From Phyllobates terribilis (Eukaryota), in assembly GCF_046119375.1 (NCBI RefSeq), contig NW_027362769.1, positions 397,296,001-397,360,000 of the forward strand: a DNA stretch of 64,000 bases, given 5' to 3'. Position 1 is the stretch's first letter; the number at the start of each line of letters is the position of its first letter. The notes under the pieces were generated by a model. The model ran no database searches, was not told the origin of the DNA, and saw only the letters and a program-made list of their open reading frames with translations. Position numbers and translations under genes: made by a program. This document shows positions 1 through 64,000 of the stretch, piece after piece.

Positions 1-3000
1 CGGTGTACATACATTACTGATCCTGAGTTACATCCTGTATTATACTCCAGAGCTGCACTCACTATTCTGCTGGTGCAGTCACTGTGTACATACATTACAT
101 TACTGATCCTGAGTTACCTTCTGTATTATACTCCAGAGCTGCACTCACTATTCTGCTGGTGCAGTCACTGTGTCCATACATTACATTACTGATCCTGAGT
201 TACATCCTGTATTATACTCCAGAGCTGCACTCACTATTCTGCTGGTGCAGTTACTGTGTACATACATTACATTACTGATCCTGAGTTACACCCTGTATTA
301 TACTCCAGAGCTGCACTCACTATTCTGCTGGTGCAGTCACTGTGTACAAACATTAAATTACTGATCCTGAGTTACCTCCTGTATTATACTCCAGAGCTGC
401 ACTCACTATTCTGCTGGTGGAGTCACTGTGTACATACATTACATTACTGATCCTGAGTTACCTCCTGTATTATACTCCAGAGCTGCATTCACTATTCTGC
501 TGGTGCAGTCAGTGTACATACATTACATTACTGATCCTGAGTTACCTCCTGTATTATACTCCAGAGCTGCACTCACTATTCTGCTGGTGCAGTCACTGTG
601 TACATACATTACTGATCCTGAGCTACATCCTGTATTATACTCCAGAGCTGCACTCACTATTCTGCTGATGCAGTCACTGTGTACATACATTACATTACTG
701 ATCCTGTGTTACCTTCTGTATTATACTCCAGAGCTGCACTCACTATTCTGCTGGTGCAGTCACTGTGTACATACATTACTGATCCTGAGTTACATCCTGT
801 ATTAAACTCCAGAGCTGCACTCACTATTCTGCTGGTGCAGTCACGGTGTACATACATTACTGATCCTGAGTTACATCCTGTATTATACTCCAGAGCTGCA
901 CTCACTATTCTGCTGGTGCAGTCACTGTGTACATACATTACATTACTGATCCTGAGTTACATCCTGTATTATACCCGAGAGCTGCACTCACTATTCTGCT
1001 TGTGCAGTCACTGTGTACATACATTACATTACTGATCCTGAGTTACCTTCTGTATTATACTCCAGAGCTGCACTCACTATTCTGCTGGTGCAGTCACTGT
1101 GTCCATACATTACATTACTGATCCTGAGTTACATCCTGTATTATACTCCAGAGCTGCACTCACTATTCTGCTGGTGCAGTCACTGTGTACATACATTACA
1201 TTACTGATCCTGAGTTACATCCTGTATTATACTCCAGAGCTGCACTCATTATTCTGCTGGTGCAGTCACTGTGTACACACATTACATTACTGATCCTGAG
1301 TTACCTCCTGTATTATACTCCAGAGCTGCACTCACTATTCTGCTGGTGCAGTCACTGTGTACATACATTACTGATCCTGAGTCACCTCCTGTATTATACT
1401 CCAGAGCTGCACTCACTATTCTGCTGGTGCAGTCACTGTGTACATACATTACATTACTGATCCTGAGTTACATGATGTATTATACTCCAGAGCTGCACTC
1501 ACTATTCTGCTGGTGCAGTTACTGTGTACATACATTACACTACTGATCCTGAGTTACATCCTGTATTATACTCCAGAGCTGCACTCACTATTCTGCTGGT
1601 GCAGTCACTGTGTACATACATTACATTACTGATCCTGAGTTACCTCCTGTATTACACTCCAGAGCTGCACTCACTATTCTGCTGGTGCAGTCACTGTGTA
1701 CATACATTACTGATCCTGAGTTATATGCTGTATTATACTCCAGAGCTGCACTCACTATTCTGCTGGTGCAGTCACTGTGTGCATACATTACATTACTGAT
1801 CCTGAGTTACATCCTGTATTATACTCCAGAGCTGCACTCACTATTCTGCTGGTGCAGTCACTGTGTACATACATTACATTACTGATCCTGAGTTACACCC
1901 TGTATTATACCTCCAGAGCTGCACTCACTATTCTGCTGGTGCAGTCACTGTGTACATACATTACATTACTGATCCTGAGTTATATCCTGTATTATACTCC
2001 AGAGCTGCACTCACTATTCTGCTGGTGCAGTCACTGTGTACATACATTACATTACTGATCCTGAGTTACACCCTGTATTATACCTCCAGAGCTGCACTCA
2101 CTATTCTGCTGGTGCAGTCACTGTGTACATACATTACATTACTGATCCTGTGTTACCTTCTGTATTATACTCCAGAGCTGCACTCACTATTCTGCTGGTG
2201 CAGTCACTGTGTACATACATTACTGATCCTGAGTTACATCCTGTATTAAACTCCAGAGCTGCACTCACTATTCTGCTGGTGCAGTCACGGTGTACATACA
2301 TTACTGATCCTGAGTTACATCCTGTATTATACTCCAGAGCTGCACTCACTATTCTGCTGGTGCAGTCACTGTGTACATACATTACATTACTGATCCTGAG
2401 TTACATCCTGTATTATACCCGAGAGCTGCACTCACTATTCTGCTTGTGCAGTCACTGTGTACATACATTACATTACTGATCCTGAGTTACCTTCTGTATT
2501 ATACTCCAGAGCTGCACTCACTATTCTGCTGGTGCAGTCACTGTGTCCATACATTACATTACTGATCCTGAGTTACATCCTGTATTATACTCCAGAGCTG
2601 CACTCACTATTCTGATGGTGCAGTCACTGTGTACATACATTACATTACGGATCCTGAGTTACCTCCTGTATTATACTCCAGAGCTGCACTCACTATTCTG
2701 CTGGTGCAGTTACTGTGTCCATACATTACATTACTGATCCTGAGTTACCTCCTGTATTATACCCCAGAGCTGCACTCACTATTCTGCTGGTGCAGTCACT
2801 GTGTCCATACATTACATTACTGATCCTGAGTTACAGCCTGTATTATACTCCAGAGCTGCATTCACTATTCTGCTGGTGCAGTCACTGTGTACATACATTA
2901 CATTACTGATCCTGAGTTACCTCCTGTATTATACTCCAGAGCTGCACTCACTATTCTGCTGGTGGAGTCACTGTGTACATACATTACATTACTGATCCTG

Positions 3001-6000
3001 AGTTACCTCCTGTATTATACTCCAGAGCTGCACTCATTATTCTGCTGGTGCAGTCACTGTGTACATACATTACATTACTGATCCTGAGTTATATCCTGTA
3101 TTATACTCCAGAGCTGCGCTCACTATTCTGCTGGTGCAGTCACTGTGTACATACATTACATTACTGATCCGGAGTTATATCCTGTATTATACTCCAGAGC
3201 TGCACTCACTATTCTGCTGGTGCAGTCACTGTGTACATACATTACATTACTGATCCTGAGTTACCTCCTGTATTATACTCCAGAGCTGCACTCACTATTC
3301 TGCTGGTGCAGTCACTGTGTACATACATTACATTACTGATCCTGAGTTACCTCCTGTATTATACTCCAGAGCTGCACTCACTATTCTGCTGGTGCAGTCA
3401 CTGTGTACATACATTACATTACTGATCCTGAGTTACATGATGTATTATACTCCAGAGCTGCACTCACTATTCTGCTGGTGCAGTTACTGTGTACATACAT
3501 TACACTACTGATCCTGAGTTACATCCTGTATTATACTCCAGAGCTGCACTCACTATTCTGCTGGTGCAGTCACTGTGTACATACATTACATTACTGATCC
3601 TGAGTTATATCCTGTATTATACTCCAGAGCTGCACTCACTATTCTGCTGGTGCAGTCACTGTGTACATACATTACATTACTGATCCTGAGTTACACCCTG
3701 TATTATACCTCCAGAGCTGCACTCACTATTCTGCTGGTGCAGTCACTGTGTACACACATTACATTACTGATCCTGAGTTACCTCCTGTATTATACTCCAG
3801 AGCTGCACTCACTATTCTGCTGGTGCAGTCACTGTGTCCATACATTACATTACTGATCCTGAGTTACCTCCTGTATTATACTCCAGAGCTGCACTCACTA
3901 TTCTGCTGGTGCAGTCACTGTGTACATACATTACATTACTGATCCTGAGTTACCTCCTGTATTATACTCCAGAGCTGCACTCACTATTCAGCTGGTGCAG
4001 TCACTGTGTACATACATTACTGATCCTGAGTCACCTCCTGTATTATACTCCAGAGCTGCACTCACTATTCTGCTGGTGCAGTCACTGTGTACATACATTA
4101 CATTACTGATCCTGAGTTACATGATGTATTATACTCCAGAGCTGCACTCACTATTCTGCTGGTGCAGTTACTGTGTACATACATTACACTACTGATCCTG
4201 AGTTACATCCTGTATTATACTCCAGAGCTGCACTCACTATTCTGCTGGTGCAGTCACTGTGTACATACATTACTGATCCTGAGTTACCTTCTGCATTATA
4301 CTCCAGAGCTGCACTCACTATTCTGCTGGTGCAGTCACTGTGTACATACATTACTGATCCTGAGTTACCTCCTGTATTATACTCCAGAGCTGCACTCACT
4401 ATTCTGCTGGTGCAGTCACTGTGTACATACATTACATTACTGATTCTGATTTACACCCTGTATTATACCTCCAGAGCTGCACTCACTATTCTGCTGGTGC
4501 AGTCACTGTGTACATACATTACATTACTGATCCTGAGTTATATCCTGTATTATACTCCAGAGCTGCACTCACTATTCTGCTGGTGCAGTCACTGTGTACA
4601 TACATTACATTACTGATCCGGAGTTATATCCTGTATTATACTCCAGAGCTGCACTCACTATTCTGCTGGTGCAGTTACTGTGTACATACATTATATTACT
4701 GATCCTGAGTTACCTCCTGTATTATACCCCAGAGCTGCACTCACTATTCTGCTGGTGCAGTCACTGTGTCCATACATTACATTACTGATCCTGAGTTACA
4801 TCCTGTATTATACTCCAGAGCTGCACTCACTATTCTGCTGGTGCAGTCACTGTGTACATACATTACATTACTGATCCTGAGTTACACCCTGTATTATACC
4901 CCAGAGCTGCACTCACTATTCTGCTGGTGCAGTCACTGTGTACATACATTACATTACTGATCCTGAGTTACAGCCTGTATTATACTCCAGAGCTTCATTC
5001 ACTATTCTGCTGGTGCAGTCACTGTGTACATACATTACATTACTGATCCTGAGTTACCTCCTGTATTATACTCCAGAGCTGCACTCACTATTCTGCTGGT
5101 GGAGTCACTGTGTACATACATTACATTACTGATCCTGAGTTACCTCCTGTATTATACTCCAGAGCTGCATTCACTATTCTGCTGGTGCAGTCACTGTGTA
5201 CATACATTACATTACTGATCCTGAGTTACCTCCTGTATTATACTCCAGAGCTGCACTCACTATTCTGCTGATGCAGTCACTGTGTACATACATTACTGAT
5301 CCTGAGTTACATCCTGTATTATACTCCAGAGCTGCACTCACTATTCTGCTGGTGCAGTCACTGTGTACATACATTACTGATCCTGAGTTACCTCCTGTAT
5401 TATACTCCAGGGCTGCACTCACTATTCTGCTGGTGCAGTCACTGTGTACATACATTACATTACTGATCCTGTGTTACCTTCTGTATTATACTCCAGAGCT
5501 GCACTCACTATTCTGCTGGTGCAGTCACTGTGTACATACATTACTGATCCTGAGTTACATCCTGTATTAAACTCCAGAGCTGCACTCACTATTCTGCTGG
5601 TGCAGTCACGGTGTACATACATTACTGATCCTGAGTTACATCCTGTATTATACTCCAGAGCTGCACTCACTATTCTGCTGGTGCAGTCACTGTGTACATA
5701 CATTACATTACTGATCCTGAGTTACATCCTGTATTATACCCGAGAGCTGCACTCACTATTCTGCTTGTGCAGTCACTGTGTCCATACATTACATTACTGA
5801 TCCTGAGTTACCTTCTGTATTATACTCCAGAGCTGCACTCACTATTCTGCTGGTGCAGTCACTGTGTCCATACATTACATTACTGATCCTGAGTTACATC
5901 CTGTATTATACTCCAGAGCTGCACTCACTATTCTGCTGGTGCAGTCACTGTGTACATACATTACATTACTGATCCTGAGTTACCTCCTGTATTATACCCC

Positions 6001-8428
6001 AGAGCTGCACTCACTATTCTGCTGGTGCAGTTACTGTGTACATACATTACATTACTGATCCTGAGTTACACCCTGTATTATACTCCAGAGCTGCATTCAC
6101 TATTCTGCTGGTGCAGTCACTGAGTACATACATTACATTACTGATCCGGAGTTACCTCCTGTATTATACTCCAGAGCTGCACTCACTATTCTGCTGGTGG
6201 AGTCACTGTGTACATACATTACATTACTGATCCTGAGTTACCTCCTGTATTATACTCCAGAGCTGCATTCACTATTCTGCTGGTGCAGTCACTGTGTACA
6301 TACATTACATTACTGATCGTGAGTTACATCCTATATTATACTCCAGAGCTGCACTCACTATTCTGCTGGTGCAGTCACTGTGTACATACATTACATTACT
6401 GATCCTGAGTTACCTTCTGTATTATACTCCAGAGCTGCACTCACTATTCTGCTGGTGCAATCACTGTGTACATACATTACATTACTGATCCCGAGTTACC
6501 TTCTGTATTATACTCCAGAGCTGCACTCACTATTCTGCTGATGCAGTCACTGTGTACATACATTACATTACTGATCCTGAGTTACCTTCTGTATTATACT
6601 CCAGAGCTGCACTCACTATTCTGCTGATGCAGTCACTGTGTACATACATTACATTACTGATCCTGTGTTACCTCCTGTATTATACTCCAGAGCTGCATTC
6701 ACTATTCTGCTGGTGCAGTCACTGTGTACATACATTACATTACTGATCGTGAGTTACATCCTATATTATACTCCAGAGCTGCACTCACTATTCTGCTGGT
6801 GCAGTCACTGTGTACATACATTACATTACTGATCCTGAGTTACCTTCTGTATTATACTCCAGAGCTGCACTCACTATTCTGCTGGTGCAGTCACTGTGTA
6901 CATACATTACATTACTGATCCTGAGTTACCTTCTGTATTAAACTCCAGAGCTGCACTCACTATTCTGCTGGTGCAGTCACTGTGTACATACATTACATTA
7001 CTGATCCTGAGTTACATCCTGTATTAAACTCCAGAGCTGCACTCACTATTCTGCTGGTGCAGTCACGGTGTACATACATTACTGATCCTGAGTTACATCC
7101 TGTATTATACTCCAGAGCTGCACTCACTATTCTGCTGGTGCAGTCACTGTGTACATACATTACATTACTGATCCTGAGTTACATCCTGTATTATACCCGA
7201 GAGCTGCACTCACTATTCTGCTTGTGCAGTCACTGTGTACATACATTACATTACTGATCCTGAGTTACCTTCTGTATTATACTCCAGAGCTGCACTCACT
7301 ATTCTGCTGGTGCTGTCACTGTGTACATACATTACATTACTGATCCTGAGTTACATCCTGTATTATACTCCAGAGCTGCACTCACTATTCTGCTGGTGCA
7401 GTCACTGTGTACATACATTACATTACTGATCCTGAGTTACCTTCTGTATTATACTCCAGAGCTGCACTCACTATTCTGCTGGTACAGTCACTGTGTACAT
7501 ACATTACATTACTGATCCTGAGTTATATCCTGTATTATACCCCAGAGCTGCACTCACTATTCTGCTGGTGCAGTCACTGTGTACATACATTACATTACTG
7601 ATCCTGAGTTACATCCTGTATTGTACTCCAGAGCTGCACTCACTATTCTGCTGGAGCAGTCACTGTGTACATACATTACATTACTGATCCTGAGTTACAT
7701 CCTGTATTATACTCCAGAGCTGCACTCACTATTCTGCTGGAGCAGTCACTGTGTACATACATTACATTACTGATCCTGAGTTACATCCTGTATTATACCC
7801 CAGAGCTGCACTCACTATTCTGCTGGTGCAGTCACTGTGTACATACATTACATTACTGATCCTGAGTTACATCCTGTATTATACTCCAGAGCTGCACTCA
7901 CTATTCTGCTGGTGGAGTCACTGTGCACATACATTATATTACTGATCCTGAGTTACCTCCTGTATTATACTCCAGAGCTGCACTCACTATTCTGCTGGTG
8001 CAGTTACTGTGTACATACATTACATTACTGATCCTGAATTACATCTTGTATTATACTCCAGAGCTGCACTCACTATTCTGCTGGAGCAGTCACTGTGTAC
8101 ATACATTACATTACTGATCCTGAGTTACCTCCTGTATTATACCCCAGAGCTGCACTCACTATTCTGCTGGTGCAGTCACTGTGTACATACATTACATTAC
8201 TGATCCTGAGTTACATCCTGTATTATACCCCAGAGCTGCACTCACTATTCTGCTGGTGCAGTCACTGTGTACATACATTACATTACTGATCCTGAGTTAC
8301 ATCCTGTATTATACTCCAGAGCTGCACTCACTATTCTGCTGGTGCAGTCACTGTGTACATACATTACATTACTGATCCCGAGTTACATCCTGTATTATAC
8401 TCCAGAGCTGCACTCACTATTCTGCTGG
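1..8428 (+). repeat. 86-bp tandem array, ~98 copies visible, runs off the left edge; inside a SETD1A intron
   Basis: Unit cagtcactgtgtacatacattacattactgatcctgagttacatcctgtattatactccagagctgcactcactattctgctggtg; ORF starts recur every 86 nt; 81- and 87-bp variants. Confidence 0.98.
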
Positions 8429-8654
8429 TTGTTACAGCAGCCCCTTGGCTAAGCTTCTCTTATAGTTATTTTTTAATGGGCAGATGATGACATTTCCCAG
8501 CTATTTCTGTACAGACACTGAACCATAAGGTAATGTTGAGATTTCAGCTGTGAAGCTTGCAGAACTGTTAATGCTGCTTTGCTGTATGATCCGGGCTGTA
8601 ATGTATGAGAAGAGCACGGGATAAGTAATGTGGGTGATGAGAGCCGTCATGTCT

Positions 8655-8986
8655 TCACCACTGTAGTGGACCTCCCCCCTCATTGTAGTAGACCCCCCCA
8701 CCCACCACTGTAGAGGAATCTCACACACACACACACACACACTTGAGCAGACCTCCCCCACCACTGTAGTGGACAACCTCCCCCACCATTATTGCAGACC
8801 CCCTCTCACAGACACACTGTAGCCGGACCACCCCCCCCACACACACACACTGTAGCAGACCCCACACACACACCCACACACTGTAGCAGACCCCCCCCCC
8901 CCACACACACACACACTGTAGCAGACTTCCTCCACACACAATCATTGTAGCAGACCCCCCCACACACACTGTAGCAGACCCCCCCC

Positions 8987-9021
<35 letters not shown>

Positions 9022-9022
9022 T
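8655..9022. repeat. CA/C-rich short-unit repeat with (CA)n
   Basis: Recurring cacactgtagcagacccccc plus CA runs. Confidence 0.85.
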
Positions 9023-9056
9023 GGCAGATCAACCGATGTGTGGAGTGAGGACTTAC

Positions 9057-9323
9057 TCGGTGTCAGATCTTTCTCTGTGAGGGGCTTCACTGCGGCCTGT
9101 GGAGGGGGGCTGGGTGGTCTCAGAAGTTCAGTAACTGTCGGTGTTACAGGGGCGTCCTCCTGGTCTTCTTCATCGTCAGAGGACGCAGGCGATGATGAGG
9201 AGGATGATGAGGATGAGGACGAGGAGGAGGAAGAGGAGGACGAGGTGCTGCTGTCGGATTCGCTGGAGCTGTCGCTGTCGTCGGACACGATCTTGTTGGA
9301 CAGTTTGGCGAGCGGCGTCTCAT
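9057..9323 (-). CDS. SETD1A: SETD1A poly-Ser exon (DETPLAKL...SSSSSSSS...EKDLTP)
   Basis: 267 nt, phase 1/1, GTAAGT donor; poly-Ser tract as in the mammalian protein. Confidence 0.88.
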
Positions 9324-12300
9324 CTGGAGAATAAAGCAAAGGTAAAAACACCGGAAACCTGCGACATCTACACACCCGGAACTGGGGAGTCCAGGATCGT
9401 TAGTAGTGCACTGTCCCTTTAAGAGAGGGCACTTAATGAGGTCAGCTTCTTTTCTGGGCTCCTTGTTATCCCCAAGGTTTTCTGCCCTCACACATCCCCG
9501 CCCAGTACACCACCTCAGCCCGGGGCCCATGTGTCCCCTCCAGATGAGCATCCTATGAGCTCTCACCGTCTGAGTCTTCATCCTTGCTGCGGTCATCATC
9601 GTCGTCATCCTCGTCCTGCAGACAAACACATTAAGGCTCAGGACCTGCACCGGCAGCACAATGACCACAAGATAACCAGCGCAGGACGGGCTCTGCTACA
9701 TCAGAGGAGTGAACACACGGTGTCCGCACCCCTCCAGCAGATATTCTTCTACCTGGTGTTCAAATGTCCCATCTACACACCACTTCTGTCCTCCTCCTCC
9801 CAACCCTGTCCTCTCCGTCTTTCTCCTCTCAACCCTGTCCTCTCCGTCTTCCTCCTCCCAACCCTGTCCTCTCAGTCTTCCTCCTCCCAACCCTGTCCTC
9901 TTCGCCCTCCTCCTCCCTACCCTCCCTCTTCACCCTCCGCCCTCCTCCCTCCTGCTTCACCCCTCTCTCCTCCCTCCTGCTTCACCCCTCTCTCCTCCCT
10001 CCTGCTTCACCCCTCTCTCCGCCCTCCTGCTTCACCCCTCTCTCCGCCCTCCTGCTTCACCCCTCTCCGCCCTCCTGCTTCACCCCTCTCTCCGCCCTCC
10101 TGCTTCACCCCTCTCTCCGCCCTCCTGCTTCACCCCTCTCTCCGCCCTCCTCCACCCCTCTCTCCGCCCTCCTCCCCCCCTGCTTCACCACTCTGTGTCC
10201 TCCTCCCCCCTGCTTCACCCCTCTCGCCGCCCTCCTCCCCCTGCTTCACCCCTCTCGCCGCCCTCCTACCCCCCGCTTCACCCCTCTCGCCGCCCTCCTG
10301 CCCCCTGCTTCACCTCCTCCCCCCTGCTTCACCCCTCTCGCTGCCCTCCTACCCCCCGCTTCACCCCTCTCGCCGCCCTCCTCCCCCCTGCTTCACCCCT
10401 CTCGCCGCCCTCCTCCCCCCTGCTTCACCCCTCTCGCCGCCCTCCTACCCCCCGCTTCACCCCTCTCGCCGCCCTCCTGCCCCCTGCTTCACCCCTCTCG
10501 CCGCCCTCCTGCCCCCTGCTTCACCCCTCTCGCCGCCCTCCTCCCCCCTGCTTCACCCCTCTCGCCGCCCTCCTACCCACCGCTTCACCCCTCTCGCCGC
10601 CCTCCTCCCCCCTGCTTCACCCCTCTCGCCGCCCTCCTACCCACCGCTTCACCCCTCTCGCCGCCCTCCTCCCCCCCTCTCGCCGCCCTCCTCCCCCCTG
10701 CTTCACCCCTCTTTGTCTTCCTCTCCCCCGGATGCACTCTATGTCCCCTCTTTACAGACATCTCACCTTATCGGATGCAGATTCCTCAGACTCTCCTTCG
10801 CTGTCTAGCGGGAAGTTGTTCCTGTGCTTGTGCTTCGTCCTCTCCGCCTCCTGCTGCGGCATCTTTCCTCCTGCTCGCGTTTCTGACGGTGTGTCTTTCT
10901 CTCGATCTAGGAGGTGAATCACTCGGGGTAATGAAGATGCGAGATTGCGTCGCAGGGTGTGAGCGCCAGTCACAGACACTTACCGTCCTCCTCCTCCTCT
11001 GCAGGCGTGGAGGGTCTTGGCCTCTTCTGCTCACCATCTTCACTCTCTGAGAGGTGCTTCCTCTTCACCTGCGCAGATGGGCGAATAAAGTAAGAAGGCG
11101 ACGCAAGATACTGAGGGGTCAGGTTTCCCCGGAAACAAATGGAAGACAGGTGTGCCAAGGCTCACCTTGAAGGAAGGAAGCCGCAGAGCCTCCCGGAGAC
11201 CAGAACCAAAACCGAAGCCTTCGGCACCTCCGCTCTTGGCCCAGTCCACAAGTGACAGAAGCCCGGGCTCCTTGGGACGGCTCTTCTCCTTATCTTCTTC
11301 CCGAGGAGCTGGTTTGGGCACGTTTTGGAAAGGCTGCAGACAGAAAACGGATTGGAGACCAGGATGCTGGTGTCTTACCTGATAGAGCCGGTGTCCTCCG
11401 ACATAGCTTACCTTCGCCTTCTCCTCTTTGCAATCCCACCATTCATCGAAGGCTCGGAAGGCCACGTTCTCCACCATCTTCCTGTTTAGGTCTCTTTGCA
11501 TTGTGCTCTTCATCTCCTGGATCAGAGAGGACAGCACGCTCATGACGGTAGCCGCATGGGGGTCCACTTCTTGCACCCAGCCCATGGGCCGTGGCTCCTG
11601 GCCCAGAGTTCTGTTTGTCCTGGTGGTGAGGTCCCTCAGTGGTAACAAGGGTTGGGGGTCTTGGGACGGGAAGTGGGTATATGCCCCACCAAATACCGGC
11701 TCTGTCATGAGCGGCAGCAACTGTCGATGTCTGTGGGCCAGCAGGTGAGGGAGCAATGGTGGGGGGTAGGGCTCATCAAACGACTGCCCTTTATCCTGCC
11801 TGCATTGCTGTAGGCGGCTAAGCATCTGCGTCTGCATCTGGAAAGACATTGACATGCCGCCCCACTGGTTGCCCAGCCTGTTCACCAGCTCCATGGAGTT
11901 CACAAAGTCATAGATATGGGGAGCGGGCACTGCTGAAGACGAAGCAGGGTCAAGAGGGGGAGGGGAGACCGGTCGCCCTCCAAGTTCTCCAATCCGACCT
12001 CTGACAGCTGTGGGGTCCATGAGTGGATAGGCATTAGGGGCCTGATGGTGCGGGAGAGGGGGCATCGACAGAAGAGTTGTCGGGATAGTTTGAGAGGGGT
12101 AAGTGCCCACTGGGCCTGTGAGGTGGGGCACCATGGGATAAGGTGGGCCGGGAGCTCCAGGCAACTCGATGGCAATTTCTTCATCTGAGATTTCCATGTC
12201 CTCTCCGGAAGACAGCTGAGGAGACAGAAGGAAGCCATTAATAGAGAGAACCACCAAGAACGGTCAAATCTAGCAAGACGAGAGGCAACATGAGGCGGGA

Positions 12301-15300
12301 TGCACATACGTAACCAAACGAGTGCCAACACGAGGTGGGACACACAGATGTAACCAGACGAGCATCAACACGATGCCGGATGCACAGATGTAACCAGACG
12401 AGCGTCAACACAAGGAGGAACGCAGATGTAACCAGACGAGCGTCAACACGAGGAGGAACGCACAGACGTAACCAGACGAGCGCCAACATGAGGTGGGACA
12501 CACAGATGTAACCAGATGAGTGTCAGCACGAGGAGGGACGCACAGACGTAACCAGACGAGCGCCAACACGAGGGAGTTCGCACAGATGTAACCAGACGAG
12601 CGTCACCATGAGGAAGGACGCACAGATGTAACCAGATGAGCGTCAGCATGAGGTAGGACGCACAGATGTAACCAGATGAGCGTCAGCACGAGGTGGGACA
12701 CAGATGTAACCAGACGAGCACCAACACGAGGTGGGACGTGCGGACCTAAACAGATAAGCACCAACACAAGGCAGAACATGCAAAAGTAACCAGACATCAA
12801 ACACGACATGGGACGCAACTAGACGAGCACCAACACGAGGTGGGACGCACAGACGTAACCAGACGAGTGCCAACACGAGGTGGGACACACAGATGTAACC
12901 AGACGAGCATCAACACAATGCCGGACGCACAGATGTAACCAGACGAGCGTCAACGCAAGGAGGAATGCAGATTTAACCAGACAAGCGTCAACACGAGGAG
13001 GAAAGCACAGACGTAACCAAACGAGCGCCAACATGAGGTGGGACACACAGATGTAACCAGATGACTGTCAGCACGAGGAGGGACGCACAGACGTAACCAG
13101 ACGAGCGCCAACACGAGGAAGTTCGCACAGATGTAACCAGATGAGCGCCAACACGAGGAAGTTCGCACAGATGTAACCAGACGAGCGCCAACACGAGGAA
13201 GTTCGCACAGATGTAACCAGACGAGAGTCACCATGAGGAAGGACGCACAGATGTAACCAGATGAGCGTCAGCATGAGGTGGGACATAGATGTAACCAGAC
13301 GAGCACCAACACGAGGTAGGACACACAGATGTAACCAGATGAGCGTCAGCACGAGGTAGGATGCACAGATGTAACCAGACGAGCGCCAACACGAGGTGGG
13401 ACACAGATGTAACCAGACGAGCACCAACACGAGGTAGGACGCACAGATCTAACCAGACGAGCGCCAACACAAGGAGAGACCCACTGACATTGCAAGGCGA
13501 GCGACAACACAAGGCATGACGCACAGACCTAACCAGATGAGCACCAACACGAGGTGGGACACAGATGTAACCAGACGAGCACCAACACAAGGCGGGACAA
13601 ACAGATGTAACCAGACGAGCGCCAACACGAGGTGGGACACACAGATGTAACCAGACAAGCGCCAACATGAGGCAGGATGCACAGGCGTAACCAAACGAGC
13701 ACCAACAGGAGGTAGGACGCACAGATGTAACCAGACGAGCGCCAACACAAGGAGAGACCCACTGACATTGCAAGGCGAGCGACAACACGAGGCATGACGC
13801 ACAGACCTAACCAGATGAGCACCAACACGAGGTAGGACGCACAGATGTAACCAGACGAGCACCAACACAAGGCGGGACACAAAGATGTAACCAGACAAGC
13901 ACCAACACGAGGTGGGACACACAGATGTAACCAGACGAGCACCAACACGCGGTAGGACGTACAGATGTAACCAGACGAGAGCCAACACGAGGTGGGACGC
14001 GCAGTCCTAAAAAGAGATAAGCACCAACACAAGGCAGAACATGCGAAAGTAACCAGACATCAAACACGACACGGGACGCAACTAGACGAGCACCAACAAG
14101 AGGCGGGACGCACAGACGTAACCAAACGAGCACCAACACAAGGCGGGACACACAGATGTAACCAGACAAGCGCCAACATGAGGCAGGATGCACAGGCGTA
14201 ACCAAACGAGCACCAACAAGAGGCGGGATGCACAGACGTAACCAAAAGAGCACCAACACAAGGCGGGACACACAGATGTAACCAGACAAGCGCCAACACG
14301 AGGCCGGATGCACAGGCGTAACCAAACGAGCACCAACACGAGGTGGGACGCGTGGATGCAACCAGACAGGCGCCAACACGAGGAGGGACACACAGATGTA
14401 ACCAGACGAGCGCCAATACGAGGTGGGACGCGAGGATGCAACCAGACTAGAGCCAAAACGAGGCGTGACACACACAAATAACTAGACAAGCGCTAACACA
14501 AGGTGGGATGTACAGGTGTAACCAGATGAGCGCAAAAACGAGGCAGGAGGCACAGACGAGAACTATGAGGTGGGACACACAGACGTAATCAGATGAGCGC
14601 CAACACAAGCTGGGATGCACAGACGAGAACCAACATGAGGCGGGAAGCGGAGACGTAACCAGAGAACCAGCAACACGAGGCGGGAAGCGGAGACGTAACC
14701 AGACAAGCGGCAACACGAGGTGGGACGCACAGACGTAACCAGACGAGCGGCAACACGAGGCGGTACGCACAGACGAGGAGGGACGCACAGACGAGTGCCA
14801 ACACGAGGTGGGACACACAGACCTAGTCAGACGAAAGCCAACATGACGTGGGACGCACAGACGTAATCAGATGAGCGCCAACACGAGGCTAAACACGCAA
14901 TGCAGATGTAAGCTGACCTGCACCAACACAAGGCAGGACGCGCGAGAGTATCCAGACAACATCCAAAAGGGACGCACAGACGTATCCAAACAAGCGTCAA
15001 CACAAGGTGGGAAACACAGATGTAAAATCAGACAACATCCAGCACGAGGCGGTATGGATAAAAGTATCCAGCCGAGCACTAACACGAGGAAGTACACGCA
15101 GACGTAATCAGATGAGCGATAAAACGAGGCGGAACACGCAACGCAGATGTAAGTCAACTTGCACCAACATGAGGCAGGACGCGTGAAAGTAATCAGACAA
15201 CATCCAACACGAGGCGGGACACACAGATGTAACCAAACAAGATTCAACATGAACCGGGATGCGCGGATGCAACCAGACGAGCGCCAACACGAACCGGGAC

Positions 15301-18300
15301 GCATAGATGTAACCAAACGAGCGCCAACACGAACCGGGACACAGATGTAACCAGACGAGCACCAACACAAGACGGGACACACAGATGTAACCAGACGAGC
15401 GCCAACACAAGGCAGGACACACAGATGTAACCAGACGAGCGGCAAAACGAGGCGGGAAGTGCAAATGCAACCAGACGAGCGCCAACACGAGGGGATGCAC
15501 AGACGTAATCAGACGAGAGCCAACATGAGGAGGGACACACAGGCAAAACCATAAGACTGCCAACACGAAGCAGGACACAGACGTAACCAAAATAGTGCCA
15601 ACACGAGGCGGGACTAACAGGCATCAACACGAGGAGGGACGCACAGACGAGGAGGGACGCACAGACGAGGAGGGACGCACAGACCTAGTCAGACGAGCGC
15701 CAACATGACGTGGGATGCACAGACGTAATCAGATGAGCGCCAACACGAGGGGGAACACGCAATGCAGATGTAAGCTGACCTGCACCAACACAAGGCAGGA
15801 CGCGCGAGAGTAACCAGACAACATCCAACAGGGACGCACAGACGTATCCAAACTAGAGCCAACACAAGGTGGGACGCACAGATGTAAATCAGACAACATC
15901 CAGCACAAGGCGGTATGGATAAAAGTATCCAGCTGAGCACTAACACGAGGAAGTACACGCAGATGTAACCAGACGAGCGCCACCACGAGGAGGGACGCAC
16001 AGATGTAACCAGACGAGCGCCACCACGAGGCGGGACGCACAGATGTAACCAGACGAGCGCCACCACGAGGCGGGATGGGCGGATGTAACCAGACGAGCGC
16101 CACCACGAGGCGGGATGGGTGGATGCAACCAAATGACTTCCAGCATGATGCTGGATACAAGAAAGACAAGACAAGCGCTAACACGTGGCAGGACGTGCAG
16201 ATGAAAGCAGGTGACATCCAACATGAGGCAGGAGGCGGACATGACCAGACCAACGCCAACAACATTGCGGGACGCGTGGATGAAACTAAACATCATCCAA
16301 CAAGAGGCGGAACGCATTAATGTAACCAGGCGAGTGCCAACATGATGAACGATGCACGAATATAAACAGACGAGCGCAAACACGAGGCGCAACGTGCAAA
16401 AGTAACCAGACAAGGAGGGACACGCAGACGTTACTAGAAAGGGTCCAACACAAGCCAAGACTGGTGGACGTAAATCAGATATGCACCGAAACGAGGTAGT
16501 ACTCGCGAATGTAACTAGACGAGCATCAACACAAGGGACGCACGGATGCAACCAAATGACATCCAACACGGCGTGACGCACAGATGTAAATGGACAAGTA
16601 CCAACATGATAAGGTACACGGATATCAAACTCAAACAAAATGGTGACTGCAGCTTTGGATGTAGCTGGAGTAGAAGAGACGTTAGAGTTTGGGGTATAAG
16701 AGTGTGTGACCTGTTCTGATGTTCTGGAGGAGCCACACACCAGCCACGGGTACACCTCACGTGAACACCGGGACTGCCCCCCCATAATGTACCAGTTCCC
16801 ACAACGTTGGTGTGGAGTTTCCAGTAAGTCATCTTCTACTCCAGTCACATCAGGAGCTGCATTCAGAGGTGATGGCCGGAAGCTTCAGTTTTTATTCCTC
16901 CGACTTCTGTGTTCTTCAGCCATAAACTTTATCGTCAAGAGACTTGCGATCAATGGTCTCCTCTCTAGTTACAACCCAATCTCTCCTGCACCCTCTGAAG
17001 TGGCGCAGGGTGGTCAGAGGTGACAGCCGGAGAATGGTAGAGGGAGACTTGTATGCAAGTCTGATCGCAGAATGATACCTCTGGACAACGCCGAGATTAA
17101 AGGGGAGAGTTTCTTCTTTTTTCCTCTCACGCATGCATTTTTGGCTAAAAGTCATTTTCACAATAGGGTTTCATTATACATTGTGTATTGTTTCTCTCCT
17201 CCATGTATTACTGTACATAGTGTGCAGAACGGGTTACCAGTGAATCCATCAGCGCACTCCTTCTCTGGGATCTAACGCTCATCTCTTCTCCATCCTCTAT
17301 GCATCACTGTGCATGGACTGGAAAATGAGTTATCTACCAGTGCTCCATCGGGAGCGCACTTTATTCAGTAATTCTTATTTCCTTCCTCGCCATCCATGTT
17401 TTTGTCTGATTTATTAAGTAGATTCCTCATCCGGTCTCCATCAGCTTTGAAAATGGTCCAGGAGAGGACAGATCAGGGTTACAGCCCTGAAGAGGAGCTC
17501 ATTCTGATATGTGAAGTGACCCACAGAGGATGAAGACGAGAGATCAGGGTTACAGCCCTGAAGGAAAGCTCATTCTGCTATGTACAGTTATACACAGAGG
17601 ATGTAGAAGAGAGATCAGGGTTACAGCCCTGAAGAGGAGCTCATTCTGATATGTGAAGTGACCCACAGAGGATGAAGACGAGAGATCAATGTTACAGCCC
17701 TGAAGGAAATTCATTCTGCTATGTACAGTGATACACAGAGGATGTAGAAGACCGATCAGGGTTACAGCCTTGAAGAGGAGCTCATTCTGATATGTGAAGT
17801 GACCCACAGAGGATGAAGACAAGAGATCAGGGTTACAGCCCTGAAGAGGAGCTCATTCTGCTATGTACAGTTATACACAGAGGATGTAGAAGAGAGATCA
17901 GGGTTACAGCCCTGAAGGAAAGCTCATTCTGCTATGTACAGTGATGCACAAAGGATGTAGAAGAGAGATCAGGGTTACAGCCCTGAAGAGGAGCTCATTC
18001 TGATATGTGAAGTGACCCACAGAGGATGAAGACGAGAGATCAGGGTTACAGCCCTGAAGGAAAGCTCATTCTGCTATGTACAGTTATACACAGAGGATGT
18101 AGAAGAGAGATCAGGGTTACAGCCCTGAAGGAAAGCTCATTCTGCTATGTACAGTTATACACAGAGGATGTAGAAGAGAGATCAGGGTTACAGCCCTGAA
18201 GGAAAGCTCATTCTGCTATGTACAGTTATACACAGAGGATGTAGCAGAGAGATCAGGGCTACAGCCCTGAAGGAAAGCTCATTCTGCTATGTAGTGTTCT

Positions 18301-21300
18301 AGCCCTGAGGAGGAGCTCATTCTGATATGTACAGTCATATACAGAGGATGAAGACGAGAGAACAGTGTTACAGACCTGAAGAGAAGCTCATTCTGCTATG
18401 TACAGTGATACACAGAGGATGTAGAAGAGAGATCAGCATTACAGACCAGAAAATATTCTCGCTGAAGGATGACTGGTAACTCATTCTGCAATATGCTAGG
18501 TAATGTGATACATAGAGGATGTAGAAAAGGGTTCGGGAAAAGGGAGATAAGTGTTACAGACCTGAGACCGACTCAGCCTGCAGTCTATGTACTGCGATCG
18601 AGGATGTAGAAGATGGTTCAGAAAAGTAATAAGAGATACAGACCTGAGGACGAACTCATTCTGTTACGTACTATGATACATAGAGGGTGTAGAATGCAAA
18701 AGCTGAAACATTTCTAATTGAACCCAATTGCAAAAGATGACATTCAGCCAAAAAAGAAAATACATGCATGTAATAAAAATAAAAAAATAAGCTTCTGATG
18801 GGGTCTATATTCCTTAAAGGGATTGTCCAAAAGTATGAAAACTTGACTACTTCCCTTATAACAAAGATGAAACACTTCCTAATGAAGCTGTGCATATTTC
18901 TGCCAATATAATAGGTGGATCGGCCCCTGATTAAGACCCCGACACCCCGGGCCGATGATTGCAGACGAGTATTCGACTACATTGCTGAAATGGAGACGTA
19001 AAGTGATCTCGGACGTTTAGGAAGGCTGCGAGGTGCCGTCAGGGAGGGAGAAAGTGCGGCACGGCAGTCTTGACTGCGGCGGCTCCACGTGACGACGATT
19101 CGCTGCTTTCTGAAAACTTCCGAGATCAAGTGATCGCTCCTCCGTCCTGGTGACCGTGAGATCCCTGCTTGTGAAAAGTGATTAGTGACAACCCCTTTAA
19201 GGCTTCATAGTTAACTCAAGGTGCGGGCGTCGATGGCGGCGGCGGCTTTCTTCAGGATGCGACACATTTCAGGCAGACATATTTAATCTACACATAAATA
19301 AGGAGACAGAAACAATGGCCGCTTGCTGCGGCGGATGAAGCAGAGGCGGGACGTCCTGCATTTTGCGGCCTTAAAGGGACGCTACCGCTAAAAAAAAAAA
19401 AAGCATCACAAGTCTGTGAGGTAGAAACAAAAAGTCCTGTCGGCTGCAGGCGTCGCGGCCCCGGGGGTCCTCTGGAGTCCCTGCCGCTGACTGGTTAGTA
19501 CGTGCGATCCCTGAAGCCGTCCATGTATGCGAGGGCGCGACGGCCGCGAGAGCGCAAGAGGCCGGGGCGGCACTTCGGTGAGACAGCAAAATAAGCAGGG
19601 TGTTATACAGCAGCGCACAGACCAGGAAGCACATGACACCAGAGAGCAATCGCACAGCATTATAAACTCTCTGAATGACACCTGCAGTATAAAGAATGGA
19701 GGGTTTTATGATTTTTGTAATGGCAACAAGGAGAATGAAAACCTCCCTTCTTTACACTGCAGGCTGCAATACATTATATTCACACTTCTGGATTTCATCC
19801 CTCGCCGACCTTAGACAAGCAGCTGGGCCCCGTCTCCCTGTGACAAACCCTCAGCTGTGTGGGCGGTGAAGCAGGTGGATTGGTCAGGTCTGAGCAGATC
19901 TCCAGCGATCGGTTAGGATCAGTGTGTGACATATAGGGAAGGTTTGCCATCTTACCCGTTCTTGCCCGTTTGCCGTCGTCCTGCCGAGGTCACCGAACCT
20001 CAGAATGGCCTCTGCCGACACATCCTCGAAGCTGGCGGGCGGAGGAGGGGTGTAGGGACCGTGCACGGGCGGTGGGACTTCTTCGTGGACGGCGGCCTCT
20101 TGCCCGCCGCCCTCAGCGGTTCCTTCATCTTCTTCCTCGGTGTCGGAGGGGAGGAAGGAGAACTTGGAGCGCTGCTCCTTCAGGAGCGCCTCGATGCGGG
20201 AGTCCAGGCTGCTGCTGTGCTGGGTGAACGGCAGGCTCTCCGAGATACCGTCAGGGAGCGGGGAGCATGACCGGGAGGGAGATGGGGGCGGGGAGCAGGC
20301 TGGGAGCGGGGGCGGCGGCGGAGGAGGCTCCCAGCCTTCGGAGGGTGGAGGAGGAGGATGCGGTACAGAGGAGGAGGGAGGAGATGGAGGAAGGGGCGGG
20401 TGGGCCATCCTGTAGTCACGGTCAGGGTGAGGGTCATCGGGTGGGAGTGGCGGAGGGGTGGGAAGCGGTGGGGTCCCGGGAAAGCGATGCAAGGGCGGCT
20501 CTTCTGGGGGCGGGGGCGGCTTGCGGTGGCGGGAGCGGTAGGACTGTGGGGAGGAGCGGTGTTGGTGGCGGTGGTAACGTCTGTGGGTGCTGTCGTGCTG
20601 TGAGGAGGAGGACGTGGAGGAGGTGGTGGCCGGAGAGTAGTGGTGTCCGGAGCGGCGAGAGTACGAATCGCCAGTGCTGTTCTCCTGCCGCCGCGACTTG
20701 TATCCTGAGGAGTCCTGGGAGCTGGAATGGCTGGGGGTCCCCTGCCTGCGAGGAAAGTAGGAGAGCGTCACACGACTGGCCGGGAACTGGAACCCCGGAA
20801 CAGATACAGACCCCGACCATAACATAGTGGAAACATCATCCCTGTGTCCGACCTGAAGACATCCCATGTGACCCTGAGCGGCCGCTCCCCAACCTGCAGG
20901 ACAACTACAACTTCCAGCATACCTGGACAGTGGGAGAGACACAGGACAGAAGCAGGTGCAGTATATACCGATGTCAGCGCCCCTTATACACTGGTGTATA
21001 CCCAGTGCTGCCCCCTATACACACATATACAGTATAGACCAAAAGTTTGGACACACCTCATTTAAAGTGCAGCCTCCTATATACACATATATACTGGTGT
21101 ACACCCAGTGCTGCCCCCTATACACACATATACACCGGTGTACACCCAGTGCAGCCCCCTATACACACATATACACCGGTGTACACCCAGTGCTGCCCCC
21201 TATATACACCGGTTTACACCCAGTGCTGCCCCCTATATACACCGGTTTACACCCAGTGCTGCCCCCTATATACACATATACACCGGTGTACACCCAGTGC

Positions 21301-24300
21301 TGCCCCCTATATACACCGGTTTACACCCAGTGCTGCCCCCTATATACACATATACACCGGTGTACACCCAGTGCAGCCCCCTATACACACATATACACCG
21401 GTGTACACCCAGTGCTGCCCCCTATATACACCGGTGTACACCCAGTGCTGCCCCCTATATACACCGGTGTACACCCAGTGCTGCCCCCTATATACACCGG
21501 TGTACACCCAGTGCTGCCCCCTATATACACATATATACACCGGTGTACACCCAGTGCTGCCCCCTATATACACCGGTGTACACCCAGTGCTGCCCCCTAT
21601 ATACACCGGTTTACACCCAGTGCTGCCCCCTATATACCGGTGTACACCCAGTGCTGCCCCCTATATACCGGTGTACACCCAGTGCTGCCCCCTATATACC
21701 GGTGTACACCCAGTGCTGCCCCCTATATATACACAGGTGTACACTCAGTGCTGCCCCCTATATATACACAGGTGTACACTCAGTGCTGCCCCCTATATAT
21801 ACACCGGTGTACACTCAGTGCTGCCCCCTATATACTGGTGTACACCCAGTGCTGCCCCCTATATACCGGTGTACACCCAGTGCTGCCCCCTATATATACA
21901 CATATATACACCGGTGTACACTCAGTGCTGCCCCCTATATATACACCGGTGTACACTCAGTGCTGCCCCCTATATACCGGTGTACACCCAGTGCAGCCCC
22001 CCTATATACACACCGGTGTACACCCAGTGCTGCCCCCTATATACACATATATACACCGGTGTGCACCCAGTGCAGCCCCCCTATATACACACCGGTGTAC
22101 ACCCAGTGCTGCCCCCTATACACCGGTGTACACCCAGTGCAGCCCCCCTATATACACATATACACACACACTGCCCCCTAAACACACACACAGTTGTACT
22201 CAAAAGTTTACACACCCCGGCAGAATTCTTCCTTTCTTGGTCTTGTTTCAGAGAATATGAATGATAACAAAAAAGCTTTTTCTCCCCTCCTGGTTATTGG
22301 TCGGGTGAAGCCATTTATTGTCAAACTATGGGGGTTTTCTCTTTTTAAATCTTAATGACAACCAAAAACATCCAATGATCAAAAGTTCACAGACCCCAGT
22401 TCTTAATACCGTGTATTCCCCCTCTAACATCAATGACAGCCTGAAGTCTTTTGTGGTAGTTGTGGATGAGGTTCTTTATTTTCTCAGATGGTAAAGCTGC
22501 CCATTCTTCTTGGCAAAAAGCCTCCAGTTCCTGTAAATTCCTGGGCTGTCTAGCATGAACTGAGCGCTTCAGATCTCCCCAGAGTGGCTCAATGATATTG
22601 AGGTCAGGAGACTGAGATGGCCACTCCTGAACCTTCACTTTGTTCTGCTGTAGCCAATGACAGGTCGACTTGGCCTTGTGCTTTGGATCGTTGTCATGTT
22701 GGAACGTCCAAGTACGTCTCATGCGCAGCTTCCGAGCTGATGAGTGAAAATTTGCCTCCAGTATTTGATAACGTGCTGCTTTCATCTTTCCTTCAACTTT
22801 TACCAAGTTTCCTGTGCCTTTGTAGCTCACACATCCCCAAAACATCAGCGATCCACCTCCATGCTTTACTGTAGGAATGGTGTTCCTTTCATCATAGGCC
22901 TTGTTGACCTCTCTCCAAATGTAACGTTTATGGTTGTGGCCAAAAGGTTCAATTTTGGTCTCTTCACTCCAAATTACCTTGTTCCAGAAGTTTTGAGGCT
23001 TGTCTCTGTGCTGTTTGGCGTATTGTAGGAGAGATACTTTGTGGCATTTGCACAGTAATTTCTTTCTTCTGGAAACCTGACCATGCAGCCCACTTTTCTT
23101 CAAGTGCCTCCTTATTGTGCATCTTGAAACAGCCACACCGCTAGTTTTCAGAGAGTCCTGAATTTCAGCTGATGTTATTTGTGGGTTTTTCTTTGCATCC
23201 CGAACAATTTTCCTGGCAGTTGTGGCTGAAATTTTTGTTGGTCTACCTGACCGTGGTTTGGATTTTACAGAGCCCCTGATTTTCCATTTGTTAATCACAG
23301 TTTGAACGCTGCTGACCGGCATTATTAATTTATTGGATATCTTTTTGTATCCCTTTCCTGTGTTATATAGTTCAACTACCTTTTCCCATAGATCCGTTGA
23401 CAATTATTTTGCTTTCTCAATGACTCACAATCCAGAAACGTCAGTGACTGGATGAAAGATGCAAGAGTCCGTCTGGATCCCAGAAACTCACTCAGCTTTT
23501 ATGCACACCCACTGATTACAAACAAACAGGTCACAGGTGAGGATGTTACCTTTAGTAGCCATTCAACCCCATTTGTGTCAAATTCTGTGCATGTTATCAG
23601 GCCAAAATCACCAGGGTATGTGAACTTTCGATCAGGGTCATTTGGATGTTTTTGGTTGTCATTAAGATTTAAAAAGAGAAAACACAGTAGTTTGACAATA
23701 AATGGCTTCACCCAACCAATAACCAGGAGGGGAGAAAAAGTTTTTTTTGTTATCATTTATATTCTCTGAAACAAGGCAGAAAGGAAAAATTCTGCCGGGG
23801 TATGTAAACTTTTGAGCACAACTGTATATACACCGATGTATACCCAGTGCTGCCCCCTATACACACACACACATACAGTCTGACGAGGCCTCACCTGCTG
23901 GAATAGGCAGAGTCCTGAGAGTAGGGCGTCCCAGCCCTCGGAGTGTATGGGGTGCCCTGTGAGGAGGAGAGGGACGGGGTGTACTGGCTGTAGGTGGAGC
24001 CCAGGTCTTGAGACGACGGCGTCCCATTCCCGGGAACCAGCGTGCTGTCACTGGACAGGCGGCGCCGGCAGTCAACCTGCAGATAGATGAGGTTTATGTA
24101 GGCGGATGGCCCGGTGAGCACGCAGACTCCGCACTCCACAATGAATGCTCACCGGCTCCGGAGGCCTCTCCTGCACCCACCGGCCGGTGGTGGGAACAGT
24201 CTGGGGGTTGTAGGATCCACTGACGACTAGGTCGTAGTATTTCTGTCGTTGCTGACCTATAAAAAGATGACATGTTCTGGTGAGGACCTGAAGGTGCTGG

Positions 24301-25393
24301 TATAATGCCTCTATACAACTGGGGCCGGGTCACACGAGGCTGATTGAACAGTGAAGATCCCGGTAAGTGGCGACATCTGATTGGGGTTTTATATGTGAGG
24401 ACGACCTGCACATTTCTCTTTACTGTTAGCAGAAGATACCCCGATCCCACTCATGTCCTTCCCGTCCCCGATCCCACATTTACCTCGGGTGTCGAGCTCT
24501 GCGTGGATGATGTTGCCCATGACGGACGTGTTGTGAAGGTGGGTGACGGTCTCCCTCGCGGCTCGGGAGCTGGAGAACAGGACCTTCGCCAGGCCGAGGT
24601 GCTTGCGGGTTTTTGGGTGCAGCAGGATCTCCACATCTTCCACATCCCCGAATTTGCGGCACATTTCTTTTAGGAAGAGCTCACGCACGTTGTCGTTCAG
24701 GTGGGCGAAGGTGACCTCCTTCTGCGGGAGCTGCCCGACGTAAAACTCATCAAACTGGACGAGAAAGCAGAGAAGAAAGTGATAAGGAAAACACGACCTG
24801 TGGGAGAGTCCGCAGAGTCCTCCCCTCCCCCGATGAGGAAATCGGGGCCAGTACCTTAAATTTGGGAACAGGAAGGGACACATCCCGGGGTTTACTCCAC
24901 AGACGGTGCTGCCGAGGATCCCGCACGTCTCCGACTGGAAGATACGTCCCATCCTAGGAGAGAAGAGGGAATCAGTGCACACTCCTGACGCAACAGGGGA
25001 GGGGCCGGCGGCGGCGACGCAACAGGGGAGGGGCCGGCGGCGGCGACGCAATAAGGGAGGCCACCACCACCGGGACAGAAATGCCGCACAGGGAGACAGG
25101 CGCCGTACAGAGCCACAATCACTGGAACAGAACAGCTGCACAGATTCAGTGACCCATGGGCAAAACTGCCACATAGAGGGACGGACCCCCAGAGCCGCCC
25201 GGACAGAACAGTGTCTACATTACACCCCTCCTTCACAGTGAAAGCACTCTGCGCCTCTTACCGTGATGTTGAAGTGCACGCCATCGTAGCGGTAAACCTT
25301 CTGTGCGGCTTTGCGGAGCGCGGGGTCAAGCAGCAGTTTGTAATTCCTCCACTGGAAGCCGCCCGCTCTGTGACTCTCGCCCTCGGGCTCCAT
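9057..25393 (-). CDS. SETD1A: SETD1A histone H3K4 methyltransferase, 5' part; join(25393-25262,24953-24855,24754-24484,24256-24153,24076-23895,20745-19956,12215-11412,11333-11166,11068-10984,10906-10767,9615-9567,9323-9057); C-terminal/SET exons lie left of the window
   Basis: All introns GT-AG with consistent phases (3091 nt, ends in phase 1). Recognised motifs: [11 protein letters not shown] ([14 protein letters not shown]...[12 protein letters not shown]), [76 protein letters not shown] and [10 protein letters not shown] match SETD1A as I recall it; adjacency to FBXL19 also favours SETD1A over SETD1B. Confidence 0.95.
9567..9615 (-). CDS. SETD1A: SETD1A small acidic exon ([17 protein letters not shown])
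   Basis: tttgtctgcag acceptor, GTGAG donor, 49 nt; phases fit both neighbours. Confidence 0.82.
9790..10720. repeat. Pyrimidine-rich minisatellite (25- and 32-bp units)
   Basis: cccctgcttcacccctctcgccgccctcct repeats. Confidence 0.93.
10767..10906 (-). CDS. SETD1A: SETD1A exon (DREKDTPSE...[21 protein letters not shown])
   Basis: 140 nt, phase 1 to 0; LDSEGE motif. Confidence 0.9.
10984..11068 (-). CDS. SETD1A: SETD1A exon ([28 protein letters not shown])
   Basis: 85 nt, exits in phase 1; [11 protein letters not shown] motif. Confidence 0.92.
11166..11333 (-). CDS. SETD1A: SETD1A exon (PFQNVPKP...[11 protein letters not shown]...LRLPSFK)
   Basis: 168 nt, AG/GT bounded. Confidence 0.94.
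11412..12215 (-). CDS. SETD1A: SETD1A exon ([11 protein letters not shown]...[11 protein letters not shown]...[10 protein letters not shown])
   Basis: 804 nt, phase 0/0; conserved SET1A central blocks. Confidence 0.95.
12270..16620. repeat. ~40-bp minisatellite, diverged, ~4.3 kb
   Basis: gcacagatgtaaccagacgagcgccaacacgaggtgggac, period 38-42. Confidence 0.93.
16649..16860. mobile_element. Small foldback/MITE relic
   Basis: ~29-bp imperfect inverted arms at 16649-16677 and 16832-16860. Confidence 0.45.
17101..18813. mobile_element. Degenerate TIR-bounded element enclosing the 71-bp array
   Basis: TTAA|AGGGG at 17097-17105; 17131-17178 is an imperfect inverted repeat of 18713-18770. Confidence 0.5.
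17460..18690. repeat. 71-bp tandem array with two alternating subtypes
   Basis: gatcagggttacagccctgaag at 17471, 17542, 17613, 17684... Confidence 0.93.
18818..19196. mobile_element. Non-autonomous TTAA-target (T2/Kolobok-type) MITE
   Basis: TTAA|AGGGATTGTC ... GACAACCCCT|TTAA; 379 bp, no ORF. Confidence 0.65.
19956..20745 (-). CDS. SETD1A: SETD1A large Ser/Pro-rich exon ([11 protein letters not shown]...[21 protein letters not shown]...ANGQER)
   Basis: 790 nt inside ORF 19884..20942; cctcgcag acceptor, GTAAG donor. Confidence 0.93.
20960..22190. repeat. 31-43-bp minisatellite with ACACCGGTGT palindrome; resumes at 23825-23875 after the Tc1
   Basis: tatacaccggtgtacacccagtgctgccccctata repeats. 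Confidence 0.93.
21030..21066 (+). mobile_element. Solo Tc1 terminal fragment
   Basis: TA|cagtatagaccaaaagtttggacacacctcattt, matching the terminus of the 37472-38919 family. Confidence 0.7.
22191..23824 (-). mobile_element. Tc1/mariner transposon with long TIRs, inactivated transposase
   Basis: ~210-bp TIRs starting CAGTTGT(A/G)CTCAAAAGTTTAC; ORF 22387-23403 with [21 protein letters not shown]; TA at the right end only. Confidence 0.94.
23895..24076 (-). CDS. SETD1A: SETD1A exon ([11 protein letters not shown]...[12 protein letters not shown])
   Basis: 182 nt, exits in phase 2; PGNGTP and [11 protein letters not shown] motifs. Confidence 0.92.
24153..24256 (-). CDS. SETD1A: SETD1A exon ([35 protein letters not shown])
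   Basis: ttttatag acceptor, GTGAG donor, 104 nt; matches the [22 protein letters not shown] motif. Confidence 0.92.
24484..24754 (-). CDS. SETD1A: SETD1A RRM exon ([23 protein letters not shown]...ELDTRG)
   Basis: 271 nt, AG/GT bounded, exits in phase 1; RRM of the SET1 family. Confidence 0.95.
24855..24953 (-). CDS. SETD1A: SETD1A exon ([33 protein letters not shown])
   Basis: ctcctag acceptor, GTACT donor, 99 nt; SLPVPKFK motif. Confidence 0.92.
25262..25393 (-). CDS. SETD1A: SETD1A first coding exon ([44 protein letters not shown]); exon begins at 25408 with 15 nt of UTR
   Basis: Acceptor tttacag at 25409-25410, ATG 25393-25391, donor GTAAG at 25261; 44 codons. Confidence 0.93.
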
Positions 25394-25427
25394 CTGGGGA
25401 CATCTGACCTGTAAAGGGGACAAGAGT

Positions 25428-25510
25428 GATGAGCACAGGGGCCCCAGATGAGGAGCCACCAGAGGGCACAGGGGCCCCAGATGAGGAGCCACCAGAGGGC
25501 ACAGGGGCCA
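25428..25510. repeat. 33-bp direct repeat, ~2.4 copies
   Basis: gcacaggggccccagatgaggagccaccagagg duplicated. Confidence 0.85.
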
Positions 25511-25639
25511 CTGTATCTCGGCACCCATCATCGCCCGTCTCTTTCCCTTCCCCCTCAGTGCCACTCTCTCCATCATGGTCTCTCTCTTCGTCACTGCCTG
25601 ACTCTTTCTTCCCCTTAGCACTGTCCTCTCGCTCGCGCG

Positions 25640-28200
25640 CTCTTCCAGTCGGCGCTCCTCTCGAGCGCGCTCTCACTCTCACCACCCCCCCCTCTCGCTC
25701 TCTCACCCCCCCCCCCCCCGTCGGCGCCCCCCCCTCTCGCTCTCTCACCCCCCCCCCCCCCCGTCGGCGCCCCCCTCGCTCGCTCTCTCTCCCCGTCCGT
25801 CGGCGCCCCACTCGCTCGCTCTCTCTCTCCCCGTCCGTCGGCGCCCCACTCGCTCGCTCTCGCTCTCCCCGTCCGTCGGCGCCCCACTCGCTCGCTCTCC
25901 CCGTCCGTCGGCGCCCCACTCGCTCGCTCTCCCCGTCCGTCGGCGCCCCACTCGCTCGCTCTCCCCGTCCGTCGGCGCCCCACTCGCTCGCTCTCCCCGT
26001 CCGTCGGCGCCCCACTCGCTCGCTCTCCCCGTCCGTCGGCGCCCCACTCGCTCGCTCTCCCCGTCCGTCGGCGCCCCACTCGCTCGCTCTCCCCGTCCGT
26101 CGGCGCCCCACTCGCTCGCTCTCCCCGTCCGTCGGCGCCCCACTCGCTCTCTCTCCCCGTCCGTTGGCGCCCCTCTCGCTCTCTCTCCCCCTCCGTCGGC
26201 GCCCCTCTCGCTCTCTCTCCCTCCGTCGGCGCCCCTCCACTCCCTCTTTCCCTCAGTGCCTGTCTCACACTCGGTAACTGTCTCTCTCGCTCTCTCTCCG
26301 TCAGCGCCCCTTTCGCTCTCTCTCCCTCCGTCGACGCCCCTCTCGCTCTCTCTCCCTCCGTCAGTTCCCCTCCACTCCCTCTTTCCCTCTGTGCCTGTCT
26401 CACACTCGGTATCTGTCTCTCTCTCTTCGTCGGCGCCCCTCTCCATCTCTCCCCCTCCGTCGGCGCCCCTCTCCATCTCTCCCCCTCCGTCGGCGCCCCT
26501 CTCGCTCTCTCCCCCTCCGTCGGCGCCCCTCTCGCTCTCTCCCCCTCCGTCGGCGCCCCTCTCGCTCTCTCCCCCTCCGTCGGCGCCCCTCCACTCCCTC
26601 TTTCCCTCAGTGCCTGTCTCACACTCGGTAACTGTCTCTCTCGCTCTCTCTCCCTCCGTCAGCGCCCCTTTAGCTCTCTCTCCCTCCGTCGGCGCCCCTC
26701 TCGCTCTCTCCCCCTCCGTCGGCGCCCCTCTCGCTCTCTCCCCCTCCGTCGGCGCCCCTCCACTCCCTCTTTCCCTCAGTGCCTGTCTCACACTCAGTAA
26801 CTGTCTCTCTCGCTCTCTCTCCCTCGGTCAGCGCCCCTCTCGCTCTCTCTCCCACCGTTGGCGCCCCTCCCGCTCCCTCTTTCCCTCAGTGCCTGTCTCA
26901 CACTCGGTATCTGTCTCTCTCGCTCTCTCTCCTTCCGTCGGCGCCCCTCTCCCACCGTCAGCTCCCCTTCACTCCCTCAGTGCCTGTCTCACACTCGGTA
27001 ACTGTCTCTCTCGCTCTCTCTCCGTCAGCGCCCCTTTCGCTCTCTCTCCCTCCGTCGACGCCCCTCTCGCTCTCTCTCCCTCCGTCAGCTCCCCTCCAAT
27101 CCCTCTTTTCCTCCGTGCCTGTCTCACACTCTGTATCTGTCTCTCTCCCGCCGTCGGCGCCCCTCTCCATCTCTCCCCCTCCGTCGGCGCCCCTCTCGCT
27201 CTCTCCCCCTCCGTCGGCGCCCCTCCACTCCCTCTTTCCCTCAGTGCCTGTCTCACACTCGGTAACTGTCTCTCTCGCTCTCTCTCCCTCCGTCAGCGCC
27301 CCTCTCGCTCTCTCTCCTTCCGTCGGCGCCCCTCTCGCTCTCTCCCCCTCCGTCGGCGCCCCTCTCGCTCTCTCCCCCTCCGTCGGCGCCCCTCTCGCTC
27401 TCTCCCCCTCCGTCGGCGCCCCTCTCGCTCTCTCCCCCTCCGTCGGCGCCCCTCTCGCTCTCTCCCCCTCCGTCGGCGCCCCTCTCGCTCTCTCCCCCTC
27501 CGTCGGCGCCCCTCCACTCCCTCTTTCCCTCAGTGCCTGTCTCACACTCAGTAACTGTCTCTCTCGCTCTCTCTCCCTCCGTCAACGCCCCTTTCGCTCT
27601 CTCTCCCTCCGTCGGCGCCCCTCTCGCTCTCTCTCCCTCCGTCGGCGCCCCTCTCGCTCTCTCTCCCTCCGTCGGCTCCCCTCTCTCTCTCTCTCTTACT
27701 CCGTCGGCTCCCCTCCACTCCCTCTTTCCCTCAGTGCCTATCTCACACTCGGTAACTGTCTCTCTTGCTCTCTCTCCCTCCGTCAACGCCCCTTTCGCTC
27801 TCTCCGTCGGCGCCCCTCTCCCTCTCTCCCCCTGCACCCCTCTCCCTCCGTCAGCGCCTCTCTCGCTCTCTCTCCCTCCGTGCCCCCCTCCACTCCCTTT
27901 TCCCTCAGTGCCTGTCTCACACTCGGTAACTGTCTCTCTCCCTCCGTCGGTGCCCCTCTCCCTCCACTCCCTTTTCCCTCAGTGCCTGTCTCACACTTGG
28001 TAACTGTCTCTCTCCCTCTGTCGGTGCCCCTCTCCCTCTCTCTCCCTCCGTGCCCCTCCACTCTCTCTTTCCCTCAGTGCCCCTCCACTCTCTCTTTCCC
28101 TCAGTGCCCCTCCACTCTCTCTTTCCCTCAGTGCCTGTCTCACACTCGGTAACTGTCTCTCTCGCTCTCTTCGTCAGTGCTCCTCCCTCTTCATCAATGC
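25640..28200. repeat. Compound CpG-rich/CT-rich minisatellite (30-32-bp units plus a ~50-bp module)
   Basis: ccgtcggcgcccc(a/t)ctcgctc units interspersed with cactccctctttccctcagtgcctgtctcacactcggtaac. Confidence 0.93.
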
Positions 28201-28299
28201 CTGTCTCACTCTACCCCTCATTCCCTGCCCCTTCACCAGTGTCTGTCTCTTTCTTCCCCCCTCTCGGTGCTCGTGTGTCTATTCCTCTCTCTGTATCTC

Positions 28300-29000
28300 T
28301 TCCTCGGTAACAGTCTCGGTCCCCTCCTGCAGTCTCGCTCTCTGCCAGTCTCCGTCTCTCTCGGTGTCCGTCTCTTTCCCGCCCTCGCGCTGTCTCGGCT
28401 GTGCTCGTCTCTTTAGCAGCAGTCTCCAGGGCGTTTCTGTGCTGCGGGGCGATCGCTCTCTCACCTGGCTGTCTCTCCGCTCCCGGCTGTCTCTTCCCCC
28501 GGATCCTCTGTGTCTCAGTAACGCCGCCTGCATCCTGGACCTGCACTTTCGCCGCAGGGCGGCCCTTTCGTCACCGGCTCCTCGGCTGTTCTCGGAATTA
28601 TTCGGTCTGCTTCCCCGCTACAGTCTCCCCGCTCGGCAGCCATCCATCCTCCCGCCGGAAGCCCGGGTTATTAATTTATCCACATTTTCAATCGTGACGA
28701 ATCTGCGTCCAGAGAGATAACTTTACTTGCTCCGTTCATCTCCCGTCGCACTTTCAATACACAAATTTAAAAATCCATTTTTTGCTTTATTCCCCCATTT
28801 TGCGTCTTTTCTGGACAAATTCACACTGACAAATTGACTGCGGCAGCAATAAATATTAATTTTTCCGTTATTTCCTATCTGCTTTTTAACGAATCTGCGG
28901 CGTCGGATGCGATTATAAACGGCGACATCTGAGGAGGAGCCGCGGCGGCTTGTACCATAGAGTCCGGGGCATAGGGCAGAGCGCCGCGTCTCTCCCAAAC
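28300..29000 (-). promoter_or_regulatory. CpG-rich segment; candidate SETD1A promoter / non-coding exon 1
   Basis: Unique CpG-rich DNA with a minus-strand CAG|GTGAGA donor (exon end 28465) and a CCGGAAG motif near 28655; the SETD1A ATG exon has a splice acceptor, so it needs an upstream exon. Confidence 0.5.
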
Positions 29001-29579
29001 TATAGGAATACAGTTTTTTATTTCTCAGAAATAACTTTGTCACTGAACGTTGAACAATTGTCACAGTAAATACACATATGAACAATGGAGGGTGGGGGGT
29101 TCACATACTTATGCTATAAATAAACTATTCTGACTGGTGGTAGCGCGTCCCACTTATATGTACTACCCTTGGATAATTTCATACTTTTACCTATTTTTCC
29201 TCTAAGTTGCCATGGTAACATCCTTCATAATGGCCGTCCTCTAAGTCCTTCGCCTCCGGCTCTTATAAACCTGAGATCATTTAATAGGAAGATGAAAGAT
29301 CTGTCATTTTCTCACGTAACCGCGGCGCCTACGTTTGTTTTATGCTCCAAAAGTATCTACGGCGCCGTTTACCCGTCAGAAGACATAATTGTGCCGCCTT
29401 TTTGGGGTCTTTTTGTAGAATGGGACATCAAAATAGAGGCCATTATTCCATAGGACGGTCTACAACAAAATGGCGCACGTTATAGGTATCTATGGGCGAC
29501 CTGTCCTCATCGCGTATACGTCCAACAAAGGCCTGAAACTTGACATAGACGTCCGAAGGGCGACTCCGTGCGTTCTGCC

Positions 29580-29876
29580 TGAGCTTAGACACAGGCTGGA
29601 GTGAAAGTTTAGTATCTCCTTTATTACAGCAGTATTTTGTGCTCCAGAGCTGCACTTCGTGCTGAAAAAGGGATAGAGAGTCGCCATCGTAGTCAGCCAT
29701 TTCGGATCATTAAAGGGGTAACCCGTCTGAGGTTAGACACAGGCTGGAGTGAAAGTTTAGTATCTCCTTTATTACAGCAGCATTTTGTGCTCCAGAGCTG
29801 CACTTCGTGCTGAAAAAGGGATAGAGAGTCGCCATCGTAGTCAGCCATTTCGGATCATTAAAGGGGTAACCCGTCT
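29580..29876. repeat. 148-bp near-perfect tandem duplication
   Basis: ttagacacaggctggagtg at 29585 and 29733. Confidence 0.92.
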
Positions 29877-32122
29877 CCTCTGACTTCAATATCTGCGATA
29901 AGTGCTGCAAGTGATATCACACATACAGATACCCACCAGCTTGCGGCAGCTATGGCGCCCCTGTCCTATTCATAAGTGAGCCGCCATATCTGTAGACACG
30001 ACGTCACCAGCCGTGCTCGTCTCCTGGATCGCCCCCTTCACCTGCACATACAGACTTCCTATGTTTTCTTCTTTTTTGTGTCGGAGATAATTCACACGAT
30101 TCAGCGGTTTTCACTTACAAATGGACGTCACGTTTTTTCTCGTGTAGCGTGTTCTTAATAGAAGCCAGACAATGCGGAAGTGGCACCAAAATCCTGAAGG
30201 GTGTTTCCACATCAAGACCTCCGGGTTACCGGCGTAAGAATAACGCTCACATGGAGTGTTTTATTTCTAATGTGGATTTTTTTTTTTTTTTGCGCAGCTT
30301 TGTAAAATCGTCTGTTTTTCTTCTGCAGTTTGGATGCAGCTTGTGCTGCGTTTTTTCAGTGCTGCTTTTGAAGCTTAAAAAATGTATTTTAGCAGTCATT
30401 TGTAGTCATAAAAAGTGAAAAACAGACACGTATTTCCTTTATCCCACATCCGCCTTGATTTAGTCAACAGAAAAAAAATGAAAATGGAATAAAAATCAGG
30501 CTTCAAATATTACGGGGAAAAAAAGCAAATATTAATTGAGTATCCCAGCGAGAAAACATATTTACAGCATGTCCGAAAAATACTCTTTTTATTTTGTTCT
30601 CTTTTCAATCAATTATTTTTATACATCGGACACATTCTTGTTTTATTTTTTTGGACGGGTCCTGGGCTAGTGACAGTGATATAACTTTCAGCAGCTTTTA
30701 TATACACATTAATGTCACACATTCTGTCCCCCCCATAAAATCATAAAAGACATTTGAGGAACATTTTTGATAATCTATTTTTTTATTTATTTAACCATCG
30801 CTGCCTTCTCTATGGGGAATTGGTCTGTGTCAGAACTCCCTGCTCCACCGATCTCCATGAAGCCGCTTGCACTCCAATGACATTTTAGATCATCATTGCA
30901 GACTAATATGGAGACCGCCCGGATGTTTATAGTCTATGGTTGGTTTGCAAATAGAGAGAACCTGTCACCTCTGAAAATGTTATTTACCTACAGATATAGG
31001 GTTATACTATACTGTAAGCAAACCCCGACACTTTGATTGACAGCAGGCTATGCAGCGCATCTGTACTGTGTCGTACTTGTAGATTATGATTCATTCCATT
31101 CATGAACACCACCACCACTGAAAGCCGGCTGCTCCCTGGAGGAAATAAGTTAATTTTTTCCTCGTAGCAGCACTGTCAGTAAGATGACCGGACCGCATTG
31201 TAACGCTATTTACGTGCAGTTAATAAAACACATAAAAAATAAAGTCTGCAAGCGTATCTTTACATCTTACTTGACAATTTTTGCAGCTGTTACTCCAGTT
31301 GAGGATTGTTTGTGGAAAGTGAAATCCACTTGTAAAAATTTTTGCCCACATGGAGCAAAAATTCCTTCCTCCCAAAATGACCTCTCTTCCAACCCTGGAT
31401 GTTCAACTGGACGCTGGGGCTCCGTGTAATGAAGAATTATCTCAGTGTCATGCCGAGAAGTGCTGGTTCACAGGAAATTCACTGGCACTCAGGAGCTTTG
31501 CCAATCTTTCTGGGACAGGCTCACTTTTTTCTCCAAGCGCCTCATAACTGAAATCTGTCACACTTCTGAAGATCCCCACTCTTGATTTTGCTCTAAAATG
31601 GTCATCCCATAGCAGTGGTGTAGTGTGCGGGCGCCGCAGTCTATTGGACTTAGGACTAGGGTAGTAAAATTTTTAAAAAATAAAAATGTATTGAAAAAGC
31701 AATGTAACAAGTCAGTGATTTTTCTCAAATGCAAAAAAAAAAAAGGGCGCACTGGTTCCGATTTCAATACATTTTTGGCCGTTTTTTAAAGTCCACGTGT
31801 CACCGATTTCTCTTGTGACAGGTGGACAAAACCCTCATTAAAGTTTCCCGTCTTTTCCTGGTTATCAGTCAGTAATAAAATCAAGAGAAACCAATACAAC
31901 CTGGGCGGCTTTCGCACGCCATCCATTTTTTTTTTTTTTTGCCAACTCATTTAATAAAATGGACGTTTGATCCACAAAGCGGACAAATATCAGATTGACG
32001 TGCAAATGCTGGAGATCACTTATACCTAAATCTGCTTGTGTAAATGGACCCACAAGGTCACAGTTTCCCCTCTGGATTACCAGACTAATGAACCCTCAGC
32101 TTCTAATTTTTTTTCTTAAAAT

Positions 32123-32254
32123 ATAATAATTATAATAATAATAATCTTCATTTTTATACAGCGCCAACATATTCCGCCACGCTTTACATACATTATCATC
32201 GCTGTCCCCATTGGGTCTCACAATCTAAATACCCTATCTGTATGTCTTTTGGAG
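32123..32254 (-). mobile_element. Truncated SINE/L2-type 3' end with (TAA)n tail
   Basis: (TAA)n followed by tttatacagcgccaacatattccg...ctcacaatctaaa, resembling a common amphibian retroposon 3' end (recognition from memory). Confidence 0.5.
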
Positions 32255-33499
32255 TTATTGTTAAATTATTGTTAATTATTGTTAAAAGTGGACACTAATG
32301 GGAAAGATTGTATCCGTGAGCCCCGAGAGTCGCTGCCGCTTTTGGACAGTCACCGGGTCTCATCATCCTTATTTGATTTTAGCCTTATTAAAGGGGTGTT
32401 CCATCATTTAGGGAAAAAGCATTTATTTATTTCTGTACTTAAATACAAGTTTTTTAGGCTATAAAATAATTTCTGCAATTGGTGTTCATTAAAAACATTG
32501 CACTTCTGCCTTCTATAGCCTGTGTATGCCACAATGAATGAGTTAACTAAGAATCCATCAGGGCGCTCCTTCTAAAAGGAGTTTGTAAAGCTGTGTTCAT
32601 ATTGCCCTTTGCCTCATGTCAGAGGCCCCTTCGTATCTTACATCCAAAACCCTGAAAAAAAGGGGATTTTGGGGGGTATGCGCTTTGGGGGCCATTGACT
32701 GCAATGATGCTGTGTGTTCTGTCGGACATCATTTTCATCTGTAGCCACTTATTTGAGGCAAGCTCCAAGATGGGGTTAACTGCATTGGATGTTACCTCAA
32801 ATAGGGGGATACGGTCGAAAATGATGTCCAGGAAACAGTGACCCCGTCTGCCTTACAGCTGTCAGTGCGTACCCCCCAAATCCAGTTATCTACGACTTCA
32901 GACGTAAGCCCTGACTGATCCACGGATGTGAAGGTAAGACGCCATGTACACCTGGCCTTTTATTTTTTTAAATGTTTTTCTGAAAAGCCCCATAAAGACT
33001 AGATCATGAAGCAGTGCTGCAATATAAAGCATGGCGGAGGGACACAGCCTTTAGATTCCAGTAGACCATGTAGCTGATGGAAGCCGTGGCATATGACATA
33101 TTAACTAATTCTTTATTGTAAAGCACACGGCCACAGGTGTAGCCCCCCCGTCTCTCCCCTCAGGTGGTGCCGTCACCCGGGACAACCAGACGGCTCCTCC
33201 CCTCTACGTCATGGCGAGAATGGGAATCTGGTTGCCATGGGCAACAATAACGACAACACAGATTTTAGCTTTTATTCTCCCACCCGACTGGTTGCTACGA
33301 GCGACGACTCCACTTTTCATCCCCTAGCAACTAAATTACAACTTTTTATTAGTCCAGTTGAAAAAAGTTAAAAGAACGGTTGTTATGGGCAACGGCTTTC
33401 TTTTTTTGTTTTTTTGTCTATACTGCACTTTATACATAGACTGCGGTCTCAGACGTCTCTCACACTGCGGCCATCATGACCCATTTACTGAAAATAGAG

Positions 33500-34300
33500 A
33501 AAAAAAGCCAAACAGAAAAAAAAAAAAAAAAACTACATTTCCCGGCAGGCCACACTGCCCGGAAGTCGGACACTTCCTTTTCCTCCTCGCATCCCCCCCC
33601 TCCCAAGACTACATTTCCACGCGTCCTCCGCGGCCACACCGCCGCCGCCATCTTGCTTGTGGTCCCGCGCGCTTCCGCCTTCCCATAGCAGAGAATGGGA
33701 CTAGTACCCTGGTGAAGACTACACTCCCCGGCGTGCCCCGCGGCTCTGTGGGCGGGAGCTGTAGCCTTTCCCACTGGGCGGCCATGTTGGATGTGGTATT
33801 GTTGTGTGTGTGAGTGTGAATGTGAGGGGAAGGCAGGCAGGGGACTGGGGGCAGCTGGTTTAGGGCCCACTTTCGGGAATCAGGGGCCCCTGACGGAGTC
33901 AGTCCTAGCTGCTTGTATAAGAGGGGAGCCGGGGCCAGCCGGCAGGAGATGGGGCAGCCATAGAGGGAGGAGGAGCAGGCGCCGGTGACTGCAGGGAGAT
34001 CCGCAGCCCTGTGCAGCAGGGAGAGGGACAGGCGCCGGTCAGGGGGGCAGCTGCTCCTGGAGGACCCTGGGGGTCGTGGTCTGTATTGTTGGGGCACACA
34101 CCCCTTTCCTGGAGGATGCTGGGAGAGTAGCGGGCGGGGGACCTGTGATAGCAGCTCTGGGGTATGGCCCCCTCCCCCGTGTAGCATGGTGGGCCGCTGT
34201 TACTGATCGCCCCCGAGAAGACCCCCTGATTGTGATCATGAGCCGCGGGCAGGCTCGGTCAGCAGCGAGGAGCAGGTGAGTGGTGGCCAAGATGGCGGCC
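33500..34300. promoter_or_regulatory. CpG-island promoter upstream of FBXL19 with ZNF143/SBS, ETS/GABPA and YY1 motifs
   Basis: ACTACATTTCCC 33532, ACTACATTTCC 33608, ACTACACTCCCC 33718, rc GCTACAGCTCCC 33754-33765; CCGGAAGT 33559; GCCGCCATCTTG 33644-33655; CAAGATGGCGGC ~34288; CpG dense. Confidence 0.75.
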
Positions 34301-34386
34301 TTAGTCATTGGTGACCGCGGTGCTCACGTCCGCCCTGTAACGTCTCCGTCCTGCAGGTGCGGCCGCAGCTGAGGCCTTGTCGGGAG

Positions 34387-34554
34387 ATGTCGGGGAAGGG
34401 TCTGGGGGCTGCGCGGCGCAGGAGGACGCGCTGCCGGAAGTGCGAGGCCTGTGTGCGCAACGAGTGCGGAGAGTGCAACTTCTGCAAGGACATGAAGAAA
34501 TTCGGGGGCCCCGGACGGATGAAGCAGTCCTGCCTGAAGAGGCAGTGCACGGCG
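34387..34554 (+). CDS. FBXL19: FBXL19 CxxC exon (exon starts 34357)
   Basis: ctgcag acceptor at 34356, GAGATGT start, GTAAG donor; 56 aa. Confidence 0.95.
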
Positions 34555-37500
34555 GTAAGGAGGGGGAGGGGGACGGGGGTGACACTGTGGCGGCACAGAG
34601 GGCACGGTAATGACGCCGTTCTCTTTTCCTCCGCAGCCCGTCCTGCCACACACGGCCGTCTGTCTACTGTGTGGAGACGCCGGGAAGGAGGACACCGCGC
34701 AGGATGAGGAGCAAAAGTTCAACCTGTCGCTCATGGAATGTACCATCTGCAACGAGATCGTCCACCCCGGCTGCATCAAGGTACGGCCCGACCAGGGATA
34801 CCGCCACCGTCAAAACATTCAATCCACCCTGCGTTGTAATGTAGGTTTATTAGTAGCATCTACAGACTGGAGGCTTTGCCAGTCCTTCACCAATCCTTTA
34901 CCATGAGCATCGCCGTCCTTTGCCACGAGCACCATCACACTTTTCCTTCAGCTTTCTTGTCCAGTAGAGGTGACCTCTTAGAGATCTCCAGCCATTACTC
35001 TGCCCCTTACTGAATTACCTAAGCCTGGGATTGCTCTCTGGTCTCCTCAGGGATCTGGTGATCACTTCCTGTTTCTCTGGGGATCTGATGAGTTTTCTCC
35101 TCACCTGATGCCACTAATGAGGCCGGGTTGATTAGATCAGGTGCTGGACACCCGGCGCTCACTGAGGAGGCAGATACCGGCTCATGGTAGAGGGGAAGCT
35201 GGAGACGGTGCTGGCAGTCGGTGTAACTTTGTTCTTTTGACTTCAGAGAAGTTTCTCCACTTTGCTGATAGTTTACAGTGTGGGGGAGGGGGTGGATGGT
35301 TGTGATTGCAGCCGATCATAAGGGATCATGGTGAGGAACTGAATAAAGTCCCAAAACATTTCTCCAAATCTTTGCTTCCTGTCAGTGAATGGAAGCACAT
35401 TAGATATGAGAATGTAATCGACGTCTTCTCTCCACAGATGGGTAAAGCTGAAGCCGTTATCGACACGGAAATCCCCAACTGCTGGGAGTGTCCGCGCTGC
35501 GTGAGAGAAGGCCGCACATGTAAGGTAAGTGTGGGGGAAGGGTCTGGGCATAGATCGGGGCTCGGTGGGGTGTAGACCCTGCCCCCGACTGCGGCTCTGG
35601 TGCCGGCTGTGCCCACCTGCAGGTGCGAGGCACAGACTCACAATGTGAGGAGAAAGTCGTCCCCATCTCCTTAGTGAAAGGGAAGGTGAAAATCTGAAAA
35701 CTAAGCATCAGTGTAGTGTAAACCCCAGTGTATGTTGTCATGGATCAGAGATGTGTGTGTGTGTATGTATGTGTGTGTATGGGCCTTGAAAAAGTCTTCA
35801 TGCGCCATGAAGTTTTCCACTTTACGCCTGCAAACTTGCATGTATTTTCTGTGACACCAACACTTAGTAACAATAAAAGAAATGATAGGTGGTGTACTAA
35901 ATGTATAAATCTGACCATTGTGCCGTGCATTAGTCTTCAGCACCTGAGTGAGTACTTTGTAGGACCACCTCTCTGCTGCAGTCTTTTGGCGTCTGTCTCT
36001 CCCAGCTTTGCACATCTAGAGGTGACATTTTGACCCGTCTTCTTTGCACTCTCACTCAGTGATTGGATGGAGACGTCTGTGATAAGTATGTGAGTATCAG
36101 TATCAGTCTGTGATCACATCTTGTCACAGATTCTCTGGGATTTGGGTCTGGACTGTGACTGCGCCGTTCACACATGGGAATATGTTCTGATCTAAACCCT
36201 CCATTGTGGCTCTGCAGGATGTTGAGGGTCGTTGTCCTACACCCCAGTCTCTCTTCTTTTGCAGCCTCTGAGGTTTTCCTCCAGTATTGTCCTGCATCTG
36301 GCTTCATCCATCTTCGCATCACCTCTGACCAGCTTCCCTGCCCCTGCTGAAGAAGCTTCCCCACAGCAGGATGCTGCCACCACCATGTCTGACTGTGGGG
36401 ATGGTGATTTCAGGGTGATGTGCAGTGATAGTTTTCCATCACACGTAGCGTTTTGTTTTTAGCCCAAAAAGTTCTCCTTTGGTCTTATCTGAGCAGAGCC
36501 CCTTCCTCCACATGCTCGCTGTGTCCCCTACATAGAATTTCTTACTACTTTCAAAAATCTTTCTTCTTGCTGCTCTTCCATAAAGACCTGATTTGTGGAG
36601 TATACAACCAATAGTCGTCCTGTGGACAGTCTCCCCTCTGACCTGTGGATCTGCAGCTCCTCCAGTGACCTTGGTTGCTTCTCCTTGCTTGGGATGTCAG
36701 GTTAGGTAGACGGCCATGTCTTCCCAGGTTTGTAGTTGTGCCATACTTCCATTTTTGAATGATGGATTGTTGGTCCCTGAGATGTTCAGAGCTTGGGCTA
36801 TATATTTATATATTTATTTTTTTTTTTAATAACAACCTAACCCTGCTTTCCGCTTCCCCACTACTTTATCCCTGACCTGCCTGGTGGGCTCCTTGGTTTT
36901 CTGCTTTATCCCTGACCTGCCTGGTGGGCTCCTCTGTTTTTCATGAGGCTGTTTGATCCCTAATGTTCTCACACAAACTTCTGAGGTCTTCACAGAACAG
37001 CTGCAGTTATACTGAGAAGAAATCACACCCAGGTGGACGCAATGTACTAATTATGTGACTTCTGGGGGTGATCGGTCACTCAGGATGTTATTTAGGGGGA
37101 TCAGACTACAGGGGGGGCTGAATACTAATGCAAAGAACAACTGTCAGATTTATATATAAATAATTAGAAAACCCAGTATCATTTCCTTTTCATGTCACAA
37201 ATACTTGTTACTTTGTGTGTTGGTGTCACATAAAACCCCAATAAAATACATTTCAGTTTGTAGCTGCAATGTAGAAAAGTTCACGGGGTATGAAGACTTT
37301 ATCAAGGCGCTGAGTGTGTGGGAAGGGGGGGACCACTTTTTGTCTCTTAAAAGATGGTGAAACGAAAATCCCAAGGGTTTTGGTTTTTATTTTTTACTAC
37401 TTTTACACAATTAAAGATGAAATAAACAAGGCATCGCCGTCGTACTGACCCAGAGAATAAAGGGACGGACGGACCAAAAGTTTGGACACACCTTCTCATT

Positions 37501-40500
37501 TAAAGATTTTTCTGTATTTTCATGACTATGAAAATTGTACATTCACGCTGAAGGCATCAAAACTATGAATTACCACATGTGGAATTATATACTCAACAAA
37601 AAAGTGTGAAACAACTGAAAATATGTCTTATATTCTAGGGTCTTCACATTAGCCCCCTTTTGCTTTGATGACTGCTTTGCACACTCTTGGCATTCTCTTG
37701 ATGAGCTTCAAGAGGTAGTCACCGGAAATGGTCTTCACTTCACAGGTGTGCCCTGTCAGGTTTAATAAGTGGGATTTCTTGCCTTATAAATGGGGTTGGG
37801 ACCATCAGTTGTGTTGTGCAGAAGTCAGGTGGATACACAGCTGATAGTCCTACTGCATAGACTGTTAGAATTTGTATTATGGCAAGAAAAAAGCAGCTAA
37901 GTAAAGAAAAACGAGTGGCCGTCATTACTTTACGAAATGAAGGTCAGTCAGTCCGAAAAATTGGGAAAACTTTGAAAGTGTCCCCAAGTGCAGTTGCAAA
38001 AACCATCAAGTTCTACAAAGAAACTGGTTCACATGAGGACCGCCCCAGGAAAGGAAGACCAAGAGTCACCTCTGCTTCTGAGGATAAGTTTATCCGAGTC
38101 ACCAGCCTCAGAAATCGCAGGTTAACAGCAGCTCAGATTAGATACCAGGTCAATGCCACACAGAGTTCTAGCAGCAGACACATCTCTACAACAACTGTTA
38201 AGAGGAGACTTTCTGCAGCAGGCCTTCATGGTAAAATAGCTGCTAGGAAACTACATGCCTGGTTCCCACCGTGAAGCATGCAGGAGGAGGTGTGATGGTG
38301 TGGGGGGGGCTTTGCTGGTGACTCTGTTGGGGATTTATTCAAAATTGAAGGCATACTGAACCAGCATGGCTACCACAGCATCTTGCAGCGGCATGCTATT
38401 CCATCCGGTTTGCGTTTAGTTGGACCATCATTTATTTTTCAACAGGACAATGACCCCAAACAACTCCAGGCTGTGTAAGGGCTATTTGACCAAGAAGGAG
38501 AGTGATGGGGGGCTACGCCAGATGACCTGGCCTCCACAGTCACCAGACCTGAACCCAATCGAGATGGTTTGGGGTGAGCTGGACCGCAGCGTGAAGGCAA
38601 AAGGGCCGACAAGTGCTAAGCATCTCTGGGAACTCCTTCAAGATTGTAGGAAGACCATTTCCGGTGACTACCTCTTGAAGCTCATCAAGAGAATGCCAAG
38701 AGTGTGCAAAGCAGTCATCAAACCAAAAGGTGGCTACTTTGAAGAACCTAGAATATAAGACATATTGTCAGTTGTTTCACACTTTTTTGTTAAGTCTATA
38801 ATTCCACATGTGGTAATTCATAGTTTTGATGCCTTCAGTGTGAATGTACAATTTTCAAAGTCATGAAAATACAGAAAAATCTCTAAATGAGAAGGTGTCC
38901 AAACTTTTGGTCGGTACTGTACATACATACATACATACATACATACATAACGGTGCCACAGTGTGTGTGGAGTCACCAATGTTATCGCATGATGCTCGAG
39001 GTGGACAAAGATGGCATCCATGAGGGCTTCTAGCTGACCCCTGGCTGTAATAACCCATTATCTCCCTGTTGTGGGGGCCCATGGGTGCAGTCGCCCACCC
39101 CAGCATGCAGCCTTTAAAAGACAAAAAAAAAACAGGCTGGTCAATCAGGGTTTAGGAGCGATTCCTCAGGCCGTCCCGTAATCCGGCACGTCTACTCTCG
39201 CTTTTCCGCAGGATCCATTGGACAGTTCAGGTAAACGGCGCTTGGACAACAGAGAAGAAGCCGTGCGGTGGAAACTCACAGACGACCCGGCCCCCGGGAG
39301 GAAGAAGCCCCCCGATGACAACCAGGGACATAAGAGGAAGAAGGAGCCGGTGCAGGAAGCGGGCGTCAAGAAGAAGGTGGGCGCAATGCTCGCGGCTCAT
39401 CCTACGTAGCGCTGTTTTTTTTTTTTTTCGCTCTTATTTGATCCTTTTTCCTTCTGTTTTGCAGGTGAAGGCGGAGAAAGATAAGAAAATCAAAAAGGTG
39501 CGTCCAGCGCGTAGCCACCATATTTGTGCTCTTCCCCCTCTGATCTCAGTGCTGATCCTCTGCCCGGCTCAGAGCCGCCATGTTTGTGCTCTTCCCCCCT
39601 CTGATCTCAGTGCTGATCCTCTGCCCGGCACAGAGCTGCCATGTTTGTGCTCTTCCCCCTCTGATCTCAGTGCTGATCCTCTGCCCGGCACAGAGCCGCC
39701 ATGCTTGTGCTCTTCCCCCTCTGATCTCAGTGCTGATCCTCTGCCCGGCACAGAGCCGCCATGTTTGTGCTCTTCCTTCTCTGATCTCAGTGCTGATCCT
39801 CTGTCTGGTGCAGAGCCGCCATGTTTGTGCTCTCTTCCTCCTGTGATCCTCCGCTCTCTCTCCTCTGTCTGGTGCAGAGCCGCCATGTTTGTGCTCTCTT
39901 CCCCCTGTGATCCTCCGCTCTCTCCTCTGTCTGGTGCAGAGCCGCCATGTTTGTGCTCTCTTCCCCCTGTGATCCTCCGCTCTCTCCTCTGTCTGGTGCA
40001 GAGCCGCCATGTTTGTGCTCTCTTCCTCCTGTGATCCTCCGCTCTCTCCTCTGTCTGGTGCAGAGCCGCCATGTTTGTGCTCTCTTCCCCCCTGTGATCC
40101 TCCGCTCTCTCCTCTGTCTGGTGCAGAGCCGCCATGTTTGTGCTCTCTTCCCCCTGTGATCCTCCGCTCTCTCCTCTGTCTGGTGCAGAGCCGCCATGTT
40201 TGTGCTCTCTTCCCCCTGTGATCCTCCGCTCTCTCCTCTGTCTGGTGCGGAGCCGCCATGTTTGTCCGCTCTCTCCTCTGTCCGGTGCAGAGCTGCCATG
40301 TTTGTTCTCTCTCTCTCTTCCCTCTGATCCTCCGCTCACTCCTCTGTCCGGTGCGGAGCTGCCATGTTTGTGCTGTTCCCCCTCTGATCCTCCGCTCTCT
40401 CCTCTGTCCGGTGCGGAGCTGCCATGTTTGTTCTCTCTCCTCTGTCCGGTGCGGAGCTGCCATGTTTGTTCTCTCTCTTCTCCCTCTGATCCTCCGCTCT

Positions 40501-43500
40501 CTCCTCTGTCTGGTGCGGAGCCGCCATGTTTGTTCTCTCTCTTCTCCCTCTGATCCTCCGCTCTCTCCTCTGTCCGGTGCGGAGCTGCCATGTTAGTTCT
40601 CTCTCTTCTCCCTCTGATCCTCTGCTCTCTCCTCTGTCTGGTGCGGAGCCGCCATGTTTGTTCTCTCTTCTCCCTCTGATCCTCCGCTCTCTCCTCTGTC
40701 TGGTGCGGAGCTGCCATGTTTGTTCTCTCTTCTCCCTCTGATCCTCCGCTCTCTCCTCTGTCCCGTGCGGAGCTGCCATGTTTGTTCTCTCTCTTCTCCC
40801 TCTGATCCTCCGCTCTCTCCTCTGTCCGGTGCGGAGCTGCCATGTTTGTTCTCTCTCTTCTCCCTCTGATCCTCTGCTCTCTCCTCTGTCTGGTGCAGAG
40901 CTGCCATGTTTGTGCTGTTCCCCCTCTGATCCTCTGCTCTCTCCTCTGTCCGGTGCGGAGCTGCCATGTTTGTTCGCTCTCTTCTCCCTCTGATCCTCCG
41001 CTCTCTCCTCTGTCTGGTGCGGAGCTGCCATGTTTGTTCTCTCTCTTCTCCCTCTGATCCTCCGCTCTCTCCTCTGTCCGGTGCGGAGCTGCCATGTTTG
41101 TTCTCTCTCTCTCTTCCCTCTGATCCTCCGCTCTCTCCTCTGTCTGGTGCGGAGCCGCCATGTTTTTGTTCTCTCTTCTCCCTCTGATCCTCCGCTCTCT
41201 CCTCTGTCTGGTGCAGAGCTGCCATGTTTGTTCTCTCTTCTCCCTCTGATCCTCCGCTCTCTCCTCTGTCCCGTGCGGAGCTGCCATGTTTGTTTTCTCT
41301 TCTCCCTCTGATCCTCCGCTCTCTCCTCTGTCCGGTGCGGAGCTGCCATGTTTGTTGTCTCTCTTCTCCCTCTGATCCTCCGCTCTCTCCTCTGTCCGGT
41401 GCAGAGCTGCCATGTTTGTTCTCTCTCTTCTCCCTCTGATCCTCCGCTCTCTCCTCTGTCTGGTGCGGAGCCGCCATGTTTGTTCTCTCTTCTCCCTCTG
41501 ATCCTCCGCTCTCTCCTCTGTCCGGTGCGGAGCTGCCATGTTTGTTCTCTCTCTCTCTTCCCTCTGATCCTCCGCTCTCTCCTCTGTCCGGTGCGGAGCT
41601 GCCATGTTTGTTCTCTCTCTCTCTCTCTCTTCCCTCTGATCCTCCGCTCTCTCCTCTGTCTGGTGCGGAGCCGCCATGTTTTTGTTCTCTCTTCTCCCTC
41701 TGATCCTCCGCTCTCTCCTCTGTCCCGTGCGGAGCTGCCATGTTTGTTTTCTCTTCTCCCTCTGATCCTCCGCTCTCTCCTCTGTCCGGTGCGGAGCTGC
41801 CATGTTTGTTCTCTCTCTTCTCCCTCTGATCCTCCGCTCTCTCCTCTGTCCGGTGCAGAGCTGCCATGTTTGTTCTCTCTCCTCTGTCCGGTGCGGAGCT
41901 GCCATGTTTGTTCTCTCTCTTCTCCCTCTGATCCTCCGCTCTCTCCTCTGTCTGGTGCGGAGCCGCCATGTTTGTTCTCTCTCTTCTCCCTCTGATCCTC
42001 CGCTCTCTCCTCTGTCCGGTGCGAAGCTGCCATGTTAGTTCTCTCTCTTCTCCCTCTGATCCTCTGCTCTCTCCTCTGTCTGGTGCGGAGCCGCCATGTT
42101 TGTTCTCTCTCTTCTCCCTCTGATCCTCCGCTCTCTCCTCTGTCCGGTGCGGAGCTGCCATGTTTGTGCTGTTCCCCCTCTGATCCTCCGCTCTCTCCTC
42201 TGTCCGGTGCGGAGCTGCCATGTTTGTTCTCTCTCTCTTCCCTCTGATCCTCCGCTCTCTCCTCTGTCCGGTGCGGAGCTGCCATGTTTGTTCTCTCTCT
42301 TCTCCCTCTGATCCTCCGCTCTCTCCTCTGTCCGGTGCGGAGCTGCCATGTTTGTTCTCTCTCTTCTCCCTCTGATCCTCCGCTCTCTCCTCTGTCCGGT
42401 GCGGAGATGCCATGTTTGTTCTCTCTCTTCTCCCTCTGATCCTCCGCTCTCTCCTCTGTCCGGTGCGGAGCTGCCATGTTTGTTCTCTCTCTCTCTTCCC
42501 TCTGATCCTCCGCTCTCTCCTCTGTCTGGTGCGGAGCCGCCATGTTTTTGTTCTCTCTTCTCCCTCTGATCCTCCGCTCTCTCCTCTGTCCGGTGCGGAG
42601 CTGCCATGTTTGTTCTCTCTCTTCTCCCTCTGATCCTCTGCTCTCTCCTCTGTCTGGTGCAGAGCTGCCATGTTTGTGCTGTTCCCCCTCTGATCCTCCG
42701 CTCTCTCCTCTGTCCGGTGCGGAGCTGCCATGTTTGTTCTCTCTCCTCTGTCCGGTGCGGAGCTGCCATGTTTGTTCTCTCTCTTCTCCCTCTGATCCTC
42801 CGCTCTCTCCTCTGTCTGGTGCGGAGCCGCCATGTTTGTTCTCTCTCTTCTCCCTCTGATCCTCCGCTCTCTCCTCTGTCCGGTGCGGAGCTGCCATGTT
42901 AGTTCTCTCTCTTCTCCCTCTGATCCTCTGCTCTCTCCTCTGTCTGGTGCGGAGCCGCCATGTTTGTTCTCTCTTCTCCCTCTGATCCTCCGCTCTCTCC
43001 TCTGTCTGGTGCGGAGCTGCCATGTTTGTTCTCTCTTCTCCCTCTGATCCTCCGCTCTCTCCTCTGTCCGGTGCGGAGCTGCCATGTTTGTTCTCTCTTC
43101 TCCCTCTGATCCTCTGCTCTCTCCTCTGTCTGGTGCAGAGCTGCCATGTTTGTGCTGTTCCCCCTCTGATCCTCTGCTCTCTCCTCTGTCCGGTGCGGAG
43201 CTGCCATGTTTGTTCTCTCTCTCTCTTCCCTCTGATCCTCCGCTCTCTCCTCTGTCCGGTGCGGAGCTGCCATGTTTGTTCTCTCTCTCTCTTCCCTCTG
43301 ATCCTCCGCTCTCTCCTCTGTCCGGTGCGGAGCTGCCATGTTTGTTCTCTCTCTCTCTCTTCCCTCTGATCCTCCGCTCTCTCCTCTGTCCGGTGCGGAG
43401 CTGCCATGTTTGTGCTGTTCCCCCTCTGATCCTCCGCTCTCTCCTCTGTCTGGTGCTTAGCTGCCATGTTTGTTCTCTCTCTTCTCCCTCTGATCCTCCG

Positions 43501-46500
43501 CTCTCTCCTCTGTCCAGTGCGGAGCTGCCATGTTTGTTCTCTCTCTCCTCCCTCTGATCCTCCGCTCTCTCCTCTGTCCGGTGCGGAGCTGCCATGTTTG
43601 TTCTCCCTCTGATCCTTTGCTCTCTCCTCTGTCTGGTGCGGAGCCGCCATGTTTGTTCTCTCTCTTCTCCCTCTGATCCTCTGCTCTCTCCTCTGTCTGG
43701 TGCAGAGCTGCCATGTTTGTTCTCTCTCTCCTCCCTCTGATCCTCCGCTCTCTCCTCTGTCTGGTGCAGAGCTGCCATGTTTGTTCTCTCTCTTCTCCCT
43801 CTGATCCTCCGCTCTCTCCTCTGTCCAGTGCGGAGCTGCCATGTTTGTTCTCTCTCTCCTCCCTCTGATCCTCCGCTCTCTCCTCTGTCCGGTGCGGAGC
43901 TGCCATGTTTGTTCTCCCTCTGATCCTTTGCTCTCTCCTCTGTCTGGTGCGGAGCCGCCATGTTTGTTCTCTCTCTTCTCCCTCTGATCCTCTGCTCTCT
44001 CCTCTGTCTGGTGCAGAGCTGCCATGTTTGTGCTGTTCCCCCTCTGATCCTCTGCTCTCTCCTCTGTCCGGTGCGGAGCTGCCATGTTTGTTCTCTCTCT
44101 TCTCCCTCTGATCCTCTGCTCTCTCCTCTGTCTGGTGCAGAGCTGCCATGTTTGTGCTGTTCCCCCTCTGATCCTCTGCTCTCTCCTCTGTCCGGTGCGG
44201 AGCTGCCATGTTTGTTCTCTCTCTTCTCCCTCTGATCCTCCGCTCTCTCCTCTGTCCGGTGCGGAGCTGCCATGTTTGTTCTCTCTCTTCTCCCTCTGAT
44301 CCTCCGCTCTCTCCTCTGTCCGGTGCGGAGCTGCCATGTTTGTTCTCTCTCTCTCTTCCCTCTGATCCTCCGCTCTCTCCTCTGTCTGGTGCGGAGCCGC
44401 CATGTTTTTGTTCTCTCTTCTCCCTCTGATCCTCCGCTCTCTCCTCTGTCTGGTGCGGAGCTGCCATGTTTGTTCTCTCTTCTCCCTCTGATCCTCCGCT
44501 CTCTCCTCTGTCCGGTGCGGAGCTGCCATGTTTGTTCTCTCTCTTCTCCCTCTGATCCTCCGCTCTCTCCTCTGTCCGGTGCGGAGCTGCCATGTTTGTT
44601 CTCTCTCTTCTCCCTCTGATCCTCCGCTCTCTCCTCTGTCCGGTGCGGAGCTGCCATGTTTGTTCTCTCTCTTCTCCCTCTGATCCTCCGCTCTCTCCTC
44701 TGTCTGGTGCGGAGCTGCCATGTTTGTTCTCTCTCTTCTCCCTCTGATCCTCCGCTCTCTCCTCTGTCCGGTGCGGAGCTGCCATGTTTGTTCTCTCTCT
44801 CTCTTCCCTCTGATCCTCCGCTCTCTCCTCTGTCCGGTGCGGAGCTGCCATGTTTGTTCTCTCTCTCTCTTCCCTCTGATCCTCCGCTCTCTCCTCTGTC
44901 TGGTGCGGAGCTGCCATGTTTGTTCTCTCTCTCTCTTCCCTCTGATCCTCCGCTCTCTCCTCTGTCCCGTGCGGAGCTGCCATGTTTGTTCTCTCTCTTC
45001 TCCCTCTGATCCTCCGCTCTCTCCTCTGTCCGGTGCAGAGCTGCCATGTTTGTTCTCTCTCTTCTCCCTCTGATCCTCTGCTCTCTCCTCTGTCTGGTGC
45101 AGAGCTGCCGTGTTTGTGCTGTTCCCCCTCTGATCCTCTGCTCTCTCCTCTGTCCGGTGCGGAGCTGCCATGTTTGTTCTCTCTCTCTCTTCCCTCTGAT
45201 CCTCCGCTCTCTCCTCTGTCCGGTGCGGAGCTGCCATGTTTGTTCTCTCTTCTCCCTCTGATCCTCTGCTCTCTCCTCTGTCTGGTGCGGAGCTGCCATG
45301 TTTGTTCTCTCTCTTCTCCCTCTGATCCTCCGCTCTCTCCTCTGTCCGGTGCGGAGCTGCCATGTTTGTTCTCTCTCTCTCTTCCCTCTGATCCTCCGCT
45401 CTCTCCTCTGTCCGGTGCGGAGCTGCCATGTTTGTTCTCTCTTCTCCCTCTGATCCTCTGCTCTCTCCTCTGTCTGGTGCGGAGCTGCCATGTTTGTTCT
45501 CTCTCTTCTCCCTCTGATCCTCCGCTCTCTCCTCTGTCCGGTGCGGAGCTGCCATGTTTGTTCTCTCTTCTCCCTCTGATCCTCCGCTCTCTCCTCTGTC
45601 CGGTGCAGAGCTGCCATGTTTGTTCTCTCTCTTCTCCCTCTGATCCTCCGCTCTCTCCTCTGTCCGGTGCGGAGCTGCCATGTTTGTTCTCTCTCTTCTC
45701 CCTCTGATCCTCCGCTCTCTCCTCTGTCCGGTGCAGAGCTGCCATGTTTGTTCTCTCTCTTCTCCCTCTGATCCTCTGTCCGGTGCGGAGCTGCCATGTT
45801 TGTTCTCTCTCTTCTCCCTCTGATCCTCTGCTCTCTCCTCTGTCTGGTGCAGAGCTGCCATGTTTGTGCTGTTCCCCCTCTGATCCTCTGCTCTCTCCTC
45901 TGTCCGGTGCGGAGCTGCCATGTTTGTTCTCTCTCTTCTCCCTCTGATCCTCCGCTCTCTCCTCTGTCCGGTGCGGAGCTGCCATGTTTGTTCTCTCTTC
46001 TCCCTCTGATCCTCTGCTCTCTCCTCTGTCTGGTGCGGAGCTGCCATGTTTGTTCTCTCTCTTCTCCCTCTGATCCTCCGCTCTCTCCTCTGTCCGGTGC
46101 GGAGCTGCCATGTTTGTTCTCTCTCTCTCTTCCCTCTGATCCTCCGCTCTCTCCTCTGTCTGGTGCGGAGCCGCCATGTTTTTGTTCTCTCTTCTCCCTC
46201 TGATCCTCCGCTCTCTCCTCTGTCCCGTGCGGAGCTGCCATGTTTGTTTTCTCTTCTCCCTCTGATCCTCCGCTCTCTCCTCTGTCCGGTGCGGAGCTGC
46301 CATGTTTGTTCTCTCTCTTCTCCCTCTGATCCTCCGCTCTCTCCTCTGTCTGGTGCGGAGCCGCCATGTTTGTTCTCTCTTCTCCCTCTGATCCTCCGCT
46401 CTCTCCTCTGTCCGGTGCGGAGCTGCCATGTTTGTTCTCTCTCTCTCATCCCTCTGATCCTCCGCTCTCTCCTCTGTCCGGTGCAGAGCTGCCATGTTTG

Positions 46501-49500
46501 TTCTCTCTCTCTCTTCCCTCTGATCCTCCGCTCTCTCCTCTGTCTGGTGCGGAGCCGCCATGTTTTTGTTCTCTCTTCTCCCTCTGATCCTCCGCTCTCT
46601 CCTTTGTCCGGTGCGGAGCTGCCATGTTTGTTCTCTCTCTCTCTTCCCTCTGATCCTCCGCTCTCTCCTTTGTCCGGTGCGGAGCTGCCATGTTTGTTCT
46701 CTCTCTCTCTTCCCTCTGATCCTCCGCTTTCTCCTCTGTCTGGTGCGGAGCCACCATGTTTTTGTTCTCTCTTCTCCCTCTGATCCTCCGCTCTCTCCTC
46801 TGTCTGTCTGGTGCGGAGCTGCCATGTTTGTTCTCTCTCTTCTCCCTCTGATCCTCCGCTCTCTCCTCTGTCCCGTGCGGAGCTGCCATGTTTGTTCTCT
46901 CTCTTCTCCCTCTGATCCTCTGCTCTCTCCTCTGTCTGGTGCAGAGCTGCCATGTTTGTGCTGTTCCCCCTCTGATCCTCTGCTCTCTCCTCTGTCCGGT
47001 GCGGAGCTGCCATGTTTGTTCTCTCTCTTCTCCCTCTGATCCTCCGCTCTCTCCTCTGTCCGGTGCGGAGCTGCCATGTTTGTTCTCTCTCTCTCTTCCC
47101 TCTGATCCTCCGCTCTCTCCTCTGTCCGGTGCGGAGCTGCCATGTTTGTTCTCTCTCTCTCTCTTCCCTCTGATCCTCCGCTCTCTCCTCTGTCTGGTGC
47201 GGAGCCGCCATGTTTTTGTTCTCTCTTCTCCCTCTGATCCTCCGCTCTCTCCTCTGTCCGGTGCGGAGCTGCCATGTTTGTTCTCTCTCTTCTCCCTCTG
47301 ATCCTCTGCTCTCTCCTCTGTCCGGTGCAGAGCTGCCATGTTTGTTCTCTCTCTTCTCCCTCTGATCCTCTGCTCTCTCCTCTGTCTGGTGCAGAGCTGC
47401 CATGTTTGTGCTGTTCCCCCTCTGATCCTCTGCTCTCTCCTCTGTCCGGTGCGGAGCTGCCATGTTTGTTCTCTCTCTTCTCCCTCTGATCCTCCGCTCT
47501 CTCCTCTGTCCGGTGCGGAGCTGCCATGTTTGTTCTCTCTTCTCCCTCTGATCCTCTGCTCTCTCCTCTGTCTGGTGCGGAGCTGCCATGTTTGTTCTCT
47601 CTCTTCTCCCTCTGATCCTCCGCTCTCTCCTCTGTCCGGTGCGGAGCTGCCATGTTTGTTCTCTCTTCTCCCTCTGATCCTCCGCTCTCTCCTCTGTCCG
47701 GTGCGGAGCTGCCATGTTTGTTCTCTCTCTTCTCCCTCTGATCCTCCGCTCTCTCCTCTGTCCGGTGCGGAGCTGCCATGTTTGTTCTCTCTCTTCTCCC
47801 TCTGATCCTCCGCTCTCTCCTCTGTCCTGTGCGGAGCTGCCATGTTTGTTCTCTCTCTCTCTTCCCTCTGATCCTCCGCTCTCTCCTCTGTCCGGTGCGG
47901 AGCTGCCATGTTTGTTCTCTCTCTCTCTTCCCTCTGATCCTCCGCTCTCTCCTCTGTCCGGTGCGGAGCTGCCATGTTTGTTCTCTCTCTCTCTCTCTCT
48001 CTCTCTTCCCTCTGATCCTCCGCTCTCTCCTCTGTCCGGTGCGGAGCTGCCATGTTTGTTCTCTCTTCTCCCTCTGATCCTCCGCTCTCTCCTCTGTCCG
48101 GTGCGGAGCTGCCATGTTTGTTTTCTCTTCTCCCTCTGATCCTCCGCTCTCTCCTCTGTCCGGTGCGGAGCTGCCATGTTTGTTCTCTCTCTCTCTTCTC
48201 CCTCTCTCTTCTCCCTCTGATCCTCCGCTCTCTCCTCTGTCCGGTGCGGAGCTGCCATGTTTGTTCTCTCTCTCTCTTCTCCCTCTGATCCTCCGCTCTC
48301 TCCTCTGTCCGGTGCGGAGCTGCCATGTTTGTTCTCTCTCTCTCTTCTCCCTCTGATCCTCCGCTCTCTCCTCTGTCCGGTGCGGAGCTGCCATGTTTGT
48401 TCTCTCTCTCTCTTCTCCCTCTGATCCTCCGCTCTCTCCTCTGTCTGGTGCGGAGCCGCCATGTTTGTTCTCTCTCTTCTCCCTCTGATCCTCCGCTCTC
48501 TCCTCTGTCCGGTGCGGAGCTGCCATGTTTGTTCTCTCTCTCTCTTCTCCCTCTGATCCTCCGTTCTCTCCTCTGTCCGGTGCGGAGCTGCCATGTTTGT
48601 TCTCTCTCTTCTCCCTCTGATCCTCCGCTCTCTCCTCTGTCCGGTGCGGAGCTGCCATGTTTGTTCTCTCTCTCTCTCTTCTCCCTCTGATCCTCCGCTC
48701 TCTCCTCTGTCTGGTGCGGAGCCGCCATGTTTGTTCTCTCTCTTCTCCCTCTGATCCTCCGCTCTCTCCTCTGTCCGGTGCGGAGCTGCCATGTTTGTTC
48801 TCTCTCTCTCTTCTCCCTCTGATCCTCCGCTCTCTCCTCTGTCCGGTGCGGAGCTGCCATGTTTGTTCTCTCTCTCTCTTCTCCCTCTGATCCTCCGTTC
48901 TCTCCTCTGTTCTGTGCGGAGCTGCCATGTTTGTTCTCTCTCTTCTCCCTCTGATCCTCCGCTCTCTCCTCTGTCCGGTGCGGAGCTGCCATGTTTGTTC
49001 TCTCTCTCTCTTCTCCCTCTGATCCTCCGTTCTCTCCTCTGTCCGGTGCGGAGCTGCCATGTTTGTTCTCTCTCTTCTCCCTCTGATCCTCCGCTCTCTC
49101 CTCTGTCCGGTGCGGAGCTGCCATGTTTGTTCTCTCTCTCTCTTCTCCCTCTGATCCTCCGTTCTCTCCTCTGTCCGGTGCGGAGCTGCCATGTTTGTTC
49201 TCTCTCTTCTCCCTCTGATCCTCCGCTCTCTCCTCCGTCCGGCAGGAACCGCAGACTCCCTCAGAGCCGGTCCCGGTGACGGATCGCTCCCACCAGCGTG
49301 AGAAGATCGAGCGCTTCAAGCAGATGTGCCAGATGTTGGAGCGCGCGCGCAGCAGCACCTCCAGCTCCAGCTCCGACTCTGATTCTGACTCCGATTCCAA
49401 AGCTTCCCGGGGGAGCAGCGACACCGGGGAAGGGGGTGAGGGCCGATCGTCCAGGATCAGCTTCAGCACCAGCTCTGAGGAAGACGAGGAAGGAGGCGGC

Positions 49501-52500
49501 TCAGCCGCAGACGGACAGAACGGCACCAGAAATGGCAAACAGAAGTCCCCCCGGGGGAACAGCCGGGAGAAGGAGAACCGGAGAGGCGGCGGCGGGGCAG
49601 TCAGGAAAGCAACATGTGGTCGCAACGCAGTGCAGGCCTTGTCCAGGACTCAGATACTAAAGAGGCCGCTGGTGCCGTCTCCGCCCAAACCGCCTCCCCT
49701 CCAGCTAGAGAGACACGTGGTACGACCCCCTCCCCACAGCCCCGAGCCAGACTCCCTGCCATTGGACAGTGGAACGGACCATGTGATGCAGAGGGGAGTC
49801 TGGCTGGCAGTTTTTAGACATTTGGGACAGAAAGAACTTTGTGTCTGTATGCGGGTGTGTCGGACCTGGAACCGGTGGTAAGAGCTGGCGCGGACCTGGG
49901 GAGCCCTGTACACAATGTCCTGATGTCACCAACCCCAGTGTCATTACTGAGCAATGGCAGCCGCCGCTCACTGGTGGCACCTCCTAATCAGCCAGCGCTC
50001 AGGCGCCCCCTAGTGGTGATTAAATGTGCAGAAATACTGGGTCTGTACCACCATAACGTGAGGCCCGAGCAACGGAGTAATGGTCACTTCATAAATAGTA
50101 TTATACTTCAGAGCTGAAATCGCCCAGCATTCTCTGCTTGTTCAGTGTCTGCACAGAGATTTATCTGGTGAACATATTCTGTGAAGTCCTTATACCAGTA
50201 CAGGATAAATGTACACTGTCTACACCAGCAGAATAGTGAGTGCAGCTCTGGAGGATAATACAGGATGTAACTCAGGATCAGTAATGTAATGTATGTACAC
50301 AGTGACTGCACCAGCAGAATAGTGAGTGCAGCTCTGGAGTATAATACAGGATGTAACTCAGGATCAGTAATGTAATGTATGTACACAGTGACTGCACCAG
50401 CAGAATAGTGAGTGCAGCTCTGGAGGATAATACAGGATGTAACTCAGGATCAGTAATGTAATTTATATACACAGTGACTGCACCAGCAGAATAGTGAGTG
50501 CAGCTCTGGAGTATAATACAGGATGTAACTCAGGATCAGTAATGTAATGTATGTACACAGTGACTGCACCAGCAGAATAGTGAGTGCAGCTCTGGAGGAT
50601 AATACAGGAGGTAACTCAGGATCAGTAATGTAATGTATGTACACAGTGACTGCACCAGCAGAATAGTGAGTGCAGCTCTGGAGTATAATACAGGAGGTAA
50701 CTCAGGATCAGTAATGTAATGTATGTACACAGTGACTGCACCAGCAGAATAGTGAGTGCAGCTCTGGGGTATAATACAGGATGTAACTCGGGATCAGTAA
50801 TGTAATGTATGTACACAGTGACTGCACCAGCAGAATAGTGAGCGCAGCTCTGGAGTATAATACAAGATGTAACTCAGGATCTGTAATGTATGTACACAGT
50901 GACTGCACCAGCAGAATAGTGAGCGCAGCTCTGGAGTATAATACAAGATGTAACTCAGGATCAGTAATGTAATGTATGTACACAGTGACTGCACCAGCAG
51001 AATAGTGAGCGCAGCTCTGGAGTATACACAGGACCGGTGATGTCTGTACTTGCTGATCTTTCATGTGCGGTTTATATAACTGTGCAGAAGGACCAGACGC
51101 TGGTTGCATTATCCCTGCTGCCACCACTAGAGGGAGCGCTTTGTACACATCTTCAATACTGCATTATGCATGGGGCTATAATAAGGCTTTGTGCACATAA
51201 TCAGGAATTGCTTGCAGAAATTTCAGCACCTCTTGGCAGCAAAAACTCTGCGGAAAATCTGCAGCGTTTTTGCTTGCGGATTTGCCGTGCTTTTTTTCCA
51301 GTGCATTGTATAGGAGAAACTCACACAGAATGGACGCGCTGCTTCTTTTTCTGCACATGAAATTCAGTCAGTAAAAATCCTGATCCCGTCCACAGAACTT
51401 GCAAAATGTCATAAGAAATCATGTGATAAGGTTTGCAATGCGCTGACAAAACGCACCGTGTGCACATAGCCTGATCTGTCTCCTGCTGATTATTATTTTT
51501 TTTGCATGTGATTTGACTTTTCAGGTGTTGTGATCGGCAGCTATGGACGTCCATCGACCTGAGTAGAAGAAAATCAATCACCCCTCCTATGCTGAGTGGA
51601 ATAGTCCGACGACAACCGGTCAGACTAGACCTGAGCTGGACCAACATATCAGAAAAACAGCTGACGTGGCTGATCCACCGACTGCAGGGTGAGCGGGATG
51701 ATGGGAGTAGTGGCAGAAATGGGGTGGATGATGATGGCTGCTCTTGTGAAGTTTGGGGTGGAGGTGTAGGTGCTGGTGATTCTAATGGTTTGAGCATTGT
51801 CTGGGATGATGGGAGAATGTTCTGCGTCTTGTTGGGAGAAGCAGTAGATGTGACTTGTGGTGGGGGTGGTGACTGTGGTGGTGACTGCGTGGGTTGTGGC
51901 CGAGTCAGCAAAGGGAATAGTATCAAGGTGGGCAAACTGCGGCTGGCCGTGCGGGGGAGGTGAGCAGCGGCTGGCCGTGCGGGGGAGGTGAGCAGCGGGG
52001 GGAGGTGAGCAGCGGCTGGCCGTGCGGGGGAGGTGAGCAGCGGGGGGAGGTGAGCAGCGGCTGGCCGTGCGGGGGAGGTGAGCAGCGGCTGGCCGTGCGG
52101 GGGAGGTGAGCAGCGGCTGGCCGTGCGGGGGAGGTGAGCAGCGGCTGGCCGTGCGGGGGAGGTGAGCAGCGGCTGGCCGTGCGGGGGAGGTGAGCAGCCG
52201 CTGGCCGTGCGGGGGAGGTGAGCAGCGGGGGGAGGTGAGCAGCGGCTGGCCGTGCGGGGGAGGTGAGCAGCGGCTGGCCGTGCGGGGGAGGTGAGCAGCG
52301 GCTGGCCGTGCGGGGGAGGTGAGCAGCGCTTGGAGACCATTGATGACCTCTTCTCTCCTCCCTCAGGACTGAAGGAGCTGCTGCTCGCCGGCTGCACATG
52401 GATGGCGGTCTCCTCGCTCTGGACCACCACATTCCCCTGCCTGTCTTTACTTGACCTCGGCTGGGTACAAGGGATGAAAACCTCGCACCTCCGAGAGCTG

Positions 52501-53854
52501 CTCTCACCCCCCAACTCAGACGGCAAAACAGGTGAGGGGGATGCAGATCCGCTAATTATACGGACCCCCGGGATTCCTGATACACAGCTCCAAATCCCTG
52601 CAAGATAAAGTTCTACTGCCTGTCTCCAGCACTGGAGGGCGCCCCCTGCTGACTGTAGCAGTTCTGCTGTTACTGATTAGGGTTTCTGTCATTAGCAGCC
52701 ACTGCTGAGTGTGTTTTGGATCAGTGGAGCATGCACTACCTCATTATCACCAGCAGGAGGCAGTGTCTGACCGTGCACAGGCTGAGCAGCGATCTGATCC
52801 TCCATTGTTATAACCTGTGTTGGCCATTAGACCTTTAATCAGGAGATTATATCAGTGCTGGAGCGTTATAAGCCGAGCGGCTGATATCGGACACGTGGAA
52901 GGTTCTCTGCACAGGAGACGAGACATAGTACTGACCATGGCGATGGGGAGACCTCTGCAATTCCCGCCATTCATACTATCGAAAAAATACTCGGTAATGG
53001 CTGATAACAGGGAGCAGTTGACATGTAGGTGTTGTGTTCCTTTTTAAGGGCCTCTGTCAGCACAGAATGACTGATGAAACTAAGTCCTGCCTCTCAGAGC
53101 TTCACGGCGGCCAATCATTTACCTGCACCTGCTGTCTCCGCCCCTTCTCTTTTGATTGACAGCTCTGTCTTTATAGGGCAGAGATGGATGGGAAGGTGCG
53201 GATAAATGATTGGCAGCCATGATGCACCGAGTGCCTGGACCTTTAATTGGGCACATGTCATGGTTCCGGAAGCTACCAGTAACGAGGATGCTACTTGCTG
53301 ATGGTTTCCAGCCTTGCTCACTTCCATCCCTTCCATGTTTCAGCTGCGTCAGACCTCCGGGGCCGCCTGCCCTCCTTGACAGAGCTGCGTCTGTGCGGTC
53401 TAGAAATGGGGGACTCCGCCCTGCGCCTGCTGCTTCGTTACACTCCTCGTCTCCACCGCTTGGACCTAAGTCACTGCATCCACCTGACGGATCACGGGGT
53501 CCACATCCTGACTGCTGCCACCTCTCCGCTAAGGGACAGCCTGACTCACCTCAACCTCGCAGGTACCTCCGTTGCTCCTCCCGTCGCTCCCGCTGCCGTA
53601 TGTGTCGTACAGTGATGTCAGAGGAGCTGTGATGATGTCATCATCCTGTGTTGTGTCCTCCAGGGTGTAATCGACTGACGGACCAATCACTGGCCTTCTT
53701 CAAGCGCTGCCCCCATCTACGACACGTTGATCTGCGCTCCTGCCGCCTCCTCACCAGCGAGGGCTTTCAGCGTCTGCTCCAGGATCCACCTGCCGAATCC
53801 GAGGGAAAACCTTTCCAGTGCGCGGAGGAGCATGTGCTGAGCCGAGAGAGCTAG
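34387..53854 (+). CDS. FBXL19: FBXL19 (CxxC-PHD-F-box-LRR), 655 aa; join(34387-34554,34637-34780,35438-35524,39212-39376,39465-39497,49246-49877,51525-51688,52367-52531,53344-53562,53664-53854)
   Basis: 1968 nt open frame across GT-AG introns. CxxC ([45 protein letters not shown]), PHD (CLLC...[14 protein letters not shown]...CWECPRC), F-box ([23 protein letters not shown]) and LRRs. No JmjC exon seen, which distinguishes it from KDM2A/B. Confidence 0.96.
34637..34780 (+). CDS. FBXL19: FBXL19 PHD exon ([12 protein letters not shown]...HPGCIK)
   Basis: 144 nt, AG/GT bounded. Confidence 0.95.
35438..35524 (+). CDS. FBXL19: FBXL19 exon ([29 protein letters not shown])
   Basis: 87 nt, tccacag acceptor, GTAAGT donor. 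Confidence 0.95.
35778..37312 (-). mobile_element. Heavily decayed Tc1/mariner relic
   Basis: Inverted termini gccttgaaaaagtcttcat (35783) and atgaagactttatcaaggcgctg (37290-37312); minus-strand HGGGSILLW remnant at 36361-36387; no long ORF. Confidence 0.75.
37472..38919 (+). mobile_element. Tc1/mariner transposon, internally deleted and frameshifted
   Basis: ~170-200-bp TIRs (gaccaaaagtttggacacaccttctcattt / reverse complement at 38890-38919); ORF pieces 37879-38274 and 38420-38758; segment with first catalytic D missing; right end TA followed by (TACA)n. Confidence 0.92.
39212..39376 (+). CDS. FBXL19: FBXL19 exon ([10 protein letters not shown]...WKLTDDP...GVKKK)
   Basis: 165 nt, ttttccgcag acceptor; WKLT motif; GTGGG donor is weaker. 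Confidence 0.85.
39465..39497 (+). CDS. FBXL19: FBXL19 micro-exon ([11 protein letters not shown])
   Basis: 33 nt after a strong pyrimidine tract; corresponds to VKGGRERHLKK as I recall the human protein. Confidence 0.82.
39515..49240. repeat. ~64-bp tandem array, ~150 copies, filling a FBXL19 intron
   Basis: gagctgccatgtttgttctctctcttctccctctgatcctccgctctctcctctgtccggtgcg; length varies with (CT)n. Confidence 0.98.
49246..49877 (+). CDS. FBXL19: FBXL19 large exon (EPQTPSE...[16 protein letters not shown]...F-box)
   Basis: 632 nt, exits in phase 2 at TG|GTAAG. Confidence 0.94.
50224..51026 (-). repeat. 86-bp tandem array, same family, inverted, ~9 copies; inside a FBXL19 intron
   Basis: Reverse complement of the 1-8428 unit. 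Confidence 0.97.
51185..51471. mobile_element. PIF/Harbinger-like MITE
   Basis: TAA|GGCTTTGTGCACA ... TGTGCACATAGCC|TGA; 287 bp. Confidence 0.55.
51525..51688 (+). CDS. FBXL19: FBXL19 LRR exon ([31 protein letters not shown]...HRLQG)
   Basis: 164 nt, phase 2 to 1. Confidence 0.95.
51939..52328. repeat. 28-bp G-rich minisatellite
   Basis: gcggctggccgtgcgggggaggtgagca with shorter variants. Confidence 0.95.
52367..52531 (+). CDS. FBXL19: FBXL19 LRR exon ([11 protein letters not shown]...[14 protein letters not shown])
   Basis: 165 nt, phase 1/1. Confidence 0.94.
53344..53562 (+). CDS. FBXL19: FBXL19 LRR exon ([16 protein letters not shown]...HLNLAG)
   Basis: 219 nt, phase 1/1. Confidence 0.94.
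53664..53854 (+). CDS. FBXL19: FBXL19 last coding exon (CNRLTDQSL...EEHVLSRES*)
   Basis: 191 nt ending in TAG. Confidence 0.94.
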
Positions 53855-55339
53855 CAGAAGACGTCTCGGCTCCCGTCAGAGCTCTATTGCCCCAGGCAGG
53901 GGCTTTTCTACTGTATCTGCCTCCTTTTACCTGTCCGGGTGGGTTTTACACCTGGATTTCGGTGAGGAGGTTGCACTGAACCTTCCCAGCCTTTCACTAT
54001 TGTAATGCCAGTAGGTGGCAGCAGGGAGCTGTGGCCTTTTCTGCTATTACAGTGGTTATTGGCGGGGGAGGAAACGGAACTTCCTACTAGCTCAGCCTGA
54101 GAACTGGGGGTATAAACACCCTCTAGGGGGTGTTAACATAAGGGTACCGACAGGCAAAACGACCCCTCTCCAGCCCATTCTGGGCGTTATCCTCCCAATT
54201 GCCTCCGCTCTGGTCATCACTCACTCCAGGGAGGGGGTGGGGAGGTAGTTTTATACTTTATGGGCCTGTTAGTGACACATTTGGGGGGGTGGGAAAGAAG
54301 GGTGGGGGTGGTCTTGGTTTGGGATATGGATCCGTCTCTGCAGGATGAGAGGAAGGGATCTTGAACTGAATAATGCCCGGTGGTGGATGGGCAGTGAATG
54401 TCATATTAACTGGGACAAGTTTCTGGGAAACTGGGTACAGATCTACAGGGCTTCAGGGTGCGGAGCGTCTCTCGTGATTCCCCCGTCCTGCTGGAGAGGC
54501 TGCTGATACTCCTCCGACCTGAGCGTCCGTAGCCTTTTTCTCAGGGTAAAGGGTGCGAGTGTTCCCGATATAACGGAGACACCCGAGTATTTCACAAAGG
54601 CGGTTAGATCAATCTTCTATATATCGGCGTGTTCATCCCCAGCGAAGGGGATGGGTCAGTATTGATGGACGTCTTGGCTGTAACTTGGGGGCAGGGAGCG
54701 TCGCTGTGCAGCTATGTATTAAGAGGGAGAACCGGAGAGAAGACTCGTCAGATTTTTTTTTTTTTTATTATTTTATTTGCAAGTTACCGGCACATATCGT
54801 TCTTCTCTCCCTCCTTCCCCTCTTCTCACCGCGGGTTGTTACGGTTTCTACAATTCTGCTCTGTTTTTTTTTTTTTTGTTCCTTTTTTATTTTATATAAA
54901 GTGTTTTTTGTATATATCTTGTCTTATTGTCGTTTTTGTAGTTTTCTATGACCACTTTATTTCATTGGCACTTTAGGTACCGCAATGGGGTCTCAAGTCA
55001 CCCGCTTATATCTAGATCAGGAATTCTCAAACTTTTTTTTTTTTTTTCCTGGGGCCTTATTAAACGGACTGAGATCCTGCATGTACCTCACTACACACAC
55101 CAAGATGATGTGGGACTTACCAGCTGTAGTGGAGGTCCTAAAATCATAAATAATTCAGAAGATCTGATCCTGTAAACAAAGCTTCATGTCTGACAATTTT
55201 TATTAGAGATGGGGAGAGAGATATAATATTTATTATGCATTAAACTGGAGTTTGCTGAAGTGTAAGAAGAGATTATTCCGTATTTGGTCACCTCTATAAA
55301 CTGCCTCACTGGAGATTCCAGCCTCAAAGTTTAAGAATC

Positions 55340-55665
55340 ACTGGCAATCCATTGACAAAGTTGTGCGGACACAACTTTTATCCGGCTAAAAATAAAAAAA
55401 AACTAATTTCAACTGGCTTTTTTTATTTTTTTTAACATTGAAGTCTATGGAAAATGGATTTGTTAAATAGTCATCTGTTTTCCATTTAAAATGTATCCGG
55501 TAAGCAAAAAAAACAGATGACCATTTATAATGGATCTATTTGCCCTAGACTTAAATGTTAAGCAAACAAATCCAGTTGAAAGTATTCTATAACTTATTTT
55601 TTTAAATGGATTGCTGCTGGATCTGATCTGACAGATGATTACTGGACATGTAAACATTGCCTAAT
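55340..55665. mobile_element. Palindromic MITE relic downstream of the FBXL19 stop
   Basis: Internal inverted repeat aaatagtcatctgtttt / aaaacagatgaccattt; right end catgtaaacattgcc|TAA. Confidence 0.35.
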
Positions 55666-57208
55666 AATTGGTCACTAAAAGAACAGGATCAGATTTCCGT
55701 GTTGGAATTATGGATGGATCGCTGTTTTGGGAGCCTGCAGGGCTTGTATGGTATCTATTTAGACAAAAATAATATTTGTTATCATGTTACTTTAAAAATA
55801 GCAAGCAAAAAAAAAAAAAAAACCTAAAACCACAGCATTTGCTTAATTTTAGAGAAAATATAGTGACCGCAATGGGGTCTCACCTCACCCCTTCATGTAT
55901 AAAAATGAGCACAACATTATTCATAGGGGTTTTAGCACATGACAAACTTTTAGCTTGTGCTTCTGAGTAAAGACATTTCTTTTTATTATCCTGATACCCT
56001 CTTAAATTTACAATCTATGTCAATATTCTGAGGAAATATCACTTCCTGCTGTTTCGTCATATCCACATATCAGACATGCAGCAGTGTATAGAAGCCTATA
56101 ATGTAGGACGTAAGGAAATCTTAACAGAACTACATCCCACCCCCCCACCCATCATGTGCCTGCTGTATCTAATCCTATTATGTGCTGCTATGTGCTTAGC
56201 TGTGTATCTAATACTATGATGTCTGACACAGTCTCTGTTCCTGGGTATCATGTAATAAATTACATAGATCTGGGATGTTATTAGCCCTCGACGTGTATCC
56301 CCGGAGCTGCGGTATCTCATTATTAGCGCTTTCTCGTCTGCTTGGCTTCTCAGCTGTTTTATTTTTATTACTTTGTGATTATAAGACGTGGCATCAGGCC
56401 CTAGCTCTGCTGGTTGCGGTTCCCGCTGGCACAGTTGGCAGGCGTAACTCGCAGATGTTGTGTTTGGCAATGGTTATGCTGGGACAGTGGTATGTATCTG
56501 GATTCCTGCTAAGTGACAGAGCGAAATTTCATAGAAGTTCCCCGGTTGCTGTCATTGACCACTTCCCCTTCTCCGTGTCCCTAAAAATACAAAGGGGACA
56601 CTGTGATGGGGCCACACCCGACCAAGCGAAACTCGCTAGTCATGGGTGGGGGCATAATGGATATGATCTCTGCCATAGTATGAATGATTAAACCTCCATG
56701 TCAGATGTGCAGAGCGAGCCGTGTACATCCCTACAACACTGCAGCCGAACGCATGGCGGTGATTATTATGCAACGTAACTTCTGTATAGTCTAATATTAT
56801 GCAATAAATAGACTCAGAATATTATTACAGATTTCTCAAACACAGTTACAAATGTCCTGCACAATAAGTAACATAACATTGTTTGCAGTCACCACTAGGG
56901 GGAGCTCCCTGTATACAGAGATACATGATAAGATTCTGTCTGCAGTCACCACTAGGGGGAGCTCCCTGTATACAGAGATACACGATGAGATTCTGGCTGC
57001 AGCCACCACTAGGGGGAGCTCCCTGTATACAGAGATACATGATAAGATTCTGTCTGCAGCCACCACTAGGGGGAGCTCCCTGTATACAGAGATACACAAT
57101 GAGATTCTGTCTGCATCCGCCTCTAGGGGGAGCTCCCTGTATACAGAGATACATGATGAGATTCTGGCTGCAGCCACCACTAGGGGGAGCTCCCTGTATA
57201 CAGAGATA

Positions 57209-58856
57209 CAGTTAGGTCCATATATATTTGGACAGAGACAACATTTTTCTAATTTTGGTTCTAGACATTACCACAATGAATTTTAAACCAAACAATTCAG
57301 ATGCAGTTGAAGTTCAGACTTTCAGCTTTCATTTGAGGGTATCCACATTAAAATTGGATGAAGGGTTTAGGAGTTTCAGCTCCTTAACATGTGCCACCCT
57401 GTTTTTAAAGGGACCAAAAGTAATTGGACAGTTGACTCCGCGGCTATTTCATGGACAGGTGTGGGCAATCCCTTCGTTATGTCATTCTCAATTAAGCAGA
57501 TAAAAGGCTTGGAGTTGATTTGAGCTGTGGTGCTTCCATTTGGAAGGTTTTGCTGTGAAGTAAACATGCGGTCAAAGGAGCTCTCCATGCAGGTGAAACA
57601 AGCCATCCTTAAGCTGCAAAAACAGAAAAAACCCATCCGAGAAATTGCTACAATATTAGGAGTGGCAAAATCTACAGTTTGGTACATCCTGAGAAAGAAA
57701 GAAAGCACTGGTGAACTCATCAATGCAAAAAGACCTGGGCGCCCACGGAAGACACCAGTGGTGGATGATCGCAGAATAATCTCCATGGTGAAGAGAAACC
57801 CCTTCACAACAGCCAACCAAGTGAACAACTCTCTCCAGGAGGTAGGCGTATCAATATCCAAATCTACCATAAAGAGAAGACTGCATGAAAGTAAATACAG
57901 AGGGTTCACTGCATGGTGCAAGCCACTCATAAGCATCAAGAAGAAAAAGCCGAGACTGGACTTTGCTAAAAAACATCTAAAAAAGCCAGCACAGTTCTGG
58001 AAGAACATTCTTTGGACAGATGAAACCAAGATCAACCTCTACCAGAATGATGGAAAGAGAAAAGTATGGCGAAGGCGTGGTACAGCTCATGATCCAAAGC
58101 ATACCACATCATCTGTAAAACATGGCGGAGGCAGTGTGATGGCTTGGGCATGCATGGCTGCCAGTGGCACTGGGTCACTAGTGTTTATTGATGATGTGAC
58201 ACAGGACAGAAGCAGCCGAATGAATTCTGATGTATTCAAAGCCATACTGTGTGCTCAGATCCAGCCAAATGCAGCCAAACTGATTGGTCGTCGTTTCATA
58301 CTACAGATGGACAATGACCCAAAACATAAAGCCAAAGCAACCCAGGAGTTTATTAAAGCAAAGAAGTGGAATATTCTTGAATGGCCAAGTCAGTCACCTG
58401 ATCTCAACCCAATTGAGCATGCATTTCACTTGTTAAAGACTAAACTTCAGACAGAAAGGCCCACAAACAAACAGCAACTGAAAAGCACCGCAGTGAAGGC
58501 CTGGCAGAGCATCAAAAAGGAGGAACCCCAGCGTCTGGTGATGTCCATGAGTTCAAGACTTCAGGCCGTCATTGCCAACAAAGGGTTTTCAACCAAGTAC
58601 TAGAAATGAACATTTTATTTACAATTATTTAATCTGTCCAATTACTTTTGGTCCCTTTAAAAACAGGGTGGCACATGTTAAGGAGCTGAAACTCCTAAAC
58701 CCTTCATCCAATTTTAATGTGGATACCCTCAAATGAAAGCTGAAAGTCTGAACTTCAACTGCATCTGGATTATTTTGTTTAAAATTCATTGTGGTAATGT
58801 CTAGAACCAAAATTAGAAATATGTTGTCTCTGTCCAAATATATATGGACCTAGCTG
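57209..58856 (+). mobile_element. Tc1/mariner DNA transposon, full length, intact ORF
   Basis: 222-bp TIRs (57209-57430 / 58635-58856, ~5 mismatches), TA duplicated on both sides, 1648 bp. Confidence 0.96.
57566..58603 (+). CDS. Tc1-family DD34E transposase, 345 aa
   Basis: ATG 57566; [39 protein letters not shown]; 34 residues between second D and E. Confidence 0.93.
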   Translation: MRSKELSMQVKQAILKLQKQKKPIREIATILGVAKSTVWYILRKKESTGELINAKRPGRPRKTPVVDDRRIISMVKRNPFTTANQVNNSLQEVGVSISKSTIKRRLHESKYRGFTAWCKPLISIKKKKPRLDFAKKHLKKPAQFWKNILWTDETKINLYQNDGKRKVWRRRGTAHDPKHTTSSVKHGGGSVMAWACMAASGTGSLVFIDDVTQDRSSRMNSDVFKAILCAQIQPNAAKLIGRRFILQMDNDPKHKAKATQEFIKAKKWNILEWPSQSPDLNPIEHAFHLLKTKLQTERPTNKQQLKSTAVKAWQSIKKEEPQRLVMSMSSRLQAVIANKGFSTKY

Positions 58857-60159
58857 TACATGATAAGATTCTGTCTGCAGTCACCACTAGGGGGAGCTCT
58901 CTGTATACAGAGATACATGATGAGATTCTGTCTGCAGCCACCACTAGGGGGAGCTCCCTGTATACAGAGATACATGATAAGATCCTGTCTGCAGCCACCA
59001 CTAGGGGGAGCTCCCTGTATACAGAGATACATGATAAGATTCTGTCTGCAGCCACCACTAGGGGGAGCTCCCTGTATACAGAGATACATGATAAGATCCT
59101 GTCTGCAGCCACCACTAGGGGGAGCTCCCTGTATACAGAGATACATGATAAGATCCTGTCTGCAGCCACCACTAGGGGGAGCTCTCTGTATACAGAGATA
59201 CATGATGAGATTCTGTCTGCAGCCACCACTAGGGGGAGCTGTCTGTATGAAATATAGATAAGATATGACAGGGGAAAAAAGTCTGGAGAGGAAACAGCTG
59301 TTTGTAGGAGATTGAGGTGTCTGGAGGGGACAGAGGGGTCTTGAAGGGTATTCAGAAGTATAGAAATGACAATTTATTTTGTTGGGAGTAGAGTTCAGAG
59401 TGGGACAAATGTGTATGGAGAGGACTCAGGAGTCTGGTAGGAGTTACAAAAAAAAAGTCTTAGGAGGACAGAAGAATCTGGAGGGACAAAAAAATCTGGA
59501 GACCGAGTCTCGAAAGTACAAAAGATACTGTATGTAGAGGACAGAAGGGCCTGAAGAGGTCAGAGGAGTCTGATGGGAACAGAAGAGTCTGTTAGGAGAT
59601 CGGGAAAGAAGGACGAGTGTAGAGGAACTGACTTTTGGAGGAGAAAGGGAGTCTTCAGGAAACACGTGTCTGGAGTGGTCCATAGAGTCTGAAGGAGACA
59701 TAGATGGCTAGAAAACACAAAAGAGGTGTCTGGAGTGGACAGTGGAGCCTAGAAAGCATAGAAGGGTCTGCAAAGAGAGTATCATAGTAGTTGGAGTCTG
59801 GGGAAGGACAAAGGAGACCTGGGGGACAGGAAAATCTGGAGCATACCGGGGTATAAAGGCCAGAGAGGTGTGTAGAGTAGACATATTTGCTTGAAGGGGA
59901 CCGAGGAGCCTCGAGGAGACGGAGGTCTGTAGTAAACAGAGAAGTCTACAGAGGACAGAAGGGTCTGGAGTCAGCAATGGAGCCTGGAGTGGACAGGAAT
60001 AGGGAGGGGATAGAAAGGTCAGAAGAGTCATGAGGGAAGAAAGAAGTCTGGTGGAGGCAGAGGAGTCAACTAGGAGACAGGGTGAGGGCATAAAAGTGTA
60101 GAAGGACAGACAAGTCTAGAGGGGACAGGGAGTCTCAGGTGTCTGGAGAGAATGCAGGA

Positions 60160-61120
60160 GTCTGGAGGGGACAGAAGAGTCTACAAAAGACAGAGGGGTC
60201 TGGAGGGGACAGAAGAGTCTCCAAAAGACAGAGGGGTCTGGAGGGGACAGAAGAGTCTCCAAAAGACAGAGGGGTCTGGAGGGGACAGAAGAATCTACAA
60301 AAGACAGAGGGGTCTGGAGGGGACAGAAGAGTCTACAAAAGACAGAAGGGTCTGGAGGGGACAGAAGAATCTCCAAAAGACAGAGGGGTCTGGAGGGGAC
60401 AGAAGAATCTACAAAAGACAGAGGGGTCTGGAGGGGACAGAAGAGTCTACAAAAGACAGAGGGGTCTGGAGGGGACAGAAGAGTCTACAAAAGACAGAGG
60501 GGTCTGGAGGGGACAGAAGAGTCTCCAAAAGACAGAGGGGTCTGGAGGGGACAGAAGAGTCTACAAAAGACAGAGGGGTCTGGAGGGGACAGAAGAGTCT
60601 ACAAAAGACAGAGGGGTCTGGAGGGGACAGAAGAGTCTACAAAAGACAGAGGGGTCTGGAGGGGACAGAAGAGTCTACAAAAGACAGAGGGGTCTGGAGG
60701 GGACAGAAGAGTCTCCAAAAGACAGAGGGGTCTGGAGGGGACAGAAGAGTCTCCAAAAGACAGAGGGGTCTGGAGGGGACAGAAGAGTCTACAAAAGACA
60801 GAGGGGTCTGGAGGGGACAGAAGAGTCTCCAAAAGACAGAGGGGTCTGGAGGGGACAGAAGAGTCTCCAAAAGACAGAGGGGTCTGGAGGGGACAGAAGA
60901 GTCTACAAAAGACAGAGGAGTCTGGAGGGGACAGAAGAGTCTACAAAAGACAGAGGGGTCTGGAGGGGACAGAAGAGTCTCCAAAAGACAGAGGGGTCTG
61001 GAGGGGACAGAAGAGTCTACAAAAGACAGAGGGGTCTGGAGGGGACAGAAGAGTCTACAAAAGACAGAGGGGTCTGGAGGGGACAGAAGAGTCTACAAAA
61101 GACAGAGGGGTCTGGAGGGG
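60160..61120. repeat. 38-bp purine-rich array, preceded by degenerate related DNA from ~59280
   Basis: gacagaggggtctggaggggacagaagagtctacaaaa. Confidence 0.95.
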
Positions 61121-62499
61121 GCAAAATTCTGAGATTTTGGCCTCCTTTTACATTGTGATAGGATGACAATATTCCGTGAGCTGTAGATGCAGCTGCCTGA
61201 CATTAATGCCTGACATGCTGCTGTCATACTATCAGTCATTCAGCCATGTTGGGTCCCGGCGTGCAGCGATCCGCTCGTCCTGTTTGTATATGGCTGGAGG
61301 ATGAATTCCTGCAGGAAGGGGGGGGTGTCGTCACAGTGAGTCAGGCAGCTCTGATAGCGGCGGGTGACATCATGTTTTGCTTCGCAGTCTTGATTTCTAT
61401 TATTCTATGCTGTGTCATAAAAGCTGGAGAATTCCCAATGTGTCACCCCCCCCCCCCCGAGACCCAGCTACGACAGGACGCCCCTTCCAGACGTCTACTC
61501 TCCCCCAATACATGTCTTATGGAGGGGCTTTTCCGGGGTATATGTCTGAAAGTGTGACCCCCTTGTGGCTGATTTCCATCAAATACCACTTATCCTGATA
61601 GAGGGTCACAGCGCCAAGGTTAAAGGGGGATGAGGACAACCTCCGCCACCGCCGGCAGCACCCCACAGTATGAAACAGGTGTCAGACCTATGACCTCCTA
61701 GCTGCTGAAAAACTGCAGCCCCCCAGACAATGCACCGGAGGGAGACCACCACTCTATGGTGTGCGTGCCCTTGATTATATTTGAGAGTATGGCGGAGAGT
61801 TTGTTTACCCCGGCGGGGCACTGGCACGGCTCCGCAGCCTCCATCACCCCGTCCCATGGCTGGCGCAGTGGTGGGTGGCGGTGGCACTTATCACCTGCCG
61901 GTATCAGGTAGCGATTCACGGGACGTCAGGCATGAAGTGTAATTACATGTTTCACGTGTGTACGTGTGTTTTACACCAGGTTTGTGCCAAATCCCTGGGA
62001 GGGGAAGGCGGGCGACTCATATAATACCTCTAAGGGGGGTGAAGGATGGTAACCCAACTCCTGCAACGCTTCATTGTCTTGGCACCACTTCCGTCAGCGA
62101 GGTGACGGCTCTGGGGGGTGAGGGCTGGCGAGGGGGCCACGAGTCACTAGTCAGGTGTATTTGGGCTTCTTTGGATGGGACACCTCGCCGCCCCCTGTAC
62201 ATACCTTCCCCTCGAGTCAGCGCCCAACTCTCCTCCTCCTCCTGGATTTCTTAGAAGGAAGCAGGAATCACAGCCGAGGAGCGGAGAATGGGGATTCCTT
62301 TCTGAGGCAGCACGGCAGGGGGTGTGTGACGTCTACAGATTACTACACCGGGAAAAGGACATGGGGGGTGGAGGGGACAGGTATAAAGGCCGCTCACCCG
62401 CAGGGCAGGTGGAGCACTGGTACAGGGAGCTGATGCAGGATGCTGGCAGGGGCAGGTGAGTCCCATCTCCACACTGAGAGTATGAATGAAAGTGGTGGT

Positions 62500-64000
62500 A
62501 CCGCGCTTACTACAGACATGGTGGTACTGCGCTTACTACTGACATGGCGGTACCGCGCTTACTACAGACATGGCGGTACTGCGCTTACTACAGACATGAC
62601 GGTACTGCGCTTACTACAGACATGGCGGTACTGCGCTTACTACAGACATGGCGGTACCGCGCTTACTACAGACATGACGGTACTGCGCTTACTACAGACA
62701 TGGCGGTACTGCGCTTACTACAGACATGGCGGTACTGCGCTTACTACAGACATGGCGGTACCGCGCTTACTACTGACATGGCGGTACTGCGCTTACTACA
62801 GACATGGTGGTACTGCGCTTACTACAGACATGGCGGTACTGCGCTTACTACAGACATGGTGGTACTGCGCTTACTACAGACATGGCGGTACTGCGCTTAC
62901 TACAGACATGGCGGTACCGCGCTTACTACAGACATGGTGGTACCGCGCTTACTACTGACATGGCGGTACCGCGCTTACTACAGACATGGCGGTACCGCGC
63001 TTACTACAGACATGGCGGTACCGCGCTTACTACAGACATGGCGGTACTGCGCTTACTACAGACATGGCGGTACTGCGCTTACTACAGACATGGCGGTACC
63101 GCGCTTACTACAGACATGGCGGTACCGCGCTTACTACAGACATGGCGGTACCGCGCTTACTAATGACATGGCGGTACCGCGCTTACTACAGACATGGTGG
63201 TACCGCGCTTACTACAGACATGGTGGTACTGCGCTTACTACAGACATGGCGGTACTGCGCTTACTACAGACATGGCGGTACCGCGCTTACTACAGACATG
63301 GTGGTACCGCGCTTACTACAGACATGGTGGTACTGCGCTTACTACAGACATGGCGGTACTGCGCTTACTACAGACATGGCGGTACTGCGCTTACTACAGA
63401 CATGGCGGTACCGCGCTTACTACAGACATGGCGGTACTGCGCTTACTACAGACATGGCGGTACTGCGCTTACTACAGACATGGCTGTACCGCGCTTACTA
63501 CAGACATGGCGGTACCGCGCTTACTACAGACATGGCTGTACCGCGCTTACTACAGACATGGCGGTACTGCGCTTACTACAGACATGGCGGTACTGCGCTT
63601 ACTACAGACATGGTGGTACTGCGCTTACTACAGACATGGTGGTACCGCGCTTACTACAGACATGGTGGTACTGCGCTTACTACAGACATGGCGGTACCGC
63701 GCTTACTACAGACATGGCGGTACCGCGCTTACTACAGACATGGCGGTACCGCGCTTACTACAGACATGGCGGTACCGCGCTTACTACAGACATGGCGGTA
63801 CCGCGCTTACTACAGACATGGCGGTACCGCGCTTACTACAGACATGGCGGTACTGCGCTTACTACAGACATGGCGGCACTGCGCTTACTACAGACATGGC
63901 GGTACTGCGCTTACTACAGACATGGCGGTACCGCGCTTACTACAGACATGGCGGTACCGCGCTTACTACAGACATGGCGGTACTGCGCTTACTACAGACA
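62500..64000. repeat. 26-bp CpG-containing array, runs off the right edge
   Basis: gcgcttactacagacatggcggtac(t/c). Confidence 0.97.

Follow-up and report, generated by a model that had tools for sequence, protein, structure and literature searches.

In human F7, a 37-bp VNTR in intron 7 places a minisatellite at a splice boundary (Borensztajn et al. 2006, PMC1557585). In the Adh3 and globin genes of amphioxus, intron-exon boundaries are duplicated in a minisatellite-like manner, as so-called mirages (Ebner et al. 2010, PMC3087553), and expanded CAG repeats are able to create splice acceptors (bioRxiv 10.1101/2023.10.16.562581). The window analysed here, a whole stretch of 64 kb from Phyllobates terribilis, contains one FBXL19 intron (39498..49245, plus strand, 9748 nt, phase 0) that can be compared with all three systems. 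In our reading, its repeat array is a minisatellite that the gene tolerates; it is related in kind to the F7 VNTR and the amphioxus mirages, of which it represents an extreme form on the acceptor side.

Like in F7 intron 7, one end element of the FBXL19 array supplies the authentic site, and the other elements carry pseudo-sites, which in F7 are silent. The exon-proximal site alone is used in F7; in FBXL19, only the canonical junction is present in RNA contigs, which drop rare forms. Different from F7, where the repeats lie on the donor side and the pseudo-sites are identical to the authentic one, the FBXL19 repeats lie on the acceptor side and their pseudo-sites are not identical to it. The first F7 element spans the exon-intron boundary, whereas no exon sequence is detectable in the FBXL19 units. 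In addition, ~153 units fill the whole FBXL19 intron, only 30 of them carry CAG, and the true site departs from the units in its last 12 nt. The mirages resemble FBXL19 in that the tandem copies include the intron 3′ end with its AG, normal splicing is undisturbed, and the inner units evolve in concert while the boundary units stay outside the homogenisation; in FBXL19, too, the array runs up to the real acceptor, and AG/GT signals are present in its copies. However, a mirage unit extends into the exon and is present in 3–6 copies (BflGb6), whereas the FBXL19 unit has no significant similarity to the exon, does not span the boundary with exon sequence, is present in 153 copies and makes up the intron itself. 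Like the FBXL19 units, CAG expansions present a nearby donor with numerous AGs that could serve as acceptors; those repeats are used and give rise to aberrant RNAs, whereas assembled FBXL19 RNA shows the canonical junction only.

The host gene was identified as FBXL19 through Pfam matches to zf-CXXC (1.6e-16) and PHD_4 (1.5e-16), and the best named relatives are the F-box/LRR-repeat proteins 19 of alligator, goshawk and elephant. The domains follow the order CXXC zinc finger, PHD finger, F-box and LRR, and the initiator Met is located 8 residues ahead of the CXXC domain. A JmjC domain appears to be absent; that there is no upstream JmjC exon was judged solely from the start codon and the relatives. 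The upstream coding exon (39212..39376, plus strand) was read from its open frame and splice signals, and the same residues occur in the Ranitomeya imitator protein P0045. It is followed by one 88-nt intron free of repeats (39377..39464), which we take as a guide to the ancestral size of the adjoining intron, and by one 33-nt microexon of phase 0 (39465..39497), whose bases 39466–39495 form the loose ends of RNA contigs in four runs. In P0045, the microexon peptide is likewise joined to EPQ (KKIKK/EPQ). Downstream of the array, one 632-nt coding exon (49246..49877, plus strand; EPQTPSEP...RTWNRW) contains the start of the F-box (Pfam F-box-like 7.3e-06, F-box 2.2e-05). This exon is covered end to end by RNA contigs of 2251–2893 nt that extend into the flanking exons, and its downstream junction leads to 51525. 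Two FBXL19 introns other than the array-bearing one are 82 and 88 nt in size.

From position +16 to the AG, the intron is a single minisatellite array (39513–49242) of head-to-tail units 60–68 bp in length, which confirms that it is built almost wholly from one repeat, as the sequence-only reading had stated. Tandem Repeats Finder reported one array at 39556–49242 (period 64, 151 copies, 87% matches, score 11096), together with one 62-bp variant block that begins at 39513. By our own parsing we obtained ~153 units of 68 distinct types, with modal lengths of 64, 62, 66, 60 and 68 nt. The units are variable and are arranged in higher-order blocks, as ordered repeated runs such as 22-23-24-25. 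On the sense strand the intron is composed of 5% A, 38% C, 19% G and 37.5% T.

The 5′ end of the intron consists of the donor (AAAAAG/GTGCGT at 39497/39498) and a 15-nt leader (39498..39512), slightly shorter than the ~17 nt of unique sequence first noted. Its part at 39502–39512 resembles the tail of a unit; by hand count, GTCCAGCGCGTAGCCACC and the unit junction GTCCGGTGCGGAGCTGCC agree at 13 of 18 positions. The leader is followed by five diverged edge units of ~60 nt (39513..39813; variant A, ...CTGATCTCAGTGCTGATCCTCTGCCCGGCACAG), all of which end in CAG, and by seven units of 62–64 nt (39814..40250; variant B, CTGTGATCC...GTCTGGTGCAG), six of them ending in CAG. The main body (40251..49183, plus strand like the other parts) contains ~140 units of 60–68 nt, a few of which are truncated to 38–40 nt; 19 end in CAG and the others in CGG. 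The array is diverged at its 5′ edge but not at its 3′ edge: the first 15 units, taken as one block, share 82% identity with the commonest unit, compared to 93–95.5% for the later blocks.

Arrays of units that are 93–95% identical are hard to assemble, so the repeat may be real while the length, order or copy number of this 9.7-kb array is artefactual. In RNA run X1, the summed depth of the array is ~2300–2480, compared to 7.2 in the next intron, which is about twice the depth predicted from 153 copies at intron depth; in that animal the array may be longer, or copies may exist elsewhere. Against a misassembly stand the 68 unit types and their ordered blocks, which do not look like a collapsed uniform tract, the presence of the unit sequences in an independent RNA run with 0–2 differences, and the RNA junction, which confirms both borders of the array. 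We regard an assembly error of this kind as improbable.

The last unit (49184..49245, plus strand) is the functional 3′ splice site, as judged from junction use in RNA. Of its 62 positions, 59 agree with the commonest unit; the first 52 nt are all identical, and the differences beyond them are one T/C exchange, one 2-nt gap and one G/A exchange. Within this unit, the branch-point-like CTGAT is located at 49215–49219 (with its A at 49218), the pyrimidine tract at 49220–49241 and the AG at 49244–49245; the previous AG before the acceptor is at 49184. The intron thus ends in ...CTCTGATCCTCCGCTCTCTCCTCCGTCCGGCAG/GAA at 49245/49246. The real acceptor employs the branch-point-like motif and the pyrimidine tract of an ordinary unit.

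The spliced contigs join 39497 to 49246 in four runs from four studies and three organisms, namely X1 and X15 (Phyllobates terribilis, two studies) and X5 and X9 (two related organisms), so regular splicing is kept. The exon of the X5 and X9 organisms differs at ~30 places. In these contigs, the 30 letters of 39466–39495 stand directly before 49244, the AG being common to both sides. Splicing is therefore normal, with the 33-nt microexon joined to 49246. It had also been asked whether inner CAG units are used from the donor at 39497. No junction from the donor or microexon to an inner unit was present among the RNA contigs, including those of X1 with its array unitigs; since contigs lose rare forms, low-level use of decoys is possible.

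How many decoys do the inner units offer? All ~150 units had been described as carrying CTGAT and a pyrimidine tract; with ~153 units, CTGAT is present 148 times, and seven further units have CTGTGAT instead. CAG occupies the acceptor-equivalent place in 30 of the 152 inner units, as GTGCAG in 26 and as CACAG or CTCAG in four; the many units said to end in gtgCAGag are thus the smaller part, and ~120 inner units have GTGCGG, where the sole AG is a poor GAG. The true site ends in CCGTCCGGCAG/G, whereas the units end in CTGTCCGGTGCGGAG/C (~120) or in ...GTGCAG/A (26). Over the whole array we counted 45 YAG sites and 137 GGTGCRG sites. When decoys were graded by the base at −3, the pyrimidine fraction and the distance to the branch-point-like motif, ~30 good ones remained, giving 27 possible pseudo-exons of ~54–60 nt. 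None of the 29 units next to the true acceptor (1851 nt, ~1.85 kb) contains CAG; the first inner CAG unit ends at 39572 and the last at 47394. The view that the spliceosome has to select the final one among many nearly identical 3′ sites was therefore overstated, because four-fifths of the units have lost CAG and the nearest 29 have none.

The variation among units consists mostly of CpG transitions, and we found no sign of selection against CAG: A at that CpG is present in 19% of units, compared to 20% for T at another CpG. In a naive calculation, the absence of CAG from all of the last 29 units has a probability of ~0.015, but units copy each other, so selection against the decoys is not supported as an explanation; the CAG-free zone may reflect recent copying of CGG units only. 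A hairpin in each unit that would hide the decoy AG (CTCCGC/GCGGAG) was rejected. Its fold is no better than that of shuffled sequences (z −0.85 to −1.17), and its apparent T–A co-variation (Fisher p 0.008) is equalled or exceeded by unpaired CpG control pairs (p 0.0002 and 0.002) and disappears once identical units are counted once (p 0.21).

The same observations bear on a possible regulatory role. The array is very dense in CU motifs (446 CUCUCU, 577 UCUCU, 133 UCUU and 118 UGUUUGUU) and lies directly downstream of the microexon, and microexons are often under the control of intronic pyrimidine-rich elements. The ~150 CU-rich units could be a selected element to which PTB, PCBP or CELF-type proteins bind, as a sink or a platform, or one that delays transcription, and could in this way tune FBXL19 expression or the inclusion of the 33-nt microexon. 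However, the many unrelated arrays in the window point to a genome-wide mutational habit, the variation among units looks like neutral CpG decay, and the per-unit hairpin is not more stable than shuffles. We consider a selected element very improbable; most likely the array has no function and is tolerated as neutral sequence.

As to its origin, an intronic minisatellite that arose in place has probably swelled a short FBXL19 intron to 9.7 kb. The sizes of the other introns (82 and 88 nt) and the fact that the 15-nt leader plus one unit amounts to ~77 nt make a short ancestral intron plausible. According to this model, the ancestral intron would have been ~75–100 nt in length, and the unit would correspond to nearly its whole interior, comprising the branch-point-like CTGAT, the pyrimidine tract and the stretch before the AG. 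Slippage or unequal exchange would then have produced ~153 copies. The 5′ edge would retain old, diverged units, whereas the 3′ end would have stayed uniform to within 12 nt of the exon, which is why the working acceptor would use the branch-point-like motif and tract of the unit.

Two comparisons could have tied the unit to its surroundings. The start of the exon (first 60 nt) showed no significant similarity to doubled units (local alignment compared with shuffled sequences, p 0.06 and 0.66, with the top match lying away from the boundary), and neither did the 88-nt neighbour intron to the unit (p 0.34–0.8); therefore, nothing ancestral anchors the unit. A hand alignment of CAG/GAACCGC with CAGAGCCGC, which matches at 5 of 6 positions after a gap, had pointed to the exon start as the source of the unit and was rejected as being within chance.

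The lack of significant similarity to flanking exon or neighbour intron is also what would be expected of an array that came from elsewhere, for example from the internal tandem repeat of a transposon or from another satellite, entered the ancestral intron and then grew. Deletion or conversion would have removed the original 3′ end, and one acceptor-like unit would have taken over as splice site. In mechanistic terms such a take-over could occur, since their composition alone makes the units acceptor-like. However, foreign sequence would have to fit into flanks of 15 nt on the 5′ side and 0 nt on the 3′ side, too little for transposon ends, inverted repeats or target duplications. Because the exon also starts with EPQ in Ranitomeya and in the RNA of two related species, the take-over would have needed exact placement of the AG. 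The 64-base unit was not found on either strand of the window outside the array; a metagenome scan gave no match to its 27-nt core. We consider a foreign seed unlikely. The simplest reading, partly supported, is that a short intron grew in place; it owes its standing to parsimony. The proposal that the interior of a ~100-nt intron was amplified thus gains from the sister introns and from the missing room for transposon ends; the array may have descended from the acceptor, or the acceptor from the array.

In this intron, nature provides a clean test of how a 3′ splice site is chosen; on the acceptor side, the case parallels the human F7 intron 7 model. About 30 CAG decoys with the branch-point-like motif and tract of the real site are transcribed up to 9.6 kb earlier than that site. 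That the assembled RNA uses the last site alone argues against a 'first come, first served' choice and for exon definition. We infer that exon definition favours the last AG, because it is the only one that precedes a real exon, purine-rich and with a strong donor. The four-fifths of units with CGG in place of CAG would leave the spliceosome only the poor GAG, and the CU-rich units, in which no enhancer-like sequence is seen, are probably bound by PTB-type repressors.

The locus indicates that an intron in a large frog genome can grow ~100-fold through tandem repeats alone, with no transposon involved; the practical importance is modest, since the array is most likely neutral. Repeat-swollen introns appear to be common in this genome. 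A more general idea, which we hold as speculative and rather unlikely, is that intron 3′ ends, with their branch point and pyrimidine tract, are preferred minisatellite seeds in this frog lineage and have repeatedly and independently turned short introns of housekeeping genes into multi-kilobase, acceptor-like arrays. If true, it would provide a route of intron and genome enlargement separate from transposons, and a series of natural experiments on how upstream decoy acceptors, hundreds in number, are passed over by the spliceosome.

Open reading frames of up to 2818 aa run across the array on the minus strand; we dismissed them as an artefact of a strand with 5% T. At least 10 other minisatellite arrays, unrelated in sequence, are located inside the 64-kb window.

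The host gene of the array encodes, in order, one CXXC zinc finger (34387–34554, Pfam 1.6e-16), one PHD_4 domain (34637–34780 plus 35438–35524), one F-box (within 49246–49877) and LRR-like exons; its start codon is located immediately upstream of the CXXC domain, and the closest named relatives of the protein are F-box/LRR-repeat protein 19. The exon borders were read off the sequence. One 165-nt exon (39212–39376) is followed by an 88-nt intron (39377–39464), a 33-nt microexon (39465–39497), the phase 0 array intron of 9748 nt (39498–49245), a 632-nt exon (49246–49877), a 1647-nt intron (49878–51524) and a 164-nt exon (51525–51688).

One tandem array spans from the donor AAAAAG|GTGCGT (39497/39498) to the acceptor ...CCGTCCGGCAG|GAA (49245/49246). 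Tandem Repeats Finder placed it at 39556–49242, with a period of 64, 151 copies, 87% matches and a score of 11096, and reported one 62-bp variant block from 39513 on. Cutting at the AGCYGCCATG motif gave 153 units, mostly 64, 62, 66, 60 or 68 nt in length and of 68 distinct types; higher-order runs recur in the array. On the sense strand, A makes up 5%, C 38%, G 19% and T 37.5%. The sequence-only reading had described the intron as almost wholly composed of repeat units, which agrees with the single array running from 39513 to the acceptor. It had also placed ∼17 nt of unique sequence before the first unit; the leader is indeed short, but it is only 15 nt (39498–39512) and is itself similar to the unit tail. 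The unit was not found elsewhere in the window on either strand. Minus-strand ORFs of up to 2818 aa lie antisense to the array (40336–48792); because this strand has ∼5% T, they are expected and give no gene evidence, and we rejected them as a gene.

To follow the splicing of the array intron, we aligned Logan contigs from four RNA runs to 49100–50100: X1 and X15 are from two studies of Phyllobates terribilis, X5 and X9 from two related organisms. In X1 and X15, a single long contig spans the exon from 49244 to 49879; its leftward continuation, TGAAGGCGGAGAAAGATAAGAAAATCAAAA, is identical to 39466–39495, and the AG at the junction is compatible with both the microexon side and the 49244 side. 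The X5 and X9 contigs have the same junction pattern, with ∼30 substitutions in the exon compared to the window. The right-hand continuation of the contigs is the exon at 51525. As the contigs thus run from the microexon through the 632-nt exon into the next one, spliced RNA is present in these runs, and 39497|49246 is a real junction common to three species. The Ranitomeya imitator protein CAJ0952856.1 has the identical KKIKK|EPQ join. Around residues ∼180–194 of this protein, the FBXL19 frame is lost directly after ...QMCQMLER and continues as CAQQHIQLQLRLRF, which corresponds to the serine-rich stretch at 49350–49400 read with a +1 shift; the probable cause is an indel in the R. imitator assembly or gene model.

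Over its first 52 nt, the last unit (49184–49245) is a match to the commonest unit type, of which there are 21 copies; past this point, the two are set apart by T/C, a 2-nt gap and G/A. Together with the RNA junction at 49246, this match confirms the earlier proposal that the last unit is the working acceptor. Both the branch-point-like CTGAT, whose A at 49218 is 27 nt upstream of the exon, and the pyrimidine tract of the true acceptor are array sequence; the AG-free zone extends from 49184 to 49244. CTGAT, previously ascribed to all ∼150 units, is present in 148, and CTGTGAT in 7. The claim that many units end in gtgCAGag holds in part: 30 of the 152 inner units carry CAG at the place equivalent to the true acceptor (26 GTGCAG, 3 CACAG and 1 CTCAG), but ∼120 have CGG instead, so that their first AG past the branch-point-like motif is GAG. 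CAG is present in all of the first 11 units and in 19 further, scattered ones, the last ending at 47394, and in none of the 29 units (1851 nt) adjoining the true acceptor. The upstream pyrimidine fractions of the decoy CAGs (0.75) and the true site (0.80) are close. Downstream of 27 CAG decoys, donor-like G|GTGCRG occurs within 54–60 nt, making pseudo-exons conceivable.

Short array unitigs are also present in X1, which therefore includes unspliced RNA. In the examined array part of X1, no microexon letters were observed at loose ends, the sole loose ends being other unit variants (CATGTTTGTGCTG). This speaks against abundant decoy use, although contigs lose rare forms and nonsense-mediated decay would mask them. 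The summed array depth in X1 is ∼2300–2480, compared to 7.2 in the next intron, corresponding to roughly ∼330 copy equivalents or ∼2-fold the 153 assembled copies; this rough figure would be compatible with an array longer than assembled or with additional copies elsewhere.

Most differences between units fall at four CpG sites, CTC[C/T]GC, GTC[C/T]GG, TGC[G/A]G and AGC[C/T]GCC. Given this concentration and a CpG observed/expected ratio of 0.53, unit variation resembles ordinary CpG transitions. At 19% A, the CAG-making variant is about as common as T at CTC[C/T]GC (20%), and the unit variants thus give no sign of selection against decoys. A per-unit RNA hairpin was also considered and rejected, as folding was not better than that of shuffles; the between-site associations stem from common descent of the units rather than from RNA pairing.

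The array origin is most simply read as growth in place. No room for foreign ends is left at the array borders, the exon start after the intron is conserved, other FBXL19 introns are 82 and 88 nt, and the leader plus one unit comes to ∼77 nt. These features favor the suggested inflation of a short intron; against it, the unit is not significantly similar to either the exon start or the neighboring intron. A metagenome scan for a 27-nt core of the unit gave no match. The 5′ edge is 82% identical to the commonest unit and is old; the remainder is 93–95.5% alike up to the exon, which suggests that growth or homogenization was polar, towards the 3′ end. Most likely, the array is a tolerated minisatellite grown from the intron's own interior.

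Two known systems are comparable. In the human F7 intron 7 VNTR, the donor-side counterpart of this acceptor-side array, the first element provides the real splice site and the pseudo-sites are silent (PMC1557585). Amphioxus 'mirages' are minisatellite-like copies of intron–exon boundaries, some acceptor-side, with splicing intact (PMC3087553). Different from both, the FBXL19 array contains no detectable exon sequence, occupies the whole intron and has ∼153 units. It is a real, well-bounded feature with confirmed splicing, and the intron is useful as a natural model of 3′ splice-site choice.

The array is one among many such arrays in the genome. Tandem repeats make up ∼1/3 of the window, which holds at least ten other minisatellite arrays. 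The 678-nt FBXL19 intron 51689–52366, next but one after the array intron, contains ∼14 copies of a 28-bp unit (51939–52328), beginning 250 nt into the intron. In this unit, GGGGAG|GTGAGCAGCGG, there is a consensus-like 5′ splice site (donor GGAG|GTGAGC), and AGGTGAGC is common to the unit and the true donor at 51688/51689; the 28-bp array is a donor-like counterpart to the acceptor-like array. At the window start, an 86-bp unit forms an 8.4-kb array of 99 copies (6–8429); it recurs inverted as a 0.8-kb array (50209–51033) inside the FBXL19 intron 49878–51524, and is a dispersed, array-building repeat family. Minisatellites with unrelated 25–40 bp units, including a 3.8-kb array of a 40-bp unit and a 2.3-kb array of a ∼32-bp CT-rich unit, are located at 9788–10712, 12276–16115, 21169–22167, 25779–28047, 60156–61120 and 62493–64000; like the FBXL19 array, 9935–10712 and 25779–28047 are strongly C/T-rich on the plus strand. 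Two plus-strand ORFs (131 and 112 aa) at 37879–38758, inside the 3.7-kb FBXL19 intron 35525–39211, resemble the N-terminal and C-terminal portions of a putative Tc1/mariner-type transposase.
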